Shown: positions 1-64,000 of the stretch, one piece after another
Layout of the letters: each line of letters begins with the position of its first letter
Position numbering within the stretch: the stretch's first letter is position 1
Notes under the pieces: model-generated
What the model was told of the DNA's origin: nothing
Databases searched by the model: none
The model's input: only the letters and a program-made list of their open reading frames with translations
Made by a program: the position numbers and the translations under genes
IMG/VR virus record: IMGVR_UViG_3300042558_004148
Span: 207,416 to 271,415 of that record
DNA from: a virus
Length of the DNA stretch: 64,000 nucleotides
Reading direction: 5' to 3' (one strand)

Positions 1-1
1 A

Positions 2-298
2 GAAAGTAACCGAAAGGTTAAGGATGCTATACAAAAAATTAAAAGTCCCAAACTATCCAGAGATTTTTTAACCACTGTGGCATATAAGGAATCAAGATTT
101 AATCCAAATCCATCCACAAATAAATCCTATACTGGATTATTTCAAATCGGTGGCCCGGCATGGGCTCAATTAAAAAGAATAAATCCAACCAAATATAAAG
201 GTAAAAATCCACCACTTGATCCCACATTAAATGCACAGGCTGGATATGATTATCTAAATTGGTCTTTCGAACAATTTAAAAAATTAACCGAGAAGTAA
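2..298 (+). CDS. lytic transglycosylase (SLT-domain) protein, 5' end outside window
   Basis: The frame is open from the window edge. The segment ...AYKESRFNPNPSTNKSYTGLFQIGGPAW resembles the SLT catalytic E-S...GL(M/F)QI motif. Confidence 0.5.
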   Translation, partial: ESNRKVKDAIQKIKSPKLSRDFLTTVAYKESRFNPNPSTNKSYTGLFQIGGPAWAQLKRINPTKYKGKNPPLDPTLNAQAGYDYLNWSFEQFKKLTEK

Positions 299-304
299 TA
301 TAAA

Positions 305-904
305 TTAAGCTATAAAACGATCTCCTGATAGATCAGACAGATCTATTTCTTCGTCGTCTATTTTTATTGAGATTAGGTTTACTTTAGCTCCCTTGACTAG
401 CCTTATCTCCTTTTCCTCGTAAGAAACAGGTTCTATATTAAGTCTTATTGTAGGTAACCAATCTACAGCAGTTTCATCAACTTCAGCTTCCATTATTGCG
501 GTAAATGGCATTTCGTTGCTATATCCCCAATGAGGTTCAGCCGATGATTTATCCCAGGACCAATAAATCCCGAGGTGTTTTACCTGCGAGGGTAATCTAG
601 ATTCCCATTCCTTATTAACGGTCATTGCTCTCCAGATCCTAATCTTTCCGTTATTAACAAGTTCTCTTTTTAATCTGTCTATAAAATTTTCAGCAAGAGC
701 CTCAAATTCATATTCCACCCAATTTCTAAAATCATCCTCGTCGATATCATCATCCGAAATTCCCTCCTCCGCTGAATATTCATATCTTAGAGATTCATCA
801 TTATAAGTATCAGATATTGCGAGATCCACAAATTTCTTATTAACCACTTCACTTACGGAAATGGAGGTAACACTAGATTCATTTATAAATTGATGGAATT
901 TCAT
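305..904 (-). CDS. hypothetical acidic protein
   Basis: ORF track 305..958. The internal Met at 904 abuts the stop of the upstream minus-strand gene (906), so it is the preferred start. No recognisable domain. Confidence 0.45.
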   Translation of the reverse strand: MKFHQFINESSVTSISVSEVVNKKFVDLAISDTYNDESLRYEYSAEEGISDDDIDEDDFRNWVEYEFEALAENFIDRLKRELVNNGKIRIWRAMTVNKEWESRLPSQVKHLGIYWSWDKSSAEPHWGYSNEMPFTAIMEAEVDETAVDWLPTIRLNIEPVSYEEKEIRLVKGAKVNLISIKIDDEEIDLSDLSGDRFIA

Positions 905-905
905 A

Positions 906-1484
906 CTAATCAGTTGACTTCTTCTCCTTTTTTGCTCTCTGATATAGAGCCTTATCACTCATTTCTGTTGTTCTACCACCAGTGAGGAAAGAATTAACTC
1001 TTGCCATGGCCCATTGCTGTGGTGTTGTTCCTGGAATATGGCCGGTTTTCCATGCAGCATATCCTCTAGACCAGACCTCTCTAAGTATACCTAATGGAAA
1101 TCCTGTCTTATCAGATTTCTTTTTCAGAGCTTTATATATCGGACTATTTTTTCCCATGGATTTCTCGAGAAGAACTTCCTCGGTTATATCAGCATTTTCA
1201 ATAACAATATCTTCAAATATATCAGATGGAATTTTAAAGCTGTCGAATTCTATAATATTCTTAGATTCGAATTCCTCGTTCTCACCAAACATTTCTTTAT
1301 ACTTTTTTGTATATTTAGATGCTTTGGTAGGAACAGGTTTACCCTTTCCAGCTTTTCTACTTTTATAGTCAGCATCCCATGGACCATAAGCAGAATCGTC
1401 ATCATCCTTTTTATCGGCATGTTTCTTAATCTCCTTCTTCATGACATTGGGATTTGTTGTCAAATATTTCTTTGGTAATTTCAT
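906..1484 (-). CDS. hypothetical Lys-rich protein
   Basis: ORF track. Co-directional with its neighbours. No motif recognised. Confidence 0.45.
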   Translation of the reverse strand: MKLPKKYLTTNPNVMKKEIKKHADKKDDDDSAYGPWDADYKSRKAGKGKPVPTKASKYTKKYKEMFGENEEFESKNIIEFDSFKIPSDIFEDIVIENADITEEVLLEKSMGKNSPIYKALKKKSDKTGFPLGILREVWSRGYAAWKTGHIPGTTPQQWAMARVNSFLTGGRTTEMSDKALYQRAKKEKKSTD

Positions 1485-1499
1485 ATCTTGCTATTTCTA

Positions 1500-2240
1500 T
1501 TATAATTTTATCCATTCCTTAAATCTCATAATCGACTCATTTAGGGTTTCAACAAAATTAAAATCCCTAAGAAAATCACCAAAGTCTTCCAAGTAACCTT
1601 TCTTTGTTTCGTCATATTTATCAGTTGTCCATTGCCAATTGAATGATAGCACATCTGGTGTTTTAAATCCGAAGAATTCAAGGACCTGTTTTTCAAGTTT
1701 TATGGCTTCCGCTCCATTCCAGTTATGTCCGGTAGCTACAACGCCGGTTTCTTTGTTTTTAATTAAATTAGATTCTCCTAATGTTGAATGTCTGCTTTCA
1801 ATCCATGTTAATCTTTCAATTAATTCAGTGTAAATTGAATTCATTTTTCCCCATCTGATGGATCCAAAGAAAATAATTATATCTGCCTCAAAAATAGCAT
1901 TTGCTACTTTATATAGTTCATCCGATTTGTTATTTAAGGAAGCCCAACATCTAATATTACCTGTTGGATTCTTAGATTTATCCTTTAGCATAGCTTCCTT
2001 CAAACCACAGGTATTTCCTCTTTTAGTGGATACGTTTCCTTCACAAGGAAATATTTTTAACTTTGCAACATTAATCAATTCAGTATTATTAGGGCCTAGT
2101 TTTTTTAAAAGCTCCTGTGCTATTATGGAAGATTTGGGTAATTCATCGTCACCTTCCCATCGATTGGAGGTTGTTAGAAAGAGTATTTTTTTCTTTCTGT
2201 CCTTCTTTAAATAGTTATAAAGTTTTTTTAATTTATCCAT
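1500..2240 (-). CDS. flavodoxin-like NAD(P)H-dependent FMN reductase family protein
   Basis: N-terminal KKILFLTTSNR and ADIIIFFGSIRWGKMNS resemble a flavodoxin-fold FMN reductase (Rossmann-like beta-alpha core). It sits divergent from the + strand array. Confidence 0.4.
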   Translation of the reverse strand: MDKLKKLYNYLKKDRKKKILFLTTSNRWEGDDELPKSSIIAQELLKKLGPNNTELINVAKLKIFPCEGNVSTKRGNTCGLKEAMLKDKSKNPTGNIRCWASLNNKSDELYKVANAIFEADIIIFFGSIRWGKMNSIYTELIERLTWIESRHSTLGESNLIKNKETGVVATGHNWNGAEAIKLEKQVLEFFGFKTPDVLSFNWQWTTDKYDETKKGYLEDFGDFLRDFNFVETLNESIMRFKEWIKL

Positions 2241-2306
2241 GAATTATATATCATAATATTTTTTCTTCCCGAAAGATTAACCTATATTTGTTAAAAATAT
2301 TAATAT

Positions 2307-2669
2307 ATGAAGAGTTACTATAGAGTGTGTCATCATGAGACATTACAAGGACTTTGGTATGCATTTAATGGTGATTTCACCGGATTAATCCACGACAAGT
2401 TCAAATTCTGTCTAAACAATGGTCTGGAAATGGAATTTGATGAATCCCTGGTTGGGTGGTTATCTGCCGTTGAATCGCAGGAAGACCTATATGCATGGTT
2501 TACAGAGCATGATATAATGGAATTACAAAAGCATGGGTGGTTCATCCATGAATTTGAATGTGAGGATGTCAGATTCTATGAAAGATTCCAGCATCTTGTT
2601 ATAAAGCAGGAGACAGCAAAAGTAAAAAGATTAATAGAACTTAATTTTGAATATGATGAAAGTAGATGA
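2307..2669 (+). CDS. hypothetical protein
   Basis: ORF track; downstream of a TAnnTTTG promoter at ~2283. Confidence 0.45.
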   Translation: MKSYYRVCHHETLQGLWYAFNGDFTGLIHDKFKFCLNNGLEMEFDESLVGWLSAVESQEDLYAWFTEHDIMELQKHGWFIHEFECEDVRFYERFQHLVIKQETAKVKRLIELNFEYDESR

Positions 2670-2940
2670 GAGCAAACTGACATTTGAGGGAAGTATGAAT
2701 TATATCCTGCAGATAATGCCGGATGACGAAGATCCCGATGAGATATACGTCAATCAATATCAACCAAGGAGAAACAAAGTATGGGTTGGTGCTATGAATA
2801 AAGAAGAACTGATACCTCAGGTGGAGGAAACGATTGAGAGAATGAAAATTGCAATCTCGCATTTACAGGAATACCTGGACGGTAAGAGAGACTATGTCTA
2901 CTATTGGGAAAACGAAAAAGAACCTTGGAAAAGTAAATAG
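2647..2940 (+). CDS. hypothetical protein
   Basis: ORF track; short overlap with the upstream gene. Confidence 0.4.
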   Translation: MNMMKVDESKLTFEGSMNYILQIMPDDEDPDEIYVNQYQPRRNKVWVGAMNKEELIPQVEETIERMKIAISHLQEYLDGKRDYVYYWENEKEPWKSK

Positions 2941-2943
2941 AAT

Positions 2944-4083
2944 ATGGAAAGAAAATTAGCATCAGTACAGAAAGTTAGAGAAATACTCCCAATAGAGGGA
3001 GCGGATGCAATAGAAATTGCAGTTATTAATTCATGGAAGGTTATCACAAAAAAAGGTGAATATCAGCCGGGAGATCTTTGCATTTATTGCGAGATTGATT
3101 CATTTCTCCCAATTAAAGAAGAATTTGAATTTCTCAGAAAGAGCTCGTTTAAAAAGATGGATGGTCAAGAAGGATTCCGCCTTAAAACAATTAGATTGAG
3201 AGGTCAAGTTAGTCAGGGTCTTATATTGCCATTATCAGTTTTAAATGGCGAGGAGGAAATGACTGTTGGTATCAGCCAGCAACCATGGGGAGATCAATTA
3301 CAACTTGGACCTTATGACGATGCACTTGTTATAGAAGAGGGAGCTGATGTTACTGAGATTTTAGGGATAGTCAAGTACGATCCACCAATCCCAGCTCAGC
3401 TTGCAGGTAAGGTTAAAGGTTACTTCCCATCATTCATTCGTAAGACCGACGAGGAAAGGGTTCAAAATCTAACTAATGAATATTTTGGGTGGAAAATACA
3501 ATCAGCTACTCAATTCTACGTTACTGAGAAATTGGACGGAAGCTCTGCAACATTCTATTTCAAGGATGGCGTATTTGGTGTGTGTTCTAGAAATCTAGAA
3601 TTGGCTGAGCCTGAAGCATTCGTTGAAGGTGAAATGGTAATGTGTCAGGATGGTGTTGAACGACCTAAGCAGGAAAATTCCTTCTGGAAAGTTGCTCAGC
3701 ATCTACAACTTGGAGATTGGATGGCAAAACAAGATGCCAACTATGCTATCCAAGGGGAGTTGATTGGCGAAGGAATTCAGGGAAATCCATATAAAATAAA
3801 AGGTCACACCGTTAGATTCTTTAATGCATTCAATATCGATACACAGGAATATCTAGGACTGGATGAATTTGAGGGCTTAATAAAATCAATGGGATTGGAA
3901 ACTGTGCCTATCTTAGATCGTAATTTTCTTCTTCCTAATACAGTTGATGATCTATTGGAATATGCTGACGCAAAATCAGTTTTAAATCCGGATTTCGATA
4001 GAGAGGGAGTCGTTATCAGAAGTCTTGATAGAAAGATTAGCTTCAAAGCTATCTCCAATAAATTCCTATTAAAAGAGAAATAA
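2944..4083 (+). CDS. ATP-dependent RNA ligase (nucleotidyltransferase superfamily)
   Basis: Ligase motif I KxDG (TEKLDGSS), a motif IV-like segment (IQGELIGEG) and a motif V-like segment (YKIKGHTVRF). The N-terminal VQKV..IEGAD...GDLCIYCEIDS stretch is typical of phage Rnl-type ligases. Confidence 0.65.
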   Translation: MERKLASVQKVREILPIEGADAIEIAVINSWKVITKKGEYQPGDLCIYCEIDSFLPIKEEFEFLRKSSFKKMDGQEGFRLKTIRLRGQVSQGLILPLSVLNGEEEMTVGISQQPWGDQLQLGPYDDALVIEEGADVTEILGIVKYDPPIPAQLAGKVKGYFPSFIRKTDEERVQNLTNEYFGWKIQSATQFYVTEKLDGSSATFYFKDGVFGVCSRNLELAEPEAFVEGEMVMCQDGVERPKQENSFWKVAQHLQLGDWMAKQDANYAIQGELIGEGIQGNPYKIKGHTVRFFNAFNIDTQEYLGLDEFEGLIKSMGLETVPILDRNFLLPNTVDDLLEYADAKSVLNPDFDREGVVIRSLDRKISFKAISNKFLLKEK

Positions 4084-4544
4084 TGGGGAGAAATAAAATA
4101 AAGGAGCCATTAGTTAACGAGAGGATAGGAATTCTTCTTAAAGCTAATGGCTTTAATAGAAGTGTTGCTAATTATAATTGGGAATCAGATTCAGAAGGCG
4201 ATATGGTTTTTGAATCGGAGCTTCAGTATCCGAATAATTCCGAATTTACACATAATCCTGAGATTGATCCAGCTATAATTGAATTTGAAAAATGGCAGGA
4301 TTCCCTTATTCCTAGACCTTCACAGGAGGTTGTTAGATACTGGTTATCATCGTATAAATCAATTGAAATTGAAATTGAAATTGATAAAACAGCGGAACCA
4401 AAATATTGTTTCTCCGTTTGGTCTTATTCTGATTTCGGTAACTGGGAAGAAATAAAACAGGATGAGTGGTATTTATACCGGACTCGTCAAGAGGCTATCG
4501 ACGAAGCTATTGAATTAGCTTTAAAAAGCTTACAATACAAATAA
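4083..4544 (+). CDS. hypothetical protein
   Basis: ORF track; contains an in-frame (gaaatt)3 repeat encoding IEIEIEID. Confidence 0.45.
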   Translation: MGRNKIKEPLVNERIGILLKANGFNRSVANYNWESDSEGDMVFESELQYPNNSEFTHNPEIDPAIIEFEKWQDSLIPRPSQEVVRYWLSSYKSIEIEIEIDKTAEPKYCFSVWSYSDFGNWEEIKQDEWYLYRTRQEAIDEAIELALKSLQYK

Positions 4545-4545
4545 A

Positions 4546-5010
4546 TTATCTATTGCCTATTCTTTTCTCTATTTGGGTTTTTGCGTGTTTTATTAGATAT
4601 TCATCAACGTTAGGTATTTTATAAAGGAATTCAAGCTCATATTTATAACAGAGTATTTCCTCTATATTTACATCCATTTTTACGCCGAGCATCTTAATTT
4701 TTAAATGCATGGATTCATGGACCAGAACGGAGCATATGTTATTAATATCACCTATCTTCATATCGGAAGCTGATATAAATATTACTCCTTTACCGTTAGT
4801 TTCTACTAAATTAGTTGAATAACCACCATTCCAAAAGGAAATCTTATAGCAGCTTTTGTCTATAAGGTTATAATATGATGTATCTATGGTATTTATTTTA
4901 TCTAATGCTTTACGAACGTCCTTATCCCAGAAATCACCAGCTTGATCTATTTGTATCTGTGCTGATAAATATACGGGAATAAAAAAGAGAATATAAATTA
5001 TGGATTTCAT
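4546..5010 (-). CDS. secreted HExxH zinc-metallopeptidase-like protein
   Basis: N-terminal signal peptide (MKSIIYILFFIPVYLSAQ) and HExxH (VLVHESMHL). Confidence 0.4.
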   Translation of the reverse strand: MKSIIYILFFIPVYLSAQIQIDQAGDFWDKDVRKALDKINTIDTSYYNLIDKSCYKISFWNGGYSTNLVETNGKGVIFISASDMKIGDINNICSVLVHESMHLKIKMLGVKMDVNIEEILCYKYELEFLYKIPNVDEYLIKHAKTQIEKRIGNR

Positions 5011-5043
5011 GATTTATATATTAAAAAATTAAAATTTAAAAAT

Positions 5044-5589
5044 ATGTCTTTAGAGAAAGAACCTGCTAAAAACAGAAAACCAGTACAGAATAACAGAAAA
5101 CCAAAAAAACCAGTGGCTATCAAAAATATCGCGGATGATATAAGCGATCTTGAGGTTGCTAGAAAAATGATTAAAATATACCAAAGTGCACAGGACAGAA
5201 AACTTGAATTCAATTTAAGCTTTGAATCTGTTAAAAAACTTTTGTCATATCATACATGTTATTATACAAATAGGATATTTGATGAGGATGGTCCATTTTC
5301 AAGAAGTTTTGATCGAATCGATTCAGCAAAAGGATATATCGAAAATAATGTGGTTGCATGTACAGTGGATATAAATGGGAAGAAGAGCAACTTGTCAATG
5401 GAGGAAATAGAATGTCTATATACTAAATTGATAAAATATCACACCAAGAAATCCGATCAGACAATAAAATCTGAAATTTCAAATCCAGTAACTTCCATAG
5501 TATCTGAAATCGTTATATCGAACGAGGAACCAGAAGAAATTCGTGATGGTGAAACATCAGAAGGTACCGCTGAAGTGGAAGATATATAG
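5044..5589 (+). CDS. HNH-family nuclease-like protein (possibly inactive, H->R)
   Basis: CYYTNRIF....SFDRIDSAKGYIENNVVACTVDINGKKSN matches the HNH_3 layout (C..C ... D[H]ID ... N ... N..K), but with DRID in place of DHID. Confidence 0.35.
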   Translation: MSLEKEPAKNRKPVQNNRKPKKPVAIKNIADDISDLEVARKMIKIYQSAQDRKLEFNLSFESVKKLLSYHTCYYTNRIFDEDGPFSRSFDRIDSAKGYIENNVVACTVDINGKKSNLSMEEIECLYTKLIKYHTKKSDQTIKSEISNPVTSIVSEIVISNEEPEEIRDGETSEGTAEVEDI

Positions 5590-5592
5590 TGA

Positions 5593-6444
5593 ATGACTAC
5601 TAAAAAATTTAACAGCTGGCTTACCGAGAATTCCTCGGGTGATACCATGATTGAAATCACTCCGGATATCATTACCAAACTTGAGACCGATACTGGACTT
5701 TCAGAATGGAACAAGAATAAATATTTTAGTAGTGGTCAACCCGCATACAATAGTCAAAATTCATATTCCTCTAGAGGAGCAATTTTATATCAGCAGCCGG
5801 ATAAAAAATTAAGGATCATTATACCATTAATGAAGCCAAGTAATATAAAAAACAATTTTACATCACTTGAGGATTTACTGGAGGTTAATTTGATTCCCGA
5901 TTATATGGCAGGATCTTTTTATATAACAATAGAATTTAGTGAGAATCCCGACATTAAACCAGGATCACTAATAATGGAGGAGGTTAAGAATTGGAACAAC
6001 AGACACAGAATATCTTTCCAGTATAATGCAAAAGATTATAGTGATCTACTTGCTGTCGTAAATAAGGGTCTGGATGAGGCATTCGAATTTCTAAAAGATA
6101 TCAGAATAGTAATACCATCGGATATAAAGAAGATACCCGGGGTTAAAGCATACATGGAGGATAAGGTTAGAGAAATCTATAATAAAATGCTGGAAGAGAT
6201 AAGGGAAACAGGTGATGCTGTGGAAGATATCGACGATAATATATTTGCTCAGCTTATAATAACTATTCTGGAAGAACATCCAAATCTAATGGACGATTTC
6301 AACAACCTACCAGAGAAAGCCAAAGATAAATGGCTTCATGGGGTTAAGGAGATATTTCCTGACGGTAAAATAGAAATAAACAAGAAGTCGATAGACTCAA
6401 TAAAAGCTTTTCTTAACGTTAAAAATTCTTTCTATCTCATATAA
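5593..6444 (+). CDS. hypothetical protein
   Basis: ORF track. Confidence 0.45.
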   Translation: MTTKKFNSWLTENSSGDTMIEITPDIITKLETDTGLSEWNKNKYFSSGQPAYNSQNSYSSRGAILYQQPDKKLRIIIPLMKPSNIKNNFTSLEDLLEVNLIPDYMAGSFYITIEFSENPDIKPGSLIMEEVKNWNNRHRISFQYNAKDYSDLLAVVNKGLDEAFEFLKDIRIVIPSDIKKIPGVKAYMEDKVREIYNKMLEEIRETGDAVEDIDDNIFAQLIITILEEHPNLMDDFNNLPEKAKDKWLHGVKEIFPDGKIEINKKSIDSIKAFLNVKNSFYLI

Positions 6445-6842
6445 TGAAAAATATCAAGGATTATAAAGTTTTTGAATCAACAGAGGAAGAGGAAGGTACT
6501 GAAAGATTAGCTCTCCTTATTGATTATAATAGATCCAGGATACTGAAATTCTTTTCGGATAAAGGCATGGATTCAGACTTCGTTGCTATAGAAGATCCAG
6601 AAGAATTTATAATGGAATACTGGCCGAGATCTCTTGATGGTTCAATATCAAATAGGATATCATATTACATTGACGAATTTAGATCAATTATATCCAAGGA
6701 ACTAAAAACTGGCATAGAATGGAGATTCGGACCGAACGGAAACGTACAGAGACTAATATTTACTCTGGATAGCCCGATATCTCAGGAATACTACGATGGG
6801 ATATTAAAATACATCGAGACCAAAGAAAAATTAAAATATTAG
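6444..6842 (+). CDS. hypothetical protein
   Basis: ORF track; ATGA overlap with the upstream gene. Confidence 0.45.
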   Translation: MKNIKDYKVFESTEEEEGTERLALLIDYNRSRILKFFSDKGMDSDFVAIEDPEEFIMEYWPRSLDGSISNRISYYIDEFRSIISKELKTGIEWRFGPNGNVQRLIFTLDSPISQEYYDGILKYIETKEKLKY

Positions 6843-6843
6843 A

Positions 6844-6873
6844 ATCCGAGAATCCTCTCGGATTTATTTTTTA
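6844..6873 (+). terminator. rho-independent terminator
   Basis: Hairpin ATCCGAGA-atcc-TCTCGGAT followed by TTATTTTTTAT. Confidence 0.55.
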
Positions 6874-6914
6874 TACTGTAACAATTTATCATATTTGCCA
6901 TATAAGATTCAATA
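6862..6914 (+). repeat. direct repeat copy 1 (promoter-containing), upstream of galE
   Basis: ATTTATTTTTTATACTGTAACAATTTATCATATTTGCCATATAAGATTCAATA; about 48/54 identical to copy 2 at 7990..8043. Confidence 0.7.
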
Positions 6915-6944
6915 TATTCCTCGGTAAATAATAAATAAAATAAT

Positions 6945-7967
6945 ATGAAAATACTTGTAACAGGCGGTTTGGGATTTATAGGTTCACATACCGTTGTAGC
7001 TTTACAAAATGAAGGATTTGAAGTTATCGCTGTTGATAATTTATCCAATTCTTCACTTGAAGTTTTAAATGGAATTGAACGAATCACCGGAACAAAACCA
7101 GTATTTGAAAACATCGATTTGCGAGATAAAAGTTCGGTTCAAAATCTCTTCAAAAAATACGAAGAAATCTCCGGTGTTATTCATTTTGCCGCTTCAAAAG
7201 CAGTGGGCGAAAGTGTAGAAAATCCGTTGTTGTATTACGAAAACAACATCAACCCATTGATCTACTTGTTGCAAGAATTACAGAAAAAACCTGCTGCACA
7301 TTTTATTTTTAGTTCGTCTTGCACGGTATACGGTCAATCTGAAAAAATGCCTATTACTGAAGATGCACCAACACAGGTAGCTTTATCACCCTATGGAAAC
7401 ACCAAGCAAATTGGGGAAGAAATCATAACCGATGTGGCAAAAGTTGGTGCTATCAATGCTATATTGTTGCGTTATTTCAATCCGATTGGCGCTCATGAAT
7501 CAGCAGAAATTGGAGAATTGCCACTGGGGGTTCCTCAAAATTTAGTACCATTTATTACACAAACAGCCATTGGAATTCGTGAAAGGTTATCAGTATTTGG
7601 AAACGACTATCCCACAACAGACGGAACCGCGGTTAGAGATTATATTCATGTAGTCGATTTAGCCAAAGCACATGTTGTGGCACTTCAACGATTGTTGCAT
7701 CATCAAAATATTGAAAATGTAGAGATTTTTAATTTAGGTACTGGAAAAGGAAGTTCGGTATTGGAAGTGATCCAGGCGTTTGAAAAAGTGACTGAGCAAA
7801 AATTAAATTACCAAATTGTAGGACGCCGTGAGGGTGATATCACAGAAGCTTACGCAGATACAGGGAAAGCCAACACAGTTTTGGGATGGAAAACCGAATT
7901 ATCACTAGAAGATGCATTAGCCTCAGCTTGGAAATGGGAAAAAAAGATTAGCGAAAATCCTTTATAA
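6945..7967 (+). CDS. galE: UDP-glucose 4-epimerase
   Basis: MKILVTGGLGFIGSH (Rossmann GxxGxxG) and the SDR YxxxK region. Full-length GalE-like at 340 aa. Composition and codon usage are visibly less AT-rich than the surrounding phage genes. Confidence 0.85.
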   Translation: MKILVTGGLGFIGSHTVVALQNEGFEVIAVDNLSNSSLEVLNGIERITGTKPVFENIDLRDKSSVQNLFKKYEEISGVIHFAASKAVGESVENPLLYYENNINPLIYLLQELQKKPAAHFIFSSSCTVYGQSEKMPITEDAPTQVALSPYGNTKQIGEEIITDVAKVGAINAILLRYFNPIGAHESAEIGELPLGVPQNLVPFITQTAIGIRERLSVFGNDYPTTDGTAVRDYIHVVDLAKAHVVALQRLLHHQNIENVEIFNLGTGKGSSVLEVIQAFEKVTEQKLNYQIVGRREGDITEAYADTGKANTVLGWKTELSLEDALASAWKWEKKISENPL

Positions 7968-7989
7968 AAATAAATCTGAACCCCACTGA

Positions 7990-8043
7990 ATTTATTTTTT
8001 TATATCGTAACCATTTATTATATTTGCCATATAAGATTAAATA
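7990..8043 (+). repeat. direct repeat copy 2 (promoter-containing), upstream of smpB
   Basis: ATTTATTTTTTTATATCGTAACCATTTATTATATTTGCCATATAAGATTAAATA; near-identical to copy 1. Confidence 0.7.
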
Positions 8044-8064
8044 CTATATCTTATCAAAGTTAAA

Positions 8065-8508
8065 ATGGCAAAAAAACACGTAAATATTGTAAACCGAAAA
8101 GCTAAATTCGAATATGAATTTATAAGAACCTTAGTTGCAGGTATTCAATTGATGGGATCCGAGGTTAAGTCTATAAGGGACTCAAGAGTTGATTTTTCGG
8201 ATTCGTACTGTTATTTTAATAATGGAGAGTTATACATCAAGAATCTAAGCATCACGCAAATGGATTCGCATTATTCACACGAAGCAAAAAGAGATCGAAA
8301 ACTTCTACTGAAGAAAAGAGAACTAACCAAATTTGAAAAAGATCTGGTTAAGAACATGTCAATAGTTCCGTACAGAATCTTCGAAACTGATAAGGCTATG
8401 CTTAAAATGGAAATAGCTCTAGGAAGGGGTAAAAAACTTTACGATAAGAGGGAGACTATAAAAAATAGGGACATAGAAAGAGACACTCAGAAACAACTTA
8501 AAGGATAA
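8065..8508 (+). CDS. smpB: SsrA-binding protein SmpB
   Basis: NRKAKFEYEF..GIQLMGSEVKSIRDSRVDFSDSYCYF, RDRKLLLKKREL and GRGKKLYDKRETIK align position-by-position with bacterial SmpB. Confidence 0.85.
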   Translation: MAKKHVNIVNRKAKFEYEFIRTLVAGIQLMGSEVKSIRDSRVDFSDSYCYFNNGELYIKNLSITQMDSHYSHEAKRDRKLLLKKRELTKFEKDLVKNMSIVPYRIFETDKAMLKMEIALGRGKKLYDKRETIKNRDIERDTQKQLKG

Positions 8509-8512
8509 GGTC

Positions 8513-9046
8513 ATGGAAAAAATTGAATGGTGCATAGAACAGCACAGAAAAACCAATCACTGGTATGATGAGTATTTGCCGTATGAATTTCATCTAAGAA
8601 TGGTAGCACAAGCGGCTAAAGATTTTATTCATTTGGTACCTGATTCAAATGATGGTGAAACATCATTCCGGGATGATATTATCCTGGCTGCACATGGCCA
8701 CGATTTAATAGAAGATACGAGGGTTTCATATAATGACGTAAGAGAGGTTCTTGGTCACACTCCAGCTGATATCATCTATGCAGTATCTAACGAAAAAGGA
8801 AAGAATCGTAAGGAACGAGCAAACGACAAATATTACGGGGGTATCAGAAATACGCCAGGTGCAGTCTTTGTTAAACTTGCAGATCGAATTGCCAATGTTC
8901 AATATTCTAAGATGACTAAATCAAGAATGTTTGAAATGTACAAAAAGGAAAATGATAATTTCTTAACAAGTCTTGGTTTTGTTGAAGGCCAAGCACATCC
9001 ACTTGGTGAGATGTGTCACTATTTGGAAAATCTATTCATTGATTAA
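8513..9046 (+). CDS. HD-domain (p)ppGpp hydrolase-like protein (small alarmone hydrolase / Mesh1-SpoT type)
   Basis: AAHGHDLIEDT, EVLGHTPADIIYAVS and VKLADRIANV match the SpoT/Mesh1 hydrolase HD motifs (HDxxED ... KLADRLhN). Confidence 0.7.
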   Translation: MEKIEWCIEQHRKTNHWYDEYLPYEFHLRMVAQAAKDFIHLVPDSNDGETSFRDDIILAAHGHDLIEDTRVSYNDVREVLGHTPADIIYAVSNEKGKNRKERANDKYYGGIRNTPGAVFVKLADRIANVQYSKMTKSRMFEMYKKENDNFLTSLGFVEGQAHPLGEMCHYLENLFID

Positions 9047-9068
9047 TAATAAATATTAAAATTAAATT

Positions 9069-9401
9069 ATGAAAAAAGCATTTGTATTTTTATTGGGCTT
9101 ATCTTTAAGCTTATTAATTTCCTGCGAAAAAGAGGGAGTTACACGAAACAAAATAGAAGGAAATGAATCAGGTTTACCACCGGAACTTAAAGGTCTAAAA
9201 ATCTACGACGTATCTATTGGTGGTGGTTCATATGTTAAAGTTGGTGTTTTGGATAATGAGGTGAAAGGACTAACATATAGAGAAGGTAAGCATACCGGAG
9301 CTATTGTTATGGTTCACAAAAATCAAAACCGAGTAATTGAGATCGAAACGATTATTTCAGAAAATGATTCCATCATGGTTATTAAAAAAGCTATCAAGTA
9401 A
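9069..9401 (+). CDS. lipoprotein
   Basis: Signal peptide with lipobox LLISC. Confidence 0.5.
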   Translation: MKKAFVFLLGLSLSLLISCEKEGVTRNKIEGNESGLPPELKGLKIYDVSIGGGSYVKVGVLDNEVKGLTYREGKHTGAIVMVHKNQNRVIEIETIISENDSIMVIKKAIK

Positions 9402-9610
9402 TGGTATCTGCTGATTTCGTAAGAATGATGAGAGAAAGTGATGGTACCCCGAGAAATAAGGAGTATGTTGAACAGCTAGCGAGACAACATCAATATATTC
9501 TTGAATGGGATAAAGGTATTGCATATGCTGAGACCAGATGTGGTTGGAGAGAAGAAATGCAAAGGGACAGAGAAGCGGTAAGAAGAGCAAGAGCTAGAGG
9601 ATGTTGGTAA
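9401..9610 (+). CDS. hypothetical protein
   Basis: ORF track; ATGG overlap. Confidence 0.4.
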   Translation: MVSADFVRMMRESDGTPRNKEYVEQLARQHQYILEWDKGIAYAETRCGWREEMQRDREAVRRARARGCW

Positions 9611-9770
9611 TAGTTGGTAGTTATGAATAGTCAAGAAAAAGATCAAATTTCAATAATCATTATGGTTGCCTTATATGCATTTGCATTAGGGTTTCTTACA
9701 GCATCAGTATTATTGGACGATAGAGAAGTTACCGAGGAGGATATGATAGAATTAAATCAACCACAATATT

Positions 9771-10253
9771 ATGAATAATAATCAACCATGGTTAAGAGCC
9801 AGTATAAAAATAACTAAGCCAATCCTATTAATAGATATGGACGGGGTTATTTGTGATTTTGACAAGAGAGCAAAAGAATTAGAGCAGCAAGGTGTTAAAG
9901 GTCATAGTCTTTTTAGACATCCTGATGCATACAGGGCTTTGGAACCTATAGAAGGTGCTATAGATGCATGGCATGAACTACAGGAAAAATACGAGACGTA
10001 TATCTTAAGCACTCCACCATGGAGCAATCCTGATGCTTGGTCGGAAAAAAGAATCTGGGTTCAACAACATCTAGGAGATTCGGCTAAGAAAAAATTAATC
10101 CTATGTCATAATAAGGGATTAGTTAAGGGTGATTTTCTAATCGACGATAGAATAGCCAACGGTGTTGCAGACTTTGAAGGTGAGCATATTCATTTTGCAA
10201 CCGAGAAATTTCCAGGATGGGAAACAGTATTAGAATATCTTAAATCTAAGTAA
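9771..10253 (+). CDS. HAD-family 5'(3')-deoxyribonucleotidase-like protein
   Basis: Motif I LLIDMDGVICDF and a C-terminal FLIDDR (Asp pair) are typical of NT5C-type HAD nucleotidases. Confidence 0.55.
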   Translation: MNNNQPWLRASIKITKPILLIDMDGVICDFDKRAKELEQQGVKGHSLFRHPDAYRALEPIEGAIDAWHELQEKYETYILSTPPWSNPDAWSEKRIWVQQHLGDSAKKKLILCHNKGLVKGDFLIDDRIANGVADFEGEHIHFATEKFPGWETVLEYLKSK

Positions 10254-10254
10254 C

Positions 10255-10623
10255 ATGAATAAATTATTCATTCTTGCAGGTTCTTCTGGTAGTTATGACG
10301 ATTACGCAAGGATCAACATTGGAGTTTATGACTCCGAGGATGCAGCTAAGGAAGCTGGTGATAAATTTCTAAAGAGAAGAAATGATATCCTAAATAACGT
10401 CAACAATAAATGCCCATTAACACCGGATCAATTGAGAATCGTGGAGGAAACTTACGAAACTGATGGACTTACCGAATCTGAGATTGATTCATATTATTCA
10501 TGGTGGAATATCAAGAATATGCTGGAAGAAATAAATAATACCTATTATATCGAGGAGTTCATGCTAAACGTTGACACTTCAGAAAACATAATGGACTTTG
10601 AGGTAGGTGAGGAATATATTTAA
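10255..10623 (+). CDS. hypothetical protein
   Basis: ORF track. Confidence 0.45.
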   Translation: MNKLFILAGSSGSYDDYARINIGVYDSEDAAKEAGDKFLKRRNDILNNVNNKCPLTPDQLRIVEETYETDGLTESEIDSYYSWWNIKNMLEEINNTYYIEEFMLNVDTSENIMDFEVGEEYI

Positions 10624-10849
10624 AAGCTTAAGAGATCAATATTATGATGTTATATTAAGTAAGATCATGATACCTAGGGAAGAACTTAATGAGGTTGAAA
10701 TGGAGATTATAGATGCTGGATTTGAGTTAATGAAGGAGAAACTCGAGGACATTAAAATTCTAAACGATGACATAAAGAGACTCTCGATAGAGAATGCTAA
10801 TCTAAAGGCATATAACGACGATAAAGACTACGGAGATGAAGAAGAATAA
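10607..10849 (+). CDS. hypothetical protein
   Basis: ORF track. Confidence 0.4.
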   Translation: MRNIFKSLRDQYYDVILSKIMIPREELNEVEMEIIDAGFELMKEKLEDIKILNDDIKRLSIENANLKAYNDDKDYGDEEE

Positions 10850-10882
10850 TTTTTTATCTCCGTCTTTTTTTGTTATATTTGC
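10850..10882 (+). promoter_or_regulatory. phage promoter: upstream element TTTTTTATCTCCGTC plus -7 TATATTTG
   Basis: Matches the recurring element + N9 + TAnnTTTG architecture; about 15 nt before ATG 10897. Confidence 0.55.
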
Positions 10883-10896
10883 TAAAAAATAAAGAT

Positions 10897-11628
10897 ATGT
10901 TTAAATTTTACGAGGTTGGTGGAAAGGTTAGAGACGAGATTTTAGGATTACAGTCTAAAGACGTTGATTATGTTGCAGTTCCGAATGATGCTTTATTAAG
11001 CAAATATAAGGAGGCATATGAAATGTTTCTGTCTCTCGAGAATTATCTTACAACAAATGGATTTGAAATATTCCTATCTACTCCTGATTGCTATACAATT
11101 AGAGCGAAGTTTCCGAAAGACCATGTATATTCAGGCGTAGCGGACTTCGTAATGGCACGAAAAGAAGTTGGTTATGTTACAGGCACAAGAACTCCAATAG
11201 TTAAGCCAGGCACTCTATATGACGATCTAGAGCGAAGAGATTTTACCCTCAATGCTCTTGCTAAGGATGACGATGGAACCATCATAGACTTTTTTAATGG
11301 GATAGACGATCTTAAAGCTGGTGTATTGAAAACACCTCTTGATTGCAAGGTGACATTTGACGACGATCCGCTAAGAATTCTGAGAGCTATTAGATTTTCT
11401 ATAACCAAGGGATTTACCATGACACCACATATGGCCATCGTTATTGATTCCTACAATTATGACGAAAAAATGTCAGTGGTTTCAACCGAGAGAATCAGGG
11501 AGGAATTATATAAATGTTTCAAAGAGAATACATTAGGAACGCTAAGAATTCTTAATGAATTTCCAACTCTAAGAAATTACATTTTTGAAAAAACTGATCT
11601 TTGGTTAAAGCCAACTAACGAAAAATAG
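10897..11628 (+). CDS. tRNA nucleotidyltransferase (CCA-adding enzyme, head domain only)
   Basis: MFKFYEVGGKVRDEILGLQSKDVDYVAV matches the GGxVRD...DxD head motif and RRDFTLNALA matches RRDFTINA. The track start at 10870 is a TTG lying inside the -7 box, so the ATG at 10897 is preferred. Confidence 0.8.
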   Translation: MFKFYEVGGKVRDEILGLQSKDVDYVAVPNDALLSKYKEAYEMFLSLENYLTTNGFEIFLSTPDCYTIRAKFPKDHVYSGVADFVMARKEVGYVTGTRTPIVKPGTLYDDLERRDFTLNALAKDDDGTIIDFFNGIDDLKAGVLKTPLDCKVTFDDDPLRILRAIRFSITKGFTMTPHMAIVIDSYNYDEKMSVVSTERIREELYKCFKENTLGTLRILNEFPTLRNYIFEKTDLWLKPTNEK

Positions 11629-11633
11629 ATAAT

Positions 11634-12371
11634 ATGGCTGATAATATATTCTGTCCGGTGTGCAAGTGTCAATTACACGTAACACATAGTGCAAGGTATG
11701 AATCTAGAGAAGAGCACATCTCAAATCCGAATGGTCCATTTTCTATGAAGGATGGATATCAATGTACCAATGTTAGTTGGTGTGAAGCTTCATATCTAAA
11801 TTATACGTGGATACATGATGGTGATTATTATTCAAATCCACCAGAAGGTATCAGCTACTCTGAGGCTTCCAAGAGATTGAAAGCAGCTAGTGTATCTGGA
11901 ATGGGTTATGCACTTAATTCATGGGAACATTATTACGAATTAGGAAAACTTAATGTCGACAAAAGAAAAAAGACTGTCTATATCGGAAAATACATGATTA
12001 AGATAGAGCCTAAAACTTACGGCTATGATTACCCAATCGAAAAACAATATATGCCAAGAAGATTTGGGTGGAAATTTGAATTTTTCCAGAGGACCAGTGA
12101 TGGATGCTACACAAACATAATACCAACATACAGAATGGTTAGGTATTGTTTGAGACAGTTCAATATGAATTATCGCAACATAAAACAAAACAGCTCTTCC
12201 AGCAATGGATCAATTAAGGAGGCTTTATCGATGATAAATTGTACCAATTGGGGTAGAACCCCTGATGATAGACTTTATGCTAAAATATCATCATTCCTCG
12301 TTAGACTATTCTACCCAAAGAAGGTTAAATACGTAAGGGAAATAGCTGAATCAAATCAAATCAAATATTAA
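11634..12371 (+). CDS. hypothetical Cys-rich protein
   Basis: ORF track; N-terminal CPVCKC...H. Confidence 0.45.
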   Translation: MADNIFCPVCKCQLHVTHSARYESREEHISNPNGPFSMKDGYQCTNVSWCEASYLNYTWIHDGDYYSNPPEGISYSEASKRLKAASVSGMGYALNSWEHYYELGKLNVDKRKKTVYIGKYMIKIEPKTYGYDYPIEKQYMPRRFGWKFEFFQRTSDGCYTNIIPTYRMVRYCLRQFNMNYRNIKQNSSSSNGSIKEALSMINCTNWGRTPDDRLYAKISSFLVRLFYPKKVKYVREIAESNQIKY

Positions 12372-12404
12372 TTTTTTATCTCCGTATAAATTGAATATAT
12401 TTGC
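12372..12404 (+). promoter_or_regulatory. phage promoter: TTTTTTATCTCCGTA - N9 - TATATTTG
   Basis: -7 box at 12396..12403; ATG at 12425. Confidence 0.55.
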
Positions 12405-12424
12405 TAATAATTAAAAATAAAATT

Positions 12425-12844
12425 ATGGCGGTAATATCAATTAGTTATGATGGTGGTGGTAAAGAATATGATGATGACGATAACATCATCTCAGAAACTC
12501 CAATAGTATACCAATTCGTAGAATTATCTAATCAGAAGGAGGGAAGAATCAAATTCAATAGTGGTAACTTCGTCAAGGATTGGTATGACGCAAAGAAAAA
12601 ATATTTGGAAACCGAGGAAGAGGATCCAGTATTTTGTCATTCATCATCAGTTGATCACTTTCTTATGGATGGAGCTAAGTATGACAGCGCTTATCTTCAT
12701 GTAGTGGACGGTAAACCTGTTCTTAAATACTTAGACCGAACCAAAGATGATTGGTACATCGATCCGATTGGGGATGGCTGGGAATTTTTTGTCAATGAAG
12801 GTGAAACTCCAACATTCGATGAACTTAAGGAATCTTGCAAATAA
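12425..12844 (+). CDS. hypothetical protein
   Basis: The track start 12401 is a TTG inside the -7 box, so the ATG at 12425 is preferred. Confidence 0.45.
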   Translation: MAVISISYDGGGKEYDDDDNIISETPIVYQFVELSNQKEGRIKFNSGNFVKDWYDAKKKYLETEEEDPVFCHSSSVDHFLMDGAKYDSAYLHVVDGKPVLKYLDRTKDDWYIDPIGDGWEFFVNEGETPTFDELKESCK

Positions 12845-13479
12845 TTATGAAAACAACTATCAAATATAAGGTCTTATATTACCACGGAGGAATGGGCGAA
12901 ATCAAGGTTGATTACGATTGTCCGGATTTTAGTGATATTGAGGTTGAACCATTAGTTCTAAATGGCAAGCAGGTAACCGATGGACATATTCACACAATAG
13001 AATCCCAGATTGATGAGTGGGTAGGTGAATTTGACAAGAAGGAGTGGATGAATTCCAATGACATCATGACCATATTTGATTGGCAAGTGGTGAGTGCAAA
13101 ATCTAAGGAATCTCCAAACATAAACTTGGTGGTCAAAGAAAAAAAATTAACTCAATCGGAGATGGTTGGTCTATTCGTTCAAATGTCTTCAATGTCAGAC
13201 GATTTAAAGCTGGAATTTATTGCTGTCTATAAGGAACTAAAACCCACAATCAAAAATTTAAAATTCGATAAGCAAATTGATATCACATTCAAGGGATTAA
13301 ATATTGGTATGAAAGCTGCAAGTCAGGCATATAAGTACATCAGTGAGTTTTCAAAGACCATGAGTGGCATGAAAACAGATGACTATAAATCAATATCTTG
13401 GGGTGAAACCATCTTTGATAAGGACAAGATGCTTGATGATGCGAAAGATACAACGATTAAAAAATTAGCTAATGACTAG
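12835..13479 (+). CDS. hypothetical protein
   Basis: ORF track. Confidence 0.45.
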   Translation: MQIIMKTTIKYKVLYYHGGMGEIKVDYDCPDFSDIEVEPLVLNGKQVTDGHIHTIESQIDEWVGEFDKKEWMNSNDIMTIFDWQVVSAKSKESPNINLVVKEKKLTQSEMVGLFVQMSSMSDDLKLEFIAVYKELKPTIKNLKFDKQIDITFKGLNIGMKAASQAYKYISEFSKTMSGMKTDDYKSISWGETIFDKDKMLDDAKDTTIKKLAND

Positions 13480-13822
13480 AAGTCTAAAATTCTATAGAGA
13501 TCCAGATGGATGGTTTGTTGATCTACCTGAATGGGAAGGTTCTAAAGCTGATCTACAGATGGTTGCAGGAGCTGACGTATTTCTGGATATAATGTCACAG
13601 GGAGAAAATGAGGTTTATTTAACATTATCAGATACTCCAATGGATAACTGCAGCCAATTAACATTCAAAGAAATTGGGAGGTTGGAAGGATTTGAATTAG
13701 GAGAGGGAGCATGGTACGTTCTTAATGAGTATATTGGGATAGAATATAATCATGATATGTGGCTATGTGATGTCACTAAATTTGTATTTGGCGAATTTCC
13801 TAAAATAATATACTTTATATGA
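13472..13822 (+). CDS. hypothetical protein
   Basis: ORF track. Confidence 0.45.
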   Translation: MTRSLKFYRDPDGWFVDLPEWEGSKADLQMVAGADVFLDIMSQGENEVYLTLSDTPMDNCSQLTFKEIGRLEGFELGEGAWYVLNEYIGIEYNHDMWLCDVTKFVFGEFPKIIYFI

Positions 13823-14679
13823 ATAAGCTAGAATACGTAACGAGACAATTAGCGAGAGCTGAAAGAAAAAGATACGAACATTATGTTGTTAGTAGGGTAT
13901 TTCATTTGTTGAATGATCTGTCCATTAAATTCATAACCCAGCAGTATGTAAATCGTCCTAGCGGTAGAGCTTTAACCGACATGTACTTTCCTCAATTTGG
14001 TGTTCATATAGAAGTGGACGAGCCACACCACAACAATCAAATTCAGGAAGATAAGCTAAGAGAACTCGATATAGTAAATGCAACTGGTCACGACATCATA
14101 AGGATAACAGTTTCTAATCAAACGATCGAAGATGTTAATGCGCAGATAGATTATGTTGTTAACCTAATAAAATCTAGGAAGTTAAATGATCCAGATTTTA
14201 AAGAATGGGATCCTGAACTGGAGCATAACACCGAAACATATTTAGCAAAAGGGAATATAGATCTTTCGGATAATTGCTCCTTCATGACCATGGTCGATGG
14301 AGCTAATTGTTTTGGTAATAGTTATAAACCTGGTGGAATTTGGAAGGGCGGAGCCAAGCACCAACACGAGGATAAGATCATATGGTTCCCGAAGTTATAT
14401 CCAAATAAAAAATGGATTAATACTATATCGGATGACGAGGAGATGATTACCGAAAAATCGGTTGATTCGGACATCACTGAAAAGTATGTTGATAAAATGA
14501 AATCAAAAGATCAGCCAAATCGTATAGTCTTTGCAAGAGTAAAGAGTCCGCTTGGTGAAGTTATGTACAGGTTTAGAGGAGAATATAAATTTGATACTGG
14601 TGCATCCAATTACGATGACGGTCTAATATTCAGAAGAATAGCAACTTCAGTAAAAACTTATAGAGACAATAGAATATAA
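13819..14679 (+). CDS. hypothetical protein with N-terminal DUF559/endonuclease-like domain
   Basis: LTDMYFPQFGVHIEVDEPHH...DKLRELDIVNATGHDIIRI resembles the DUF559 / Vsr-like nuclease fold (…iEvDG.H……D..Rd..L…G..vlR). Confidence 0.35.
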   Translation: MNKLEYVTRQLARAERKRYEHYVVSRVFHLLNDLSIKFITQQYVNRPSGRALTDMYFPQFGVHIEVDEPHHNNQIQEDKLRELDIVNATGHDIIRITVSNQTIEDVNAQIDYVVNLIKSRKLNDPDFKEWDPELEHNTETYLAKGNIDLSDNCSFMTMVDGANCFGNSYKPGGIWKGGAKHQHEDKIIWFPKLYPNKKWINTISDDEEMITEKSVDSDITEKYVDKMKSKDQPNRIVFARVKSPLGEVMYRFRGEYKFDTGASNYDDGLIFRRIATSVKTYRDNRI

Positions 14680-14807
14680 ATTAAACAACTAATATATGAC
14701 AGCAAAAGATTTAATTTCGGAATTATCTAAAATGGATCCTGATAAGATTGTAATACTGACAGATCCTGATGGAATTGGATGGTCAAATATAGGCAAAGTT
14801 ACCGAAG

Positions 14808-15056
14808 GTGTCTCTGATATTAAGATATCTGAGGACGATAACGCATTTGATAATTAATATGGCAGCAATTCAGATAGTTAAGATGGATCATTCAATCATA
14901 GATTGGTTTTACATGATGATGGATCTTGGTAACGAATCTCTAGAATATAGAGAAGTAACGATAAAAGAATTTAAAGAGAATCTACTAAGATCTTTACAAA
15001 CAGGTCCGGAGAAAAAAGAAATCGTATGGATAAAAGAAGGGGAGGAGATAAAATAA
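14808..15056 (+). CDS. hypothetical protein
   Basis: ORF track; start uncertain. Confidence 0.3.
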   Translation: MSLILRYLRTITHLIINMAAIQIVKMDHSIIDWFYMMMDLGNESLEYREVTIKEFKENLLRSLQTGPEKKEIVWIKEGEEIK

Positions 15057-15418
15057 TGAAAAAGTTAGACTTTATAAACCTAATAACAACCTATGCATCA
15101 CACTTCAGAGATCTAAACGAATCTACGGAAGCTGATGAGATATTAGCAGAATTCATAAATTATATTGCTGGTAACCAGGGTGTTGATTATGGAATATATG
15201 CGAGTGATCTGGAAAAACACAAGAGGCGAGTCTATAACCCGCAGGATTCCGATGTTATAATAAACATGTCCAAGCAAATCGGTGAACTAAATACCGCATT
15301 ATCAACTATATACATGAATTCAAGAACCCCGCAGGTAAGAACCTTGATAGAGCATCTGGGGGAAAAATTCGGAGGGGATTTAGAAAGATCAGTGGCGTTA
15401 CATAAAGAGGAAATATAA
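15026..15418 (+). CDS. hypothetical protein
   Basis: ORF track. Confidence 0.45.
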   Translation: MDKRRGGDKIMKKLDFINLITTYASHFRDLNESTEADEILAEFINYIAGNQGVDYGIYASDLEKHKRRVYNPQDSDVIINMSKQIGELNTALSTIYMNSRTPQVRTLIEHLGEKFGGDLERSVALHKEEI

Positions 15419-15642
15419 TGAATAAATTCAGAGCAATTCTTACAGTATTTTTTATGGTCATCATACCGATGGCTATTCTAAATTGCATTTTATATTTAAT
15501 TGGAAGCTTTATTGCTTGGGATTGGAACCCACTTAATTGGCTTTTATTAAGTGAATCGGTAGGTAGGGTAATTTTGGTTATTCTTGAAATAGTATTTCTT
15601 GTAAATTCTCCTAATTTTTTTGACGAAGATTTCGAGCTATAA
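15418..15642 (+). CDS. small membrane protein
   Basis: Two hydrophobic helices. Confidence 0.4.
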   Translation: MNKFRAILTVFFMVIIPMAILNCILYLIGSFIAWDWNPLNWLLLSESVGRVILVILEIVFLVNSPNFFDEDFEL

Positions 15643-16154
15643 TGAGAGTTATATTTCTTGACATAGACGGTGTTTTAAATACATGGGATTATATAGGTTC
15701 ATTATATCTTCTAGCAAGTAAACATAAGGTGGGTTCGAGTATCGATGAATATGGACAGCTATTTGATCCAAGGTGTGTCAATTATCTGGATTACATAATT
15801 AGAGAGACAGATGCTAAGATAGTCATAAGCTCAACATGGAGAAATAAAGGTATAAGCAATCTGCAGGAAATGTGGGAAATGAGGGATTTACCTGGAGAAA
15901 TAATAGACATAACCCCGCTTACCTTGGATGGAGAAATTGTTGAGAGATACTATCACGTCGATGCTGATAGGGGATACGAGATACAGGAATGGTTGGATAA
16001 CCACGACGATATAGAGTCATATGTCATCCTTGATGACATGTCGGATATGCTCCCATCGCAAAATTTCGTAAAATGTGACGGTAAATTTGGAATAACCAGA
16101 GAGGTTGCTAACATGGCAATACACCACTTAATAAAGGAAAAATATTCGGAATAA
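15642..16154 (+). CDS. HAD-superfamily phosphatase
   Basis: Motif I VIFLDIDGVLN, a Ser/Thr motif (ISSTWR) and a later ILDDMSD. Confidence 0.5.
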   Translation: MRVIFLDIDGVLNTWDYIGSLYLLASKHKVGSSIDEYGQLFDPRCVNYLDYIIRETDAKIVISSTWRNKGISNLQEMWEMRDLPGEIIDITPLTLDGEIVERYYHVDADRGYEIQEWLDNHDDIESYVILDDMSDMLPSQNFVKCDGKFGITREVANMAIHHLIKEKYSE

Positions 16155-16206
16155 AATTATTATTTACCGTAATGCTGATCTATATTTGTAAAAAATAATA
16201 AGTATT

Positions 16207-16911
16207 ATGAGTTTATTAGATAAATGGATATTATCAAGAGCTAAAAAAATAGAGGCTAAAAAGAAGGCTCTATATGAATCAGAAACCAAGAAGAGAAAAA
16301 CCATTTCAGATTCGATGAAATTGGTAAAGGAAATACTAATCCGCAGAATAAATAAGGAAGCTAAAGAATTAGCTGATACCGAAACCCACATAAGCATCGG
16401 AGACAAAGCCATATTAAATGTATATTCATTGGGCGGCAAGAATGGATCTAATGGATGGGACGGTGGAACTTCATCTCTCATTAAGAACATACCAAAGGAA
16501 GAATTAAACGAACCAGTAATTGTTGAGATCTCCGAAATTTATATAGACACCTCACTTGCTGAGGAAAGAGTTGGTAGATTCGTGGATAACCTAGATAATG
16601 ATTTACTACTATTAATAATGAACGATGAGAAATTAGTATTTGAAGAATACACCTACTGGTTAATCAATAGAACAGGATCGGGTGATTATGGTTTATATAA
16701 AACCGCATATTTCAAATATGATGGTACATTCCAGCCAAAATGGGGTCTTAATATAGATTCATTTCTAAAGGAGGGAACACCAGAATATAAAAAGACTTAT
16801 TCTCTATGGAAAAGAGAATTGGTATTAAATTCAAAGATCGAAAAACTAAAAACTCAGCTTAAAAAGCTTGACGCGGAGAGGGAGAAGATAATGAATGAAT
16901 TGGTAAATTAA
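16207..16911 (+). CDS. hypothetical protein (coiled-coil C-terminus)
   Basis: ORF track. Confidence 0.45.
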   Translation: MSLLDKWILSRAKKIEAKKKALYESETKKRKTISDSMKLVKEILIRRINKEAKELADTETHISIGDKAILNVYSLGGKNGSNGWDGGTSSLIKNIPKEELNEPVIVEISEIYIDTSLAEERVGRFVDNLDNDLLLLIMNDEKLVFEEYTYWLINRTGSGDYGLYKTAYFKYDGTFQPKWGLNIDSFLKEGTPEYKKTYSLWKRELVLNSKIEKLKTQLKKLDAEREKIMNELVN

Positions 16912-17217
16912 TTGTTGAATATGAATAAGGAAAGAAACGAATTCTTAGAAATGGACGGTCTATATTGGGAATCTGAAACCCATGAGTGGTTTCATGATAA
17001 AACTAGTACTCAGTATGCTCAAAGCGATAATGGTCTTAACAAAGATGCCTTAAAAAATATCTTCTGTTTTGTTACAAGAAACAAGGAGACTGGGGAATAT
17101 GACAGGGTAATGATGGACTCTAAAACAAACGAGGTCATTTACGACACCAAAGTTCTTGAAGAGATGGCATTCGAAATTGATAGAATGAAAGTTTTAAAAA
17201 GATTCAATGTTAGCTGA
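16912..17217 (+). CDS. hypothetical protein
   Basis: ORF track. Confidence 0.4.
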   Translation: MLNMNKERNEFLEMDGLYWESETHEWFHDKTSTQYAQSDNGLNKDALKNIFCFVTRNKETGEYDRVMMDSKTNEVIYDTKVLEEMAFEIDRMKVLKRFNVS

Positions 17218-17419
17218 AAATTATAAATTAGGATATAAGGTAACTACCGAATACTACTACCATGGAGAAGTTTTTACGGTAGTTGGAATTCGAGAAGATG
17301 AATTAGAACTTCGTGGGGATTGGTCAGGGGGAACTCATAACGTAGATCAAACAGATTGGTACCCGATAGAAAAATGTAAACCAGTGCTTCCCAATATTGA
17401 ATGGGATAATATTAAATAA
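17207..17419 (+). CDS. hypothetical protein
   Basis: ORF track. Confidence 0.4.
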   Translation: MLAENYKLGYKVTTEYYYHGEVFTVVGIREDELELRGDWSGGTHNVDQTDWYPIEKCKPVLPNIEWDNIK

Positions 17420-17427
17420 TAATACTA

Positions 17428-17877
17428 ATGGAAACGATATACAGTAAAATAATTTGGGGAGAACTTGGATTAAAAGATTATAAGATTCATCTGGAGGAAT
17501 CAGAAAAAACCAGAGATCTTATTTTGGGATGGGTACGTGATACTGATCTACCTAAGGTGGAGGAAGTTCTTTCCGAACTAAGCTGGATCAGAAAAACAAC
17601 ATACGAAACATATTACGACGGACCATTCTATGGATTCTCCCAGCACGATGATGCTATACTGGATAATCTGGAGGGACATAAGTGCGACCTATTAATTCAC
17701 GATTCCGCCCTGTTTACCACCATTCTAGAAATGGCAATTAGAACTAGAATGACCCCATCAGATTTTGTTTTCATGTCACAGATTTTGGAGGAATTCTGGA
17801 AAAAAGTTCCGGTTGATGGATCATGCTCCTCAGATGGACACAACTGGGGATATAAAGTAGAGGATAACGAAAAATAA
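17428..17877 (+). CDS. hypothetical protein
   Basis: ORF track. Confidence 0.45.
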   Translation: METIYSKIIWGELGLKDYKIHLEESEKTRDLILGWVRDTDLPKVEEVLSELSWIRKTTYETYYDGPFYGFSQHDDAILDNLEGHKCDLLIHDSALFTTILEMAIRTRMTPSDFVFMSQILEEFWKKVPVDGSCSSDGHNWGYKVEDNEK

Positions 17878-17887
17878 TAATAAAAAT

Positions 17888-18487
17888 ATGAGCTACACAG
17901 AATTTCACACAGGTAAATTATATCGCGTAAAAATCGAACACGATATAGAGGACACTTGCAGAACAATTGCAAAAAGATTTGATATTGATTTAGGTGAAGA
18001 TTGGAAAGAGGAATTCCGGGATAATTTTAACGAATATGCAAATAAAAGAGGGGATGCTAAGGAAGAATATTTCATTCACGGCGAGGATCTTTATAGAGTT
18101 ATAGATCACGAGGAAAGAGAGGATGAAGAATATTTCATGAAGCTGGATAGAAACCCGGACGGGAGCATCTCATTCATTGGACAATTCTATAATGGCGGAA
18201 CATGCTTCTCGGAGATGCTGGAGGATGCGCTAGGTGGATTGAAACCATCTTATCAAAAACAGATCAAGGAAACAATCGAGGAAATCTGTGCAACCCACGT
18301 AGTTGATAGTCCAACATCAATTCCGGGTGCAGCTAAGATGATAGCTACCTATAAAGGTCTAGAAAAAGCTATTGAGCTTTATGAGGGTGCTGCTAAAGAA
18401 ATGAAGCATGATATATTCAAATCATCAGCATATGAGGCAACATTGGAAACCATATTAAAGAATTTTAAACCAGACCAGAATGGATAA
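17888..18487 (+). CDS. hypothetical protein
   Basis: ORF track. Confidence 0.45.
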   Translation: MSYTEFHTGKLYRVKIEHDIEDTCRTIAKRFDIDLGEDWKEEFRDNFNEYANKRGDAKEEYFIHGEDLYRVIDHEEREDEEYFMKLDRNPDGSISFIGQFYNGGTCFSEMLEDALGGLKPSYQKQIKETIEEICATHVVDSPTSIPGAAKMIATYKGLEKAIELYEGAAKEMKHDIFKSSAYEATLETILKNFKPDQNG

Positions 18488-18728
18488 CGGAAGTAAATAT
18501 GTGTCGGAATTTCTTCTCAGAAATTCTTTCATGGAGCTGGAGGGAAATACATTTAGCAATGCTCTAAGTACCGTAGTGATACACGATGATCACTACCAAG
18601 TAATCTTCATGTATCCTGATTACAATCTGGGCGATAATGTGGAAATGTTCACTGAATCATTAAATATTTTCCAGTTGGTCGGGATACTGACTTGGTTTGG
18701 TTTAATCGATAGAAACTACTCTAAATAA
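18480..18728 (+). CDS. hypothetical protein
   Basis: ORF track. Confidence 0.4.
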   Translation: MDNGSKYVSEFLLRNSFMELEGNTFSNALSTVVIHDDHYQVIFMYPDYNLGDNVEMFTESLNIFQLVGILTWFGLIDRNYSK

Positions 18729-18931
18729 TGAGACAATTAATTTTAATAGCAATAGCTATACTCTCGATTTCATGTAATGTTGAAATGAGAATAAAAGATC
18801 ACAGTTATACCGATAAATGGCACTATGAGAATGGTAATAGATATCAGGTTTACCAAACTAAAAAAGGTACAAAATACATAATCATTTTAAATAAAAGAGA
18901 AACAAAAATGATTAGAAAGTATATAGATTAA
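18728..18931 (+). CDS. small secreted/lipoprotein-like protein
   Basis: Signal-peptide-like N-terminus ILSISC. Confidence 0.4.
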   Translation: MRQLILIAIAILSISCNVEMRIKDHSYTDKWHYENGNRYQVYQTKKGTKYIIILNKRETKMIRKYID

Positions 18932-19016
18932 TATTTTTAACCCGCATCCGCTAAAATAAATTTATCGGAATTGATGGAAAAGCATTAATGATTTGGATAT
19001 ATAAAATAAAAAAACT

Positions 19017-20054
19017 ATGGATTCAAAATCAGTAATACGATCAATCATAGAAGGAAAGAGCGGGTTACATTTTTCTAAAGGTTGTAAAAAAATGTATAAA
19101 GAACTATATGATGAGATTTGCGAAAATACAAAATTCTTAGATGAGACAAATCCAAGAATAATTGATCGAGCATATCACTACATAAATGGGATAACCGAAT
19201 CTAAAAAATGTATCGAATGTTCAAATCCTATGTCTAGGATTGATTCTACCTTTTGTTCTAAAAAATGCATGGATTCTAGTGAATTCTTAAAAAAGAAAAA
19301 GGAGGAAACAAACTTAAAGAAATTTGGTTCTACAAATGTTTCTAAAACTGATTATTTTAAGGAAAAGTATAAAAATACAATGAATAAAAAATATGGTGTA
19401 GATCATTATTCTAAAACTAAAAGCTATTTAGAAAAGTATAGGGAAACTTCTCTTGAACGATACGGAGAATCGAATCCAGCAAAAAGTGATTTGATAAAAA
19501 AGAAGACTGAAGATACCAATATTGAAAGATATGGAAGTAAAAGTCCTTTGCAAAACCCCGCAATTAAACAAAAAACCATAGAAACTTTGACCTCTAAATA
19601 CAACATCGATCATAATTCTAAAATAGAAGGAAGATATGAAAAAATGAAAGAGAATTCAAATAATAATTTTGGTACCGACCATCCGATGCAAAATGAGGAA
19701 GTTTTTGATAAATGCATGAAAAACTCTTATCGTTTCAAAGAATATAAATTACCCAGTGGTAAAATTGTTAAGGTTCAAGGATATGAGAATTTTGCTTTAG
19801 ATAAATTACTGGAGTCCTATAATGAAAATGATTTGATTATAGGGACTAAAGAGATAAAAACTATTATAGGTAGAATCGAATACTTTTTCGAAGGTGGAAA
19901 AAAAGTATATCATCCTGATATTTACATAGTATCAGAAAATAAAATTGTTGAAGTTAAGTCAGCCTACACGATTAAGCTTGATTTAGAAAAAAACGAAGCT
20001 AAAAGAAAAGCTGTTTTAGATAAAGGAATTAATTTTGAATTTATGATTTTTTAA
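19017..20054 (+). CDS. putative nuclease: Zn-ribbon + six ~23-aa tandem repeats + C-terminal PD-(D/E)xK domain
   Basis: CIECSN...CSKKC zinc ribbon. Repeats of the form K.K.E....K(Y/F)G..(H/N).... x6. C-terminal YHPDIYIV...IVEVKSAY gives D...E.K (restriction-endonuclease-like). Confidence 0.45.
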   Translation: MDSKSVIRSIIEGKSGLHFSKGCKKMYKELYDEICENTKFLDETNPRIIDRAYHYINGITESKKCIECSNPMSRIDSTFCSKKCMDSSEFLKKKKEETNLKKFGSTNVSKTDYFKEKYKNTMNKKYGVDHYSKTKSYLEKYRETSLERYGESNPAKSDLIKKKTEDTNIERYGSKSPLQNPAIKQKTIETLTSKYNIDHNSKIEGRYEKMKENSNNNFGTDHPMQNEEVFDKCMKNSYRFKEYKLPSGKIVKVQGYENFALDKLLESYNENDLIIGTKEIKTIIGRIEYFFEGGKKVYHPDIYIVSENKIVEVKSAYTIKLDLEKNEAKRKAVLDKGINFEFMIF

Positions 20055-20064
20055 TTTTACAAAT

Positions 20065-20922
20065 ATGAAAGACCCAATCGGAGATCGTATGAAATCTTTT
20101 TATGAAGATAGAACTCGATACAAGTTAACAAGAAGAACTTACACAATCATAAGAATTGACGGCAAGTCATTTAGTAATTACACAAAGGGATTAGAAAGAC
20201 CTTTCGACGAAGGACTAATCAATGACATGAATGCTACCACTGCATACCTTTGCAAAAACATTCAAGGAGCTAAATTAGGTTATGTACAATCAGACGAGAT
20301 TAGTTTAGTTCTAACTGACTTCGATGATCTAGGAACACATGCTTGGTTTGATAACAACCTACAGAAAATGGCGTCTGTAGCTGCTTCTATGGCAACAGCT
20401 AAATTTAATGAATTAAGGATTGCTAGAGCTTTTAGACAATATGAATGTCTATTCGATACGCCATTACAGATGAATGCCGATGAGATATTAGAATTTCTAT
20501 CTAAAATCAAGAAAGCTGAGTTTGACGCTAGGGTATTCCAAATCCCTTTTATCGACGAGGTTTGCAACTATTTTATTTGGAGACAACAAGATGCAGTAAG
20601 AAACTCAATTTCTTCGGTTGCACAAAGCCTTTATAGTACAAAAGAACTACATGGGGTTAAGACTGATGGAATGCAAGACCTAATCTTTCAGAAAGGAATC
20701 AATTGGAATGACTATGATTTTCGTAAGAAAAGAGGAGCAGTAATTGGCAAAGTAGAAAAGTTATTTACAAAGACCTCAAATTATTATGATCCTAATACAT
20801 CTTACATCCCGTCTGAACACATTTTTACTAGAAATGTATGGGAAGTTATTGAAACCCCAACGTTCACTCAAGACAAAGATTTTCTTAGAGATATTCTAAA
20901 CAAAGAAATAAAATCAGTTTAA
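20065..20922 (+). CDS. Thg1-like protein (tRNA-His guanylyltransferase family, 3'-5' polymerase)
   Basis: IIRIDGKSFSNYTKGLERPFDE, GYVQSDEISLVL and NNLQKMASVAASMATAKF align with the Thg1/TLP palm-domain motifs (RiDG..F, QSDE). Confidence 0.8.
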   Translation: MKDPIGDRMKSFYEDRTRYKLTRRTYTIIRIDGKSFSNYTKGLERPFDEGLINDMNATTAYLCKNIQGAKLGYVQSDEISLVLTDFDDLGTHAWFDNNLQKMASVAASMATAKFNELRIARAFRQYECLFDTPLQMNADEILEFLSKIKKAEFDARVFQIPFIDEVCNYFIWRQQDAVRNSISSVAQSLYSTKELHGVKTDGMQDLIFQKGINWNDYDFRKKRGAVIGKVEKLFTKTSNYYDPNTSYIPSEHIFTRNVWEVIETPTFTQDKDFLRDILNKEIKSV

Positions 20923-21174
20923 ATGTACAGAGCAAAATATGTAATAATCGGAGGAAGCGCAATAGTTTTCTCCGCTGCTATTAAGCACAGCGAAATGGTT
21001 GGGTATAATAAAAAGGCTGAGGGAGCTGGTTTCGTTGCCTTTGCAACCGAGGTTGATAGTTACGGCGACACGATAATAGTAGCAAAAGCTTACGGAAAAT
21101 CAGATTCACTGGGGATAGAATCCAGAGAGGAAGATTCGGCTATTATAACAAGGCAAATAACAAATGTTTTCTAA
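20923..21174 (+). CDS. hypothetical protein
   Basis: ORF track. Confidence 0.4.
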   Translation: MYRAKYVIIGGSAIVFSAAIKHSEMVGYNKKAEGAGFVAFATEVDSYGDTIIVAKAYGKSDSLGIESREEDSAIITRQITNVF

Positions 21175-21176
21175 TA

Positions 21177-21653
21177 ATGGACCACAGTCAAATATTAGAA
21201 ATCCCTATTATTGAGATAGGTAAAAAAACAGCCAGAGGTAATATCTACACACAATATTCAGTAAATCTGATACTTGATCTATATTATAAGGAGTATGGTG
21301 ATAGGTATGGAAGAAAAATGTGGGGAGAGATAGCAGACTCAGAATCCAAAGATGGAGAATATAGAACTGCAATGGTTCAAGTGGTTGGGAATGGATTATC
21401 ACATTCAATAGATCATATGTACATAAAAGATGGATTTCTTATTGGAATTTTCAAATTCTCCAATAACAAATGGGGTAAGAAGGCAGTTTCCATGCTAAAA
21501 TCCGGCGAAGGTAAATTAATACCAACAATTAGCGGTCGTGTAAATCCGGATACCGGAGAAATTATCGTGGAAAACCTAATATCAGTTGATGTAATTCCTG
21601 CAGTTAATTTAGAATTGGAAAAATTAGAAATGTCATGGATTGAAATTGCATAG
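21177..21653 (+). CDS. hypothetical protein
   Basis: ORF track. Confidence 0.45.
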   Translation: MDHSQILEIPIIEIGKKTARGNIYTQYSVNLILDLYYKEYGDRYGRKMWGEIADSESKDGEYRTAMVQVVGNGLSHSIDHMYIKDGFLIGIFKFSNNKWGKKAVSMLKSGEGKLIPTISGRVNPDTGEIIVENLISVDVIPAVNLELEKLEMSWIEIA

Positions 21654-21657
21654 GAAT

Positions 21658-21692
21658 TAATTTTTAATCCCGTAAATTATCATTACATTTAC
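21658..21692 (+). promoter_or_regulatory. phage promoter: TTTTTAATCCCGTAA - N9 - TACATTTA
   Basis: Variant of the recurring element upstream of ATG 21707. Confidence 0.45.
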
Positions 21693-21706
21693 CAAAATTA
21701 ATAACT

Positions 21707-22483
21707 ATGACGGAGTCAGATTTACTAAATATAGTACTTATCAAATGGCCAGCTTTGGTCGTTAAGGGAGAACCAGTAACCAAGGATCAAGCCAAGGAGA
21801 TACTAATCAGAACAGATTCTCTTTATTTAAGTTGCAATGATCGGGAATGGGAAGAATTTATTCAGACCAAATTTTACGATATAGATTCCAGCATATCAAA
21901 GGGAAATGGTAGGAGACGTTATGATCAAATCGATGAAGAACTTAGAGAAAAACACGGGATTTCTGAGAATGACCATACCAGATTATGGGAGATAAAGGGT
22001 GAATACGAGGATTCAGTTGGATCCATAGAGGGTTTAGAATATCTACGAAACTCCAGAATAGCTTCATCGTGGGTAGGTGGTGCACATGGATGGTGCAACT
22101 GGGACGGGACAATAGGAACTTCAGAATACAATATAGGAAAATATCCTAGTGTTAGCGAAGTCTATGAAGAATGGAAAATAATTGCCAGAGAGTTTCCCTT
22201 TCTAGATCTAAGATGTCAAATAATGAACGAAGAATCCTGTAGTGATGACGAAGACAATACCACAATAAAACCCGTAGTTGAATTTGTAGTTAAAGCAGGC
22301 AAGGTTAAATTAATCGAACCAGTAGAAACTATAACAATACCAATATTCGGCTGGAAGGGTGAAAGAAACGAAAGAGGATGCACGGAGGAGGTATTTTCTG
22401 ATGCTCTTAATTACGCTAAGAATAAAGTTAAAATAGAAAAAATGCTATCATCTGATGATGCATGGGTAGGAGTAAGTAAATAA
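21707..22483 (+). CDS. hypothetical protein
   Basis: ORF track. Confidence 0.45.
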   Translation: MTESDLLNIVLIKWPALVVKGEPVTKDQAKEILIRTDSLYLSCNDREWEEFIQTKFYDIDSSISKGNGRRRYDQIDEELREKHGISENDHTRLWEIKGEYEDSVGSIEGLEYLRNSRIASSWVGGAHGWCNWDGTIGTSEYNIGKYPSVSEVYEEWKIIAREFPFLDLRCQIMNEESCSDDEDNTTIKPVVEFVVKAGKVKLIEPVETITIPIFGWKGERNERGCTEEVFSDALNYAKNKVKIEKMLSSDDAWVGVSK

Positions 22484-22501
22484 TAAAATAAATTGTAAAA
22501 A

Positions 22502-23086
22502 ATGAAATTAAATCAAAATTCAATCAGTGTTAAGTTGTACAGATGGTTCTATGGTCTTGAAGATTATAAGGATCTTCCAGGAAATCTTTGTCCATATTTT
22601 TGGAAACTCGTGTTAGCATATTTGCTTCTTATCCCTTATGCAGCATTTTGCATACCAAACATATTGATCATGGAGGTCTTTAACAAGAATTACTCCAATG
22701 GTGATCATTCAACTGGTGCTAGAATGGGGATAAGCTTTGGCTTCTATCTGGCTGGATTTATTGTTCTTTGTATGGGAACAGCAGTTGGGGCTCTATTTGT
22801 TGACTATGGTGAAACCGGATTTTTTTATGCCATCCTGCCAGGCGGGATTATTTTCTGGATAGGAGCTATCTTAGTAGGTGGATATCATGGAATTAAATAT
22901 CTGATTGAAAGATATAAGGAAAAGAGGGATTACTATATAGACGAGAATGGTAGAAGATGGTATAAGTCAAAAGAAAAAACCGATAACATCATCGTAGCTT
23001 TCGCCAAGGCAAAATATAATAAATACTGTCCTAAGATCGAATGGGTTAATTCCAAAAACAATCCACAGGATGAGCAAGGTAAATAA
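22502..23086 (+). CDS. integral membrane protein
   Basis: Several hydrophobic helices. Confidence 0.45.
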   Translation: MKLNQNSISVKLYRWFYGLEDYKDLPGNLCPYFWKLVLAYLLLIPYAAFCIPNILIMEVFNKNYSNGDHSTGARMGISFGFYLAGFIVLCMGTAVGALFVDYGETGFFYAILPGGIIFWIGAILVGGYHGIKYLIERYKEKRDYYIDENGRRWYKSKEKTDNIIVAFAKAKYNKYCPKIEWVNSKNNPQDEQGK

Positions 23087-23684
23087 GGAAAAGCTAGAAG
23101 CTCAACTATCATTTTTAGTTGAGCTTCTTTCACCGAGGGGTGTTGGTCATACCAGATTGATGACGGAGGGAATTATGAACTATGAGGGAAGATATGCTAT
23201 AGTTGGTAAAACTCACAGTGAAGCAAGGGAGCTATTGAATTCTATTGGTGCAGATCAGAACAATTCAGTCATATATTCTCTAAATAGCTCTAAGAAATTA
23301 TTTGGCACAGCAACACTAAAACTTCCAGTTGCAATTGATAATTGGGTATTAAAAGATTTACTACAATCTGTTTTAATACAGTTAACTAGAAGCACCGATG
23401 ACAAGGAAGTCAATGATATAATAGCCGAAAGAATAGCTAACGTCAAACCAGTTGAGAAAATAGTCGTTAAATATGACGAAAGCATATTATCGGATGTAAT
23501 GTGTATCGCTGAGATTTATCAAGAAAGAACACACGTTATTGAATCATTACTCCTGGAATATCTAAGATGTAATTGGTGGCAGATAACTAAAAAGCTAGAT
23601 CTAAAATCTCAGATACTGGAGCAGTCAATAAAAAATTATAGCGACGAAAAATTAGATTCAATTCTTAAAAAATATAAAAAATAA
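23070..23684 (+). CDS. hypothetical protein
   Basis: ORF track. Confidence 0.45.
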   Translation: MSKVNKEKLEAQLSFLVELLSPRGVGHTRLMTEGIMNYEGRYAIVGKTHSEARELLNSIGADQNNSVIYSLNSSKKLFGTATLKLPVAIDNWVLKDLLQSVLIQLTRSTDDKEVNDIIAERIANVKPVEKIVVKYDESILSDVMCIAEIYQERTHVIESLLLEYLRCNWWQITKKLDLKSQILEQSIKNYSDEKLDSILKKYKK

Positions 23685-23686
23685 AT

Positions 23687-24574
23687 ATGTACATCTTAAA
23701 TCTCACGGACAATGAAAAGTCCGACATTAAATTTCAAATCTCAAAATTCCCTGATGGACAGCAATCAGTAACAATCACTGATTGTACAAATGCATCTGAT
23801 ATATCTCATCCCGTAAAAATTAAGTCCCGTCTAAATTCTTTTAAGGATTTAGAACTTATCGTTTGTGCAACACAAGCTTTACGAGATCTTGGTACTAAAG
23901 AAATTCATTTGTATTCTCCTTATTTTGTAGGTGCTCGTTCAGATCGTAAATTCGTTCAAGGATCCACGAACTATCTAAAAAATGTAATCTGTCCTATTAT
24001 CAATTCACAAAATTTCGAATCGGTAAATGTACTTGATCCTCACTCGGACGTACTCGAAGCTTGCTTAAATAATTACGTTAAGGAAGATAATCATCGACTT
24101 GTAAAATTTGCACTACCTCCAATCGATAATAAAGATGGTGCTCAAAGAAGAGTGGTTCTTGTTTCACCTGATGCTGGGGCTTACAAAAAAATCTTTGATG
24201 TTGCTCAGAAATTCGCCATCGAAAATGTGGTTACTGCTATGAAGCATAGGGACATCGAAACTGGGAAAATCACACATACAGAAATTCCTAATATCGATCA
24301 ATATGGTGAAGATCATAAATTTGTAATTGTCGACGATATCTGTGACGGTGGAAGAACCTTCATCGAATTGGCAAAGGAGATCCGTAAACATAACGCGATT
24401 TCTGACATCTATTTAATTGTTACCCATGGAATCTTCTCAGCAGGATTAAAACCACTGAATGATGCATTCACAGGAATATTCTGCACTAATTCATATTCAG
24501 ATGTGAACGATCCTGAATTTAGCCTACGTAACGATAATGAATTACATAGACTAAAGCAACTTAACGTTTTCTAA
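23687..24574 (+). CDS. ribose-phosphate pyrophosphokinase family protein (Prs-like; candidate ADP-ribose pyrophosphokinase)
   Basis: KFPDGQQSV, YSPYFVGARSDRK (cf. PYfgYARQDRK), VLDPHSD, VVLVSPDAGAYKK and FVIVDDICDGGRTF (PRTase loop) track Prs along its whole length. Confidence 0.75.
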   Translation: MYILNLTDNEKSDIKFQISKFPDGQQSVTITDCTNASDISHPVKIKSRLNSFKDLELIVCATQALRDLGTKEIHLYSPYFVGARSDRKFVQGSTNYLKNVICPIINSQNFESVNVLDPHSDVLEACLNNYVKEDNHRLVKFALPPIDNKDGAQRRVVLVSPDAGAYKKIFDVAQKFAIENVVTAMKHRDIETGKITHTEIPNIDQYGEDHKFVIVDDICDGGRTFIELAKEIRKHNAISDIYLIVTHGIFSAGLKPLNDAFTGIFCTNSYSDVNDPEFSLRNDNELHRLKQLNVF

Positions 24575-24580
24575 AACACT

Positions 24581-25096
24581 ATGGAATACAAAGAAATAAA
24601 AGGAGATCTGATAAAACTAGCTCAGGGAGCCAGTTTTGATGTCATTGCACATGGATGTAATTGTTTTTGCCAAATGGGTGCAGGAATTGCTCCACAGATG
24701 GCAAAGGCTTTTTCTTGTAACGATCCCGAAAAATATCACGGTGAATCAACATCATTCCCGGATAAAAGAGGTGATATGTCTAAGCTAGGAAATATTGAAT
24801 CATACGCTTGGTTCGTATTTGATGAAGAAGGTAACCGCAAGAGATTAGAAGTAGTCAATGCATACACACAATACAAATATGGTAGGAATCATAAGGACGG
24901 AGATAAAAATCCGGTTGATTATGCTGCAATTGAAATGTGTATAAAAAAGATGAATTATCGATTTAAGGGTAAGCATATAGGTCTTCCTAAGATAGGTGCT
25001 GGTCTTGCTGGCGGTGATTGGGAAAGAATCAAGGGTATTATACAAAAAGAATTAAAAGATTGCAGCGTAACTGTTGTAATTTACGAACCCTCTTAA
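24581..25096 (+). CDS. Macro-domain protein (ADP-ribose binding/processing)
   Basis: GDLIKLAQGASFDVIAHGCNC...MGAGIAP and IGLPKIGAGLAGGDWERI match the macro-domain motifs. Confidence 0.7.
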   Translation: MEYKEIKGDLIKLAQGASFDVIAHGCNCFCQMGAGIAPQMAKAFSCNDPEKYHGESTSFPDKRGDMSKLGNIESYAWFVFDEEGNRKRLEVVNAYTQYKYGRNHKDGDKNPVDYAAIEMCIKKMNYRFKGKHIGLPKIGAGLAGGDWERIKGIIQKELKDCSVTVVIYEPS

Positions 25097-25106
25097 AAAC
25101 AAAAAC

Positions 25107-25295
25107 ATGGAGAGATATAAAATAACGTGCAGGATCGAAACCGAATCTTGGAGAAAAACTATCGAATGCAGAGAAATGACAATTAAGGATGGTGCATATT
25201 GTTTTTGGACAGGTGAATATGGAAACACAAATAGATTAATATGGTCATTTCCGGTGATGTTCACGATAATTGAGGCTATAGAAGAAGAAAATTAA
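25107..25295 (+). CDS. hypothetical protein
   Basis: ORF track. Confidence 0.35.
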   Translation: MERYKITCRIETESWRKTIECREMTIKDGAYCFWTGEYGNTNRLIWSFPVMFTIIEAIEEEN

Positions 25296-25303
25296 CTCTA
25301 AAA

Positions 25304-25337
25304 TTTTTTTAATACCGAATTTTTAGCCTATATTTGC
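25304..25337 (+). promoter_or_regulatory. phage promoter: TTTTTTTAATACCGAA - N9 - TATATTTG
   Basis: -7 box at ~25329..25336. Confidence 0.5.
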
Positions 25338-25374
25338 AAAACAATAATTAAAATTGATAAAATAAAGAGAAATT

Positions 25375-25719
25375 ATGGCAGCAAAATCAAAATCAGTAAA
25401 AGCATTAGATTTATTAAAATCTAACAAATCAGTTTCTGAAAGAGCAGAAAACTACATCGTATCAGTAAAACGTAACATTCAACGTGATGTTATCGATGCA
25501 TTAACTGCTAAGAAAGAATCAATGGAGGATGAGTTATTCGAATTAACTAACTTCAACTTGGAAACCGATGTTAATAAAGGTTACCAACAAATGACTAAAG
25601 AATCGGTTGAACAAAGATTCAAAAAAGTTATCGACATCGAGTATAAGTTGAAATTGACAAGTTTAGAATTAGCTTCTAAGCAAGAGTCTTTTGACAAATA
25701 CTTCGCAGATGCTGAATAA
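25375..25719 (+). CDS. hypothetical protein
   Basis: ORF track. Confidence 0.45.
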   Translation: MAAKSKSVKALDLLKSNKSVSERAENYIVSVKRNIQRDVIDALTAKKESMEDELFELTNFNLETDVNKGYQQMTKESVEQRFKKVIDIEYKLKLTSLELASKQESFDKYFADAE

Positions 25720-26257
25720 GATATCTAAAGTATTTATCAGTGCTCCGATCTCTGTTGATTGGAGCACTGTTATGGAATTTGCTTCGGTTGTTAAAGAAGC
25801 TGGTGGTAATCCACAATACTGGTATCGCGATACGGTATACAATCAAAGGTCATTCGATGCATCAAATTCAGTCATATTCATTCTTCCGGGAAATGCATGG
25901 GAAAAATCCCAGCACGGTTTACCTAAGGGTTTGAAATCCGAATTATCCCGTGCATATGCATCAGGTAAAAATATCTACATTGGTTACATTACATCAAGAG
26001 GTGAACACAACATATATTGTGCTGATAGTAATGGAATGGACATCAAAGGTATACAGGGATCATCATCAGCATTTGAAGAACAAATGACAGCAAATAAATA
26101 CGCTGAAAGAGTTATGATGAATAGCACCTATGGTGCAAATATTTGTAGCGAAATTGAATTACCATTACCTAAAGGACCTACTGGGTTTTCAGGTAGACCC
26201 GGGATCGCAGGGGTTGATGGAATTGAATTTGATGAAAGATTATTATTGATGATGTAA
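25709..26257 (+). CDS. hypothetical protein with short collagen-like GXY run and C-terminal RLLLMM motif
   Basis: The track start 25691 is TTG, so the ATG at 25709 is preferred. C-terminus ...KGPTGFSGRPGIAGVDGIEFDERLLLMM. Confidence 0.45.
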   Translation: MLNKISKVFISAPISVDWSTVMEFASVVKEAGGNPQYWYRDTVYNQRSFDASNSVIFILPGNAWEKSQHGLPKGLKSELSRAYASGKNIYIGYITSRGEHNIYCADSNGMDIKGIQGSSSAFEEQMTANKYAERVMMNSTYGANICSEIELPLPKGPTGFSGRPGIAGVDGIEFDERLLLMM

Positions 26258-26429
26258 TCATGGGGAAAGAAAAATACCATTCGTTTGATATCGAAACATA
26301 CCATGCTATGAAATATGCTGATATCGATACATATGCACTGATGTCAGAAATAATTAATGCCGCATCTCGTCCGTGTAATACAGATCCTATCGAAGAAGAA
26401 TTGGATAACAGAATCTTATTAGCTTAACC

Positions 26430-26780
26430 ATGATAACATTCAAAGTAAAAAGAACTGAAGGGGTTGGGGTTAAACCAGGATGTGGATGGATTAAATATGT
26501 AGGAAAATCTAGACTAGACGGATTTCCAATTTTTTCTACTGATTATATAGGGCGTATTACTACTGATATCATAAAAGATCACTTAATCGTTAATACTAAA
26601 CCAGGATATATTCTAGAAAATCACGAGATAGAAGGAATAGGAAGTTTAGATGGTGGAATGATCAGGTCTTTCTCCGATGATTTGGTTCCAGTTAAGCCTA
26701 TGGATTCTCCTAGCGGAACCCTATTCTATATTGATCATGTTTATGAAGATTTAGATCCACGATTGCTATTAATGATGTAA
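26430..26780 (+). CDS. hypothetical protein with C-terminal RLLLMM motif
   Basis: Ends ...DLDPRLLLMM, the same six C-terminal residues as the upstream gene. Confidence 0.45.
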   Translation: MITFKVKRTEGVGVKPGCGWIKYVGKSRLDGFPIFSTDYIGRITTDIIKDHLIVNTKPGYILENHEIEGIGSLDGGMIRSFSDDLVPVKPMDSPSGTLFYIDHVYEDLDPRLLLMM

Positions 26781-26807
26781 ATTATTGATAACTTTTGTAA
26801 ATAATTG

Positions 26808-26840
26808 TCCCGAGATTTTTTAATCTCGGGATTTTGTTTT
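26808..26840 (+). terminator. rho-independent terminator followed directly by a -7 box
   Basis: TCCCGAGAttttttaaTCTCGGGA + TTTTGTTTT; TATATTTG at ~26840..26847. Confidence 0.55.
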
Positions 26841-26864
26841 ATATTTGCTCGTAATTAAAAAAAT

Positions 26865-27512
26865 ATGAAAAATAAAAAAGAACACCTAGACATCGAGAAT
26901 CCAATGGAAATGCTTGCTGCATTTACCCAAATGATGGGTTCCGGAGGGGTCCATAGTTTTTTTGGAGGATTACCTTTCGAAGAGAAAGAGAAATATCCAC
27001 ATGATCGATTAGGTGATGGATACGAACTTCGAAAAATCGAAATGAAAGATTTAAAAGGAAATCCAGTTGATAATCGAGATAATTACTCTCATTTATATCA
27101 TAACGATCTTAAGGTTTCTAGTGAAGTATTTCGTAGAGGTGGAACTGGTGGTAAATTTAAAGATGGTTATTGTTCACTGATACATTACGTAGAAGACAAA
27201 AAGAATTCTAAAGGATTTGATTTTGGAACACATGTTATCATTAACAATTTAGGTGAAATTGTTATGGGTAGAAAGGGATTGGATTATCCTAGTCATATTG
27301 GTGGTCATCTTGGTTCGATTAATAATTACATATATGATTTGAGAAGTGGTGCTGCAATTGCTCCAAAGTCTTCAACTACAATTACAGGAACAAACTGTAT
27401 TATTGTTGAACATAGATACGATTGGTATGATAAGGAGGTTAAGTTACCATTAGGAATCTACCGCATAGATTTTCAAACGGCAGAACTTTTATTAATAGAC
27501 AGCATAAAATAA
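26865..27512 (+). CDS. hypothetical protein
   Basis: ORF track. Confidence 0.45.
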   Translation: MKNKKEHLDIENPMEMLAAFTQMMGSGGVHSFFGGLPFEEKEKYPHDRLGDGYELRKIEMKDLKGNPVDNRDNYSHLYHNDLKVSSEVFRRGGTGGKFKDGYCSLIHYVEDKKNSKGFDFGTHVIINNLGEIVMGRKGLDYPSHIGGHLGSINNYIYDLRSGAAIAPKSSTTITGTNCIIVEHRYDWYDKEVKLPLGIYRIDFQTAELLLIDSIK

Positions 27513-27525
27513 TAAATACGTAATT

Positions 27526-27936
27526 ATGAAAAAACATTATTTTGAATTAGACAAAGTAGATTCTATTACTCTAACGGGAGAAAAAGAAACAGAATATGGA
27601 TGGTTCCAAGAGATTCCATCTAGACCTAAAACATTCCTAGGAATTAAATATGGTATGCATGAAGCAATTCCAGCAGGTTGGAATGATTATATTGATAAGG
27701 ACGGAAACGAATACAATACGCATTGGAGAAAACCAGTATCGTATTTTGCAGATTATTCTTCGTACAAAGTATGCGATATCACAGAAAGAATTTATAACAA
27801 AGCACATGTAGAAATTCGTTTTGGTTATAAACAATCTTTTGGAGTTAACTTCAATGATAACACAGAGGCTCAAAAATATGTTGATGATTTAATTAACTCA
27901 TCAGAAAAACAATTTCACGTAATAGTTAATATCTAA
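27526..27936 (+). CDS. hypothetical protein
   Basis: ORF track. Confidence 0.45.
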   Translation: MKKHYFELDKVDSITLTGEKETEYGWFQEIPSRPKTFLGIKYGMHEAIPAGWNDYIDKDGNEYNTHWRKPVSYFADYSSYKVCDITERIYNKAHVEIRFGYKQSFGVNFNDNTEAQKYVDDLINSSEKQFHVIVNI

Positions 27937-27940
27937 TCAA

Positions 27941-28432
27941 ATGAAAACATACACTAAATACACATTCTTCTATAAAACACGTCACCCGTTCTCCAATTGG
28001 CATCCATGTTCATTTGAGGACGAGGAGGGAAACGAATATAATTGCTCAGAGCAATGGATGATGGCGGAAAAGGCTAAGCTATTTGGCGACGAAGAAACCA
28101 GAGAGGAAATTTTATTCTCAAAGGATCCTGGTAAACAAAAGGAGCTAGGGAGAAAGGTTAAGAATTTCAATTCTGATGTCTGGACAGAAAATGCTAAAAA
28201 AATTGTTTACAATGGATGTCATTTGAAATTCACTCAGAATCCAAAATTACTAAAAACATTATTGGACACCGAAGGAACCTTACTTGTTGAAGCTTCACCC
28301 TACGATAAAATCTGGGGTATAGGTCTTGGCGAGGATGACCCTAAAATACACGATCCTAAAAATTGGAGAGGTACAAATTGGCTAGGCGAAGTTCTAACTG
28401 ATCTTAGAGATAATCTATTAAAATCTAAATAA
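27941..28432 (+). CDS. NADAR (YbiA/DUF1768) domain protein
   Basis: FSNWHPCSF.....YNCSEQWMMAEKAKLF....W......KF.QNP.L...LL.T....LVEASPYDKIWGIG is the NADAR signature. Confidence 0.7.
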   Translation: MKTYTKYTFFYKTRHPFSNWHPCSFEDEEGNEYNCSEQWMMAEKAKLFGDEETREEILFSKDPGKQKELGRKVKNFNSDVWTENAKKIVYNGCHLKFTQNPKLLKTLLDTEGTLLVEASPYDKIWGIGLGEDDPKIHDPKNWRGTNWLGEVLTDLRDNLLKSK

Positions 28433-28433
28433 A

Positions 28434-28682
28434 ATGGCAACATCACCAGAATACTTAAACAAAGCTTTCCAGAGGGAAGTTGATGAATTTGAACTTAAAT
28501 TGGATTCTCAACTGGAGAAAAAAACCGTAGTAAAAGGAGGTTCGGTTTCTATAGACATTCCAAATGGAATGTCACAAAGACATTTCGGACTACTTGAATC
28601 CAAATATATTTCCGCTGGATGGAGTTCAGTTAAATGGAATAGTGATCAGAGAGAAGGTATGTGGTTAACTTTCACCTACTAG
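28434..28682 (+). CDS. hypothetical protein
   Basis: ORF track. Confidence 0.4.
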   Translation: MATSPEYLNKAFQREVDEFELKLDSQLEKKTVVKGGSVSIDIPNGMSQRHFGLLESKYISAGWSSVKWNSDQREGMWLTFTY

Positions 28683-28686
28683 GTCA

Positions 28687-29196
28687 ATGAGCAAATTAGT
28701 CTATATAGGATCGCCATATTCAAATCAGGATCCAGCTGTTAGAGAGGAAAACTTTAATATAGTTTCCAGACTAGCTGCAAGAGAATGCTCAAATGGAAAA
28801 GTTGCTTTCTCGCCAATAACATATGGGCATACTCTTATTGAGTTTAAACATATGCCAACCAATTGGGAATTCTGGAAATCATTTTGTCTTGCATTTCTAG
28901 AACATGCTGATGAGCTACTGGTTTATAAAATGCCAGGATGGGAGAATTCAAGGGGTCTTGCCGAAGAGATACTATTTGCAACCGAGAGGAATATAAAAAT
29001 CACTTGGTTGGAATATGATCAATACGAAAACGTTCCCGTAGATGAAAAGAGAGAATTCATATCAGCGAATGGAGAATGGGAGAATTCATGGTCCGATGAT
29101 AACTGGGTACGTAAGGACTCAGATAACAAAGAAGCAAATACTGGAATAGATACCGACCATCTATATAGATCACTTAAATTAAAAAGTGAGTTGTAA
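28687..29196 (+). CDS. DUF1937-like protein (nucleoside 2-deoxyribosyltransferase-like fold)
   Basis: VYIGSPYS...SPI.YGH...PGWENSRGLAEEILFA resembles the DUF1937 / N-deoxyribosyltransferase-like pattern. Confidence 0.4.
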   Translation: MSKLVYIGSPYSNQDPAVREENFNIVSRLAARECSNGKVAFSPITYGHTLIEFKHMPTNWEFWKSFCLAFLEHADELLVYKMPGWENSRGLAEEILFATERNIKITWLEYDQYENVPVDEKREFISANGEWENSWSDDNWVRKDSDNKEANTGIDTDHLYRSLKLKSEL

Positions 29197-29230
29197 TTTT
29201 TTTATCCCGTATAAATTTAATATCTTTACA
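29196..29230 (+). promoter_or_regulatory. phage promoter: TTTTTTTATCCCGTA - N9 - TATCTTTA
   Basis: Canonical copy of the recurring upstream element; ATG at 29248. Confidence 0.5.
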
Positions 29231-29247
29231 AAACTAAAAATATAAAT

Positions 29248-30765
29248 ATGTTTAAACCCACAAGTTTATTTTACACTGATGGCTATAAAATTGGCCACAA
29301 GAAAATGTTAGCTCCCGGAACAACCCGTTTGTACGGTACTTGGATTCCACGAAGCACAAAGCATGCTCCTGAGGGAGTAGATAAAATAGTATCATTCGGT
29401 CAACAATTGGTAGTGAAATGGTTACATGATGAATTCGAAGAGAATTTTTTCAAACAACCAATTAGCGTTGCTACTAAATTTTCCGATGATATGTCAAAGT
29501 ATTTAGGACTTCCGTTCGATGGTTCACACTTCTCGGAATTACATCATCTGGGTTACTTGCCTATTAGAATTAAAGCTTTACCTGAAGGTATCGAAACAAA
29601 CCCTAACATCCCTCACATGACATTTGTGAATACTGTGGATGGATTCGGATGGTTAACATTATATTTGGAGACCATCATATCTTCATTGGCATGGAAACCA
29701 GCAACCTCTGCTACACTTGCACTAAGATACCGAAGAAATTTGGTTGAATGGGTTACGAAAACTGATCCGGCTAACGCTTGGTTAATTCCTTTCCTATGTC
29801 ACGACTTCTCTGCTAGAGGTTTATCTCCATGGGATATGTTATCTAGTGGTTTAGGACACGCTACGTCATTCAGAGGATCTGACACTATTGTTTGTATTCC
29901 TGCAGCACGATACTTCTATAACGAGCCAGAAAACGATGTCTGCATCAATTCTGTTAACGCTTCTGAACACTCAGTATCAACAACAAAGATATTTACTGTA
30001 GGAGAACAACAAATGATCTCCGATTGGTTAACTGAATTCCCTACAGGAATCCTATCAATTGTATCTGACACTTTTGATTTATGGAAACTTATCACGGAAT
30101 ATCTTCCTGCAAATAAAGAGCAAATCATGTCACGTGATGGAAAACTTGTTATCCGTCCTGACTCTGGTGATCCAGTAGATATTATCTGTGGTTCAGTGGA
30201 TGTGTTTAAGCACAATGATCCTAATTCACCACAAAGAAAAGGTGTAGTTGAATTACTTTGGGATATCTTCGGTGGAACAATCAACGAACAAGGATACAAA
30301 GTTCTTGATCCACATATTGGTGCGATCTACGGGGATTCAATCACAGTTGGTCGTCAGATTCAAATCTATGAAAGATTAGAAGAAAAAGGTTTTGCTTCAA
30401 CAAACATCGTGTTGGGAATCGGATCATTCACTTATCAAATGAATACTAGAGATACTTTGGGATTCGCTGCTAAAGGAGCTTGGTTCGAAGTAGAAGAACC
30501 TATATTTGGTGAATTTTTAGACCAAAATCTAAATACTGAAAAGGTTGCTTATGACATCTATAAAGATCCAATCACTGACGACGGAACTAAAAAATCATTG
30601 AAGGGATTAGTTCAAGTTGTAATGGAAGGCGATGAATATCATGTTAATACTCAATGTACTTGGGAACAGGAGGAGCAGGGCTTTTTACAAACAATCTATG
30701 AAGAGGGAAGATTCGTTAACGAAACAACTCTTGAGGAAGTACGTAACAAATTAAATTCTTTATAA
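29248..30765 (+). CDS. nadV: nicotinamide phosphoribosyltransferase family protein (Nampt/NadV-like; candidate nicotinamide ADP-ribose transferase)
   Basis: LFYTDGYKIGHKKMLAPGTTRLYGTWIPRS matches the Nampt N-terminus (tDsYK.tH..yP..t..yS....R). NASEHSVSTT matches AAEHST. Length 505 aa. Confidence 0.75.
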   Translation: MFKPTSLFYTDGYKIGHKKMLAPGTTRLYGTWIPRSTKHAPEGVDKIVSFGQQLVVKWLHDEFEENFFKQPISVATKFSDDMSKYLGLPFDGSHFSELHHLGYLPIRIKALPEGIETNPNIPHMTFVNTVDGFGWLTLYLETIISSLAWKPATSATLALRYRRNLVEWVTKTDPANAWLIPFLCHDFSARGLSPWDMLSSGLGHATSFRGSDTIVCIPAARYFYNEPENDVCINSVNASEHSVSTTKIFTVGEQQMISDWLTEFPTGILSIVSDTFDLWKLITEYLPANKEQIMSRDGKLVIRPDSGDPVDIICGSVDVFKHNDPNSPQRKGVVELLWDIFGGTINEQGYKVLDPHIGAIYGDSITVGRQIQIYERLEEKGFASTNIVLGIGSFTYQMNTRDTLGFAAKGAWFEVEEPIFGEFLDQNLNTEKVAYDIYKDPITDDGTKKSLKGLVQVVMEGDEYHVNTQCTWEQEEQGFLQTIYEEGRFVNETTLEEVRNKLNSL

Positions 30766-30767
30766 TT

Positions 30768-31031
30768 ATGGCAATGGAAAAAGTATGGCAATGGCTTGCA
30801 ATCCTGGTAATTGCAACATTAACTGGGACATTAGTTCATCATGTAGTATCACCAAAACACGTGGTTAGATATGAACTAGGGATTGGGTATGATGGAATTC
30901 CAGCGATTACCGCAGATATCGAGAACTCGGCAGATGATCGCATTCATCTATCAAAAGAAGTGAGCTGGAGCGATGCAGTTCATATGGTTGATTCATTAAA
31001 TATGAATTTACGTAAACATCGTATAAAATAA
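30768..31031 (+). CDS. small membrane protein (NfeD-like position upstream of flotillin)
   Basis: N-terminal TM helix WLAILVIATLTGTL; immediately precedes the SPFH/flotillin gene. Confidence 0.35.
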   Translation: MAMEKVWQWLAILVIATLTGTLVHHVVSPKHVVRYELGIGYDGIPAITADIENSADDRIHLSKEVSWSDAVHMVDSLNMNLRKHRIK

Positions 31032-31055
31032 ATTTTATTAAAAATCAAAAATTAA

Positions 31056-32948
31056 ATGGAAATTCTATTATCTTATGCCTGGGTATTAATCCCAATTTTA
31101 GCTCTCTTGTTTTACAAGTTCACGCTACGTTTCTTCTTCGGTATGGTTATTATACCAGAAGACAAAATCGGTTTAGTTACCAAAAAATTCGTTTTGTTCG
31201 GTGCAAACAAATCTCTTCCTGATGGGAAAATTATTGCACTAAATGGAGAACCTGGTTACCAGGCGGATCCACTAGCTCCTGGACTTTATTGGGGTTATTG
31301 GGTGTGGCAATATTCAATTGATCAATCTCCATTGACTGTAATTCCGAAAGGTAAGATTGGTTTGCTATCTGCTAAAGACGGTGCACAATTACCTACTGGA
31401 TCTATTCTTGCCCGAAATATTGAATGTGATAATTATCAAGACACTAGGGCATTCCTATTAAATGGCGGACAGCGAGGTAAACAGGTTGGTTACTTAAACA
31501 ATGGGGTTTATCGTATCAATCCATATTTATTTGAAATATTCTTAGCTGATATCACAAGCATCGAAGATGGGATGGTCGGTGTAGTAACGGCATTAGACGG
31601 AACTCCTCTAGAACTAGCTTCCATTGCAGGATCAGTAATTGAAGGTCATAATAATTTCCAAGATTTTGATAAGTTTTTATCAAAGGGAGGTCAAAGAGGT
31701 ATGCAAATCCAGGTTATTCAAGCTGGTTCTTATTCTCTTAACCCTTGGGCAGTTGAGGTAGAGAAAAAAGAAATGACTTCTATTCCAATCGGTCATGTCG
31801 GTGTGGTAATATCATATGTTGGAGATGAAGGTGAGGACACTACTGGTGACGGATTCAAACACGGTAATATTGTTAAGAAGGGGCAAAAAGGAGTTTGGGC
31901 TTCGGTATTAGACCCTGGTAAATATGCAATTAATCCTTACACACAAAAAATTGAAATCGTACCTACAACCAATCTAGTTCTTAACTGGGCAACTGCTAGA
32001 AACGAATCACATAATTTGGATCAGAACTTAAGTACAATTACAGTTCGATCTCAAGATGGATTCCCATTCAACTTGGACGTATCACAAATCATTCACGTAC
32101 CTTCAACTGAAGCTCCTAAGGTAATTGCTCGATTTGGTTCAATGTCAAACCTAGTATCTCAGGTATTAGAACCTACAATTGGTAACTACTTCAGAAACTC
32201 AGCTCAGGATTCGGATGTTATTTCTTTCCTATCAACTAGACAGCAAAGACAAACTGCTGCTAAGGAAAAGATCAGTCAGGTACTGGAGGAATATAATGTT
32301 CATGCTGTTGATACTCTTATCGGAGATATCGTTCCACCAGCAGAGTTAATGAAAACCCTAACAGATCGTAAGATTGCATCGGAGGAGGAAGTAACTTTTG
32401 ATACTCAACGTAAAGCACAGGATAAACGTAAAACTTTAGAATCTGCTAAAGCACTTGCTGATATGCAGGGACAAATGGTTCAGGCACAACAATCTGTAGA
32501 AATCTCCGAAAGAGAAGCTCAAGCAGCGGTTAAAAAATCTGAAGGTGAAGCTAAGGCGATAGAATTAAAAGCTGGTGCAAACGCAAAAGCCAAAATCTTA
32601 AATGCTGAAGCTGAAGCGAAACAAATTCAATTAACAGGTACAGCGGAAGCTACTAAGATTGAAGCGATCGGTAAAGCAACAGCGGAAGCTTACGATTTAC
32701 AGGTTAAAGCAATGGGTGAAGCCAATTTCGGTCAATTAAAAGTAGTTGAATCGATTGGGGTGAACAATATCAAGATTATCCCTGAAATTCTTATCACAGG
32801 TGGAGAAAGCGGATCTAATGGTCCAATCTCGGGATTACTTGGGATGGAATTATTAAGTCAGGTTACTGCTAGAAAAAATGCAAATGCATCTACTACAGAA
32901 ACACCATTGAGCTCAATAACTCAGGAAAGTCCGAAAAAAGATAAATAA
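31056..32948 (+). CDS. flotillin-like SPFH-domain membrane protein
   Basis: N-terminal TM helix, a central SPFH-like region and a C-terminal Ala/Glu-rich coiled coil (AEAEAKQIQLTGTAEATKIEAIGKATAEA) typical of flotillin/YqiK. Confidence 0.6.
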   Translation: MEILLSYAWVLIPILALLFYKFTLRFFFGMVIIPEDKIGLVTKKFVLFGANKSLPDGKIIALNGEPGYQADPLAPGLYWGYWVWQYSIDQSPLTVIPKGKIGLLSAKDGAQLPTGSILARNIECDNYQDTRAFLLNGGQRGKQVGYLNNGVYRINPYLFEIFLADITSIEDGMVGVVTALDGTPLELASIAGSVIEGHNNFQDFDKFLSKGGQRGMQIQVIQAGSYSLNPWAVEVEKKEMTSIPIGHVGVVISYVGDEGEDTTGDGFKHGNIVKKGQKGVWASVLDPGKYAINPYTQKIEIVPTTNLVLNWATARNESHNLDQNLSTITVRSQDGFPFNLDVSQIIHVPSTEAPKVIARFGSMSNLVSQVLEPTIGNYFRNSAQDSDVISFLSTRQQRQTAAKEKISQVLEEYNVHAVDTLIGDIVPPAELMKTLTDRKIASEEEVTFDTQRKAQDKRKTLESAKALADMQGQMVQAQQSVEISEREAQAAVKKSEGEAKAIELKAGANAKAKILNAEAEAKQIQLTGTAEATKIEAIGKATAEAYDLQVKAMGEANFGQLKVVESIGVNNIKIIPEILITGGESGSNGPISGLLGMELLSQVTARKNANASTTETPLSSITQESPKKDK

Positions 32949-32966
32949 TCTAAATCTGGATATATT

Positions 32967-32994
32967 AAACCCCATGAGAAATCATGGGGTTTTT
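32967..32994 (+). terminator. rho-independent terminator
   Basis: AAACCCCATGAgaaaTCATGGGGTTTTT. Confidence 0.65.
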
Positions 32995-33042
32995 CGTGGA
33001 ACAAAACCCTTCTATTTTCTATAAATAATAAAAGATTACCCG

Positions 33043-33663
33043 ATGAACATAAATGTATTTTTTGATAAAATTTTTTATATTAATTTGGATAAGGACACCG
33101 ACAGGGATTCCAAAATGATTGAGCAATTCAAACGATATAACATAACTAACTACGAGCGTGTTTCGGGTACAGTTTGGGAATTGGTTCCTGACATTTCATT
33201 TTGGAGAAATTTCAACCAGGATCAAACAACTGAAAAATACGTTTTGGGCAGTCTCGGATGCAGAAATTCACATTGGAGAATTACTAAAATGGCAATGGAG
33301 AGAGGATATAACAAAATATTAATTTTGGAAGACGATGTTATCTTTACCGAGGACCCACATGAAATTTTAGAGAATAATAAAAATAAATTGGATAATTGGG
33401 ACATGCTTTATTTCGGTGGAGCGGAGGAGGATAATTTCGATGGGCAGATCGTTGGCGCATATGCATATTGTTTAAATAGGAAGTTAATAGAGGAAATATA
33501 TTATATGCTACCAACTTCCGGTATGGAAGTAGATAACTTTTATGCAAAGGTGCTGTTTCATATGAGCTACAATTACAGTAAATCAGGTAGGTATGATATA
33601 AAGAAGATCGAACCTTTTAATACAATCAAAGTCGATTTCGAATTTATCTCAAATATTAGATAA
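33043..33663 (+). CDS. glycosyltransferase family 25 (LPS/LOS-type) protein
   Basis: N-terminal FDKIFYINLDKDTDR matches the GT25 signature (…YvINL……R). Confidence 0.6.
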   Translation: MNINVFFDKIFYINLDKDTDRDSKMIEQFKRYNITNYERVSGTVWELVPDISFWRNFNQDQTTEKYVLGSLGCRNSHWRITKMAMERGYNKILILEDDVIFTEDPHEILENNKNKLDNWDMLYFGGAEEDNFDGQIVGAYAYCLNRKLIEEIYYMLPTSGMEVDNFYAKVLFHMSYNYSKSGRYDIKKIEPFNTIKVDFEFISNIR

Positions 33664-33666
33664 AAT

Positions 33667-34356
33667 ATGGAAACAAACCCTTTTAATTTTTTCGATAAGA
33701 TCTTTTATATCAACCTAGATGATAGGCCTGAAAGAAAGTTACATATTGAAAATGAATTGGAAAAATATGGAATCGTTGCTGAGAGATTTCCAGCAATACA
33801 ATTAACGCAGGAGCAAAACGAGATTTTAAAAAGTGAGGGCTGCATGTTTAAAAAAGATGAAAGACCCGAATACTCAAGATTTGCAAAATCCTGTGCGTTA
33901 TCGCACCTTCATATTATACTAAGATCCAAATTAATGGGATACAAGAACGTTTTAATTCTTGAGGATGATGTTATATTCAGGGAAGATATTTTGGAGGAAT
34001 TAAAAAAATCACTTGATGATTTAGAAAAAGAATCCAGATGGGACATGTTTTATATCGGATGCAATCCATTCCTATATGAGAAGGTAACCGACAATTTATC
34101 AATTTCATTAGGAGCATATGCAGCACACGCATATGCTGTGAATAGTCATTTCTATGATACCATATTAAATATACCATTCAGGATTCTTCCAATTATAGAT
34201 GTGTATTATTATAATCTATCTACGAACCCATTATATAAATTATATATGTCGCCACATAATTTAGCTTGGCAGATACCTAGTTATTCGACTCTGGAGGAGA
34301 TGGACGTTGACTATTATCCAATTATAGAGGAGAGATATAATCTGAATGGAATCTAA
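33667..34356 (+). CDS. glycosyltransferase family 25 protein (tandem paralogue)
   Basis: FFDKIFYINLDDRPERK; LILEDDV shared with the upstream paralogue. Confidence 0.6.
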   Translation: METNPFNFFDKIFYINLDDRPERKLHIENELEKYGIVAERFPAIQLTQEQNEILKSEGCMFKKDERPEYSRFAKSCALSHLHIILRSKLMGYKNVLILEDDVIFREDILEELKKSLDDLEKESRWDMFYIGCNPFLYEKVTDNLSISLGAYAAHAYAVNSHFYDTILNIPFRILPIIDVYYYNLSTNPLYKLYMSPHNLAWQIPSYSTLEEMDVDYYPIIEERYNLNGI

Positions 34357-34381
34357 AAATTAAAAAACTAAAAGTATAATA

Positions 34382-34891
34382 ATGATAACATTAAATAAAC
34401 CAGATGACCAATTTATAACGGAATCCGATTCAATAAAGATATTTCTAGCGGGATCTATCGATATGGGATCTTCAGAAGATTGGCAAACAGAAATATACAA
34501 CCGATTAGTAACAATCGAAGCTGATAATGCAGCAAATATCGAAGTTTATAATCCCAGAAGAGATTCATGGGATAGTACCTGGACACAGGAACAATCAAAT
34601 TCTGAGTTCAATTATCAGGTTAATTGGGAGCTTAATAACATAGAAGACTCAGATATAGTTTTCTTTAATATATTACCAGATTCAAAAAGTCCAATCACAT
34701 TAATGGAACTTGGCCTATGTGCGGGTAAGGAGAAAAAAGCTATAGTTTGCTGTCCTGATGGATTCTACAGAAAGGGAAATGTTGATGTTGTTTGTACAAG
34801 ATATGGTATACAACAATACACAGATATAGATTCGGCATTTGGTGCATTATTAACGGAATTGAATAAAATCGAAAGAAGTAAAATTAAATAA
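34382..34891 (+). CDS. nucleoside 2-deoxyribosyltransferase-like / DNPH1-like protein
   Basis: IKIFLAGSID and SDIVFFNILPDSKSPITLMELGLCAGKEKKAIV match the Nuc_deoxyrib_tr pattern (kiYlAG ... D.GT.fElG.a...gKpv). Confidence 0.45.
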   Translation: MITLNKPDDQFITESDSIKIFLAGSIDMGSSEDWQTEIYNRLVTIEADNAANIEVYNPRRDSWDSTWTQEQSNSEFNYQVNWELNNIEDSDIVFFNILPDSKSPITLMELGLCAGKEKKAIVCCPDGFYRKGNVDVVCTRYGIQQYTDIDSAFGALLTELNKIERSKIK

Positions 34892-34898
34892 AATTAAA

Positions 34899-35804
34899 GT
34901 GATGAAAGCAATAAAAGAAATCGTACAGTATATAGAAACTGATAATCCAACCGGGACATTAAGTATACTGGAGCCAAATTACTCATCCGTAAGTGAGGAA
35001 GGCATATTACCAATACAATTAAACACCAAGAATTTCCATTTGGAAGACCATAGGATCAAATCAGTAATGAACAAAGAAACTATTGCTGATATCATGGCTA
35101 TGCACGGTATAGATTCAAGAGCGATGACAAAAAATACAATCGATAATGAAGCTGAAGTTAACCTAGAGAAAAAAATCTATGGGATGCTAGAAGAATCAGG
35201 AAGAAATAACTACCGAAGTGAATGGAGCAAAACTAGATGGTTCATTTATAATTGGTTGGGTTATTATCCTAAGGTTAGAATATTAGCAACAGAGTCTTCA
35301 CCTGGGAGTCTTTTAAAGCATATACATATAGCAGGAAGTAAAATAGCAAACAAGTCAAGAGGTGGAGGTGCTGATTTTATTATAGTTAGCCAATCAATAG
35401 GATCACTGCTATCGGATCTTAGCCAATTCTCTTTCAATATGGAAGAAGCAACAAATTTCATAGAGAACGGATCATCAATCAGACAAATAGGTGTTCTTGC
35501 TGGAAGATATAGGGTACTTATAAATCCTTTACTTAGTAATGATATAGATCAAACCAGTATTGTAATCGGAGCATCCACAAAAGAAGGACAGGAAGGTGTC
35601 TATCATATTGCTATGCTTCCTACCTATGATGAAATCGAGAACGAAAACTACGCAACTCTAAGAACTGAAATCATCACGGTGAGGTCACAAAGAATGGCAA
35701 CAATAAAAACCAACAACTCTGATTTCAAATACATAACAATTCCGCTTACTAAATCTAGACACAATATAATAACTCACCTATATAAAAAAATATTTAAAAA
35801 ATAA
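34899..35804 (+). CDS. hypothetical protein
   Basis: ORF track. Confidence 0.45.
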   Translation: MMKAIKEIVQYIETDNPTGTLSILEPNYSSVSEEGILPIQLNTKNFHLEDHRIKSVMNKETIADIMAMHGIDSRAMTKNTIDNEAEVNLEKKIYGMLEESGRNNYRSEWSKTRWFIYNWLGYYPKVRILATESSPGSLLKHIHIAGSKIANKSRGGGADFIIVSQSIGSLLSDLSQFSFNMEEATNFIENGSSIRQIGVLAGRYRVLINPLLSNDIDQTSIVIGASTKEGQEGVYHIAMLPTYDEIENENYATLRTEIITVRSQRMATIKTNNSDFKYITIPLTKSRHNIITHLYKKIFKK

Positions 35805-35807
35805 GAG

Positions 35808-36929
35808 ATGATTATAAATAAAAAAAGCCAAAATAACCTATCAGGATTTTATATAGTCTATGAGGGATCAACGAATCTAGAAAAATCAGGATGGTACGGA
35901 ATATCGCATCTGATGGAGCATTTAGTATGTAAGTCATTTGATCATTTTCAGGAAGATCTTGATCGTGATGGTATTGAATGGAATGCTTACACAAGCGGCA
36001 ATGAAATAGTTTTCTATCTTACTGGTCTTGACGAGAGAGTAAATAAGTGGAAATATAAATTTGTGGAGTTGTTAAGCAAATTTAAAGTTACCGAGGAAGA
36101 ATTTGAAAATGAAAGAAATATAGTTCTTGAGGAATATATGGACTGCTTCAATGATCAAACTCAGGCTCACTTCCTTAATCTATCAAGAAAACTTTTTAAA
36201 GATTATGATCCTATTGGGCTAAGATCGGATTTAGAGGCTCTTAAGTTTAGTGATTGTTTAGAATACTTTGAATTACAATATTCAAAACCTAGCAAAATTA
36301 TAAACATCTCAAAAAACCACGATTACATCAACGATGAGCTGGTATTTGCTGATACGGAGATTAAGAACGATAAAGAATATGGGAATCATGAGGTTGAATT
36401 GGAATTAAATAATGAATTCAAGGACAAGACATCAATCATATTATTGAGTCCGATGATCAGAGAAGACTTTGCTTATGTTTCTTTCATAAATTCCATGTTG
36501 GGATTAGGTTTAAAATCTCCATTATACCAGGAAATCAGAGAAAAAAGAGGTCTTGCTTATTATGTTCATTGCTATCAGCCAAGAATATATGATAAAGGAA
36601 TGGTTGTTATCTCAACACAGGTATCAAACAAGAACGTAGAGGCGGTTATTAATGCAGTTAAGGAGGTTATAGCAAATCCAGATACCTATTTAACTCAGGA
36701 AAGATTTGATGTCGTTAAGGACTACTTTACTGTCAGAAAAGAAAAGAACGAAATCTTATCTTACGAGAAAGCCATCGGAACAATATTACAACCAGAGGGA
36801 TGGTCAATGTATGACATATTAGAAACTGCCACCATGGATAAAATCAAAGAGGTGTATGAGAAATATTACAATTTTGAAAACTTCTATATTTCAAACGATA
36901 AGGAGGAATTTGTAAAAGAATCAAATTAA
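35808..36929 (+). CDS. M16 (insulinase/pitrilysin) family peptidase-like protein
   Basis: Inverted zinc motif HxxEH (GISHLMEHLVCKS) near the N-terminus. Confidence 0.5.
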   Translation: MIINKKSQNNLSGFYIVYEGSTNLEKSGWYGISHLMEHLVCKSFDHFQEDLDRDGIEWNAYTSGNEIVFYLTGLDERVNKWKYKFVELLSKFKVTEEEFENERNIVLEEYMDCFNDQTQAHFLNLSRKLFKDYDPIGLRSDLEALKFSDCLEYFELQYSKPSKIINISKNHDYINDELVFADTEIKNDKEYGNHEVELELNNEFKDKTSIILLSPMIREDFAYVSFINSMLGLGLKSPLYQEIREKRGLAYYVHCYQPRIYDKGMVVISTQVSNKNVEAVINAVKEVIANPDTYLTQERFDVVKDYFTVRKEKNEILSYEKAIGTILQPEGWSMYDILETATMDKIKEVYEKYYNFENFYISNDKEEFVKESN

Positions 36930-36938
36930 TATAGACAC

Positions 36939-37286
36939 ATGAAAGTTATCATTGCTGGTGGTAGGGGTTTTTCAGATTTTCAATTATTATATGCTAAGTG
37001 TGAAGAAATTTTAGCTAATCAAACGGAAGTAGAGATTGTTAGCGGTACTGCAAAGGGAGCAGACAAAATGGGAGAACACTATGCTAAATTAAAAGGATTT
37101 ACGGTTAAGCAATTCCCTGCGGAATGGGACAAATATGGAAAATCAGCAGGATATATTAGAAATAAGGATATGGCGGATTACGCTGATATCCTTATTTCAT
37201 TCTGGGATGGAGAATCAAAAGGAACAAAGCATATGATAGATCTTGCAACGGAGAGAAATCTATCAATTCACATAATAAATTATTAA
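36939..37286 (+). CDS. SLOG/LOG-like Rossmann-fold protein (DUF2493-like)
   Basis: MKVIIAGGRGF....VEIVSGTAKGADKMGEHYA......FPAEWDKYGKSAGYIRNKDM......ISFWDGESKGT. Confidence 0.4.
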   Translation: MKVIIAGGRGFSDFQLLYAKCEEILANQTEVEIVSGTAKGADKMGEHYAKLKGFTVKQFPAEWDKYGKSAGYIRNKDMADYADILISFWDGESKGTKHMIDLATERNLSIHIINY

Positions 37287-37289
37287 AAA

Positions 37290-37511
37290 ATGGACAATTT
37301 TATTAAATTAAATATCGTAAAGGAACCGGATGGTTCGATACTAGAGATAAATCCAGCATTCATAGAAAGCATGGAGAGCGATAATAGCACAACAAAAATA
37401 GTGACCTTTAGCGGTAGATTATACGAGGTTAAGGAAAGCATCGGAGAAATCAGAAAGCTGTCTTCAATAAAGAAAAAATTCAATTATCAATATCCTACGA
37501 TGAATAGTTAA
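37290..37511 (+). CDS. hypothetical protein
   Basis: ORF track. Confidence 0.4.
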   Translation: MDNFIKLNIVKEPDGSILEINPAFIESMESDNSTTKIVTFSGRLYEVKESIGEIRKLSSIKKKFNYQYPTMNS

Positions 37512-38052
37512 TTCTACCAGCAACTTTGGACGCTAGTTCAGAGATCACACCAGAAGAAAGAGATGATAAATCAGCGGAAGATATAGATACAGTGTCAGGA
37601 TCAACAGAAGCTTTTATCTTTACCTCCAAATCATCCACTAAATTTATATCATAGGAGATATCAGCACCATAAGTATCAATGCCTATATAATCGGAAGGAT
37701 TCTTTTCGAAAACTGAGTAGATGACACCAGCTATATCATCTCTGGTAAATTTAGGGCCAGTAGCCTCAGGATCAGCAGTAATATTATCTATTACATCATC
37801 CGCTATTCTCTCGCCATCAATGTGGATATCATAGTCATCAACATCCTCGCTTACCTCAGCATTAACTTTAACCTCTCCCTTACTATCATAATAATCAATT
37901 TTAATTGGAATTTTGTTGCTATTTATGACAAAGTAGTCTTCACTATTTGAATGTATTTGGTCAAATCCTTCAATTATCTGGGAAATCGTATATCCATCGT
38001 TCGATGACTCGTTGATTTTATGTTCGTTATTAAAGGGTTTTAGATGTTTCAT
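37495..38052 (-). CDS. hypothetical acidic protein
   Basis: ORF track; D/E-rich. Confidence 0.45.
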   Translation of the reverse strand: MKHLKPFNNEHKINESSNDGYTISQIIEGFDQIHSNSEDYFVINSNKIPIKIDYYDSKGEVKVNAEVSEDVDDYDIHIDGERIADDVIDNITADPEATGPKFTRDDIAGVIYSVFEKNPSDYIGIDTYGADISYDINLVDDLEVKIKASVDPDTVSISSADLSSLSSGVISELASKVAGRINYSS

Positions 38053-38103
38053 TTCAAATACATTTATATTATTCTATATATCGGTGATGATATATAATGT
38101 AAT

Positions 38104-38550
38104 ATGATAAACTTAGTTAAATTCTCAGACTTTTTAAATTCTTCGGATGAAGTAAATGAAGCTTACTCACCAGGATACACACCTGAATGGAAGGACGGCG
38201 GACTAGTTCTAATTAAGGGTATACCTCTTAAAGACGGAAAACCAAGGCTATATGGGGCTAAATTAAAGAGGATCATAAAGGACGATAGAGGAAATTTCTT
38301 CAGAGCTATCCTATATCCCGAATTATACATAATTAGAAAGAATGAGAGCGGGAACTACGTTGCCCCTAGAGTTGACATTAATGATAATACATTAAAGAAG
38401 TCAGTAGGAATTTCTGGATTTAACGTTGCTCTTAATTCTAAAAGCGGTAAAACACCAATGTGGAAAACATCTGTAACCGAAACAAGTTTTCCTAGATTCC
38501 TGAATGACTGGAGATCATCTCTGGATTCCTGGGATGAATTTAATTACTAG
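38104..38550 (+). CDS. hypothetical protein
   Basis: ORF track. Confidence 0.45.
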   Translation: MINLVKFSDFLNSSDEVNEAYSPGYTPEWKDGGLVLIKGIPLKDGKPRLYGAKLKRIIKDDRGNFFRAILYPELYIIRKNESGNYVAPRVDINDNTLKKSVGISGFNVALNSKSGKTPMWKTSVTETSFPRFLNDWRSSLDSWDEFNY

Positions 38551-39116
38551 GATTTACCAAGAATATCATTTATAACCCAATCGTTCCTTTCCGACATTGG
38601 AATATCACTAAGATCAATATATGGGATATTTTCAAGATCCATATAATTTCTTATCACAGAATCTAGTTTTATTATCTCCTCTTTATTATGGAACCTTATA
38701 CCGTCTTGCTCATCATCTTCCAGGAATGGCGGAACGTAATATATTTTATGCCACTGGCCCAAAGATTTAAGGATCTCCTTTTGTATATGATTTATGGTAG
38801 CAATATCCTTAAGAGAAAGAGGATGTTTAAAGGTTGATCTGAAATAGAAGTAATTTAATATACTGCTAGAATCACAGACTATCCAATCCTTAGATCCAAG
38901 ATACATTCTTTCCCTACCTATTTGTTTATAAAATATAACTATCTGATCAGTTGGTGTGTCAGGAATACCCCATTCTGCTATGTAGTCAGTAGCAGCTTCA
39001 CCAACGAAGATAGAATTCTTTTTCCTTATCTTAAGACCATGATGAACTGATGTTGCTAAAGTTGACTTCCCCGATGATGGAGCACCCATAACACAAATAA
39101 GTTTTGATTCCTTCAT
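38547..39116 (-). CDS. P-loop NTPase (AAA_28/NadR-kinase-like; putative nucleoside/nucleotide kinase)
   Basis: Walker A LICVMGAPSSGKSTLA at the N-terminus. Small at 189 aa. Confidence 0.45.
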   Translation of the reverse strand: MKESKLICVMGAPSSGKSTLATSVHHGLKIRKKNSIFVGEAATDYIAEWGIPDTPTDQIVIFYKQIGRERMYLGSKDWIVCDSSSILNYFYFRSTFKHPLSLKDIATINHIQKEILKSLGQWHKIYYVPPFLEDDEQDGIRFHNKEEIIKLDSVIRNYMDLENIPYIDLSDIPMSERNDWVINDILGKS

Positions 39117-39166
39117 ATAAATTACATTTGAATGTTATATTGGAAAATTTATAAAAATTCCATGTT

Positions 39167-39201
39167 TATTTTTTAATACCGAGAAATAAATCTATATTTG
39201 C
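39167..39201 (+). promoter_or_regulatory. phage promoter: TTTTTTAATACCGAG - N9 - TATATTTG
   Basis: -7 box at ~39193..39200. Confidence 0.5.
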
Positions 39202-39234
39202 AATCTAAAAAATAAAAACTAATTTTTAAAATTT

Positions 39235-39792
39235 ATGGAAACATCAAAAATTATTAAGTATTCAATTATTGCACTGGTATCGATATTCCTATTAGGGACA
39301 ATCGGAAGTGTTATCTCGACTTCCAATGATGAGGTTGAATTAAAAAATCGCTTCAAACAAAAAATGGATGAACGTACCGCATTTTATGATAAGATGTGGA
39401 AAACAATCTCTCAGAAATCGCAAATTGCAATTAAAAATGATAGTTCATTCGTTAGAAATGTAAATATCATTATGCAAGGAAGAAAAGATGCACCGCAGGT
39501 ATTTATGAAATGGATCCAGGAATCAAATCCAAATTCAAATTATGAAACTGTATCCTCCTTATATGCTGATTTAAGTAGAACCGTAGAGGGACAGAGAGAT
39601 GGTTTCTTCATGCAGGAAAAAATGATCCAAGACATCGTTCTATCACATGATAATATAATGACTAGATTTCCTTCAGGTTTTATCCTATCAACCTTCATGG
39701 GTAGAACAAGATTAGTATACAAACCTATTACATCGGACCGTACAGATGGCGTTATCAAGTCAGGTAAGGATAACGATGTAAGCGTATTTTAA
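39235..39792 (+). CDS. membrane-anchored protein (weak LemA-like)
   Basis: N-terminal TM helix; weak LemA-like MW..ISQ.SQ segment. Confidence 0.35.
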   Translation: METSKIIKYSIIALVSIFLLGTIGSVISTSNDEVELKNRFKQKMDERTAFYDKMWKTISQKSQIAIKNDSSFVRNVNIIMQGRKDAPQVFMKWIQESNPNSNYETVSSLYADLSRTVEGQRDGFFMQEKMIQDIVLSHDNIMTRFPSGFILSTFMGRTRLVYKPITSDRTDGVIKSGKDNDVSVF

Positions 39793-39805
39793 TAATAACA
39801 TAAGT

Positions 39806-39837
39806 CAAAAAGCCAGTCGTAAAGGCTGGCTTTTTTT
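39806..39837 (+). terminator. rho-independent terminator
   Basis: AGCCAGtcgtaaaGGCTGGC + TTTTTTT. Confidence 0.7.
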
Positions 39838-39860
39838 ATAAACAATTAAAAATAATCATT

Positions 39861-41072
39861 ATGTCTATTTGGCTTTCATTACTTATACCAGTTCTTGCAG
39901 CAGCAGTTATGCTGAAGTGGTTTCCTAAATATTTAGCATGGTGGGAAGGAGCTATTCCTCTAGCTGTTTGCTTTGTATTCATTGGGATTTTTAAATTCAC
40001 GGTCGAAAAAGTACAGGTGAATGACACTGAGTATCACGGTGCTCTTATAGTCGAAGCCAGATACTATGAGTATTGGGAAACTTACGTACATCGAACATGC
40101 ACAAGGACGGTTAGTTGCGGTAAAAATTGCACAACAACTGTTTCTTATGACTGTTCATATTGTGACGAGAATTATGAACGCTGGACAGTTGTAAATTCAC
40201 TGGGTAATGAATTTACAGTATCAAAATCATATTACGATTATCTTGTTAAGAAATGGAAAGACACACCAGAATTTGTAGAGCTAAACAGGGATATTGATCA
40301 TAGCGGTGGATGTGGACAGGATGGGGATATGTACAGGGTTAATTGGAATGCAGATCCACTAACAGCAGAAGCTACGACTACAAGTCATTGGTATGAGAAT
40401 AGAGTACAGGCAGCTCACACAGCTTTCGATTTTGCTGATGTTACCGAGGATGATGTAAAAGCATATAAACTATTTGAATATCCCGATATAGACGGATTCC
40501 AACAGGAGACAGTTCTTGGATTGGATAAAGTTAAATGGGTGAAGAAATGGGAAGTCAATAGGATGAAACAATGGGCAAAATATCTAAATGGACATCTCGG
40601 AACCAAAAAACACGCAAGAATATATTTACTATTCTTCGTTGATCAATCTGCTTTAGCAGCTAATATGCAGGAAGCATACTGGGACGGCGGAAATGATAAT
40701 GAGTTAGTTGTTTGTATAGGTCTTAATAGTAAAACCAGAAAGATCCAATGGACCAGACCATTTACATGGTCACCGGAAAGAAGGATCATACCAGATGTCA
40801 GAGAGGATATAATGTCAAGAGATAATTTCGACGTCGATAATATAGCAAATTCAATATTGGTTAATGTTGGGAAAGAGTACAAAAGAAAGAACTTTGAGGA
40901 ATTCTCATACATCACAGTTGAACCACCTACATGGGCTAAATGGGTAACATTTATAGTAACCTTAATGATAACTGTAGCACTATGCTGGTGGGCAGTTACG
41001 AATCAAATAGATTCAGCATATGATCCTTTAAAGGAATTATTTAATAAAAGAAATAATGGATATAGATATTAA
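39861..41072 (+). CDS. membrane protein with Cys-rich ectodomain
   Basis: N- and C-terminal TM helices; multiple Cys (CTRTVSCGKNCTT...CSYCD). Confidence 0.45.
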   Translation: MSIWLSLLIPVLAAAVMLKWFPKYLAWWEGAIPLAVCFVFIGIFKFTVEKVQVNDTEYHGALIVEARYYEYWETYVHRTCTRTVSCGKNCTTTVSYDCSYCDENYERWTVVNSLGNEFTVSKSYYDYLVKKWKDTPEFVELNRDIDHSGGCGQDGDMYRVNWNADPLTAEATTTSHWYENRVQAAHTAFDFADVTEDDVKAYKLFEYPDIDGFQQETVLGLDKVKWVKKWEVNRMKQWAKYLNGHLGTKKHARIYLLFFVDQSALAANMQEAYWDGGNDNELVVCIGLNSKTRKIQWTRPFTWSPERRIIPDVREDIMSRDNFDVDNIANSILVNVGKEYKRKNFEEFSYITVEPPTWAKWVTFIVTLMITVALCWWAVTNQIDSAYDPLKELFNKRNNGYRY

Positions 41073-41388
41073 TAAGGTTGTTGAATTCACGAACAGATAT
41101 GGAACTGTTCTTGAATTCAAAAGAACTTCAATCTCTGAATTTTTGGTGTCTAATATACCAAATTTTTTCGCCAGAAGATCCATGACTGAATCGGGTGAAA
41201 CGGTAATGTATGATCCATCAGGTGGTCCTTATATAGGAGCTGAGATAGATGGGCATCCTGGTACAGATATGGGATATTATGACAAAGCATGGAAGGGGCT
41301 GATAGTTAATAATATAGAAATCCTGGAAGGTGATCAAATAATACTAAGATGCCACGGAGGTCCGGTGGAATGGGATCAGATTAAATAA
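41056..41388 (+). CDS. hypothetical protein
   Basis: ORF track. Confidence 0.4.
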   Translation: MDIDINKVVEFTNRYGTVLEFKRTSISEFLVSNIPNFFARRSMTESGETVMYDPSGGPYIGAEIDGHPGTDMGYYDKAWKGLIVNNIEILEGDQIILRCHGGPVEWDQIK

Positions 41389-41989
41389 GAGGTAACTTGT
41401 TTTTGAATGATTTATATCTGTCAATAATTTTATCAAATTCATCAGATTCTAGATTGATGGAGGAAAGGAATAATTCTTTCTCTTCCTTCTTCAATATAGG
41501 ATAGATCATAAGGAAATTATCAATATCACCTTTATAAGCTGATACTAGGTATTCGCCAAGTTTATCCTTGGGTACTCTGTCGAAATGACCAAGATCTATG
41601 CTTTTATACCTCTTATATCTCTTCTTAGCCCATGATAGAATGTAGAGAAATCTTGAATTCCAATCATTTAGATTTTGTATTGGTGCATCGAATTCTTTTA
41701 ATATATGAGGATTACCCTTATTGATTCCCCTCACGTTTCTATAAAAACTTGCGGTAGACTTTCTTATTGGTCCATTCTGATATATCGTGATAGCTGTGTC
41801 CGGTGCATCCATATCAAGCTCGTTGTTATATAATCTCATGTTACCATGACTCCATATTGCATTGGTAGTGGAATCAGTAAACCCTAATGTTTCCAATACC
41901 TTAAAAGTAGGAAGAGCCTTAACATCATCAATTGTATATGAATAATTAGCAGATTCAAATAGATCGGAGAATTTTAGAAGATTTATCAC
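41381..41989 (-). CDS. hypothetical protein
   Basis: ORF track. Confidence 0.45.
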   Translation of the reverse strand: MINLLKFSDLFESANYSYTIDDVKALPTFKVLETLGFTDSTTNAIWSHGNMRLYNNELDMDAPDTAITIYQNGPIRKSTASFYRNVRGINKGNPHILKEFDAPIQNLNDWNSRFLYILSWAKKRYKRYKSIDLGHFDRVPKDKLGEYLVSAYKGDIDNFLMIYPILKKEEKELFLSSINLESDEFDKIIDRYKSFKNKLPLI

Positions 41990-42023
41990 TATTAGCTTAT
42001 ATTTAATTTAATCTATATATCAT

Positions 42024-42055
42024 TTTTTATACCCGTAACATTTTAATACATTTAC
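42024..42055 (+). promoter_or_regulatory. phage promoter: TTTTTTATACCCGTAA - N9 - TACATTTA
   Basis: Recurring element upstream of ATG 42068. Confidence 0.45.
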
Positions 42056-42067
42056 AAAAAATCAAAT

Positions 42068-42817
42068 ATGAATAAGATATTAGAATCTTTAAGACCTTTC
42101 TGCTCTGTTAAAAATGCAGGACCAGCATACCTAAATGGAGCTGAGCCAACACCAAGAGTTAGATTTATCATTGATCTTTTAGATGAGATGAAAATACCTT
42201 ATGAAATTGACAGCTTCCTGTTCAATGATATAAATCTATATAATGTGATATTGAGAGGAACCAGCAAAAGAATGGTGGTAGCACATCATGATATAGTTAA
42301 TCCAGATTCTGAGAATGCGAATGACAATTCAGCATCAGTCCTTAATGCGATATATTTAAAATCGATACTTCCTGAGATCAATGTAGTTCTGACAGATGCC
42401 GAGGAGGTTGGTCTTAGAGGTGCATCACATTTGGCAGAACAAATATTGGCTGGAGAATTTGGAGAAATTGAATGGGTATTAAATTTGGAATTAAGTGGAG
42501 CTGGCGGTAAGAATTTTATGATAGGATCACATAAGGGTAAACTTACAGACAGGATTGTCGAGATGTTTAATGCACCAGTAGTTCAAACTCCTCCTAGCGA
42601 TTCTTATGCATTTGAAAGATATGGCATAGATACCAATGTAATAAACCCATTATCGCTATTGAATGAAGGAGAATCTAGTATATTGAGTGAGTCAGGATAT
42701 TTAGATAACTCATCATGGTGGTTGTGTCATACCATGGAGGACACTGCGGATAAGTTATCAACAAAAGATATGTATGATTTTGTCAACGAGGTTCTTGTAC
42801 CCATAGTTTCGGAATAA
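42068..42817 (+). CDS. M28/M20-type zinc exopeptidase-like protein
   Basis: VVAHHDIV....DNSASVLNAIYL and VVLTDAEEVGLRGASH match the metal-ligand layout of M28/M42 peptidases (H.D ... D ... EE ... H). Confidence 0.5.
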   Translation: MNKILESLRPFCSVKNAGPAYLNGAEPTPRVRFIIDLLDEMKIPYEIDSFLFNDINLYNVILRGTSKRMVVAHHDIVNPDSENANDNSASVLNAIYLKSILPEINVVLTDAEEVGLRGASHLAEQILAGEFGEIEWVLNLELSGAGGKNFMIGSHKGKLTDRIVEMFNAPVVQTPPSDSYAFERYGIDTNVINPLSLLNEGESSILSESGYLDNSSWWLCHTMEDTADKLSTKDMYDFVNEVLVPIVSE

Positions 42818-43032
42818 TGAATTATTTGATATATAAATCTATGTTTGGTGCCATTATAATAAAATCTAGGGATGTTCAGGAAGCTAAAGAAAAATGGGGC
42901 TCAGAAATGGTCGACTCATTATTTAAGTTGTTAAATGGAAATCATCCGGATCACATTATAAAAAACCTAGAATCAGAGGATAAATTTGAAGAAGCTAAAT
43001 GCTTGATGTTTATACTTAGAAATAGAAAATAA
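42817..43032 (+). CDS. hypothetical protein
   Basis: ORF track. Confidence 0.4.
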   Translation: MNYLIYKSMFGAIIIKSRDVQEAKEKWGSEMVDSLFKLLNGNHPDHIIKNLESEDKFEEAKCLMFILRNRK

Positions 43033-43118
43033 TTTTGAAACATAACATCAAATAGGTGATATAAAAATAGAACACTAAGAGGTTTAGTAATAGACAATCA
43101 TAGATGTTTGTTTTGGTT

Positions 43119-43148
43119 CACCAGAGTCTTTTTAAGACTCTGGTTTTT
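43119..43148 (+). terminator. rho-independent terminator
   Basis: ACCAGAGTCTttttaAGACTCTGGT + TTTTTATT. Confidence 0.65.
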
Positions 43149-43173
43149 TATTAAAAATAATTTTAAATAACTA

Positions 43174-43353
43174 TGACAAATTCAGAGCAAATTGAAGAGA
43201 TTATGTACGAGGCATATAATCTTAAAATACACAGAAAGGTGTTCGATCTTGCAAAAAAACATATAGACGAAGGTTCACTTGCTGTTGATGCTTATGAGAA
43301 AGCATTAAGAACAGTGAAAGAGAATAGAAGAAGAGAGATCGCTGCTAGATAGT
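43174..43353 (+). CDS. small hypothetical protein (59 aa)
   Basis: ATG directly after the terminator. Below the ORF-track size cutoff. Coordinates approximate. Confidence 0.3.
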
Positions 43354-43653
43354 GATCTCTTTTTCATTTAAGTCGACTTTATTTTCTGGCTTCAATAAAT
43401 AATACAATCCAAAAAACAATGCCGATATGGAATAGAAAATTATATCGGTTACCCAATATGATCCAGTCCACTTCATCACAAGAGCGAATAGTGCGTCGAA
43501 TCCCAATGGATTGAAGAAAGTTGCTAGGATAAGAATTAGTGTTCTTATTTTTTTCTTTTTGTTCACGTTTAAAACTATCGGGGTCCATAGAGGAATTAAT
43601 TTTCTAAACATATGATATACAATATAATATGTTACGGGATTCAAGTTATCCAT
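43345..43653 (-). CDS. small membrane protein
   Basis: Three hydrophobic helices. Confidence 0.4.
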   Translation of the reverse strand: MDNLNPVTYYIVYHMFRKLIPLWTPIVLNVNKKKKIRTLILILATFFNPLGFDALFALVMKWTGSYWVTDIIFYSISALFFGLYYLLKPENKVDLNEKEITI

Positions 43654-43878
43654 CTCTATATATTTATTTCCGAAATTTTTTTATATTCCCGCATATAATA
43701 CTTATATTTACAAATTATTAACTAGTTTAAATTAATATGTCGGTAATTTCAAACAATAAGTATGACATGTTTAATTGGGTTGAGAAAATAATTGGCTCTT
43801 ATAAAACTTTAGATCATACTAATGGTTCTGATAGATTATAAGAGAGGTTTAAGATTAAATCAATGAAAAAAAGAAAAT

Positions 43879-44598
43879 ATGAACTTTGATATAAATAATT
43901 TCAACAAACTAGGTTATGTAATAGTAAAAGATTTTTTATCTGAAGATGAACTAAAAACTTTATTAGAAACATCACAAAAGCATTATGAGTATTCTCTTAA
44001 CTTAAGGGAACATGAAGGCAACTACAGACTAAACAGTCCAACTAATTTAAACAAAATAGAGGGTGCCTGCGATTACGAACCTGAGTTTTTGAAGATAGCA
44101 AAAAATAAAATTTTAGTAGATACTGCCAAGAAATTAATTAATACCGAGGAAACATTGGATGTTTATATATCTAAATTTTTCCCTATGAAACCTAAAGTGG
44201 GAATATCAACATTTTTCCACCAAGACAATTTCTATTTTGGAGGCGATCCCAATACCATAATTAGTTGTGCTCTATATTTTCAAGATACGAATAAAGAAAA
44301 TGGTTGCTTAAGAATCATTCCGGGGTCCCATAATATAGGAATAATAAGACATGATATATCTTCTCATATAGGAGGTATAAGGTGGATAGATGAAAAAATA
44401 CTAAATCCTAATGCGATATTAGATTTAGAACTGGATGCTCCATATGCTGTGTTTTTTAATATTAATATGATACATGGGTGTTATCCAAACACATCAAACG
44501 GGACTCGATTTAGCTTAGCATGGGAATACATAGAATCTAGTAATAGTAAAGTAGCACACTCACCAGATAATTGGTGTGATAGAAACTTAGTAGGATAA
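43879..44598 (+). CDS. phytanoyl-CoA dioxygenase (PhyH) family 2OG-Fe(II) oxygenase
   Basis: FHQDNFYF...CALYFQDTNKENGCLRIIPGSH matches the PhyH H.D ... eNG.l.viPGSH pattern. Confidence 0.6.
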   Translation: MNFDINNFNKLGYVIVKDFLSEDELKTLLETSQKHYEYSLNLREHEGNYRLNSPTNLNKIEGACDYEPEFLKIAKNKILVDTAKKLINTEETLDVYISKFFPMKPKVGISTFFHQDNFYFGGDPNTIISCALYFQDTNKENGCLRIIPGSHNIGIIRHDISSHIGGIRWIDEKILNPNAILDLELDAPYAVFFNINMIHGCYPNTSNGTRFSLAWEYIESSNSKVAHSPDNWCDRNLVG

Positions 44599-44599
44599 T

Positions 44600-45169
44600 A
44601 TGAGTTCTCTAAGATTTAATCCTCCGAAACAATGGAATAATAATTTTGGTAATAGATACTTTTTGGGACTTACTGACTTGATGTATGACTTATACGGTAC
44701 CTTATTAAACCGACCTAATTTAAAGATGCTGGAAATTGGGTCTTATAAAGGAGAATCAGCTTTTATGTTTGCTTCTCTAGGTATATTTACAGAGATACAT
44801 TGCATTGATCCCTTAGAAGGTGTGGAAGAGTCAAATGATATTTTTACTGAGAATTGGGACAATGTTAAGAATGAATTTAAACTAAATACTCGTTACTTCG
44901 ATAATGTAACCCTGCATCAAGGATTTAGTTATAATTTGGTTAATAATTTTGAAGACAATTATTTTGACTTTATATACATTGATGGTAATCACTCATACGA
45001 GGATGCAAAAAAAGACATTGAATTATACCTTCCAAAAACTAAACATTTAATGGGTGGACATGATTATCAAAAAGAATGGCCTGGAGTAATCAAGGCAGTA
45101 GATGAAATCTTTGGTAAACCTCATAAAACATATTCCGACGGAAGTTGGATAAAATCAATTAAGTCATGA
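44600..45169 (+). CDS. class I SAM-dependent methyltransferase (Methyltransf_24-like)
   Basis: MLEIGSYKGESAFMFAS (motif I) ... IDGNHSYEDAKKD ... GGHDY; tight ATGA coupling to the dioxygenase gene. Confidence 0.5.
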   Translation: MSSLRFNPPKQWNNNFGNRYFLGLTDLMYDLYGTLLNRPNLKMLEIGSYKGESAFMFASLGIFTEIHCIDPLEGVEESNDIFTENWDNVKNEFKLNTRYFDNVTLHQGFSYNLVNNFEDNYFDFIYIDGNHSYEDAKKDIELYLPKTKHLMGGHDYQKEWPGVIKAVDEIFGKPHKTYSDGSWIKSIKS

Positions 45170-45495
45170 AAGACCCTAAAATAAAAATAAATAAAATAGT
45201 TAAAGAATATAAAGATGCCACTGCTAAAGAAATCTGGGAGGGAGTTAGAGATAACTTTACCTTTGGGTTTCTTGGGGCTGTATTAGTTGTATTCATATCA
45301 ACAAAACTTGATACTGCCGTATTCCTAGGATATTTAGTATACTATTTCTATATGGGTAGAATAGTGAATAGACCAAAGTATGTTACATCATTAGGAAAAC
45401 TAATAGTATTTCCGATACCATCCGCTCTAGGAGCATTTAGCGGATATAAATTAGCTTATTTACTATCAAATTTAATTAACAATATAAACTTTTAA
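45166..45495 (+). CDS. small membrane protein
   Basis: Two TM helices. Confidence 0.4.
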   Translation: MKDPKIKINKIVKEYKDATAKEIWEGVRDNFTFGFLGAVLVVFISTKLDTAVFLGYLVYYFYMGRIVNRPKYVTSLGKLIVFPIPSALGAFSGYKLAYLLSNLINNINF

Positions 45496-45497
45496 TT

Positions 45498-45812
45498 ATG
45501 CCAAATTTCGAAACGTACGTCGACGTTGATGCTGATGATTTCTATAAGGAATGTAACAGGAGAGAGAAAAAAGAATTAATAGATCTAATATCAAGCGAAT
45601 GTGAAGACGATCCAGATCTAAAAGAATATCTTATCGAATCAATCGAATATGAATCAGATAACGGGATGGGATCGATCTCATCGAATGGTAGAGAAACATT
45701 CGATCAGCTACTTTTCAAAAAATCATTGCTTGCATTAGATAAGCAATATCATTGTCTTCCTAATGAATTAGTTGAGCAGGTTAATAAACTTGCAGAAAAA
45801 TTTAGAATTTAA
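45498..45812 (+). CDS. hypothetical acidic protein
   Basis: ORF track. Confidence 0.4.
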   Translation: MPNFETYVDVDADDFYKECNRREKKELIDLISSECEDDPDLKEYLIESIEYESDNGMGSISSNGRETFDQLLFKKSLLALDKQYHCLPNELVEQVNKLAEKFRI

Positions 45813-45833
45813 AAAAAATCTAAAATAATACCC

Positions 45834-46091
45834 ATGGGCAATAAATGTATATGCGGAAAGAAAGCTGATAGAAGGATTTCTATCGAGACCGGTGAGGTTT
45901 TTATAGAATGCTGTTCTAAATGTTCAAACAAGATAAAAGCGGAAATGCTGGAAGTGAAGGAGAATCAAATTTACAGACAGGGTAAAAGCAGAAGACAATA
46001 TAAGACATCACTAATGATAGCTATGTGGGCATTATTATCCATTTTAGCAATTGGAGTATTATTTTTAATAAAAAGTATATGGAATTATTAA
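45834..46091 (+). CDS. zinc-ribbon membrane protein
   Basis: CICGKK...ECCSKCSNK plus a C-terminal TM helix. Confidence 0.4.
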   Translation: MGNKCICGKKADRRISIETGEVFIECCSKCSNKIKAEMLEVKENQIYRQGKSRRQYKTSLMIAMWALLSILAIGVLFLIKSIWNY

Positions 46092-46495
46092 ACACCCATC
46101 CTATCAAAAAATCTGATTTGGGATTTCATGGTAACCTATTTGGTGGGAAATTATTAGCATGGATAGATGCTGCAGCTGCTGGATATTCTATGCAGCTTTG
46201 TGATACACCAAGAATGGTAACAGTATCCATCGATAAGTGTTATTTTGAAAAACCAGCTAGAGAGGGTCAGCTTCTTAAGATATATGGTACACCTAGTAAA
46301 TTGGGAACTACCTCAGTTACTCTTTATATGGAAGCTAGAGCTCATAATGTATATACCGGTAATCAGGTGATAGTTCTAAGAACAAACATAAGATTTGTTT
46401 CTATAGACGAAGGAGGTAACCCTATACCAATCGGGGATAAAGGAAGAAACAGAATAAGCTCCATGATAGAAGATAACAAGGAATCGAATATCTGA
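46079..46495 (+). CDS. hotdog-fold acyl-CoA thioesterase-like protein
   Basis: LGFHGNLFGGKLLAWIDAAAAGYSM matches the 4HBT/YciA motif. The start at 46079 (ATG) is preferred over the track start. Confidence 0.55.
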   Translation: MELLNTHPIKKSDLGFHGNLFGGKLLAWIDAAAAGYSMQLCDTPRMVTVSIDKCYFEKPAREGQLLKIYGTPSKLGTTSVTLYMEARAHNVYTGNQVIVLRTNIRFVSIDEGGNPIPIGDKGRNRISSMIEDNKESNI

Positions 46496-46517
46496 AGCCC
46501 AAAATAAATCAAAAAAT

Positions 46518-46553
46518 AAAGCCTGGAATTTTTTTATTCCGGGCTTTATTTTT
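46518..46553 (+). terminator. rho-independent terminator overlapping the next promoter
   Basis: AAAGCCTGGAAtttttttaTTCCGGGCTTT + ATTTTTAT; TATATTTG at 46553..46560. Confidence 0.6.
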
Positions 46554-46585
46554 ATATTTGCATTATAAAATTAATAAGATCCGAT

Positions 46586-46798
46586 ATGGAGAAAGATACA
46601 AATAAAAATCCATTAATATTTCCACTGATAGGTGCTTCGATGTCATTTATAATGTACATGTTTGCATTTCATGCAGAAAGAAACGAAAACAAGGAGCTGA
46701 AAATCCAAATTGAATCTTATAAACATCAGATAGATTCACTGAAAATTATAAATAACATTAATCCAAAATCAAATATAAATGATAACAATAAACAATAA
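46586..46798 (+). CDS. small membrane protein
   Basis: ORF track; TM helix. Confidence 0.4.
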   Translation: MEKDTNKNPLIFPLIGASMSFIMYMFAFHAERNENKELKIQIESYKHQIDSLKIINNINPKSNINDNNKQ

Positions 46799-47165
46799 CA
46801 GTTACTCAGGTAGAAGCATAGTGATCAAAGATGGTAAAGTTATCGTAGACGGTAAGGATGTCACACCTGATTCCAAGGAAGTAAACATCTCTGTTATCGG
46901 AGATCTGGAAAATCTTGAAGTTGATTATGCTAAAAGTATAGAGATAACAGGAAATGTCAATAAGGTCAGATCCGGAAGCGGCGATGTTAATTGTGAGAGA
47001 GTTGGCGGTGATGTCCAGACAGGTTCTGGTGATGTTGAATGTTCATATATCAATGGTGACGTTAATACCGGTTCCGGTGATGTTAAATCGAATACCATTA
47101 TGGGATCGGTAAAAACTGGATCAGGTGATATCAAATATAAAAAACAAGATGGAAACAGTATTTAA
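46779..47165 (+). CDS. repeat protein (five GSGDV-type ~11-aa repeats; DUF4097/adhesin-head-like)
   Basis: RSGSGDVNCERVGGDVQTGSGDVECSYINGDVNTGSGDVKSNTIMGSVKTGSGDIKY. Confidence 0.4.
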   Translation: MITINNNSYSGRSIVIKDGKVIVDGKDVTPDSKEVNISVIGDLENLEVDYAKSIEITGNVNKVRSGSGDVNCERVGGDVQTGSGDVECSYINGDVNTGSGDVKSNTIMGSVKTGSGDIKYKKQDGNSI

Positions 47166-47532
47166 AGTTGCTAAGTACGAAAAGACCGATGTTGGGTTTA
47201 ATCATCTTGGATATGATGAGTATCTAATCACATACATCAAAGGTAAGAAACCCCACCAAATCAGAATTGTTGTTAACGGAATATTATCAACTAAGGTTAT
47301 TAATTTGGTAGACGGAAAATCCGGATATAAGAATCAAATACTAGCTGCAATTAGTGAAATTAAAAACGGTAAGATTAGCATGAATAATATCGTTTCTGCA
47401 AAGAAAAAAGTAACACTAGCATATATTGATACTTTCTACAGTAAGTTAATAGTTCGCAACGTTAAGAACTATTTAATAGGAATTAATAAGGAGGAAGGAA
47501 GAGACTCGTTAACCAAATTTGAATTAATTTAA
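47125..47532 (+). CDS. hypothetical protein
   Basis: ORF track. Confidence 0.4.
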   Translation: MISNIKNKMETVFKVAKYEKTDVGFNHLGYDEYLITYIKGKKPHQIRIVVNGILSTKVINLVDGKSGYKNQILAAISEIKNGKISMNNIVSAKKKVTLAYIDTFYSKLIVRNVKNYLIGINKEEGRDSLTKFELI

Positions 47533-47545
47533 TCACAATTTAAAG

Positions 47546-48364
47546 ATGCCAGAATTACCAGAAGTAGCTAGAGCAGCACTATCATTAAATACTGCAATAC
47601 AGGGTAAAACATTAAGTGATGTTATCGTACACTCGGGAAGATATTCCAGACATGGGGATCCAGTCGGGTTAGCTAATTTTAGTGAGGAACTTCCTGCACA
47701 TGTTGATAATGTTACCTTCTGTGGAAAACTTATCTTATTTGAATTTACCGGTAAGAGCGGGAAAAAATGGTGGCTTTGGAATACACTCGGCATGGGAGGT
47801 GGATGGAGACATGAGAGAACAAAACACGGACATGTTGAGTTTGTAACAAATGACGGTTCAGTTTTCTTCACAGATATACGTAATTTCGGTACATTGAAAT
47901 TTGTAGATAGCGAGAATGAAACAAATAAGAAAAAATCATCCATTGGACCTAATCATTTAGCAGATACAATTTCCGACGAGTTATTCAAGACCCGATTACT
48001 TAAAAGACCGAACCGTACTATGCCAGAGGTCTTAATGGACCAATCACTAATAGGTGGGATAGGCAATTACATTAAAGCTGAGATCCTTTATATTGCAGGG
48101 ATTTCACCGCACCGAATTGTAAATACACTATCCGACGAGGAATTTGCAAAACTTAATGCAGCAACCAAGGATGTGGTTAATAAATCATTCGCCAGTCAGG
48201 GAGCATCCATAAGTACATATAAGGGAATGGATGGCGAAGAAGGAGACTTTGTATTTTATTTCAAAGTATACGGTAGAAAAGAATGCGAGAGTGGATTCAC
48301 GGTAATAAGAGAAACTACGAAGGAAGGAAGAACAACTCATTGGGTTCCACAAATACAAAAATAA
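47546..48364 (+). CDS. Fpg/Nei-family DNA glycosylase (formamidopyrimidine/endonuclease VIII-like)
   Basis: N-terminal MPELPEVARAAL (catalytic Pro2/Glu3). Central H2TH-like region LMDQSLIGGIGNYIKAEILYIAGISP. C-terminal finger-like segment. Confidence 0.75.
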   Translation: MPELPEVARAALSLNTAIQGKTLSDVIVHSGRYSRHGDPVGLANFSEELPAHVDNVTFCGKLILFEFTGKSGKKWWLWNTLGMGGGWRHERTKHGHVEFVTNDGSVFFTDIRNFGTLKFVDSENETNKKKSSIGPNHLADTISDELFKTRLLKRPNRTMPEVLMDQSLIGGIGNYIKAEILYIAGISPHRIVNTLSDEEFAKLNAATKDVVNKSFASQGASISTYKGMDGEEGDFVFYFKVYGRKECESGFTVIRETTKEGRTTHWVPQIQK

Positions 48365-48762
48365 TGAAAGATAAAAAACCTGATCTGGTTGTTTGGAGTG
48401 AGGATGAAGGGTATGATGCTAAATCTAAAGCATATCCAACAACTGTTTCCGGACAAGGTTTTGATTTACCTAACGTTCCCCTATTTAGGGAATTATCATC
48501 GAAAAAAATGATGGACGTTTTTAATAGAGAGAAAGAAGAAATTAGAGAACGAATAGAAAAGCTTTACGAAGAATATAACACTTCAATTATGGTTTGGGAA
48601 TCTAAAATTTCATTTGAACCAATCATAGGAAAAATCTATCACTTATACAATTTCAACGGACAGAGAACTCTATCTTTAATCAGTCCTCAAGAATGGAATA
48701 AAGAAACCGATTTTATCGGATCATATATGTTAAATTCAGAAAACAAATGGATAAAAAAATAG
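48364..48762 (+). CDS. hypothetical protein
   Basis: The internal ATG at 48364 (MKDKKPDL) is preferred over the track start, which lies inside the upstream gene. Confidence 0.4.
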   Translation: MKDKKPDLVVWSEDEGYDAKSKAYPTTVSGQGFDLPNVPLFRELSSKKMMDVFNREKEEIRERIEKLYEEYNTSIMVWESKISFEPIIGKIYHLYNFNGQRTLSLISPQEWNKETDFIGSYMLNSENKWIKK

Positions 48763-48971
48763 GTATAAAAGATAGGATTAAGGCATTTTTTGATGCAGCC
48801 GGAGCATTTTTTCGATGGATGTGGATGTATCCAACAACTCCAATTGAGAATTTTCAGGATGCAAGGTTTCGCTACAGTTCTCAATTGGATCCGGAGATTA
48901 TAAAAGCATTTGATGACATACAAAAATCAATAGAAGAGCATCAGCGTGGTAATAAAAAAATTAATTCATGA
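48747..48971 (+). CDS. hypothetical protein
   Basis: ORF track. Confidence 0.35.
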   Translation: MDKKIGIKDRIKAFFDAAGAFFRWMWMYPTTPIENFQDARFRYSSQLDPEIIKAFDDIQKSIEEHQRGNKKINS

Positions 48972-49177
48972 GAAGTTTTAATAATCTCTTTGATGTAATC
49001 GATATGAAAGCATCTATTAAACAACCAGATACTTACCACCGTATAGAAGAGGAAATAGCATCATTACACAGGCTCCTAGATAAATTAGCACCTAATACAA
49101 TGGGTGAGGGTGATCTTATAGGTAATAGGATAGAGAAATTATTATCATCAGATGCAGATTGGGATAAAATAAAATAG
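48968..49177 (+). CDS. hypothetical protein
   Basis: ORF track. Confidence 0.35.
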   Translation: MRSFNNLFDVIDMKASIKQPDTYHRIEEEIASLHRLLDKLAPNTMGEGDLIGNRIEKLLSSDADWDKIK

Positions 49178-49183
49178 CAAATT

Positions 49184-49217
49184 ATTTTTTTATCTCGTAT
49201 AAATTGATTAAATTTGT
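49184..49217 (+). promoter_or_regulatory. phage promoter driving tRNA-like gene A: TTTTTTTATCTCGTA - N9 - TAAATTTG
   Basis: The -7 box lies about 15 nt upstream of the predicted 5' end of the tRNA-like RNA at 49232. Confidence 0.5.
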
Positions 49218-49231
49218 ATAACAATTAAAAA

Positions 49232-49311
49232 GGTCCTGGAGCTTAATCTGACGTGGAAGTCAGGTCTGCCTCTAAAACAGATAGCATCGGGTTCGAATCC
49301 TGCTAGGATCA
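49232..49311 (+). tRNA. tRNA-like gene A (80 nt, non-canonical D region), anticodon loop C-U-CUA-A-A (amber-suppressor-like CUA)
   Basis: Acceptor GGTCCTG pairs with TAGGATC (two G.U pairs). T arm CGGG-TTCGAAT-CCTG. Anticodon stem TCTG/CAGA closes the loop CTCTAAA. Discriminator A. No encoded CCA. Confidence 0.45.
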
Positions 49312-49317
49312 CAAAAG

Positions 49318-49330
49318 AGTTCTTTGAAAT
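49318..49330 (+). repeat. 13-bp direct repeat AGTTCTTTGAAAT (copy 1)
   Basis: Identical 13-mer recurs at 50148..50160, bracketing about 820 bp. Confidence 0.5.
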
Positions 49331-49597
49331 AGTAAGATAGCAGATAGACCTATATCAGCAGAATCCCACAGGGAGTCAGAAATGACGAGCAAGACGGAGC
49401 TCCTATCAGATTAACGCGTTGAGGAGGCACTCAAAGTTTTCCGAGAGGTTAACAGGTGTATAAACGATGGTTTGGGTAGAACGGATGTTAAAGGCGAGAT
49501 ATAGGTAGAAAGGATGGGGTAACCCACGAATGTGTAAATCTTAAGGTCTTACTATTTTAATTATTCTTGATTGATAATTAACACTTAAAAAATATTT

Positions 49598-50143
49598 ATG
49601 GCAACATTATTTGCATTTGGAACAATTTGGTTTTGGTTCCTAATTACGGCGGTTCTAGTAACCATTATTTCCATCACTGAATTGGAGGAGTCGTCATCCT
49701 GGCATTGGCCAATATTACTAGGAATCCCAACACTGCTATACTTTACTGGATGTGCAGATGAGATCAATTCCATTATAAACTATGCTAAGGATAATCCATT
49801 AGCAATAATTCTGATCTTAGGTGGATATTTATTAGTAGGTACCCTCTGGTCTTTCATTAAATGGTTTCTATATCTTACAAATTTAACGGAATATTACAGA
49901 AAATATCCATATAATTTCAGTTCAGCTAAGGATAAATTTAATGCTAGGGAAAATAAGGAGAGAATCATTAATTGGATGATGTATTGGCCGTTGTCAGGAA
50001 TTTGGACATTGATCGACGATCCAGTTAAGAAAGCATTCCAAAAGATATTCTCCGGATTAGAAAACAGATTCCAAAAGATATCAGATAATTTAACAGAGGA
50101 ATTTACCGAAAAGGAATCTGAAGAATTTGACAAGAGAGGTTAA
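49598..50143 (+). CDS. integral membrane protein
   Basis: Several TM helices. Confidence 0.45.
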   Translation: MATLFAFGTIWFWFLITAVLVTIISITELEESSSWHWPILLGIPTLLYFTGCADEINSIINYAKDNPLAIILILGGYLLVGTLWSFIKWFLYLTNLTEYYRKYPYNFSSAKDKFNARENKERIINWMMYWPLSGIWTLIDDPVKKAFQKIFSGLENRFQKISDNLTEEFTEKESEEFDKRG

Positions 50144-50147
50144 AAAT

Positions 50148-50160
50148 AGTTCTTTGAAAT
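50148..50160 (+). repeat. 13-bp direct repeat AGTTCTTTGAAAT (copy 2)
   Basis: See copy 1. Confidence 0.5.
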
Positions 50161-50164
50161 TATA

Positions 50165-50840
50165 AAAAATATCATAAAAACGGCCTGGTTGGTAGACAGG
50201 GAGGAGTATTTAATGTAATCTGCTCAATGTGAGGAAATAACTGTCTGTAGGCATACAACAGTCCAAACGATAAACCATTATGATACAATTAGCAATGGAG
50301 GTAAACGCGAGATGAAGCGTTGGAGAATAGGGGCTCATGGATTTGAGATTCCCGCCTGGCTACCCATCAGGACTTTATAAGATAATTCCATCCACCTATA
50401 AGAAACCATTGCTTTTTAAAATATATTTAGTTAATAAATATTTTGGGGAAAGGATTAATTAACTAAACAGGTTAAACATTGAATACCTTTGTAAATTATA
50501 GTTGGGCATTTCACAGATGAGTGTTTAGATGAGTTTGAATCTCAGATTGTCCTCAAAGTTAAGAAGTTGAAAGACTCTTTTGCTATAGGTTTACATAAAG
50601 ATACTATCAGTAATGGTAGATGTGTTGTTCCCTTGAGAAAGGAATACGATTTGGCAAGCTTGGTGCAGGAGTTTTGATACTGACAAGACAACACAAATGA
50701 GTTCTCAGCAAGTGCTTCGAAAAGCTATGCAGTTTTAAAACTCCTATGGAGCCTTACAAACTAGAAGTACGTGACCCTACTCTTATACAAGCCCCGTAAC
50801 TGATAACTCGGTAGGCTATAAGAAAGAGGGTGCTAAATAA
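50165..50840. other. about 680-bp ORF-free, GC-richer block; candidate structured ncRNA(s)
   Basis: No ORF of 60 aa or more on either strand. Composition differs from the flanking AT-rich genes. It sits inside the tRNA-like cluster. Confidence 0.3.
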
Positions 50841-50845
50841 AAGTT

Positions 50846-51052
50846 ATGGAAAGAGAAATAAGTAAAGAAACTGATGAGTTTATTGATAAATTAGACCATC
50901 TATGTTGGGAACATCGCTTTGAAATTTGGCCAACTGATACCATTAATAAAAGAAATGAAGATGGATCATATCCAACTTTTACTATTCATAATATGAGCAA
51001 TGGGGAAACAGTAAGATTAATATATGTCGATGGTGACGGAAGAGGTAAATAA
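50846..51052 (+). CDS. hypothetical protein
   Basis: ORF track. Confidence 0.4.
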   Translation: MEREISKETDEFIDKLDHLCWEHRFEIWPTDTINKRNEDGSYPTFTIHNMSNGETVRLIYVDGDGRGK

Positions 51053-51058
51053 TTAAAT

Positions 51059-51228
51059 AGTCAGGTGGCGGAATTGGTAGACGCTATTTTGAAAGCAAAC
51101 AGTTGCAGGATTAGATCGGCACCAGCTAAGTAGTATCAAATGCCATTAAGGTACTGGGTCGTAATAACTGATATTAACCGCTCGCGGTTGGCATGTAATC
51201 CATGCAGGTTCGAGTCCTGCCCTGACTA
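51059..51228 (+). tRNA. tRNA-like gene B (about 170 nt): type-II-like 5' half and T arm/acceptor separated by an insertion of about 100 nt
   Basis: 5' AGTCAGG-TG-GCGGAATTGGTAGACGC (canonical acceptor + D arm). 3' GCAGG-TTCGAGT-CCTGC + CCTGACT + A. The acceptor strands are complementary. About 100 nt too long for a tRNA. Confidence 0.45.
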
Positions 51229-51268
51229 CGAATTCTTATCGACGTTGATAAGAAGAAAAACAAATATA

Positions 51269-51727
51269 ATGAAAAGAACAAAATTAATTTTAATTGCGAT
51301 GTTAAGTGTTTTGTCACTAAGTACATTCGCTCAATCCATTACATCGGTAGTTACCCCGGCAACTAGTGATACTTTATGCAATGGATCAACCACTTTTACC
51401 GGAGCTAATCCATCAGCAGTGTTTATTTGGATGCAACAAGGGACAACACCAATTGCAACGTTTACATCGGATTCAACAACCTATAATCTATGTCCAGGAA
51501 TATATGATGTTCAAATTTGGAACAATATGACGGATACGATGTACTATGATACAGTCATTACCATCCTATCACCATCAACACATTTAGGAATCGATGAATT
51601 GACAAATGAAGCCAAAATTGTAGGAGTATTTGATTTAGTAGGTAAAGAATCTGAATTGGTAACAAATAAACCTCTGGTTTTGGTTTATAGTAACGGAACA
51701 AGAAAACGTAGATATATTACAGAATAA
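51269..51727 (+). CDS. secreted protein
   Basis: The internal ATG at 51269 gives a signal peptide MKRTKLILIAMLSVLSLSTFAQ. The track start 51140 lies inside tRNA-like gene B. Confidence 0.5.
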   Translation: MKRTKLILIAMLSVLSLSTFAQSITSVVTPATSDTLCNGSTTFTGANPSAVFIWMQQGTTPIATFTSDSTTYNLCPGIYDVQIWNNMTDTMYYDTVITILSPSTHLGIDELTNEAKIVGVFDLVGKESELVTNKPLVLVYSNGTRKRRYITE

Positions 51728-51734
51728 TAAAAAA

Positions 51735-51864
51735 AGTCAGGTGGCGGAATTGGTAGACGCTAGACAGGTAACCAACTACAACTGTAATAAACCCGCTGAT
51801 CACGGTTAATAAGAACAGCTCTGTCGCAGAGGTTGGTATACAGGTTCGAATCCTGTCCTGGCTA
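51735..51864 (+). tRNA. tRNA-like gene C (about 130 nt): first 28 nt identical to gene B; insertion of about 57 nt
   Basis: 5' AGTCAGGTGGCGGAATTGGTAGACGCTA is identical to B. 3' ACAGG-TTCGAAT-CCTGT + CCTGGCT + A. The acceptor pairs with one G.U pair. Confidence 0.45.
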
Positions 51865-52009
51865 CTTAGCAAGGCATAAACGATAAGGAAAATCTGTCAC
51901 AAGTTTATGTTAAGTTGCAGACAGACCGAAATGCTTACGGTTAACAGGGCTTACCCATAAAGTCCAGAGAGCATAATCTAACGGGTGACTGATGGAAAGA
52001 CATCAAAAT

Positions 52010-52096
52010 AGTCAGGTGGTGTAATAGGCAACACCCTTCATTATCAGGCCCCGTAAGGCTGGAAGGACGACGCAGGTTCGAATCCTGTCCTGACCA
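52010..52096 (+). tRNA. tRNA-like gene D (87 nt) with an extended (about 32-nt) anticodon-arm-like hairpin
   Basis: Acceptor AGTCAGG/CCTGACC (A1.C72). D arm GTGT-AATAGGCA-ACAC. Long hairpin CCTTC...CAG(G)CC-CCGTAA-GGCTG...GAAGG. T arm GCAGG-TTCGAAT-CCTGT. Confidence 0.45.
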
Positions 52097-52217
52097 CTAA
52101 AACAACTAGCGGAGTAGGCACAAATCTTCGTTAACAGTGGTATTTAAGTAGGTTTGGGGATGCTGTGTAGTCCATTGAAAACTAAACCGAAGATTGCTTA
52201 TGTAGTTGTTTTTATAC

Positions 52218-52283
52218 AGTCAGATGAAAGTAGGCTAAGACGAATTAAGTTTCGCGTTGCAGGTTCGATTCCTGCTCTGACTA
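52218..52283 (+). tRNA. tRNA-like gene E (66 nt, degenerate; possibly a pseudo-tRNA)
   Basis: Acceptor AGTCAGA/TCTGACT and T arm GCAGG-TTCGATT-CCTGC. The internal region is too short for both a D arm and an anticodon arm. Confidence 0.35.
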
Positions 52284-52309
52284 CTAATATTAAATTAAAA
52301 AAATTCCAT

Positions 52310-52636
52310 GTGAATGTAGACTTATTTAGACATTGGCTTCCGGACTTAAGACAAACTCAAAACAAGAGTGCTTATGTAGCAAAGCAATGCCCGATTTGTC
52401 CAAGAACCCCGAATAGCAAATCGTTTCGTATAAACACGAAACTAAAAGTTTTTAAGTGCTATCAATGCGGAAGAGGTGGAAAGAACTTTAATAAGATGGT
52501 CCATTATTTAAAGAAACGTGATACTAGTGTACATAGTAATAAATATCTGAAGAAAATAGGTCGTCGTCCAGTGTGTGTTCCTATTGAGGTTCATTACGGT
52601 TGTGAAACTTTCTATGAAAGTCAGCTCCCATTTTGA
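52310..52636 (+). CDS. CHC2 (primase-type) zinc-finger protein, start uncertain (GTG)
   Basis: CPICPRTPNSKSF....KVFKCYQCGRGGKNFNKMVHYL matches the DnaG CHC2 finger. The frame is open back through tRNA-like gene E with no ATG, so GTG 52310 is the first plausible start. Confidence 0.4.
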   Translation: MNVDLFRHWLPDLRQTQNKSAYVAKQCPICPRTPNSKSFRINTKLKVFKCYQCGRGGKNFNKMVHYLKKRDTSVHSNKYLKKIGRRPVCVPIEVHYGCETFYESQLPF

Positions 52637-52641
52637 CATAT

Positions 52642-52676
52642 AACCCGTGAGGACGTAAAGACGAATAAGCGGGTTT
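52642..52676 (+). terminator. possible terminator (long-loop hairpin)
   Basis: AACCCG...CGGGTT stem followed by TATTAAAAATAAATTT; weak. Confidence 0.3.
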
Positions 52677-52742
52677 ATTAAAAATAAATTTAATAAAAAA
52701 AGAAACTTTTTTAAAAACAAATATATAATAGGTATGAATTAG

Positions 52743-53084
52743 ATTAAATTACAAACTCCGAAACTTGTCATCATAACCAGACAAGACATCAACCCAGGTT
52801 ATCAAGTTGTTCAATCAACACATTCAATAGCTGACTTTGCTTATGAACATCCTGAAAAGTTCAAAGAATGGAAAGAGACATCAAATTCTATAATTTGTCT
52901 CTCCGCAAGATCAGAAGAGCACCTAATTAAACTTTACGAGAAATACAGAACCGTCACAGAGGCATCATTGTTTTTTGAGCCTGATGTTGACGCATATACT
53001 TCTGCGTGTTTTTTTGGAACTCCACAAGTCAGAAAAGCATTCTCGCATCTACCGCTATCATTAAAAACACAACCAACATCATGA
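52743..53084 (+). CDS. PTH2-like peptidyl-tRNA hydrolase; no canonical start codon in the open frame
   Basis: KLVIITRQDINPGYQVVQSTHSIADFAY and WKETSNSIICLSARSEEHLIKLYEKY align with PTH2 ([29 protein letters not shown] / [27 protein letters not shown]). The frame opens at ATT directly after ATG-AAT-TAG. Stop overlaps the next gene (ATGA). Start coordinate approximate. Confidence 0.55.
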   Translation: MKLQTPKLVIITRQDINPGYQVVQSTHSIADFAYEHPEKFKEWKETSNSIICLSARSEEHLIKLYEKYRTVTEASLFFEPDVDAYTSACFFGTPQVRKAFSHLPLSLKTQPTS

Positions 53085-53494
53085 AAGGAATTCTAAAAGT
53101 TAGAAACATAGATTCAATTAAGAGATTGAGTCTTAAGAGGGCTATCGGCAAGCAGAAAGGTCTGAGATCGAGAATGTCAAAAATTCGAACATCAATATTA
53201 TTTCTAGAGGAACATAATATGCTCACCGAGGATCAGCTATGGGATATAATGGTGATTTATTTAAAATATCATGCTGAATATTCCAAATTACAATATCTGA
53301 TCTATGTTAGGAAAAGAAGCTCCTGGCTCAATTATACCACGCTATCCCAGGAAACAATGGATGAATATATCAACAAAATCTCAGTTAATTCACACAATAT
53401 TACTAGCAATCTACCATACGAGATCTATTATAAATATAGGGATGCTATGACAAGGAGAGAACTAGAATTAAAACAAATAATAAATAATAAATAA
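53081..53494 (+). CDS. hypothetical protein
   Basis: The internal ATG at 53081 (MKGILKV) overlaps the PTH2-like stop; preferred over the track GTG at 53006. Confidence 0.4.
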   Translation: MKGILKVRNIDSIKRLSLKRAIGKQKGLRSRMSKIRTSILFLEEHNMLTEDQLWDIMVIYLKYHAEYSKLQYLIYVRKRSSWLNYTTLSQETMDEYINKISVNSHNITSNLPYEIYYKYRDAMTRRELELKQIINNK

Positions 53495-53545
53495 TAAATA
53501 ATTATGTGCAACTAGATTAACAACAAAGAAGAGCTCGTTATTGCA

Positions 53546-54091
53546 ATGAGCCAATGCGAGCAGACTAAAGGACAGTCTGTATTAGATCACGGTAAATCTG
53601 TGGAATCCCATTTATTCGATTTACTTCATCATCTACGCCACGGATCCGATCTGAAATACGAATGGAAAATTCCAGAATTCGTATACGAAAACAAGGATCT
53701 ATTACTTAAGTCATTGCCAGATGACGAGACATTAAGTCTCTATACAATTTACCACGACTGTGGAAAAATTTTATGTATGGAAATAGATGCCGACGGACGT
53801 AAACACTTCCCTAATCACGCAGAAATATCTCATAAGACCTTTACCCGATTTTTTGAAAATAGTGTTGCAGCGGAGCTAATTCGATGTGATATGGACATTC
53901 ATTGTCTTAAGTCCGAAGGTGTAGAGGAATTTGCAAAAAATCCACACTGTTTAACCTTATTATTAGCTGGATTAGCAGAAATCCATTCAAACTCTCAGAT
54001 GTTTGGTGGGATGGATAGTACAAGTTTTAAAATCAAATGGAAAGCCATCACCCAACGAGGCAAACAAATATTAAAAATAAAAACAATTTAA
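53546..54091 (+). CDS. HD-domain phosphohydrolase-like protein
   Basis: VLDHGKSVESH ... LYTIYHDCGK ... FPNHAEISH gives the H..H ... HD.GK ... H..H layout. Confidence 0.45.
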   Translation: MSQCEQTKGQSVLDHGKSVESHLFDLLHHLRHGSDLKYEWKIPEFVYENKDLLLKSLPDDETLSLYTIYHDCGKILCMEIDADGRKHFPNHAEISHKTFTRFFENSVAAELIRCDMDIHCLKSEGVEEFAKNPHCLTLLLAGLAEIHSNSQMFGGMDSTSFKIKWKAITQRGKQILKIKTI

Positions 54092-54093
54092 TT

Positions 54094-54447
54094 ATGAAAA
54101 CAACGGAACATCACAAGAAAGAGGTTTTAAACTACCTAAGAAAAACAACAGAGCATAGATTCATTATAAAGGATGAGCTTATGCACGTCGAAGAAACAGA
54201 GGACGGAGTATTCTACCTAGTTAAAAACGGTAAGCATGGGACTAGTCCAATATTCTCAGATTGCTCAATAGAGGATTTTATGAAAAGAAATACCCCTCCG
54301 TTGGGGAACACTAAGAATATAATTAAGCATAGAATATTTGGATCTGCAACATGTTACTGTCACGACTACCATGGACATACATATACATCCATAAAGAGAA
54401 AGTATTACGATAAGCTTATGGCAGAAATAAAAAAAGGTGAGATTTAA
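54094..54447 (+). CDS. hypothetical protein
   Basis: The internal ATG at 54094 is preferred over the track start inside the upstream gene. Confidence 0.4.
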   Translation: MKTTEHHKKEVLNYLRKTTEHRFIIKDELMHVEETEDGVFYLVKNGKHGTSPIFSDCSIEDFMKRNTPPLGNTKNIIKHRIFGSATCYCHDYHGHTYTSIKRKYYDKLMAEIKKGEI

Positions 54448-54463
54448 TCTCACCTTTTTTATA
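54430..54463. terminator. bidirectional rho-independent terminator between convergent genes
   Basis: AAAAAAGGTGAGATttaATCTCACCTTTTTTAT; A-run and T-run flank the hairpin. Confidence 0.65.
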
Positions 54464-55178
54464 TTGAATTGTAGCCATTCTTTATGGAATCGTGGTGGTT
54501 TATCCAGAATCTTTCTCTCTCGAAAATGAATTTATCAGCTTCTGAATATTCCTTTGTATCATCCGGGATCTTAACAACCTCTATCACTTCAAATGTCCAA
54601 TCACTAATCTCGGTTGTCTTTATCTCATTGTGGAATTTAGTGCTACCGAGTTGGAAAAAGTGTTGATACCATCGGAAAGTAAATGCTTGTGTTGTCTTTC
54701 CTATATAGGATAGACCAGTTTTCTTATTGGTTATCTTGTATATGACAGGAATGTGTTTACCGTTCATTACGTTATCCTCATTCCACTTTACGGTCTCAAT
54801 AAGCTTTGCTTCGTGTTTACATTCATCGGAGCAATATTCAGATCCCTTATTTAAACAATTAGCATCATTGTACTTATCAATTATTCTGAATTCAGATCCA
54901 CAAGTGGAACACTCCCTTGATGAAAATAACCTAGAATGCCCAGAGTTTTCCGTTATTTCAGTTATTGCTAGAAGATATTCATTAGCATCTATATCCTTAT
55001 CAAGAACTCTTAGTGGAAATTTTCTACCGTATTCCTCGTCTATAATTAGTTTAGCTTCCTTTCTATCAGTAGCTGAAACCTTACCACTGAATATGGGAGG
55101 GAAAGCCCATTTCCCATATGAATATGGGTCACTCGGATTATTCTTACCCTTTATCTGATAATAGAATTCCTTCATCAA
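54459..55178 (-). CDS. GIY-YIG nuclease-domain protein with N-terminal Cys cluster (homing-endonuclease-like)
   Basis: IPVIYKITNKKTGLSYIGKTTQAFTFRWYQH...E...NGYN gives GIY ... YIG ... R ... H ... E ... N. N-terminal CSTCGSE...CSDEC. Confidence 0.6.
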   Translation of the reverse strand: MMKEFYYQIKGKNNPSDPYSYGKWAFPPIFSGKVSATDRKEAKLIIDEEYGRKFPLRVLDKDIDANEYLLAITEITENSGHSRLFSSRECSTCGSEFRIIDKYNDANCLNKGSEYCSDECKHEAKLIETVKWNEDNVMNGKHIPVIYKITNKKTGLSYIGKTTQAFTFRWYQHFFQLGSTKFHNEIKTTEISDWTFEVIEVVKIPDDTKEYSEADKFIFERERFWINHHDSIKNGYNSI

Positions 55179-55195
55179 CCGAAAATAATAGGGAG

Positions 55196-55381
55196 TTAAA
55201 GAATTTCACCATCTGCAAGGTCTTCTCCTGCATCTGCAAGGTCTTCACCTGCTGATTGTATTAATTTTTTGGTTGCATCCGCTTCCTCTCCGGTTACTAC
55301 ATTTACAGTGTCCTTTAAGATCGCTACTGGAGTAAGTGCTGTTTTAATAGTTGCACCAACTAAGTTAGATAAAAATCCCAT
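55196..55381 (-). CDS. small hypothetical protein
   Basis: ORF track. Confidence 0.3.
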   Translation of the reverse strand: MGFLSNLVGATIKTALTPVAILKDTVNVVTGEEADATKKLIQSAGEDLADAGEDLADGEIL

Positions 55382-55442
55382 AATTAAATTTATTTTCTTA
55401 TTTATATTAAATGAAATTAATTTAGTTCCCTTGGATATTGGT

Positions 55443-55799
55443 TTAATCCTTCTCGTATCTGATTATCAATTCACCAACAACCTCTATTCTTCCAACAAGC
55501 TCCTGAAATTCCACCGGAGTAATATCCATTTTCTTATAAGTTGATGAATAAAGTTTATCCATCAGATCCTTATACTCATCCTTAGCTTTATCAAGATCGA
55601 ATTTACCATCACCAGCTTTTCTATATGTTGGCAGCTTAACTACAAAGTGATGATAAGTGAGCATGGCATCACCACCTTTTTCCTTTGCTGAATCAGCTAT
55701 CTTTGTAGCACCAGCTAATCTCACATTAGAAAATTCCTCAAAAGATTCGCTTTTGGCCTCATTAATATTTAAACTCGGATAATCTTTAATATATTGCAT
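55443..55799 (-). CDS. hypothetical protein
   Basis: ORF track. Confidence 0.45.
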   Translation of the reverse strand: MQYIKDYPSLNINEAKSESFEEFSNVRLAGATKIADSAKEKGGDAMLTYHHFVVKLPTYRKAGDGKFDLDKAKDEYKDLMDKLYSSTYKKMDITPVEFQELVGRIEVVGELIIRYEKD

Positions 55800-55843
55800 A
55801 TGATTTATAATTTATGTATATATTCAAAAAAATTGATTAAATA

Positions 55844-55876
55844 TTTTTTTATCCCGTAATTATGCATTACTTTTAC
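55844..55876 (+). promoter_or_regulatory. phage promoter: TTTTTTTATCCCGTAA - N9 - TACTTTTA
   Basis: Recurring element upstream of ATG 55902. Confidence 0.45.
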
Positions 55877-55901
55877 CTCATAAATCTTAAAATATAAAAA
55901 T

Positions 55902-56360
55902 ATGACTTACGTTAAGAAAGCAAAAAATGCACAAGCTCCTTCAAACAACAAAGTTTGGACTTCTAAGGACGACAAAACTTTAATCGGAATGGCAAAAGAT
56001 GGTGCTTCCACTGCAGAGATTGCCAAGGAGTTGGGAAGAACTAAAGCTGCTATCTGGGGCAGAAAATATGGCCTAGGTGTTACAGGAAGATTAACATCAT
56101 CTAAAGGACAAGGAATCATGGTACCGGTTTCAATTTCTACGAAAGTTAGAAAGAATGCAGGTAAAAATTCTAAAGTAACAACATCAGCTAAGGGAAGTGT
56201 TGCACGTTCAACTAAACCTGAAGTTATGGTAAATGTTGAGACAGGCTCGGTTAAAGTTTCAAAACCTAGCAAAGGTGCTAAGACAGAAACTATCGGTTTA
56301 GCTATGATCAAAAAGTTTGCTAAAGCAAACGGTGCGAAAGTAACGATCACTTTTGAGTAA
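55902..56360 (+). CDS. Lys-rich HTH DNA-binding protein (histone-like tail)
   Basis: WTSKDDKTLIGMAKDGASTAEIAKELGRTKAAIWGRK is helix-turn-helix-like. The C-terminus is K/T/S-rich. Confidence 0.4.
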   Translation: MTYVKKAKNAQAPSNNKVWTSKDDKTLIGMAKDGASTAEIAKELGRTKAAIWGRKYGLGVTGRLTSSKGQGIMVPVSISTKVRKNAGKNSKVTTSAKGSVARSTKPEVMVNVETGSVKVSKPSKGAKTETIGLAMIKKFAKANGAKVTITFE

Positions 56361-56384
56361 GTAAAAATAGAAATAAATAAATAT

Positions 56385-56418
56385 AAAAAAGGTCCGGCAA
56401 AAGTCGGACCTTTTTATT
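56385..56418 (+). terminator. rho-independent terminator
   Basis: AAAAAAGGTCCGGCaaaaGTCGGACC + TTTTTATT. Confidence 0.7.
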
Positions 56419-56444
56419 GAGGTAATTTTAATGATATATACTGA

Positions 56445-56918
56445 ATGAAACATCTAACAGTATACGAATCATATACAGCAGCAAACGCAGACTATCTACC
56501 GGTTGTAACCAGCGTACCTAATTTTAAGGAGGATTACAAGAGTCTGGCTGAACAATTTTTAGGTGTGGTTAGAAAAGATTATATTACGGGAAAGGATAAG
56601 CCATACAACGTTAAATACGGCGATGACTCATGGTACACACAGGAGTTTTTTAGATGGTGTGAGCTACTTGGTATACCAGTAAAGGTGATATATTTCCAGG
56701 GAAATGGCGATATTAAAGATCATGTAGCTATATTTCTTAATGGATATATTATAGACTTTACCTACAAAAAAATATCAGGTAATCCCAAGGATAATTATTA
56801 TGTAGGTAATGCTAAAGGGTATCTGAAGTATGGTTATAGTGATTCGAAAACTGATATATTGGAAGAATTCCCATCATGGGTAGAAAGATATCAATCTCCT
56901 ATAAAGAAGACCAATTAA
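56445..56918 (+). CDS. hypothetical protein
   Basis: ORF track. Confidence 0.45.
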   Translation: MKHLTVYESYTAANADYLPVVTSVPNFKEDYKSLAEQFLGVVRKDYITGKDKPYNVKYGDDSWYTQEFFRWCELLGIPVKVIYFQGNGDIKDHVAIFLNGYIIDFTYKKISGNPKDNYYVGNAKGYLKYGYSDSKTDILEEFPSWVERYQSPIKKTN

Positions 56919-56966
56919 TCGATCTTAGTTAAAATCTCCCAATAATACCATTCCCAACAGTTTCGT

Positions 56967-57326
56967 TTAATATCTTGTCGGAATTCTTCCAGCTGGTCTA
57001 TCACCCATATTGGGATTACCTCCGCTCATCTTAGCCATGACTAATCCAAATAGAAAAGCATTGAAAGCTTCATAGTGGTCTGAAGCATATATTACATTGT
57101 CATTAATAGCTACACCTGATTGTCCATCTGGGGTGTGTCTGATTGATAAATGTGGGTACATTCTTTTAACATCAGCTTCCAATTTAGCTCTCATAGCTTC
57201 CTGCTCTCTTGTAACAACCTCAGTCTCGCTTCTTAAAGCAGGAGTTGAATCGGTATCATTAGATGCTAATTGCGGAACGTTGCTATTCTCATTAACAAAA
57301 TCAGAATATATTTTTATGTTTTCCAT
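56967..57326 (-). CDS. hypothetical protein
   Basis: ORF track. Confidence 0.4.
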   Translation of the reverse strand: MENIKIYSDFVNENSNVPQLASNDTDSTPALRSETEVVTREQEAMRAKLEADVKRMYPHLSIRHTPDGQSGVAINDNVIYASDHYEAFNAFLFGLVMAKMSGGNPNMGDRPAGRIPTRY

Positions 57327-57353
57327 AATAAATTTTTATTTCATCTATATATC

Positions 57354-57391
57354 AAAAAAGAAGGATGAAAGTAGCGAACCTTTCATCCTTC
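57354..57391 (-). terminator. rho-independent terminator (minus strand)
   Basis: 12-bp stem GAAGGATGAAAG/CTTTCATCCTTC with the T-run on the minus strand; downstream of the minus-strand gene 57456..58514. Confidence 0.6.
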
Positions 57392-57455
57392 AGTGATCGT
57401 AACCACTCCGGTCCTAAAATGGGGCACTAAGCCCGCCGGATAAAATATATATCAT

Positions 57456-58514
57456 TTAGATTATACCTATATCAAGTCCTGATGCGATCTTGCTATAATC
57501 TCTTATTCCAGTTCTTTTAAGAACCTCCGCTTTCATTTCAGGATTACCATTTAGCTTAATTATATCCAGCGGATTCTTTTTAATGTACTCATCCAGGATT
57601 TCCTGCCATGAACCATCATTATCAGATAAAGCGATATCGTGATATAGGTTAGTAAGTATATCCGATTTTTTTGATCCATTTTTATCAGTTATAAATATTT
57701 CAACCTTCTTAATGTATTTAGTTAAAATTTCATCAATCTTCTGTATCATCGGATAACTATTCTGATAGCCGAGCTTCATTTTAATTCTTATATAACGATC
57801 TCTATATTTGGATGTTTTCACTTCGCTTCCTGGTTTACCAGGAGAAATGTTGACAGTGTCAATACCATTCTTAAAGACAACCATTCCGCTACCTTTAAGG
57901 AGGGAAGCTATAATATGGAATGGCCACGATTTATTATGCTCTCCGTATACTTGATGAGAAAAATTCATGGTGATAGAATCATCCTTATTAACACTAGATG
58001 TACTTAATCCATTAAGAAGAAGTCTGTCCATTAAAGGGGTTCTTATTTTACTAAAGTCATTTAGAACACCAGGATTAAAGCTTTCCCTATATTTCTTATA
58101 AATATCACCTCCAGAAAGAGAATCCATACTGGCATTAGCCAATATCCATTTCTTATCCGAAACCATCTTATCAACTTCGTTTCTAGTAAAACCGCTTGGA
58201 GCCACCTTCTTAATACAGTCAATAACCATTTCTTCGAACAGTTTAGAAAGATCGGATGATGTTTGTTTTCCGTAATCTCTTCCCGATGAGCTGTAGGTAT
58301 AATTCCAATTGGATCCTGTTTTCCAGAAGTAGGTCATAACAGGAAGGAATCGGCTGGTTACATATACTCTTCCAGTCTTTACTGGTTTGGTTTTAATAAG
58401 TGATTCTAGTTTTTTACCCCACTCCGTAGAATTTAATGCTTTCATAAACTCCTCAGCTTCTGGATGTAAAGCTTTTTCAGCCTCAAATAATCTGAATGTT
58501 CTTAGGTTTTTCAT
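57456..58514 (-). CDS. hypothetical protein
   Basis: ORF track; 352 aa. Confidence 0.45.
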   Translation of the reverse strand: MKNLRTFRLFEAEKALHPEAEEFMKALNSTEWGKKLESLIKTKPVKTGRVYVTSRFLPVMTYFWKTGSNWNYTYSSSGRDYGKQTSSDLSKLFEEMVIDCIKKVAPSGFTRNEVDKMVSDKKWILANASMDSLSGGDIYKKYRESFNPGVLNDFSKIRTPLMDRLLLNGLSTSSVNKDDSITMNFSHQVYGEHNKSWPFHIIASLLKGSGMVVFKNGIDTVNISPGKPGSEVKTSKYRDRYIRIKMKLGYQNSYPMIQKIDEILTKYIKKVEIFITDKNGSKKSDILTNLYHDIALSDNDGSWQEILDEYIKKNPLDIIKLNGNPEMKAEVLKRTGIRDYSKIASGLDIGII

Positions 58515-58528
58515 GATGTATATATCCG

Positions 58529-59521
58529 CTATATTACATCCTTTATCGACATAAAGTTTCTGAATGCCTCATACTTTCTAACATCCTCTTCCGTTACTGT
58601 CGGAAGGTCATTGTACATGTGGATCTGATCTTCTAATGGTATTTTCTTCCATATCTTAAGCAAACCTTTACTGTAGTCACCACCAGCAGCCTTCATAGCA
58701 TTAAAAGCCAGCTTAAGAGATTTGCTACTAACCACGTTACCCTCCAGATCTATATCTCTAAGAGTTAGATTAATAGGTGCACCTTTCATAGAAACAAGTT
58801 CATTATGGGACACTACCAGCCTTCTTCGTATTTCCGGACATCCTACAAGGTCACGCAATTTATTATCGGCGCAATTTAATGTAGCCAGCGATAGATTTTT
58901 TAACGGTTCCAATGATGTTATTTCATTATATGAGCATTTTAGATCTCCGTCTATATATTTGGAAATGTATTTTAGAGAGGTCAATTTATTATTGGAACAG
59001 TCGTATTCGCTCACCCAATCCGGTCCATTCTTAAGGGATGTCAGTTCATTATGAGAGCAATCAAAATGGTAGGAAACCTTTCTTGGTAGGGCTGACCAAA
59101 GCTGCTTGAGCCCGGAATGTCTAATGCTAAAATATCTACAATTACCAAACTTTACGTCCTTCATCGTTTTAAATATTGCCAGCCTTAATTTTTTATCTTT
59201 TTTCGATTCTTCTCTATACCATCTACTCTTGGATTCAAGACCAAGATCAACTGATGCTAAAGTTCCATCAATATTAACAGATTCTGTAGAATAGTCAAAA
59301 TTCCACGAGCTACTAAACCCATTTAGTATTTTTTTGACATCTTCACTAAGATGTGGAGGATCATTGTACTTTTTTAATAACCTATGAGATGCATCAAATA
59401 TTGCTCTGAATTCCTCCGAATCGGTTTCATTAAGACCCTCGATGGCTCCGATCACTTTCTTATGTAATTCAGCATTCCATGATGGTTTTTTCACTACTCT
59501 TTTTGCCATAATATTATCCAA
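58529..59521 (-). CDS. leucine-rich-repeat (LRR) protein
   Basis: Tandem ~22-aa LRR-like units: CSHNELTSLKNGP, CSNNKLTSLKYIS, CSYNEITSLEPLK, CADNKLRDLVGCP, SHNELVSMKGAP. Confidence 0.5.
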   Translation of the reverse strand: MDNIMAKRVVKKPSWNAELHKKVIGAIEGLNETDSEEFRAIFDASHRLLKKYNDPPHLSEDVKKILNGFSSSWNFDYSTESVNIDGTLASVDLGLESKSRWYREESKKDKKLRLAIFKTMKDVKFGNCRYFSIRHSGLKQLWSALPRKVSYHFDCSHNELTSLKNGPDWVSEYDCSNNKLTSLKYISKYIDGDLKCSYNEITSLEPLKNLSLATLNCADNKLRDLVGCPEIRRRLVVSHNELVSMKGAPINLTLRDIDLEGNVVSSKSLKLAFNAMKAAGGDYSKGLLKIWKKIPLEDQIHMYNDLPTVTEEDVRKYEAFRNFMSIKDVI

Positions 59522-59584
59522 GATATCGATATTATATGTGATGATCGATATTAGGTTCCAAAATGGTGATGACTAAATACCACA

Positions 59585-59624
59585 AAAAAGGCTCAGTATT
59601 TTAATTTCTGAGCCTTTTTTATTA
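59585..59624 (-). terminator. rho-independent terminator (bidirectional-capable)
   Basis: AAAAAAGGCTCAGtattttaatttCTGAGCCTTTTTTATT. Confidence 0.65.
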
Positions 59625-60164
59625 TTCTAATGCGTGATTTTCCCAATGTCCTTCCGGATAACTAGGATTTATATAACATGTAAACTTTGTCCAGTCCTTT
59701 CTTTTATCTTCGTTCCAATGATTCCATCTAGCATCCTCGTCCATAAATGGTTGATAACCTGATTTCTTTATTAGCTCAACAAGCCAATTAAGTAATTCTT
59801 TAATTAATGAATCATCCTTCTCACCCTCAATCTCAATGGAACATGCAATCCATGGTGTTCTTTGGACTTTACCTGATCTATCAGAGCTACCATATGTTAA
59901 AAGCTCGGGATAAAAAACCATACCAGTTTTGTTTATCCATTCCTTATTAGGAACATCCGGATTTAATTCAAACGGGGTTTCTATTTCAATATACCCGGTA
60001 TCTACTTGATTACATTCTTTGTTTTTAAGAATGGCCGCAATAGCATCCTCTATCTCAGTATCAAGTTCTGGAGAAATGTCTATGAGTGATTCATTTATAT
60101 GCGAGCTGAAAGATTTTATATACTTCATCTTATTATGCATTTTCGTTCGCCCAATCCTGTGCAA
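59622..60164 (-). CDS. hypothetical protein
   Basis: ORF track. Confidence 0.45.
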   Translation of the reverse strand: MHRIGRTKMHNKMKYIKSFSSHINESLIDISPELDTEIEDAIAAILKNKECNQVDTGYIEIETPFELNPDVPNKEWINKTGMVFYPELLTYGSSDRSGKVQRTPWIACSIEIEGEKDDSLIKELLNWLVELIKKSGYQPFMDEDARWNHWNEDKRKDWTKFTCYINPSYPEGHWENHALE

Positions 60165-60384
60165 TCTCTGGATGCATCGAATTAAGTTCGTCTAGTTCAA
60201 CTTCAGTAAGTGGTGTTCCGTCCGTGTATTCAGCATAGGAAACGTATGAGTCAACGAAGTCTGGTCTATCATTAGTATCTATACCATCAACCTCAATTGT
60301 GCTAAGGTCCAAACCTTTATCCTTGAATAGGAATATAAATTCAGGCTTCCCTGCAAAATCCTCAAATAATCTAATATGTTTCAT
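60133..60384 (-). CDS. hypothetical acidic protein
   Basis: ORF track. Confidence 0.4.
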   Translation of the reverse strand: MKHIRLFEDFAGKPEFIFLFKDKGLDLSTIEVDGIDTNDRPDFVDSYVSYAEYTDGTPLTEVELDELNSMHPEIAQDWANENA

Positions 60385-60464
60385 AATTTATTTATTATAT
60401 TAATCTATATATCAATTTAAAATAGTTATAAATTCTTCATAACTAAAAACATAAAATACAAATT

Positions 60465-60499
60465 TATTTTTTTATACCGGGGAATTCTCAGATATTTGC
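60465..60499 (+). promoter_or_regulatory. phage promoter: TTTTTTTATACCGGG - N9 - GATATTTG
   Basis: Recurring element upstream of ATG 60543. Confidence 0.45.
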
Positions 60500-60542
60500 A
60501 TAATAAATCGATGAAATCAATTAATTCAAAATAAAAAAACAT

Positions 60543-61577
60543 ATGGGAAGTTGGTCAGTAAGCTGTGGAATTAGCAATATCGCAATCACATCAGGAAATG
60601 AATGTTGCATCATTCCGCTAAATGAATCAGGTCAAGACTATGGTGGGTATTTACCTACTACATTACCAATTTTTGGTAAGTATGATGACTATGGCGGTAT
60701 GGAAGACATAGTTGAGGATGAGAACACTAAACTCATAGAGGACTTTTTCGGTATCACAATTGCTGAATTTATTGAATTTTTGGTTGATGGAGAATATACT
60801 TTCGATAGACGTGAGGTTAAACCAATCAGACAAAAGCTAGAAGACAATGGAAAACTAGAGCACATCGAGAAATGGCGTTTTATGTGGGTGGATAAACAGG
60901 TTTATGATGTTATGGCACAATCATATGACGAACATGAGAAGGGACATCATGACTTTGGTACACCAGAAATGTTATCATTGTTAGGCTTCACACTTATTGA
61001 TGGTGAAATCACAAACTACGATCCAAAACGTTTCAATAAGAAATATAAAAAAGGTGATTTGATTGTATATTCTGATGATAGAACAATGTTATCAGAAGCT
61101 AATCGATACATTTTTTATACCGATAAAGGTTGCGAGAGTAGTCTTACCACATACACAGAATTACCAGAAGAATTAGCGTACATTAAGGATAAAACCAGTA
61201 GTGAAATTTGGCGATTAATGTCCAAAGTAAAGCAGAAGGAAAAGCTGGGTTATATCTTTGGGAATCGTTATGATCTGGATATCGACGAGGGACTATTAGC
61301 TAACTTAAAAGATGCAATAGAAAAAACAGGTGATGTACTTGGTATTAAAATCAACAAAAAATCAATCTATAAACAATACTTCGACAATATGGAGGAATTT
61401 GGTGATAAAATCGTTGGATTACTTAATGTTCGTGGTAATATGCATCCTATGTCCAGCAGATTTTTTCCACACGTATTGTATCTAACCCCACAATGTGGTG
61501 AACATGAACAACACCAAATATTGCTTGAAGCATTTGCAAAGATTAATAAATCATACATCGAAGAATATGAAGACTAA
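60543..61577 (+). CDS. hypothetical protein
   Basis: ORF track. Confidence 0.45.
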   Translation: MGSWSVSCGISNIAITSGNECCIIPLNESGQDYGGYLPTTLPIFGKYDDYGGMEDIVEDENTKLIEDFFGITIAEFIEFLVDGEYTFDRREVKPIRQKLEDNGKLEHIEKWRFMWVDKQVYDVMAQSYDEHEKGHHDFGTPEMLSLLGFTLIDGEITNYDPKRFNKKYKKGDLIVYSDDRTMLSEANRYIFYTDKGCESSLTTYTELPEELAYIKDKTSSEIWRLMSKVKQKEKLGYIFGNRYDLDIDEGLLANLKDAIEKTGDVLGIKINKKSIYKQYFDNMEEFGDKIVGLLNVRGNMHPMSSRFFPHVLYLTPQCGEHEQHQILLEAFAKINKSYIEEYED

Positions 61578-62151
61578 TAACGAAACGACGCTTAAAGCAT
61601 CAAAAAAAGGAAATTATTTCCAGATCGATTATGTTAATGGGCTGGACCATGTTCCATCACACTACAATAAATACGTATGGGCTTTGAGCAAGAAGCATGC
61701 TAGAGAATTTATCAAACGTGTAGCTGAGATTGAAACCAGCATCAAGGAAATTCTTATCAGAGACGGTTTACCTTATGATTACCGTTTGATTGTTTATTTG
61801 TATTTGAATGCGATTGATAATATATCATCTGGGTTAGATATTAGAAGCAATATGAGTAGTTCAGAATTGGCTGATCGTTTTGTATATGGTTATGACCACA
61901 AATACAAAGAAGCGTATACGTTTTGTAAAGATACGCTAGATCATGTTGAAACTACTGGCAAGTTCGATAGCTACATGAAAGATTGGAGAAGACACGATAA
62001 ACACAATGAACTTGTTCGTGAATTTAACCTACCATTAAAACGACTGGAACTGGAAGACTTCCATGTTGATGAATTAAAGAATATGAGTGAAGCATTGGAT
62101 ATGCTGCACAAATTGATTGACGAACAAAAAGAGTTAGTAGATGGGAAATAA
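61567..62151 (+). CDS. hypothetical protein
   Basis: The internal ATG at 61567 is preferred over the track start inside the upstream gene. Confidence 0.4.
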   Translation: MKTNNETTLKASKKGNYFQIDYVNGLDHVPSHYNKYVWALSKKHAREFIKRVAEIETSIKEILIRDGLPYDYRLIVYLYLNAIDNISSGLDIRSNMSSSELADRFVYGYDHKYKEAYTFCKDTLDHVETTGKFDSYMKDWRRHDKHNELVREFNLPLKRLELEDFHVDELKNMSEALDMLHKLIDEQKELVDGK

Positions 62152-62401
62152 TGAAGCAGATCAAATCAAGTGCTATTGCGGACATACAGATTACTGTGAT
62201 TGCGGTCCAGATGTTGTTGGTGATGCCAATGAAATTGAGAAGCTGGTGGAGTCATGGAGACAAAGACAGCTGAAATATGAGGACCTTGCTCAAAAGCACT
62301 CGGATAACGAGCACAATTTTAAAAAATTTACATATAAAGCAATGGCTACTAGAGATTGCTGGAAGGAACTATTAGAATTAGTAAACAAATCAAAAAATTA
62401 A
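62141..62401 (+). CDS. hypothetical Cys/His-containing protein
   Basis: ORF track; CYCGHTDYCDC. Confidence 0.4.
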   Translation: MGNNEADQIKCYCGHTDYCDCGPDVVGDANEIEKLVESWRQRQLKYEDLAQKHSDNEHNFKKFTYKAMATRDCWKELLELVNKSKN

Positions 62402-62407
62402 ATTAAA

Positions 62408-62731
62408 ATGACTCAAGAAGAATTAAAGCAAAAGTTTGCACAGAAAATGTTGGATGAGAATCTAGATTTCTTACCATTGGAAGAATCCCTACAATTAGTG
62501 GATTGCGATATTAACCTAGACACCCGATTTTCATGGGTTATAAATGTGGAGGAACTTGGTACCGAGGATAGAGATTATGACGAAATGACCACGGAGGAAC
62601 TTCTGGGAAATTACAGAGAAGTTTTTGGTGATTCTGATTGTGGCTTAAAAGTTGGTAATAGTGATCAAGAATTTTCTGAATTCACTATGGAATTAGCTCC
62701 GGCACCAACTTATATCGATTTAATCAAATAA
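62408..62731 (+). CDS. hypothetical acidic protein
   Basis: ORF track. Confidence 0.4.
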   Translation: MTQEELKQKFAQKMLDENLDFLPLEESLQLVDCDINLDTRFSWVINVEELGTEDRDYDEMTTEELLGNYREVFGDSDCGLKVGNSDQEFSEFTMELAPAPTYIDLIK

Positions 62732-62734
62732 GTT

Positions 62735-62932
62735 ATGTCGAATCGGGTAAGATCTGGATGGAAAGACTTTTTAAATTGGCTGATAGGCTTACCCAAATGT
62801 AAAAAAGGTGGTCGATGCAATATGGATTCTGAAATTGAATATACCATGAAATCTGGAAAATTCTTTCGAAAAAGTAACAGATGGGCATGTTCTAAATGTC
62901 ATACAGAGACAACCAAATATGGAGAAATTTAA
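62735..62932 (+). CDS. zinc-ribbon protein
   Basis: CKKGGRC...CSKCH. Confidence 0.4.
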   Translation: MSNRVRSGWKDFLNWLIGLPKCKKGGRCNMDSEIEYTMKSGKFFRKSNRWACSKCHTETTKYGEI

Positions 62933-62975
62933 AACCTCGCTTGGGTAGGTAAAAGCTAATTAATAATATGAAAAA
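62931..62975 (+). repeat. intergenic direct repeat copy 1 (AAACCTCGCTTGGGTAGGTAAAAGCTAA...AATATGAAAA)
   Basis: About 36/40 identical to copy 2 at 63195..63240; each spans a stop codon and the next start. Confidence 0.55.
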
Positions 62976-63207
62976 TTTAATCATCACCGTGTCTGGTGAA
63001 ACTAACTCAGGAAAGTCTCGTATAATGCTATTACTAAAGGATTTTCTAAGAGAAAATGATTTTATAGTCGAATTTGACGGTGGAATCGATTATGAAAACG
63101 AGAATCAATTCAACGAACACGTGAGCAAAAATTTCGATCATGTAATTGAGCATGTGAAAAATACAAAAACTATAACGTTGAAAGAAGAACAACTAAACCT
63201 CGCTTGA
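62968..63207 (+). CDS. small P-loop-like protein
   Basis: SGETNSGKS (GxxxxGKS). Confidence 0.35.
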   Translation: MKNLIITVSGETNSGKSRIMLLLKDFLRENDFIVEFDGGIDYENENQFNEHVSKNFDHVIEHVKNTKTITLKEEQLNLA

Positions 63208-63240
63208 ATAGGTAAAAGCTAACACGTAATATGAAAATAT
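63195..63240 (+). repeat. intergenic direct repeat copy 2
   Basis: AAACCTCGCTTGAATAGGTAAAAGCTAACACGTAATATGAAAAT. Confidence 0.55.
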
Positions 63241-63821
63241 CAGTAAATCAAGATGACTCATTCCAATTAGAGGAAGTTTATCTGCCGATAGTTCTAGTAT
63301 CCGACGATAAGGAGGAAATGTCTATCGTAATGAGAGACAGCGGATTTGAGTTCAAGTATCAAGGGGATTGGTACATTGCAAAGAATGGAGTAGTTGAGCT
63401 TCTAAGAAAACAGGATCTGTCCGGTGCATTAAAAGAAGCACCAGATACGGCAACAGCACAGTACGAAACACCAAATGCCGTTGATTTTATGGATCTAGCT
63501 CCACAAACAACATTACAAACAACAAGAGGTGATGTAGTACCAGATGTGGATACGACGGGGAATGGAAAGCTGGTTGAAGCCATATTGAGAGAATATATTT
63601 CTGAAAATCTATTTAATGGTTCAGAAGGATTAAAGGAATTACTTCAGAAAGAAATGGATAATCGTTTAGAATTCACTGTGATAGTATTTGACGTGGAGAG
63701 TGGTGATGGATTCATTCACGGATCTGCTGGTTATCACTCGGATGGAAAGATGAGAATAGCTAACTTTACGGTGACGTCATACTTAGGTGATGTTATTTCT
63801 TCCGAAAATAAAGCGGATTAG
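63231..63821 (+). CDS. hypothetical protein
   Basis: ORF track. Confidence 0.45.
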   Translation: MKISVNQDDSFQLEEVYLPIVLVSDDKEEMSIVMRDSGFEFKYQGDWYIAKNGVVELLRKQDLSGALKEAPDTATAQYETPNAVDFMDLAPQTTLQTTRGDVVPDVDTTGNGKLVEAILREYISENLFNGSEGLKELLQKEMDNRLEFTVIVFDVESGDGFIHGSAGYHSDGKMRIANFTVTSYLGDVISSENKAD

Positions 63822-63857
63822 TCAGCCTAATAGGCTACTCAAAAATATAATATGGAT

Positions 63858-63893
63858 AGGAATGTCTTAATTAAGGCATTCCTATTTTTTTTA
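63858..63893 (+). terminator. rho-independent terminator followed by a phage promoter
   Basis: AGGAATGtcttaattaaggCATTCCT + ATTTTTTTT, then TTACCCGCAA ... TACATTTA (63908..63915). Confidence 0.55.
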
Positions 63894-64000
63894 CCCGCAA
63901 TGTGGTATTACATTTACACCATTAATAGATTCTTAATTTTAGGAAGAACATGAAGAAAAATCTATACCTATTACCAACTGATAAACCAAGCAGATTAATA

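Follow-up and report, generated by a model that had tools for sequence, protein, structure and literature searches.

Phages and prophages reportedly encode tRNA-adjacent structured RNAs, GOLLD and ROOL (said to go back to Weinberg et al. in 2009 and 2017), that are highly expressed during infection and whose function is not known. Here we analyse a block (positions 50165 to 50840) of a window, meaning the whole stretch of 64,000 nt of viral DNA that was studied, whose proteins resemble those of jumbo Tenacibaculum phages and Lak megaphages. The RNAs of this block are unrelated in sequence and structure to the larger GOLLD (RF01998) and ROOL (RF03087; about 600 to 800 nt), neither of which has a match in the block at the gathering threshold or at E ≤ 10. 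The only cultured relative of the main element described below is the crAss-like Cellulophaga phage phi14:2, a podovirus with a genome of about 100 kb, and the work of Drobysheva et al. on this phage is said to have appeared in Nature in 2021. There, the g004-g005 intergenic region was found to give rise, in the rightward direction, to a very abundant “long non-coding RNA” of no known function, which appears early and persists at a very high level (Drobysheva et al., bioRxiv 10.1101/2020.03.07.982082); the report covers transcription only and does not deal with the structure or function of this RNA or with its sequence family. HDV-like theta ribozymes adjoin phage tRNAs in Bacteroidota and Bacillota phages (Kienbeck et al. 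2024, PMC10879173), whereas the Rfam HDV model finds no match in the block, even at E ≤ 10.

Our favored reading is that the block is a plus-strand noncoding-RNA island and not a dead gene, with what may be a stable trans-acting RNA (“type-2”) that is tied to the tRNA-like cluster of the phage (Table 1). Its type-2 element is very probably an expressed structured noncoding RNA gene, with expression deduced from homology to phi14:2.

Table 1. Features of the block and its upstream border (positions in the window).
Feature	Position	Strand	Description
Direct repeat, copy 2	50143–50165	+	23 nt, AAAATAGTTCTTTGAAATTATAA; 87% identity to copy 1 at 49313–49335
RNA A1	50170–50285	+	~115 nt structured RNA
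A1, AU-rich terminal helix	50170–50177 / 50278–50285		TATCATAA / TTATGATA
A1, conserved segments	50181–50196 (5'); 50269–50279 (3')		CGGCCTGGTTGGTAGA; GATAAACCATT; plus two internal hairpins
Orphan stretch A2	50294–50420	+	GC-richer
AT-rich inverted repeat	50426–50467	.	19-nt arms, 4-nt loop, 84% complementary
Conserved box	50470–50496	+	GGTTAAACATTGAATACCTTTGTAAAT; candidate promoter of type-2 RNA
Variable leader	50497–50589	+	between box and conserved RNA; T-arm-like hairpin GAGTTTGAATCTC
Type-2 phage noncoding RNA	50590–50840	+	~250 nt
Type-2, 5' motif	50593–50603	+	ACATAAAGATA
Type-2, hairpin H0	50604–50619	+	GTAA loop
Type-2, helix P1	50622–50628 / 50688–50694	+	7 bp
Type-2, hairpin H1	50629–50631 / 50641–50643	+	loop 50632–50640
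Type-2, predicted pseudoknot	50634–50639 / 50702–50707	+	TGAGAA with TTCTCA
Type-2, variable arm V1	50645–50687	+	
Type-2, optional arm V2	50710–50772	+	
Type-2, 3' hairpin	50773–50831	+	
Type-2, closing pairs	50708–50709 / 50832–50833	+	GC/GC
Type-2, tail		+	GCTAAA; ends 5–8 nt before ATG at 50846

Coding capacity and surroundings of the block

A preliminary description made from the letters alone had pointed to the lack of any ORF of at least 60 aa on either strand over some 680 bp and had called this highly unusual for the genome, and both statements hold. The longest ORFs within the block measure 50 aa (minus strand, 50542 to 50694), 42 aa, and 41 aa, the stop-free maximum is 60 codons on either strand, and TAA, TAG, and TGA are each present in all six frames. 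Across the 64 kb, 12 of 1,267 sliding 676-nt segments (0.9%) are equally ORF-poor with a maximum of ≤62 codons; seven of them overlap the block, four cover noncoding DNA elsewhere in the same RNA cluster, and one begins at 42851. The tRNA-like gene at 49239 to 49311 has a CUA anticodon, so that readthrough of TAG or TGA was considered, but an alternative genetic code opens no gene here because all three stops occur in every frame. The sole 60-codon open stretch is frameshifted in one of the closest homologs (L039) and absent or interrupted in the other (L015), which speaks against the decayed gene proposed earlier, as it does against a small-protein gene or pseudogene, for which a reading frame kept among the homologs would be expected.

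The block had also been portrayed as richer in GC than its neighbors and as flanked by tRNA-like genes. The former is correct in direction (36.8% GC compared to 34.6% for the whole window and 34.2% and 31.4% for the flanking ORFs), but the excess is modest and split into two sub-blocks (50165 to 50420 and 50586 to 50840, each ~39.5%) with a spacer of 28.5% between them. The latter is true in a loose sense, with Rfam tRNA model matches in the cluster above threshold at 51735 to 51864 and 52010 to 52096 and below it at 49239 to 49311 and 52218 to 52283, but an ORF of 181 aa upstream and one of 68 aa downstream intervene. ARAGORN calls no tRNA gene anywhere in the 64-kb window and no tmRNA, and within the block neither ARAGORN nor RF00005 at E ≤ 10 finds a cloverleaf tRNA. 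An Rfam scan, as had been suggested, detects no Rfam 15 family in the block at the gathering threshold or at E ≤ 10, in agreement with the initial failure to recognize group I intron, tmRNA, or RNase P elements by eye. Scans of the block for sigma-70 promoters and intrinsic terminators show enrichment of neither. A noncoding RNA of the type linked to UG27 reverse transcriptases (PMC9226505) was dropped as a candidate because the ORFs that directly border the block do not include a reverse-transcriptase gene. In the closest relatives (L002 to L006, next gene 90% identical), the block is not shared except for a 24-nt piece, and this piece served as the entry point to the RNA family described below.

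RNA A1, stretch A2, and the AT-rich hairpin

The 13-bp direct repeat AGTTCTTTGAAAT that had been spotted at 49318 and 50148 is genuine and extends to 23 nt. Its first copy directly precedes another conserved noncoding RNA-like block, in L025 the 13-mer precedes a related RNA by 19 nt, and GTTCTTTGAA is found upstream of the promoter-like box described below in L086, L109, and L121. The 23-nt repeat in front of A1 may act as a signal for transcription or processing. Homologs of A1 are located in L144 (7712 to 7850, plus strand) and L112 (7694 to 7843, minus strand), making three known copies in all, and RNAalifold on only these three sequences yields 36 pairs of which 12 have changed on both sides. 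The terminal helix is complementary in each copy despite differing sequence (TATCATAA/TTATGATA, AATAATGAAA/TTTCATTATT, and AATGTAATAT/ATATTACATT) as read by eye from the flanks; the RNAalifold register for it has a few broken cells. An MFE fold had suggested that this first part of the block forms a single large tRNA-like shell with a GGCCUGG/CCUGGCU acceptor, and this candidate was rejected, the 3' partner being missing in L144 and L112.

The adjacent stretch A2 has no homolog in the 229 retrieved loci, and its 18-mer gave no match in IMG/VR and, in JGI metagenomes, 54 matches that are all chance agreements with unrelated high-GC DNA of bacterial genes. At 50339 to 50363 (GGATTTGAGATTCCCGCCTGGCTAC), A2 weakly resembles the T-arm and acceptor 3' half of the neighboring tRNA-like genes; here, GATTCCCG-CCTGGCTAC agrees with GAATCCTGTCCTGGCTAC of 51847 to 51864 at 15 of 18 positions, which 27 of 500 shuffles equal (p ~0.05). 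A2 may include a decayed tRNA-like 3' half, and the degenerate tRNAs that had been considered for the block would be a minor component of it at most. Extending this to the entire block, which would then be functionless today and consist of remnants of tRNA-like genes, a broken protein gene, or both, is scarcely credible: the orphan nature of A2 and its tRNA-like resemblance, the recurrence in A1 of TTGGTAGAC from a tRNA-like D-loop, and the existence of the 60-codon open stretch would fit, but about 370 of 680 bp lie in conserved covarying elements and the open stretch is not kept as an ORF. Decay is contradicted for 50170 to 50285 and 50590 to 50840 and could apply only to 50294 to 50420. The AT-rich inverted repeat sits between A1/A2 and the promoter-like box, and a terminator scan found no T-tract terminator at this site; it may be an RNA 3'-end hairpin or a protein site.

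The type-2 RNA and its upstream box

The Bacteroidetes -7 consensus reads TAnnTTTG, and TACCTTTG in the conserved box agrees with it. Box-like matches (14-mer GGYTAAACATTGAA, ≤2 substitutions) occur 60 to 300 nt upstream of the core motif in 46 of the 63 entries listed, a count that includes the window and both phi14:2 records and in which some may be chance matches or duplicate contigs. The form typical of the family, GGYTAAACATTGAW..CCTTTGTRAAT at a distance of 60 to 260 nt ahead of the core, is present in the window 152 nt before P1 and likewise in phi14:2, suggesting that the box is the promoter that would drive transcription of the type-2 RNA. The leader behind it is 85% identical to L039 (1774 to 1862), and the L015 RNA has a 53-nt piece of it inside one of its peripheral hairpins, where the stem is compensated (GAG...CTC versus CAGG...CCTG).

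A covariance model detects exactly one type-2 copy in the window (E = 1.9e-11), and positions 50622 to 50644 and 50688 to 50709 are the exact consensus of 20 homologs, GTGTTGT-NCC-CTTGAGAAA-GGN followed further on by ACAACAC-AAATGAG-TTCTCAGC. About 45 near-invariant nucleotides make up the family core, in which P1 encloses the short H1 and the UGAGA-containing H1 loop has its complement in a UUCUCA strand shortly downstream of P1; the peripheral arms (H0, V1, V2, and the 3' arm) vary freely and stay paired. We infer that pairing of the H1 loop with the UUCUCA strand creates a pseudoknot, which would lock the core.

The earlier suggestion that the block may hold structured noncoding RNAs is borne out by compensatory changes in homologs of two of its elements, of which one belongs to a large phage family. 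For the type-2 RNA, 92% of the cells in an alignment of 20 sequences are paired, and 20 pairs have changed on both sides compared to 9.5 ± 1.8 in shuffles (reached by 0 of 500) and 8 to 13 in slid controls, although the tested sequences also served to build the structure and the spliced alignment, which favors the structure. All six pairs of H0 (with its GNRA loop) and all eight pairs of V2 change on both sides, and the 3' hairpin, which ends in GGGTGCTAA, covaries too. RNAalifold on the unspliced sequences independently recovers P1, V2, the 3' hairpin, and the AGC/GCU pairing. Neither P1 nor the pseudoknot varies within the 20 aligned sequences, and both draw their support from a few variants. 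These are GCGUUGU/ACAACGC for P1 in L122 and, for the pseudoknot, one natural variant with two compensatory pairs in L284 (UGAGAA/UUCUCA to UUGGAA/UUCCAA), while L118 has an uncompensated UUCCAA in the pseudoknot strand. Instead of UCC/GGA, the H1 stem reads CAC/GUG in phi14:2, UGC/GCA in L102, and UUC/GAA in L005.

The G-U pairs of H0 and V2 are compatible with the plus strand only. Single-sequence minimum free energies are no better than those of shuffles (z of -0.08 for the whole block, -1.1 for type-2, and -0.7 for A1 plus A2), and the minus strand of the whole block (z = -1.8) scores slightly better than the plus strand. With its 7-nt loop, a U at the position of tRNA U33, and GAG followed by A, H1 is reminiscent of a tRNA-Leu(GAG) anticodon arm with a CUC “codon” partner. 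This candidate is weakened by L284, in which both strands change together, so that it is the pairing and not an anticodon identity that is conserved.

Distribution of the RNA family and its possible roles

IMG/VR contains at least 118 stretches that match an 18-base motif of the type-2 core exactly (with a rough estimate of ~1 to 2 expected by chance), a second anchor adds 120 further ones, and full-length homologs are 62% to 84% identical. Reference genomes contain only 12 matches to the motif, all of them in MAG contigs of unrelated phyla. Judged by sequence and covariation, the type-2 RNA is a previously undescribed family with members in hundreds of environmental contigs of uncultured Bacteroidota phages, and no Rfam 15 family matches it or any other element of the block. 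Literature searches by sequence string and topic returned only the phi14:2 remark and the theta ribozyme paper as relevant.

In phi14:2, which infects Cellulophaga baltica, the homolog is located at about 3100 to 3360 of the record (NC_021806), between g004, whose end is at 2904, and g005 (g006 begins at 4602); at about 685 bp (2905 to 3589), this gap is similar in size to our block, and its copy of the box is at 2913 to 2944. Like the window, phi14:2 carries on its transcribed (plus) strand the upstream box, P1, the H1 loop, the ACAACAC-AAATGAGTTCTCAGC strand, the V2 stem, the 3' hairpin, and the GGGTGCTAA tail; it differs in a leader that is ~100 nt longer and in the compensated bases of the H1 stem. 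GenBank lists three spurious mini-ORFs over this homolog that have since been removed from RefSeq, illustrating how badly phage noncoding RNAs are under-annotated. The phage offers a cultivable model with public RNA-seq data (GEO GSE133609), and the RNA ranks with its most abundant transcripts.

A selfish or DNA-level element (a mobile repeat, homing target, origin, or packaging site) appears very improbable. The core is nearly identical across crAss-like and jumbo-phage-like phages, modules are shuffled among related genomes, and the window contains a homing endonuclease gene and the AT-rich palindrome at 50426 to 50467, all of which could be expected of such an element. However, compensatory changes keep the helices, the G-U pairs suit one strand only, type 2 occurs once per locus in fixed orientation relative to the genes, and the homologous region of phi14:2 is highly transcribed.

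The type-2 RNA ends directly before the ATG of the 68-aa ORF with no terminator in between, raising the question of whether it is a cis-acting leader that controls translation or transcription of this next gene. Co-transcription is possible, all neighboring ORFs are co-oriented, and in several homologs an ORF begins 4 to 30 nt after GGTGCTAAA. Yet 22 homologs show no common element downstream: some have unrelated ORFs there, others tRNA-like genes or other RNAs, and still others nothing for over 100 nt. The most frequent neighbor protein family is found in 7 of the 47 neighborhoods. Moreover, L002 to L006 carry the 68-aa ORF (90% identity) behind other upstream elements and without type-2 RNA, and type-1 relatives lie between RNA genes. 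We thus regard a cis-acting leader as improbable, and the varied downstream elements and lack of a recurrent protein family argue for a trans-acting rather than a gene-specific RNA.

In other phages, these short type-1 relatives (for example L005, 3340 to 3460) are found between tRNA-like genes, and 22 of 114 copies start 3 to 5 nt after a tRNA-like 3' end while 40 of 114 end 2 to 4 nt before the next tRNA-like 5' end. None of the 44 type-2 copies, that of the window included, adjoins a tRNA-like end, and a type-1 query against cultured phages gave chance-level matches only. As theta ribozymes are similarly placed in Bacteroidota and Bacillota phages (PMC10879173), where they trim tRNA 3' trailers by cleavage within ~5 nt of the tRNA 3' end, the core might represent a novel RNA with self-cleaving or other catalytic activity that trims polycistronic transcripts of tRNA-like and noncoding RNAs. 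Such an RNA would fit the compact pseudoknotted core with freely variable arms, the 7-bp P1 starting with G, the spacing of type-1 copies, and the RNA ligase encoded by the phage. Unlike in theta ribozymes, however, the strand order is P1-H1-V1-P1'-partner strand, with neither a J4/2 catalytic C nor a 3'-terminal P2 strand. The HDV-like nested double pseudoknot P1-P2-P3-P1.1-P4 is not found, and the would-be catalytic C is absent in many copies, many members having AGAGG directly before UUCUCA. No Rfam ribozyme family matches at E ≤ 10, type-2 copies have conserved sequence 5' of P1 and stand away from tRNA-like ends, and the high persistent abundance in phi14:2 suits a stable functional RNA at least equally well. 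Taken together, we deem this ribozyme unlikely. A new functional RNA class in the wider sense, in which the P1/H1/pseudoknot core is either a self-cleaving or processing ribozyme or a decoy or sensor acting with insert-bearing tRNA-Leu-like RNAs, is doubtful as well; if true, the phage would own an RNA-based system that matures or protects its arsenal of tRNA-like RNAs.

The fixed 2-to-5-nt spacing to tRNA-like modules suggests release by RNase P and RNase Z, and for type-1 RNAs the flanking tRNA-like genes may serve as processing handles from which these enzymes would excise the RNA. The alternation of the relatives with tRNA-like modules is similar to the tRNA-miRNA TMERs of MHV68, MALAT1-mascRNA, and mitochondrial tRNA punctuation; unlike these, the window copy has its own promoter-like box and no upstream tRNA-like module, and processing of the phage RNAs is deduced from position. 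Returning to the stable trans-acting RNA that we favor, a specific partner-binding role can be put forward only tentatively: the RNA would accumulate and its invariant core would bind a putative conserved partner, protein or RNA, perhaps acting with the neighboring tRNA-like RNAs in a tRNA- or translation-related takeover or in counter-defence. The core, the predicted pseudoknot, and the dispensable arms are now delimited for mutagenesis, pull-downs, and cleavage assays. The family also points to a wider unexplained system in which tRNA-Leu-like RNAs with large inserts alternate with RNAs of this family.

Coding potential and composition of the block

No ORF in the block at 50165–50840 reaches 60 aa, as the preliminary description had stated; the longest that we find are 50, 42, and 41 aa. 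Since a tRNA-like gene of the same cluster carries a CUA anticodon (table below; not called by ARAGORN), stop-codon reassignment had to be checked. TAA, TAG, and TGA are each present in all six frames, so that reassignment cannot open a gene here. No stop-free stretch exceeds 60 codons, and equally closed 676-nt windows make up 0.9% of those in the 64 kb, all but one within the same RNA-rich neighborhood. Outside the RNA cluster, only one further stretch is comparably poor in ORFs; it has small ORFs and what look like hairpin terminators, and it resembles no fetched locus. The block had also been called GC-richer than its surroundings; this excess is real but small (36.8% versus 34.6%) and is owed to two sub-blocks, each about 39.5% GC, on either side of a 28.5% spacer. 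The 13-bp direct repeat described earlier extends to 23 nt.

ARAGORN finds neither tRNA nor tmRNA in the window, and Rfam matches are limited to insert-bearing tRNA-like elements outside the block; inside it, the Rfam scan that had been proposed returns nothing even at E ≤ 10. Model searches exclude tRNA, tmRNA, RNase P RNA, group I introns, GOLLD, ROOL, and HDV-like ribozymes for the block (the last failing on topology too), in agreement with the earlier inspection by eye, which recognized no group I intron, tmRNA, or RNase P motifs. As for the degenerate tRNAs once considered, the sole trace is in the 3' part of an orphan stretch, whose likeness to the T-arm/acceptor half of neighboring tRNA-like genes is equaled by about 5% of shuffles. 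The suggestion of structured ncRNAs fared better: the block holds two, a type-2 RNA and A1, both with homologs showing both-sided pair changes. For A1 (about 115 nt), the case is built on three sequences only, including homologs in contigs L144 and L112, with such changes in 12 of 36 predicted pairs; by our reading of these sequences, its AU-rich terminal helix is rewritten in each copy with complementarity kept.

Features of the window and of related phage sequences
Feature	Position	Remarks
Homing-endonuclease-like protein	19017–20054	
RNA ligase	2944–4083	phrog_968, E = 1e-92
Nicotinamide phosphoribosyltransferase	29248–30765	
ORF, 403 aa	39861–41072	
ORF-poor stretch outside RNA cluster	43033–43878	
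tRNA-like gene	49239–49311	anticodon loop CUCUAAA (anticodon CUA, amber-suppressor-like); Rfam tRNA 25.4 bits, threshold 29
250-nt noncoding block	49324–49571	terminal helix 49324–49337 / 49547–49560
A1	50170–50285	
Orphan stretch	50294–50420	no homolog found
AT-rich hairpin	50426–50467	19-nt arms; repeat search
Conserved box	50470–50496	after AT-rich hairpin
Variable leader	between box and type-2 RNA	common to L039, a related locus
Type-2 RNA	~50590–50840 (+)	
tRNA-Leu-like shells	51059–51228, 51735–51864, 52010–52096, 52218–52283; L005 1240–4365	
phi14:2 box	record 2913–2944	
phi14:2 type-2 RNA	record ~3100–3360 (+)	BLAST, motif

Structure of the type-2 RNA and its relatives

The type-2 RNA and shorter type-1 relatives from other phages share a core in which a 7-bp helix P1 (GUGUUGU/ACAACAC) surrounds a hairpin H1 (stem of 3–4 bp, loop of 7–9 nt in which UGAGA is invariant) together with a variable arm V1, while a UUCUCA-containing strand 3' of P1 is complementary to the H1 loop. 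Type-1 units (about 90–130 nt) present UUCUCA as part of the loop of another hairpin, H2, whose stem covaries (GAGG/CCUC, AAGGG/CCCUU, GAGGG/CCCUC). These units alternate with tRNA-Leu-like modules, starting 3–5 nt past a tRNA-like 3' end in 22 of 114 distinct copies and ending 2–4 nt ahead of the next tRNA-like 5' end in 40 of them. The sequence AAGCAGTTAAGATTGGAGCGAGAYGGGTACTCC..CACTATCAA.AATATT, located 60 nt upstream of type-1 cores in L007, L090, L092, L103, L108, L112, and L113, precedes many type-1 cores without a tRNA-like neighbor and may be another RNA module. The window's copy belongs to type 2, whose members are 135–330 nt long. Here the core is extended on its 5' side by hairpin H0, which has a GNRA loop, and on its 3' side by a hairpin that ends in GGGUGCUAA; a further arm, V2, is optional. 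None of 44 type-2 copies has a tRNA-like gene directly upstream. Their upstream box reads GGYTAAACATTGAW..CCTTTGTRAAT, and among 63 listed sequences resembling it, 46 lie 60–300 nt upstream of a core motif; the box includes a candidate -7 element that fits the Bacteroidetes promoter consensus TAnnTTTG, and we infer that it would serve as the promoter.

We aligned 20 type-2 RNAs after removing the interiors of the variable arms; the structure was derived from the same sequences. In this alignment, 92.3% of cells hold standard pairs, compared to 84.6% in column shuffles and 38–51% in slid-partner controls. Both sides changed in 20 of 43 proposed pairs (column shuffles 9.5±1.8, with 0 of 500 reaching 20; slid-partner controls 8–13), and the covariation score is 0.221 (0.090 and 0.041–0.088, respectively). 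This covariation comes mostly from H0 (all 6 pairs) and V2 (all 8 pairs), whose G-U pairs are compatible with the plus strand only. RNAalifold, given 16 unspliced sequences, arrives on its own at P1, V2, and the 3' hairpin, together with a closure of 3 bp (AGC/GCU). Its H1 register differs from ours, which we adopted because compensatory variants support it: UCC/GGA changes to CAC/GUG (phi14:2), UGC/GCA (L102), or UUC/GAA (L005), and also to UCAU/AUGA. P1 and the proposed pseudoknot between H1 loop and UUCUCA strand are invariant among type-2 members; a P1 variant, GCGUUGU/ACAACGC, occurs in L122. A scan aimed at H1 loops with an altered middle base yielded one contig, L284, where loop UUUGGAA and partner UUCCAA amount to two compensatory pairs, though L118 is a counter-example with UUCCAA but no compensation. 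The L284 variant weakens the idea of H1 as an anticodon-arm mimic, since the pairing is conserved and the GAG triplet is not. When the window is searched with a covariance model of the alignment, a single copy is detected at E = 1.9e-11, in two parts because of the long arms, and nothing else falls below E = 1. Segments of V1 and V2 (50667–50682 and 50730–50745) are complementary over 16 nt at 88%, which is probably incidental or lineage-specific because L043 has the same V1 without V2.

Distribution and the homolog of phage phi14:2

The block is not common to L002–L006, related loci with a 90% identical downstream 68-aa ORF; a 24-nt piece (50620–50643) recurs in L005 and L006 between tRNA-like modules. 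Scanning IMG/VR for the exact motif GTGTTGTNNCCTTGAGAAAG gave at least 118 stretches, where chance would by rough estimate give one or two, and a second anchor, ACAACACAGAGG...CCTCAA, gave at least 120 further ones. With such exact anchors and lower-bound counts, diversity is under-sampled and conservation overstated. Among species-representative genomes, the motif is restricted to 12 MAG contigs of unrelated phyla, which we read as mis-binned phage DNA, and the one cultured phage in which BLAST detects the type-2 RNA is Cellulophaga phage phi14:2 (crAss-like, Crassvirales). The family is conserved, structured, and strand-specific, and it occurs only in sequence of phage origin (viral contigs, MAG contigs, one cultured phage). 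The 403-aa ORF of the window is closest to proteins found in jumbo Tenacibaculum phages and Lak megaphages, and the source of the window is therefore probably a large phage of Bacteroidota. The family thus spans Bacteroidota phages as different as this one and crAss-like phi14:2. Other products encoded in the window are an RNA ligase, a nicotinamide phosphoribosyltransferase, and a homing-endonuclease-like protein.

Three minus-strand "hypothetical proteins" of 34–39 aa (gp007–gp009, 2988–3313), annotated over the phi14:2 ncRNA in GenBank KC821624 and dropped from RefSeq in June 2020, clearly illustrate how spurious ORFs come to be called over an RNA gene. This member of the type-2 family lies in a highly transcribed region. 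Both the g004–g005 and g005–g006 intergenic regions are transcribed rightward and above most protein genes, with transcripts there at the earliest time point and not declining (Drobysheva et al., bioRxiv 10.1101/2020.03.07.982082). RefSeq places the end of g004 at 2904 and the start of g006 at 4602; if g005, absent from the feature table used, is the ORF at 3590–3910, the homolog would fall within the g004–g005 region. The g005–g006 region contains what looks like a tmRNA (4031–4502 in L137/L138, the phi14:2 records; GGGGTCGACTGGTTTTGA ... GGGGGTTCGAATCCCCCCGACTCCAC), and a similar sequence, GGGGGAGCC..., lies directly 3' of the type-2 RNA in L111. We found no later paper on the phi14:2 intergenic RNAs in the literature searched, and apart from a one-sentence remark on expression in phi14:2 the family appears undescribed.

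Possible functions and neighboring elements

The tRNA-Leu-like shells combine an acceptor stem AGTCAGG/CCTGACT, D-arm GCGGAATTGGTAGACGC, T-arm GGTTCGAATCC, and discriminator A with a structured 25–110-nt insert in place of the anticodon arm, a topology that recalls tmRNA. They score 27–38 bits with Rfam tRNA, are rejected by ARAGORN, and form arrays of at least 8 in relatives. Their tight interleaving with type-1 units, which resembles tRNA-punctuated transcripts, suggests that RNase P and RNase Z would free these units and that the RNA may have a role connected with phage tRNA-like RNAs. The family behaves most like GOLLD and ROOL, phage ncRNAs clustered with tRNA genes. Its core is invariant and its peripheral arms vary freely, as we would expect of a partner-binding or catalytic RNA; we tentatively favor a stable trans-acting RNA that binds a partner. 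That the core is a new ribozyme seems rather unlikely, and if it proves catalytic there is a modest chance of something categorically new. A cis-acting leader appears more doubtful still; comparison of homolog neighborhoods ties the family to no downstream gene or neighboring protein.

The 250-nt noncoding block located after the first copy of the 23-nt repeat has a terminal helix of 14 nt that closes it and shares 86–90% identity with stretches of six IMG/VR contigs (L007, L054, L065, L103, L108, L112); it has no Rfam match and probably represents a third ncRNA family. The spacer between two tRNA-like shells (51865–52010) is conserved in L135 (84%) and L144 (90%), and the motif GTTAACAG recurs in three cluster spacers (51937, 52127, 49445).

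What the first reader, a model, noticed from the sequence alone, without database searches (positions are those of the whole stretch)
51059..51864. Identical 28-nt tRNA 5' halves bracket a secreted-protein gene (cassette-like duplication)
tRNA-like genes B and C begin with exactly the same 28 nt (AGTCAGGTGGCGGAATTGGTAGACGCTA) and have near-identical 3' T-arm/acceptor ends. They flank the signal-peptide protein gene 51269..51727. The layout (tRNA-like, gene, tRNA-like) resembles a duplicated tRNA-punctuated cassette or a recombination/integration scar. The divergent inserts inside B and C imply the duplication is not very recent.
Basis: seen in the sequence. Interest (0 to 1): 0.5.

Follow-up and report, generated by a model that had tools for sequence, protein, structure and literature searches.

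The report
tRNA-like carrier RNAs with inserts
The two identical 28-base stretches are the shared frame of a large, apparently undescribed family of phage genes that look like a leucine tRNA whose anticodon half is replaced by different folded RNA inserts; they are not the scar of a duplication around the protein gene.

Summary
AGTCAGGTGGCGGAATTGGTAGACGCTA occurs exactly twice (51059 and 51735), the 3' ends match at 22 of 26 bases, and an ORF lies between them.

The reading as a duplication or integration scar does not hold. B and C are two of at least four genes in this cluster (B, C, D, E) built on one frame derived from a leucine tRNA. The frame has an acceptor stem, a tRNA-Leu D-arm and a T-arm, followed by A73 and C74. 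No member has an anticodon arm.

The same frame is nearly invariant in at least 120 uncultivated viral contigs. The stretch between the D-stem and T-stem differs almost everywhere: 113 unique inserts fall into 100 similarity clusters.

B's insert is a conserved pseudoknotted domain with strong covariation. It also occurs on its own in proteobacterial prophages, inside a different tRNA-shaped frame that ends in ACCA. C's insert recurs at 99-100% identity in contigs whose flanks are unrelated.

The ORF between B and C has no relatives, and B-type and C-type genes are not paired elsewhere.

Best reading: these are non-decoding tRNA-like carrier RNAs, matured like tRNAs and possibly leucylated, that carry swappable structured cargo. 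No Rfam family matched any of it, and my literature searches found no description. The function is not established.

The parts
51059..51229 (+). Element B: tRNA-Leu-like frame with a 119-nt insert. 5' frame 51059-51084 (acceptor 5' strand plus D-arm), insert 51085-51203, T-arm 51204-51220, acceptor 3' strand 51221-51227, A73 at 51228, C74 at 51229.
   Evidence: There is no full-length Rfam hit, but homologous elements exist in Flavobacterium phage FL-1 and in IMG/VR contigs.
51085..51203 (+). B insert, a conserved pseudoknotted domain. Helices: H1 51100-51104 with 51166-51170 (pseudoknot); H2 51108-51113 with 51196-51201; H3 51122-51125 with 51154-51157; H4 51141-51144 with 51150-51153; H5 51176-51180 with 51185-51189. 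A conserved bulge CUAAGUAGU starts at 51126.
   Evidence: Covariation test on 17 sequences: 89% of cells paired against 28-46% when partners are slid; 14 of 23 pairs changed on both sides; 0 of 500 shuffles reach the observed values. The insert is 81% identical to an intergenic stretch of Proteus phage Brookers. Its signature occurs in 58 viral contigs.
51269..51727 (+). ORF of 152 aa with a signal-peptide-like N-terminus. An accessory gene lying between B and C; not part of the RNA family.
   Evidence: No Pfam or NCBIfam match and no relative in viral contigs.
51735..51865 (+). Element C: same frame with a 79-nt insert. 5' frame 51735-51760, insert 51761-51839, T-arm and acceptor 3' strand 51840-51863, A73 at 51864, C74 at 51865.
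   Evidence: Rfam tRNA 33.1 bits with a 72-nt insertion. The homologous element is 99-100% identical across 10 viral contigs with unrelated flanks. Compared with that version, the window copy carries 2 compensatory changes in ACCAAC/GTTGGT.
52010..52097 (+). Element D: same acceptor stem and T-arm, a different D-arm (GTGT/ACAC), and a CCUUC/GAAGG stem closing a 22-nt loop instead of a 7-nt anticodon loop.
   Evidence: Rfam tRNA 37.8 bits with a 25-nt insertion; fold.
52218..52284 (+). Element E: a 65-nt minimal member (acceptor AGUCAGA/UCUGACU, T-arm, no D-stem) with one small hairpin whose loop is UUAAGU.
   Evidence: Rfam tRNA 27.5 bits, below the cut-off.
50182..50363 (+). Possible degenerate member A2: a 5' GGCCTGG-TTGGTAGAC remnant, a 3' end CCTGGCTAC, and a weak T-arm. 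Low confidence.
   Evidence: Read only; not detected by any tool.

Best explanation
B and C are two members of a multi-copy family of phage-encoded, non-decoding tRNA-like RNAs.

Anatomy. Each gene has a constant frame derived from a leucine tRNA: a 7-bp acceptor stem, the tRNA-Leu D-arm GGCGGAAUUGGUAGACGC, a T-arm, a U just before the T-stem, then A73 and C74. The anticodon arm and variable arm are replaced by a structured 'cargo' insert that differs from gene to gene.

Proposed mechanism.
1. The genes are transcribed with the phage's tRNA cluster. This is inferred from their position and strand.
2. They are cut out and finished by the host's tRNA maturation enzymes: RNase P at the 5' end, then 3' trimming and CCA addition. 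This is inferred from the intact acceptor/T-arm/D-arm core and from the same NCAA 3' trailer seen on genuine tRNAs of these phages.
3. They fold into an L-shaped tRNA core from which the insert projects.
4. Because the frame keeps every determinant that bacterial LeuRS is known to need, and LeuRS needs neither the anticodon arm nor the variable arm, they may be charged with leucine. This is inferred and untested.
5. The insert is the working part. For B it is a ~115-nt pseudoknotted domain conserved from Bacteroidota-type phages to enterobacterial prophages. It presumably binds a conserved cellular or phage partner, which is unknown.

The identical 28 nt reflect the family-wide constancy of the frame. 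That constancy is maintained by selection, by frequent recombination or horizontal transfer of whole elements, or by both. The constant frame would also allow inserts to be exchanged by homologous recombination; this too is inferred.
For: Shown here:
- Four elements in 51059-52284 share the acceptor stem and T-arm, and none has an anticodon arm. ARAGORN finds no tRNA.
- 124 elements were retrieved from viral contigs by the 5' half alone. Their 24-nt 3' half, which was not used for retrieval, has 0-1 mismatch to the consensus in 97 of them. A73-C74 is present in 108. The base before the T-stem is U in 106 of 113 unique inserts. The 113 unique inserts fall into 100 similarity clusters and are 22-229 nt long.
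- B's insert is a real structured RNA, with 89% of pairs formed, 14 of 23 pairs covarying and 0 of 500 shuffles reaching the observed values. One helix is a pseudoknot.
- The same domain occurs on several different tRNA-like frames.
- It also occurs on its own in proteobacterial prophages. There it is flanked by a covarying 8-10 bp terminal stem followed by ACCA or ACCC, and by two covarying hairpins whose loops (GGCUGA and AGAUCAGCA) are complementary. That is a second, independent tRNA-shaped frame.
- The C-type element is 99-100% identical over exactly the ~133-138 nt of the gene in contigs whose flanks show no similarity. The window copy differs by compensatory changes.
- These elements sit among canonical tRNAs (45-63 bits) in other phages and carry the same 3' trailers.
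- The 5' frame is not found in bacterial genomes except for 13 small contigs from metagenome bins.

From the literature: E. coli LeuRS requires A73, the A15-U48 pair, G18G19, A20a and the D/T-loop contacts. tRNA-Leu variants lacking both the anticodon arm and the variable arm are still charged (PMC9976931). All of these determinants are kept in the frame. The D-arm is identical to that of annotated tRNA-Leu genes.
Against: - There are no expression, processing or charging data.
- Minimum-free-energy folds of B, C, D and E are not better than shuffled sequence (z-scores -0.5 to -1.25).
- Covariation was tested only for B. For C there are two compensatory pairs. Most other inserts are singletons and could be unconstrained.
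- A perfect 6-bp helix closing next to the T-stem is enriched but not universal (57% against 32% in shuffles).
- Frame constancy at the sequence level, with little covariation, would also fit recent horizontal spread or a role at the DNA level.
- Retrieval by an exact 5' pattern biases the sample towards constancy.
- No partner protein gene co-occurs with the elements; the best cluster is in 13 of 139 loci.
- No antisense target was found in the window.
- The closest relatives by neighbouring proteins lack the cluster, so it is dispensable.
Confidence: 0.6

Rival explanations
1. One reading: a segmental duplication, or a recombination or integration scar, left two copies of a tRNA-like gene around a secreted-protein cassette, and the inserts diverged afterwards.
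For: There are direct repeats of 28 nt and about 22 nt on either side of an ORF that has no relatives. The cluster is missing in the closest relatives, so the region is variable. A GIY-YIG homing-endonuclease-like gene lies 2.6 kb downstream.
Against: The repeat is not specific to these two places. D and E share the same ends, and at least 120 contigs carry the same frame. The inserts of B and C are not diverged copies; each has its own conserved relatives. C-type and B-type genes occur apart in other phages, without the ORF. The 5' frame sequence, which includes the acceptor strand, is absent from bacterial genomes, so no host tRNA-Leu attachment site carrying it was found.
Confidence: 0.07
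2. B and C are genuine tRNA-Leu genes interrupted by introns (self-splicing or protein-spliced). Removing the intron would yield a decoding tRNA.
For: The D-arm is that of tRNA-Leu. Bacterial tRNA-Leu(UAA) genes are a classic home of group I introns (own knowledge). An RNA ligase gene lies at 2944-4083.
Against: No sequence on either side of the inserts can form an anticodon stem-loop. In B the conserved helix H2 ends 2 nt before the T-stem, which leaves no room for an anticodon 3' strand or a variable arm. There is no Rfam group I or any other intron or ribozyme hit even at E<=10. Even inserts of 22-24 nt, the size of a normal anticodon arm plus variable loop, do not pair as one. The B domain also occurs on its own, with its own terminal stem, outside any tRNA. 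The 100 unrelated insert clusters are not what a catalytic intron family looks like.
Confidence: 0.06
3. They are decaying tRNA pseudogenes, or mere tRNA-shaped processing signals that punctuate a polycistronic transcript, and the middle part is free to drift.
For: RNase P and RNase Z need only the acceptor/T-arm half (own knowledge). The elements lie between ORFs and between conserved non-coding stretches such as 51865-52009, which they could release. Most inserts are singletons. MFE z-scores are unremarkable.
Against: Drift does not explain covariation in B's insert across phyla. It does not explain the 99-100% identity of C-type inserts in unrelated flanks. It does not explain retention of the D-arm, U48 and A73, none of which processing requires.
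Confidence: 0.15
4. The constant halves act at the DNA level as standard recombination arms or sites, comparable to integron attC sites or the promoter-stem-loop cassettes of T4-type phages. They move inserts and neighbouring genes between phages, and the RNA is incidental.
For: The frame is constant at the sequence level rather than covarying. Identity islands coincide exactly with the element in otherwise unrelated contigs. Several copies occur per genome, with accessory ORFs between them.
Against: No recombinase or other protein co-occurs with the elements. The frame keeps tRNA tertiary-interaction positions that have no meaning in DNA. Inserts show RNA-level covariation. This reading can coexist with the best explanation.
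Confidence: 0.1

Closest known systems
tmRNA (SsrA)
   Same: It has a tRNA-like acceptor/T-arm module whose anticodon side is replaced by a large pseudoknotted body. It is processed by RNase P and charged by an aminoacyl-tRNA synthetase that ignores the anticodon (PMC3985003, listed).
   Different: tmRNA has G3-U70 alanine identity, no D-stem, a tag reading frame and four pseudoknots in 260-430 nt. Here 3:70 is U-A in B and U-G in C, the D-arm is a complete tRNA-Leu D-arm, no conserved ORF is present, the inserts differ between genes, and ARAGORN calls no tmRNA.
tRNA-like structures (TLS) at the 3' ends of plant RNA virus genomes
   Same: They are viral RNAs that mimic the tRNA L-shape, often with pseudoknots, are completed with CCA and are aminoacylated by host enzymes without decoding (papers listed).
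   Different: TLSs are the cis-acting 3' ends of RNA genomes of eukaryotic viruses. They mimic tRNA by other folds and accept Val, His or Tyr. The elements here are free-standing genes in DNA phages with genuine tRNA arms and leucine-type determinants.
Class II tRNA-Leu and 'minimalist' tRNA-Leu lacking the anticodon and variable arms
   Same: The D-arm is identical, and A73, A15-U48, G18G19, A20a and U8/A14 are present. This is the part shown to suffice for charging by E. coli LeuRS.
   Different: There is no anticodon stem-loop, a structured insert takes its place, and the acceptor-stem sequence was not found in sequenced bacteria.
Stable 'species 1 and 2' RNAs (rnaC, rnaD) of the phage T4 tRNA cluster
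   Same: From my own knowledge, not checked here: these are 120-140-nt RNAs encoded among phage tRNA genes, with tRNA-like ends, processed with the tRNAs, and of unknown function.
   Different: No sequence comparison was made. T4 has two fixed RNAs, not a constant frame carrying many alternative inserts.
Engineered 'tRNA scaffold' for expressing recombinant RNAs (Ponchon and Dardel)
   Same: From my own knowledge: a foreign structured RNA is grafted in place of the anticodon arm so that the cell processes and stabilises it like a tRNA. The layout seen here is exactly that.
   Different: That is a laboratory design. A natural counterpart used as a platform has, to my knowledge, not been described.
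Bacterial Y RNA YrlA
   Same: It is a non-coding RNA with a tRNA-mimicking module joined to a second functional module, and it is also found in phages (bioRxiv 10.1101/312249, listed).
   Different: In YrlA the RNA termini form the Ro-binding stem and the tRNA-like part is internal. Here the termini form the acceptor stem. No rsr gene was looked for or noticed.

Membership tests
Canonical decoding tRNA | 7-bp acceptor stem, D-arm, T-arm with a GTTCRANTC loop | tested here: met
   B and C have all three. E lacks a D-stem. D has an A-C mismatch at 1:72.
Canonical decoding tRNA | 5-bp anticodon stem closing a 7-nt loop with an anticodon | tested here: not met
   The Rfam alignment replaces the whole arm with a 72-nt (C) or 25-nt (D) insertion. 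B has no hit. ARAGORN finds 0 genes. No pairing of that kind was found by inspection.
Canonical decoding tRNA | Score at or above the Rfam RF00005 gathering cut-off (29 bits) | tested here: inconclusive
   C scores 33.1 and D 37.8, so both pass. E scores 27.5 and fails. B has no full-length match.
tRNA gene with a group I intron | Group I catalytic core inside the anticodon loop, with exons that restore the anticodon arm | tested here: not met
   No Intron_gpI or other ribozyme hit at E<=10. The inserts, 79-119 nt in B and C, are shorter than the smallest natural group I introns known to me (about 200 nt; own knowledge). No exon-encoded anticodon stem is present.
tmRNA | G3-U70 pair, tag reading frame, detection by ARAGORN or Rfam RF00023 | tested here: not met
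   3:70 is U-A (B) and U-G (C). There is no tmRNA call in the window. One related-type element in L106 gave a weak 18.9-bit tmRNA match against a cut-off of 47.
Leucine-accepting tRNA-like RNA (LeuRS substrate) | A73, A15-U48, G18G19, A20a, U8-A14, intact D/T-loop contacts | tested here: met
   All are present in B and C. Across the family A73 is present in 111 of 124 elements and U48 in 106 of 113 unique inserts. The determinants are taken from PMC9976931.
Leucine-accepting tRNA-like RNA (LeuRS substrate) | Actual aminoacylation with leucine | not testable with these tools
   Needs an in vitro charging assay or acid-gel Northern blots.
   The repeat is a family-wide frame. Relatives do not keep the B-ORF-C unit.
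Phage attP derived from a host tRNA gene | Identity with a host tRNA gene segment | tested here: not met
   The 5' frame was found in only 13 small contigs from metagenome bins among 185,579 species genomes. The 3' half was not searched separately.

The most novel reading that the evidence does not exclude
Phages of Bacteroidota and related hosts maintain a natural 'tRNA scaffold' platform. It consists of a constant, LeuRS-competent tRNA-Leu-like handle into which many unrelated structured RNAs (aptamer-, decoy- or ribozyme-like) are plugged, and these inserts are exchanged between phages. That would make it an RNA counterpart of the hypervariable anti-defence or accessory protein islands. The RNAs would be matured, given a CCA end and leucylated by the host without ever decoding. 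The widely shared B domain would target a partner conserved from Flavobacteria to Enterobacteria.
Probability: 0.3. Interest if true: 0.9.

Novelty: new variant of a known kind. Interest (0 to 1): 0.72.

Why it matters
tRNA mimicry is known from tmRNA, plant-virus TLSs and Y RNAs. A constant tRNA frame that carries about a hundred different structured inserts in DNA phages would be a new way for viruses to make and deliver functional RNAs.

It would explain why tRNA finders miss or mis-score many 'odd tRNAs' in viral metagenomes. It would add at least one widespread structured RNA domain (B type) that is absent from Rfam 15.

It also gives a concrete, testable question: are non-decoding RNAs charged with leucine during infection, and what do the inserts bind? 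It is in addition a natural precedent for the tRNA-scaffold trick used in RNA biotechnology.

Tried and rejected
- Rfam at permissive thresholds was run on B, on the Proteus phage copy, on the whole cluster and on 20 related loci. Only tRNA hits appeared, and no insert matched a known riboswitch, ribozyme or sRNA.
- Minimum-free-energy folding of B-E was not better than shuffled sequence, so thermodynamics alone says nothing.
- A search for a partner protein gene near 139 scaffold loci and near 44 stand-alone loci found nothing shared widely. The only pattern was a cI/LexA-like repressor upstream of the stand-alone copies.
- Antisense targets of the inserts within the window were not above chance. 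C's 13-nt match at 52668 equals the maximum seen in shuffles.
- Synteny was examined through the HD-domain neighbour. Relatives at 67-73% amino-acid identity keep the PTH2-like and HD gene pair but have no tRNA-like cluster.
- Relatives of the ORF between B and C: none.
- E. coli genomes and cultured-phage records were searched. The stand-alone domain is absent from E. coli and unannotated in Proteus phage Brookers. The AGTCAGG frame is absent from cultured phages.
- Genome-wide TAG recoding was considered because of a CUA-anticodon tRNA-like gene. Standard-code ORFs are intact, so it is not supported for this window.
- My impression that the ORF ends in a T9SS sorting domain was not confirmed by NCBIfam or Pfam.
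- Five literature searches found no description of this family.
Full report
**1. The observation**

The 28-mer AGTCAGGTGGCGGAATTGGTAGACGCTA occurs exactly at 51059 and 51735 and nowhere else in the window, even with three mismatches allowed. None of 100 shuffles gave a match.

The 3' ends of the two elements are identical at 22 of 26 positions. Two of the four differences form a compensatory G-C to A-U change in the T-stem.

An ORF of 152 aa (51269-51727) with a signal-peptide-like N-terminus lies between them.

ARAGORN finds no tRNA anywhere in the 64 kb. Rfam's tRNA model accepts C at 33.1 bits and a third element, D (52010-52096), at 37.8 bits, but only by replacing the anticodon arm with insertions of 72 and 25 nt. 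Weaker matches are E (52218-52283, 27.5 bits) and A (49239-49311, 25.4 bits). B gets no full-length match.

**2. Anatomy**

B, C, D and E all begin AGTCAG(G/A)TG and end with a T-arm (GCAGG or ACAGG, then TTCGANT, then CCTGC or CCTGT) followed by the complementary acceptor strand and 'AC'.

B and C also share the D-arm GGCGGAATTGGTAGACGC. That sequence is identical to the D-arm of annotated tRNA-Leu genes.

Between the D-stem and the T-stem, B has 119 nt and C has 79 nt. In neither case can an anticodon stem-loop be drawn. In B a conserved helix ends two bases before the T-stem, which leaves no room for one.

The identical 28 nt are therefore the 5' half of a common frame, not a repeat peculiar to the two sides of the ORF.

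**3. The insert of B is a conserved structured RNA**

A search of cultured-phage records matched B's insert, not its tRNA parts. It matched an intergenic stretch of Proteus phage Brookers (81% over 88 nt), a human-gut phage contig, and, frame included, Flavobacterium phage FL-1.

A signature pattern from these four sequences found 58 viral contigs. Seventeen non-redundant sequences align well.

On that alignment a five-helix model, one helix of which is a pseudoknot, is strongly supported:
- 89% of cells are paired, against 28-46% when partners are slid by 1-3 columns.
- 14 of 23 pairs show changes on both sides.
- None of 500 shuffles reaches any of the measures.

H1 alone appears as CAGUU/AACUG, CGGUU/AACCG, CAUUAU/AUAAUG, CUGUU/AACAG, UUCUUUA/UAAAGAA and UAACAAUUA/UAAUUGUUA.

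No Rfam 15 family matches this domain at E<=10.

**4. The same domain sits in different tRNA-shaped frames**

In Bacteroidota-type contigs it is embedded in tRNA-Leu-like frames with several different acceptor stems (AGTCAGG, AGCAAGG, TGCCGGG, GGACGAG, GGAGTG) and in other tRNA-like frames.

In about 44 proteobacterial (pro)phage contigs it stands alone, but not naked.
- A covarying terminal stem of 8-10 bp (for example GATTGGTG/CACCAATC, GATGCGGATG/CATCTGCATC, GTGTGATCTG/CAGATCACAC) is followed by ACCA in the enteric phages and by ACCC or ACCG elsewhere.
- Where the D- and T-arms would be there are two covarying 5-bp hairpins. Their invariant loops, GGCUGA and AGAUCAGCA, are complementary. 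One double change (GCUGAU/AUCAGC to ACUGAU/AUCAGU) preserves that complementarity.

I read this as a second, independent way to build a tRNA-like L-shape with a CCA-type end around the same domain. It suggests that the tRNA shape is part of the function and not just a convenience. This is inference.

The stand-alone copies lie 1-2 kb downstream of a cI/LexA-like repressor on the same strand.

**5. The frame is constant and the inserts are not**

Of 124 complete elements recovered:
- The 24-nt 3' half, which played no part in the retrieval, has 0-1 mismatch to ACAGGTTCGAATCCTGTCCTGACT in 97.
- The next two bases are AC in 108.
- The last base before the T-stem is U in 106 of 113 unique inserts.
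- The 113 unique inserts, 22-229 nt long, fall into 100 similarity clusters.

Even inserts of 22-24 nt, the size of a normal anticodon arm plus variable loop, do not pair like one.

Several contigs carry two to four copies with different inserts. Some carry an additional covarying hairpin inside the D-loop.

The elements lie among ordinary tRNAs (45-63 bits) and share their 3' trailers.

The 5' frame is absent from 185,579 species genomes except for 13 small contigs from metagenome bins with inconsistent taxonomy; some of those are labelled Flavobacterium, Chitinophagaceae or Sediminibacterium. So it is phage-borne and not a copy of a known host tRNA-Leu.

No protein family accompanies it.

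**6. C is conserved too, as a discrete unit**

Ten viral contigs carry a C-type element. Between contigs whose 2.5-kb flanks share no similarity, the element is 99-100% identical over exactly 133-138 nt, which are the gene's own boundaries.

The window's C differs from that version at ten positions. Four of them make two compensatory changes in ACCAAC/GUUGGU, giving GUCAAC/GUUGAC.

C can be drawn with the same topology as B. A 5' strand pairs inside the insert, a second strand pairs with the segment next to the T-stem, and together they form a pseudoknot. This drawing rests on two sequences only.

**7.

The ORF between B and C has no relative in IMG/VR. In L176 the C-type gene sits between an unrelated ORF and a tRNA-Ser, with no B-type gene nearby. 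In L011 and L027 a B-type gene is followed after 66 and 139 nt by another framed element, with no ORF between them. The closest relatives by neighbouring proteins lack the cluster altogether.

So B-ORF-C is not a conserved cassette, and the identity of the 28 nt is a property of the family rather than a trace of a local duplication or integration.

The frames could still promote exchange or deletion by homologous recombination. That is plausible but was not shown.

**8. Mechanism proposed**

Shown: the architecture, the conservation, the covariation, the absence of an anticodon arm, and the position within tRNA clusters.

Inferred:
- transcription with the tRNA cluster;
- maturation by RNase P, 3' trimming and CCA addition;
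- an L-shaped core with a projecting cargo domain that does the work.

A further inference is charging with leucine. The review PMC9976931 states that E. coli LeuRS depends on A73, the A15-U48 pair, G18G19, A20a and the D/T-loop contacts. It also states that tRNA-Leu lacking both the anticodon arm and the variable arm is still aminoacylated. The frame keeps precisely these features and dispenses with precisely the dispensable parts.

What the cargo binds is unknown. I found no antisense target and no partner gene.

**9. Rivals**

Intron-containing tRNA-Leu, pseudogenes or pure processing punctuation, and DNA-level recombination sites are discussed in the rival section. None accounts for the covariation, for the stand-alone tRNA-shaped version and for the retained identity positions together. 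Punctuation and recombination roles could nevertheless coexist with the carrier model.

**10. Novelty and limits**

No Rfam family covers the frame-plus-insert genes, the B domain or the C domain. Five literature searches found no description. The library I searched is incomplete, so prior description cannot be excluded.

Limits of the analysis:
- Retrieval by exact patterns is biased.
- IMG/VR contigs may be partly redundant.
- Only B has a proper covariation test.
- No expression data are available.

I rate this a new variant of a known kind (tRNA-mimicking non-coding RNAs). There is a substantial chance that the 'constant handle, swappable cargo' organisation is new in kind.

Noticed in passing
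window 49232-49311 (+): Element A is a tRNA-like gene with anticodon loop CUCUAAA, so its anticodon is CUA (amber suppressor type). It scores 25.4 bits in Rfam and ARAGORN misses it. A perfect 7-bp acceptor stem can be drawn only if 9 nt instead of 2 separate it from the D-stem.
   Followed up: partly
window 49320-49562 (+): A non-coding stretch of about 240 nt is 92% identical to L169:4067-4291, while the flanks are unrelated. Its ends pair (GUAAGA/UCUUAC). The MFE z-score is -3.8, with 0 of 200 shuffles folding as well. It has no Rfam match and is probably another structured RNA.
   Followed up: partly
window 51865-52009 (+): The 145-nt spacer between C and D is 89% identical to L155:1884-2030, where it also lies between two tRNA-like elements. 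It is more conserved than the inserts of its neighbours and has no Rfam match. It could be an RNA released when the flanking tRNA-like genes are processed.
   Followed up: partly
window 52734-53084 (+): A PTH2-like ORF (peptidyl- or aminoacyl-tRNA hydrolase; 22.7 bits in Pfam, 23.8 bits in NCBIfam, both below their cut-offs) is conserved next to an HD-domain gene in L182-L185. In the window, its ATG at 52734 is followed two codons later by an in-frame TAG at 52740. Either the start codon is non-canonical or the TAG is read through, which is notable given the CUA-anticodon gene A.
   Followed up: partly
window 52310-52636 (+): A small ORF (108 aa) directly after element E has a DnaG-type CHC2 zinc ribbon (23.2 bits, just below the Pfam cut-off) and no primase catalytic domain.
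   Followed up: no
window 54459-55178 (-), 2944-4083 (+), 29248-30765 (+), 47546-48364 (+): The window also encodes a GIY-YIG homing-endonuclease-like protein 2.2 kb downstream of the cluster, an RNA ligase, an NAPRTase-family protein and an Fpg/Nei-type DNA glycosylase.
   Followed up: no
window 49319-49330 and 50149-50160 (+): The exact 12-mer GTTCTTTGAAAT occurs twice, each time just before a non-coding element of the cluster. Similar words (CCGTTCTTTGAAATAA) follow framed elements in L044 and L106. It may be a promoter or processing signal. The count in the window is not above chance.
   Followed up: partly
L044, L094, L102, L104, L133, L139, L143, L171, L174 (coordinates in the listing): A subset of framed elements carries a second insertion: a covarying hairpin (for example GGAUUGGGGUGUCCCCGGUCGU) inside the D-loop between GGCGGAA and GGTAGACGC.
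   Followed up: no
L106:1916-2038 and L044 (115-nt element, minus strand, position 2227 in the, 35 listing): Another frame type (GGGGCGGUGGUG...CUGCUCCA) has an insert that contains a second T-arm-like hairpin (GAGGTTCGATTCCTC). The L106 copy gives a weak tmRNA match of 18.9 bits.
   Followed up: no
L001:1450-1660 (Proteus phage Brookers, OL539469, 25506-25711): The stand-alone B-type RNA overlaps two annotated 'hypothetical protein' CDSs (gp42/gp41 region) downstream of a LexA-like repressor gene and an NYN-domain gene. Those CDS calls are probably spurious.
   Followed up: partly
window 51140-51727 (+): The ORF list shows a 195-aa ORF that starts at the conserved AUG inside B's insert and runs in frame into the secreted-protein ORF. 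I take this to be coincidental; the likely start is the ATG at 51269.
   Followed up: no

What the first reader, a model, noticed from the sequence alone, without database searches (positions are those of the whole stretch)
52734..53084. PTH2-like ORF has no ATG/GTG/TTG start: in-frame TAG two codons after an ATG, or a non-canonical AUU start
The 113-codon open frame is a clear PTH2 homologue. It is translationally coupled to the next gene through an ATGA overlap, so it is probably expressed. It contains no canonical start codon, which is why the six-frame ORF track omits it. Immediately upstream, in frame, is ATG-AAT-TAG. The possibilities are UAG read-through or suppression (see gene A), an AUU initiation codon at 52743, or a sequencing or real nonsense mutation. 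The CHC2 zinc-finger ORF at about 52289 also lacks an ATG and also opens with ATT-AAA-TTA, which is the same nine nucleotides.
Basis: seen in the sequence. Interest (0 to 1): 0.65.

Follow-up and report, generated by a model that had tools for sequence, protein, structure and literature searches.

The report
Amber-gated tRNA-hydrolase gene in jumbo phage
The in-frame TAG is not an error: this phage gene and its neighbour keep a stop codon just after their start in 124 of 126 related phage sequences, apparently so that they are translated only when a phage-encoded stop-reading tRNA is present.

Summary
The sequence reads ATG(52734)-AAT-TAG(52740)-ATT, followed by 113 sense codons of a divergent PTH2-fold protein, with no canonical start before codon 76.

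Comparison with relatives decides the interpretation.
- In 124 of 126 related loci that could be assessed (58 clusters at 90% identity), the gene has an ATG, then 0-7 sense codons, then TAG. TAA, TGA or a sense codon never occupy that position.
- The relatives include 635-kb metagenomic phages and the cultured Tenacibaculum phage pT24.
- The codon after TAG is usually ATT, but is GTA, AAC, ACA or ACT in about 15 loci. Two distant homologues carry the TAG at codon 34. An AUU start therefore fails.
- A nearby HD-domain gene (53504-54091, TAG at 53513) has the same leader in 53 of 54 loci, and the two genes are fused in some phages.
- tRNA(CUA) genes lie on the same strand beside these genes in at least 57 loci. 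The window has one at 49232-49311. It is a non-canonical 8/4 tRNA supported by covariation, and ARAGORN missed it.
- The genomes otherwise use the standard code. In pT24 the PTH2-HD fusion is the only gene interrupted by an amber codon.

Best reading: a gene-specific amber gate read by a phage suppressor tRNA. Why these two genes are gated is inferred, not shown.

The parts
52734..53084 (+). PTH2-like gene: ATG, AAT, in-frame TAG, 113 sense codons, TGA
   Evidence: The same architecture is present in 124 of 126 assessable related loci.
52740..52742 (+). Conserved amber codon (the gate), followed by ATT at 52743-52745; the base after TAG is always a purine
   Evidence: TAG in 117 of 117 loci in the first anchor-based count. 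The next codon is ATT 101, GTA 10, AAC 3, ATA 1, ACA 1, ACT 1. Unique leaders are tabulated.
52721..52728 (+). ATATATAA motif 6 nt upstream of the ATG (possible phage promoter or leader element)
   Evidence: a motif of this kind lies 10-30 nt upstream of the PTH2 ATG in 57 of 95 unique upstream sequences. It is absent upstream of the HD gene. Its function is inferred only.
49232..49311 (+). Non-canonical tRNA with anticodon CUA (loop CUCUAAA): 8-bp acceptor stem, 4-bp T stem, atypical D region. Candidate amber suppressor.
   Evidence: ARAGORN finds nothing. Rfam tRNA scores 25.4 bits, below the gathering score of 29. Sequence. In an alignment of 15 homologues, 98.2% of cells pair and 18 of 22 pairs show compensatory changes; slid controls pair at 33-42%.
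49209..49216 (+). TAAATTTG, a match to the Bacteroidota-type -7 promoter motif TAnnTTTG, 23 nt upstream of the tRNA(CUA)
   Evidence: TAnnTTTG lies at -18 to -28 in 23 of 33 unique tRNA(CUA) upstream regions. The background in the window is 0.04 per 60 nt. The motif identity comes from my own knowledge.
53504..54091 (+). HD-domain gene with the same leader: ATG TGC AAC TAG(53513-53515) ATT..., normally called from the internal ATG at 53546
   Evidence: 53 of 54 loci have ATG, 0-7 codons, then TAG. The segment after the TAG (INNKEELVIAM) is conserved as protein. The model has pLDDT 96.6 and its best fold hits are a tRNA nucleotidyltransferase. PTH2-HD fusions occur in L031, L033, L036-L040, L045 and pT24.
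53081..53494 (+). 137-aa ORF overlapping the PTH2-like stop (ATGA), of unknown function, lying between the two amber-led genes
   Evidence: Searches give no family. A homologue sits downstream of the PTH2-like gene in L007. The ATGA overlap is not conserved in L002.

Best explanation
The PTH2-like gene starts at ATG 52734. Its third codon, TAG, is a conserved and functional amber codon that a phage-encoded suppressor tRNA(CUA) decodes; in this window the candidate is the 8/4-type tRNA at 49232-49311. Without that tRNA the ribosome makes only Met-Asn and terminates. With it, the full 115-residue protein is made. The HD-domain gene at 53504 carries the same leader, so both enzymes are licensed by the same tRNA. 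Both look like tRNA 3'-end enzymes.

Shown here:
- the TAG is conserved as TAG;
- it is specific to these two gene families;
- it is linked to tRNA(CUA) genes;
- the rest of the genome uses the standard code.

Inferred:
- The TAG sits next to the start, and is followed by A, because this favours suppression over RF1 and wastes only a di- or tripeptide when the gate is closed.
- The gate matches the amount of a tRNA-ester hydrolase and a phosphohydrolase to suppressor activity. This could be feed-forward, clearing products of read-through. It could instead be negative feedback on the charged suppressor, in the manner of RF2 autoregulation.
- The inserted amino acid is unknown.
For: - TAG, never TAA, TGA or a sense codon, follows an in-frame ATG by 0-7 codons in 124 of 126 assessable loci. 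These represent 101 unique proteins, 58 clusters at 90% identity and 33 at 80%. The preceding codon varies freely, with at least 12 different codons.
- 'Q' at this position in database proteins is TAG translated with code 15. This was checked against L063 and L093.
- L048 and L049 (31% identity) carry the TAG at codon 34, with a tRNA(CUA) upstream.
- ARAGORN finds canonical tRNA(CUA) genes in 17 loci; in L066 the tRNA starts 4 nt after the PTH2 stop. A custom scan finds tRNA(CUA)-like genes in 57 sources, all on the same strand: 43 are 8/4-type and 16 are 7/5-type.
- The window's 8/4 tRNA(CUA) is supported by covariation. 8/4 tRNAs have been shown to work as amber suppressors in E. coli, including at codon 2 of sfGFP (PMC5389517).
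- The HD gene has the same leader in 53 of 54 loci, and fusions of the two genes exist.
- The standard code applies elsewhere. In the window, coding density is 0.88 under code 11 and 0.86 under code 15, and TAG ends 14 of 104 ORFs. In the complete pT24 genome the densities are 0.916 and 0.904, TAG ends 34 of 278 ORFs, there is one tRNA(CUA), and the PTH2-HD fusion is the only amber-interrupted gene.
- GenBank truncates the pT24 gene's N-terminus.
Against: - There is no expression, proteomic or tRNA-charging evidence.
- The window's tRNA(CUA) is structurally unusual. It scores below Rfam's gathering threshold and ARAGORN does not call it.
- No tRNA(CUA) was found in roughly half of the loci, although many of those have short flanks.
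- ATT after the TAG is conserved more strongly than read-through strictly requires (55 of 71 unique PTH2 leaders and 34 of 41 HD leaders). A reinitiation model would predict this.
- An active suppressor would also read through the 12-13% of the phage's own genes that end in TAG. Those genes show no enrichment of back-up stops.
- Why two tRNA-end enzymes should be gated in this way remains unexplained.
Confidence: 0.78

Rival explanations
1. Mini-ORF with termination-reinitiation. ATG-(N)-TAG is a 1-8 codon leader ORF. The ribosome terminates at TAG and reinitiates on the adjacent AUU, so the protein starts at 52743. This would be a start-stop type translational coupler or regulator.
For: ATT or ATA follows the TAG in about 87% of loci in both gene families. 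Some leaders are bare ATG-TAG: 7 PTH2 loci and about 12 HD loci. The leader length is variable and the leader is not conserved as protein.
Against: - The stop is TAG in all 124 PTH2 loci and 53 HD loci, although TAA ends about 78% of genes in these genomes. Reinitiation has no need for a particular stop codon.
- The codon after TAG is GTA, GTT, AAC, ACA or ACT in about 15-18 loci, and no nearby start codon precedes the conserved residues.
- L048 and L049 have the TAG at codon 34, downstream of the conserved Gln/His motif.
- This model does not explain the tight, same-strand linkage to tRNA(CUA) genes.
Confidence: 0.1
2. An RF1 sensor with no dedicated tRNA. The early UAG is read through by near-cognate host tRNAs when RF1 activity is low, so expression reports termination capacity. 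This would be analogous to the in-frame UGA of prfB.
For: UAG is the only stop read solely by RF1, which could explain the exclusive use of TAG. The gated products are translation-related. About half of the loci show no tRNA(CUA) in the sequence available.
Against: tRNA(CUA) genes are adjacent in at least 57 loci. They include two unrelated tRNA architectures, and many have their own promoter motif. pT24 carries exactly one tRNA(CUA) and one amber-interrupted gene. The loci lacking a tRNA mostly have short or one-sided flanks.
Confidence: 0.06
3. Genome-wide TAG reassignment (code 15). The phage reads every TAG as an amino acid, and this gene merely happens to contain one.
For: Some public gene callers translated these genes with TAG as Q. 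Low-GC phages of Bacteroidota are the classic code-15 lineages (bioRxiv 10.1101/2021.08.26.457843).
Against: - Coding density does not rise under code 15 in the window, the flanks or the complete pT24 genome.
- TAG terminates 12-13% of ORFs, with the next gene starting a few bases later; for example 5589 to 5593 and 11628 to 11634.
- Long structural ORFs in pT24 are intact.
- A neutral synonym of CAA/CAG would not be retained at 100% at one position.
Confidence: 0.04
4. Assembly error, recent nonsense mutation or pseudogene.
For: None beyond the single-sequence appearance.
Against: The same TAG is present in 124 independent assemblies from different studies, and in a Sanger- and PCR-checked cultured phage genome. 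The downstream frame is conserved as protein.
Confidence: 0.01

Closest known systems
Stop-codon recoding in phages (TAG to Gln, 'code 15'), proposed as a translational gate on late and lysis genes (Ivanova 2014; Borges et al., bioRxiv 10.1101/2021.08.26.457843; Peters et al., PMC9523058)
   Same: A phage-encoded suppressor tRNA(CUA) acts in a host with the standard code. An in-frame TAG blocks translation until the suppressor acts. The phages are low-GC and infect Bacteroidota.
   Different: Here only two genes are affected, one per genome when they are fused. The TAG sits at codons 2-9 rather than being scattered. The gated genes encode tRNA-end enzymes, not lysis or structural proteins. TAG remains an ordinary terminator for 12-13% of genes. 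No release factor or aminoacyl-tRNA synthetase was found among the window's ORFs of 250 aa or more.
prfB (RF2) autoregulation through a conserved early in-frame stop codon
   Same: A translation-related gene carries a deeply conserved early in-frame stop. Passage through that stop depends on the balance between termination and an alternative decoding event.
   Different: prfB needs a +1 frameshift at UGA, and its own product senses that codon. Here the frame is unchanged, the codon is UAG, and a dedicated tRNA lies nearby. Whether the product feeds back on suppression is unknown.
Pyrrolysine system (a conserved in-frame UAG in methylamine methyltransferase genes, with the dedicated tRNA(CUA) gene pylT nearby)
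   Same: A gene-specific, position-conserved UAG is linked to a structurally unusual tRNA(CUA) gene. ARAGORN even labels these tRNAs 'tRNA-Pyl'.
   Different: The UAG lies in a variable, low-confidence N-terminal stretch at a variable distance from the ATG, and elsewhere in L048 and L049, so the residue is unlikely to be catalytic. Several unrelated tRNA scaffolds are used. No PylS-like protein was seen among the window's larger ORFs. The tRNA lacks the compact tRNA-Pyl features.
Lambda bar minigenes and peptidyl-tRNA hydrolase
   Same: A two-codon ATG-NNN-stop unit in a phage. Such minigenes generate dipeptidyl-tRNA drop-off, which is exactly the substrate class of peptidyl-tRNA hydrolases (my own knowledge).
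   Different: bar minigenes are free-standing and use UGA or UAA. Here the stop is always UAG and is contiguous, in frame, with a conserved coding sequence.
PTH2 genes of jumbo phages (Iyer et al. 2021, PMC7824862)
   Same: The protein family and genomic setting are the same: tRNA-repair islands of jumbo phages. The window also encodes an RNA ligase, a Thg1-like protein and a CCA-adding head domain.
   Different: That survey does not mention an in-frame stop or a link to a suppressor tRNA. Mycobacteriophage homologues have ordinary starts.
8/4 tRNAs (Mukai et al. 2017, PMC5389517)
   Same: The acceptor branch is 12 bp, built from an 8-bp acceptor stem and a 4-bp T stem. Such tRNAs occur in phages, and engineered 8/4 tRNA(CUA) molecules suppress amber codons in E. 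coli.
   Different: The tRNAs here have a short variable region (4-6 nt), an 8-nt linker and an atypical D hairpin. They carry CUA naturally.

Membership tests
PTH2 peptidyl-tRNA hydrolase (PF01981 / TIGR00283) | Sequence match above the curated family threshold | tested here: not met
   Pfam scores 22.7 bits against a cut-off of 23. NCBIfam Pth2 scores 23.8 against 126 and TIGR00283 scores 19.8 against 82. A profile search against PDB gives PTH2 chains only at E = 0.003-0.7.
PTH2 peptidyl-tRNA hydrolase (PF01981 / TIGR00283) | PTH2 alpha/beta fold | tested here: met
   The AF2 model has pLDDT 81.6. The 11 best Foldseek PDB hits are all PTH2 proteins (2zv3, 1q7s, 3erj, 1xty, 1rlk, 1rzw), with probability 0.72-1.0, but TM is only about 0.5.
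PTH2 peptidyl-tRNA hydrolase (PF01981 / TIGR00283) | Catalytic residues (Lys before the AAQxxHA motif, and Asp of the D-x-G-x-T motif; residue roles recalled from the S. solfataricus Pth2 work) | tested here: inconclusive
   In the alignment to MJ0051, 'GKGKMVAQGGHA' corresponds to 'NPGYQVVQSTHS', so Gln and His are kept but the Lys position is Tyr. An invariant E-P-D and a Thr are present at the position of the Asp motif.
PTH2 peptidyl-tRNA hydrolase (PF01981 / TIGR00283) | Hydrolysis of peptidyl-tRNA | not testable with these tools
   This needs an enzyme assay.
Code-15 (TAG-reassigned) phages | Phage-encoded suppressor tRNA(CUA) | tested here: met
   The window carries one at 49232-49311, supported by covariation. 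Relatives carry them too. pT24 has an annotated tRNA-Sup.
Code-15 (TAG-reassigned) phages | In-frame TAG in many genes, with coding density restored only under code 15 | tested here: not met
   Window density is 0.88 under code 11 and 0.86 under code 15. The mean for the flanks is 0.78 against 0.82, and that gain equals the PTH2 and HD genes alone. pT24 is 0.916 against 0.904.
Code-15 (TAG-reassigned) phages | TAG not used as a terminator | tested here: not met
   TAG ends 14 of 104 ORFs in the window, 75 of 868 in the flanks and 34 of 278 in pT24.
AUU-initiated genes (infC type) | AUU, or another near-cognate start, conserved at the start position across orthologues | tested here: not met
   GTA (10), AAC (3), ACA (1) and ACT (1) follow the TAG in PTH2 loci, and GTT or ACA in HD loci. 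L048 and L049 have a mid-gene TAG.
8/4 tRNAs (Mukai 2017) | A 12-bp acceptor branch made of an 8-bp acceptor stem and a 4-bp T stem | tested here: met
   In helix 1, 7 of 8 pairs covary. In helix 4, 4 of 4 pairs are maintained, and 98.2% of cells pair overall.
8/4 tRNAs (Mukai 2017) | The long variable arm of the allo-tRNA (Ser-type) subgroup | tested here: not met
   The variable region is only 4-6 nt.
Pyrrolysine decoding | PylS/PylBCD genes and the compact tRNA-Pyl architecture | tested here: inconclusive
   No aminoacyl-tRNA synthetase appears among the 19 window ORFs of 250 aa or more that were scanned. The tRNA architecture differs. The rest of the genome lies outside the window.
prfB-like autoregulatory recoding | The gene product acts on the very event that permits its own synthesis | not testable with these tools
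   It would require showing that the PTH2-like or HD protein acts on (aminoacyl- or peptidyl-) tRNA(CUA).

The most novel reading that the evidence does not exclude
The suppressor tRNA and the amber-led PTH2-like and HD genes form a self-contained translational circuit. In it, a structurally non-canonical phage tRNA(CUA) exists mainly to license two tRNA 3'-end enzymes, or to be held in check by them. This would be either a sentinel-tRNA checkpoint or an RF2-like feedback loop that sets the level of amber suppression in an otherwise standard-code phage. In pT24 the circuit would have one tRNA and one client gene.
Probability: 0.3. Interest if true: 0.9.

Novelty: new variant of a known kind. 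Interest (0 to 1): 0.78.

Why it matters
- Phage suppressor tRNAs are usually explained as tools for genome-wide code switching or for matching codon usage. Here a suppressor appears to serve one or two specific genes, and those genes encode enzymes that act on tRNA ends. This points to a dedicated regulatory circuit built from a stop codon and a tRNA.
- The finding explains why these genes are truncated or missed in annotation. Examples are pT24 BPT24_235 and many database proteins that start at 'VVITR' or 'MNPGYQ'.
- It adds a natural 8/4-type amber suppressor that standard tRNA finders overlook.
- It offers a cultured system, pT24 on Tenacibaculum, in which programmed amber read-through can be tested directly.
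- The compact leader (ATG-NNN-TAG-ATT-A) and its tRNA could also serve as a natural orthogonal expression switch for Bacteroidota.

Tried and rejected
- Megablast of the region against GenBank phages found nothing. tblastn was needed instead.
- ARAGORN found no tRNA in the window. At gathering threshold Rfam found only the anticodon-less tRNA-like elements. The real tRNA(CUA) appeared only in E-value mode combined with a CTCTAAA search.
- I asked whether those four tRNA-like elements could be suppressors. They lack an anticodon arm.
- I tested the gene upstream of the RNA ligase (2647-2940, ending in TAG just before ATG 2944) as a second read-through case. It is rejected: the ligase starts at its family's usual N-terminus.
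- An extra 3-4 bp helix between the tRNA linker and the variable region had an inconsistent register between subgroups, so I dropped it.
- Back-up stops are not enriched after TAG-terminated ORFs.
- The sigma-70 promoter and terminator scan was uninformative.
- An initiator-type tRNA(CUA) starting translation at UAG is rejected. An in-frame ATG is always present upstream, and the tRNAs lack the three G:C pairs in the anticodon stem and the 1:72 mismatch.
- Literature searches found no earlier description linking PTH2 or HD genes to an in-frame amber codon.

Full report
OBSERVATION

Window 52734-52745 reads ATG AAT TAG ATT. The frame then runs for 113 sense codons to TGA at 53082-53084. That stop overlaps the next ORF's ATG (53081) as ATGA. 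The first canonical start codon after the TAG is TTG at 52968, codon 76. The description is therefore accurate.

- Pfam PF01981 scores 22.7 bits against a cut-off of 23.
- NCBIfam Pth2 scores 23.8 bits against a cut-off of 126.

The fold supports the assignment. An AlphaFold model built on 30 homologues has pLDDT 81.6. Its 11 best Foldseek matches in the PDB are all PTH2 proteins (MJ0051, Bit1, AF2095, S. solfataricus Pth2, TA0108), although TM is only about 0.5. In the profile alignment the conserved Gln and His are kept, but the position of the catalytic Lys (as I recall it) is Tyr. I therefore call the protein PTH2-like.

COMPARATIVE RESULT

A protein search returned 97 homologues. The full-length ones begin M-x-Q-I-..., for example P0002 'MNQIKLQQPKL' against the window's 'MN*IKLQTPKL'. 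Many others are called from internal V, L or M codons.

I then fetched DNA for three sets of loci:
- 49 IMG/VR loci, from contigs up to 508 kb;
- 80 metagenome loci;
- 2 loci from metagenome-assembled genomes.

In every locus where the 5' end is present, the frame contains an ATG, then 0-7 sense codons, then TAG. A uniform recount gives 124 of 126 assessable loci. These comprise 101 unique proteins, 58 clusters at 90% identity and 33 at 80%. The two exceptions are one sequence seen twice (L042 and L043, 38% identical).

The 'Q' in database proteins is TAG translated with code 15. For example, P0005 corresponds to L063 'ATG AAT CAC TAG ACA'. The codon before the TAG varies among at least 12 codons, while the TAG never changes. 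This refutes assembly error, a recent nonsense mutation and a pseudogene.

AUU START VERSUS READ-THROUGH

The codon after TAG is ATT in 101 of 117 loci. In the others it is GTA (10), AAC (3), ATA (1), ACA (1) or ACT (1), and it always starts with a purine. Two distant homologues, L048 and L049 (31% identity), start normally and carry their TAG at codon 34, after the conserved Gln/His motif. Reinitiation cannot rescue those two genes.

A simple coupling mini-ORF would also have no reason to avoid TAA, which ends about 78% of genes in the window.

THE tRNA

ARAGORN finds canonical tRNA(CUA) genes in the short flanks of 17 loci. In L066 a textbook cloverleaf starts 4 nt after the PTH2 stop.

The window itself gave no ARAGORN call. 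A sub-threshold Rfam tRNA match at 49239-49311 (25.4 bits) contains CTCTAAA. The element at 49232-49311 has these features:
- an 8-bp acceptor stem;
- a 4-bp T stem;
- a 5-bp anticodon stem closing the loop CUCUAAA;
- an atypical D region.

Fifteen homologues from other loci pair in 98.2% of cells, and 18 of 22 pairs show compensatory changes. Slid controls pair at 33-42%.

A custom scan finds tRNA(CUA)-like genes in 57 sources. All are on the same strand as the PTH2-like gene, and often lie tens to hundreds of bases upstream. Of the tRNAs found, 43 are 8/4-type and 16 are 7/5-type. In 23 of 33 unique upstream regions, TAnnTTTG sits 18-28 nt before the tRNA. From my own knowledge, TAnnTTTG is the Bacteroidota -7 promoter motif. 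8/4 tRNAs are known from bacteria and phages, and engineered ones suppress amber codons in E. coli, including at codon 2 of GFP (PMC5389517).

A SECOND GATED GENE

The HD-domain gene is normally called from ATG 53546. It is actually preceded in frame by ATG TGC AAC TAG ATT AAT AAT AAA... starting at 53504. The same leader occurs in 53 of 54 loci, and the residues between the TAG and the internal ATG are conserved as protein.

Several further results bear on this gene:
- The two genes are fused in L031, L033, L036-L040, L045 and pT24.
- In some phages the two leaders are almost identical, for example L093 and L094.
- The HD model (pLDDT 96.6) is closest to the A. aeolicus A-adding tRNA nucleotidyltransferase, and then to YfbR- and HDDC2-type phosphohydrolases.
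- A scan of all loci for ATG followed within 8 codons by TAG and then a long ORF finds only three classes: PTH2 (114), HD (52) and fusions (9). The remaining hits are ordinary adjacent genes, remnants disrupted by homing endonucleases, or spurious non-coding-strand ORFs.

NOT A RECODED GENOME

In the window, TAG ends 14 of 104 greedy ORFs, often with the next gene starting a few bases later. Coding density is 0.88 under code 11 and 0.86 under code 15. Across the flanks of all loci, the gain under code 15 (0.78 to 0.82) equals the PTH2 and HD genes alone.

tblastn identified the same gene in two kinds of record:
- uncultured 460-735-kb phages, for example LR745206, which reads ATG AAC AAT TAG ATT;
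- the cultured Tenacibaculum phage pT24.

I assembled the complete pT24 genome of 234,670 bp and scanned it:
- Coding density is 0.916 under code 11 and 0.904 under code 15.
- TAG ends 34 of 278 ORFs.
- Structural ORFs up to 9.7 kb are intact.
- There is one tRNA(CUA), annotated as tRNA-Sup.
- Exactly one gene is interrupted by an amber codon, the PTH2-HD fusion (ATG AAA TAG ATA at 194083).

GenBank annotates that gene from an internal ATG (BPT24_235). The genome announcement does not mention it.

MECHANISM

Shown: a gene-specific amber codon, conserved in position class, that is linked to phage tRNA(CUA) genes in genomes with the standard code.

Most likely, translation starts at the ATG and proceeds only when the suppressor decodes the UAG.

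Inferred from general knowledge of translation:
- RF-mediated termination on very short peptidyl-tRNAs is inefficient.
- Amber suppression is favoured by a 3' purine.

An early UAG-A should therefore be suppressed efficiently while costing only a di- or tripeptide when the gate is closed.

Why these two enzymes are gated is open. Both look like tRNA 3'-end enzymes. They sit in a tRNA-repair-rich region that also encodes:
- an RNA ligase (2944-4083);
- a CCA-adding head domain (10870-11628);
- a Thg1-like protein (20065-20922).

Plausible purposes are:
- matching clean-up capacity to read-through load;
- negative feedback on the charged suppressor, as with RF2;
- a checkpoint on the integrity of a sentinel tRNA.

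COMPARISON AND NOVELTY

The general principle is known: in-frame stop codons read by phage suppressor tRNAs act as a translational gate (Borges et al.). PTH2 genes in jumbo phages are also known (PMC7824862), as are 8/4 tRNAs.

As far as the searchable literature shows, the following are new:
- the restriction of the gate to one or two genes;
- its fixed position at the extreme N-terminus;
- the nature of the gated genes;
- its occurrence in phages that otherwise use the standard code;
- the natural 8/4 amber suppressor.

I rate this a new variant of a known kind, with high interest because a cultured system exists for testing it.

Noticed in passing
window 51059-51228, 51735-51864, 52010-52096, 52218-52283 (+); also L002 3086-3156 and 3395-3474; pT24 192032-192110 and 192399-192477: Four tRNA-like elements share the acceptor stem AGTCAGG/CCTGACT, a Leu-type D arm and a T arm. 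They have no anticodon arm; in its place are 20-110-nt inserts. In pT24 the equivalents have an over-long anticodon stem with a 5-nt loop. They lie between the tRNA(CUA) and the gated genes. They cannot decode, and their role (processing signals, decoys or enzyme substrates) is unknown.
   Followed up: partly
window 49312-49597, 51865-52009, 52100-52217: ORF-free stretches, relatively GC-rich, flank the tRNA and tRNA-like genes. A similar stretch is present in L002 (3158-3395). Rfam gives no match. They may be structured RNAs or processing spacers.
   Followed up: no
window 2944-4083, 10870-11628, 20065-20922 (+): Three tRNA/RNA-repair genes lie in the same window: a DRB0094-type RNA ligase, a 252-aa protein with only the head domain of a CCA-adding or poly(A) polymerase enzyme, and a Thg1-like tRNA-His guanylyltransferase.
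   Followed up: partly
LC168164.1 (pT24) 194083-195036; locus L132 2956-3909: GenBank CDS BPT24_235 is annotated from an internal ATG (194218). The real gene is a PTH2-HD fusion that starts ATG AAA TAG ATA at 194083. Many database homologues are truncated in the same way.
   Followed up: yes
L093, L094, L065, L069: The leader cassette (upstream bases, ATG...TAG and the next codon) is nearly identical between the PTH2 and HD genes of the same phage. For example, both read ATG AAA GAA GAA TTY ACN TAG GTN in L094. This suggests copying or gene conversion of the leader as a unit.
   Followed up: partly
L072, L076, L077 about 1750-2970; L006 4362-4685; L078 about 900: An N-terminal fragment of the PTH2 gene, with its amber leader, is fused to a homing-endonuclease-like ORF. 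An HD gene is disrupted after its leader. Mobile elements appear to target these genes.
   Followed up: no
L042 and L043 4598-4673: A tRNA with anticodon UUA (ochre suppressor type) lies just downstream of the one PTH2 homologue (38% identity) that has no in-frame stop.
   Followed up: no
window 54459-55178 (-), 19017-20054 (+), 13819-14679 (+): Other genes in the window include a GIY-YIG-type homing endonuclease, another homing-endonuclease-like ORF, and a PvuRts1I-like/SRA-domain endonuclease, which would recognise modified cytosine.
   Followed up: no
window 29248-30765, 23687-24574, 34899-35804 (+): The window also encodes a nicotinamide phosphoribosyltransferase, a phosphoribosyltransferase or PRPP-synthetase-like protein (NAD salvage), and a 301-aa Gp23-like (T4 major capsid family) protein. 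This fits a T4-related jumbo myovirus.
   Followed up: no
window 46452-46571: Sub-threshold Rfam matches to Thr_leader occur on both strands (35 and 29 bits against a gathering score of 55). This is most likely a hairpin or terminator rather than a leader.
   Followed up: no
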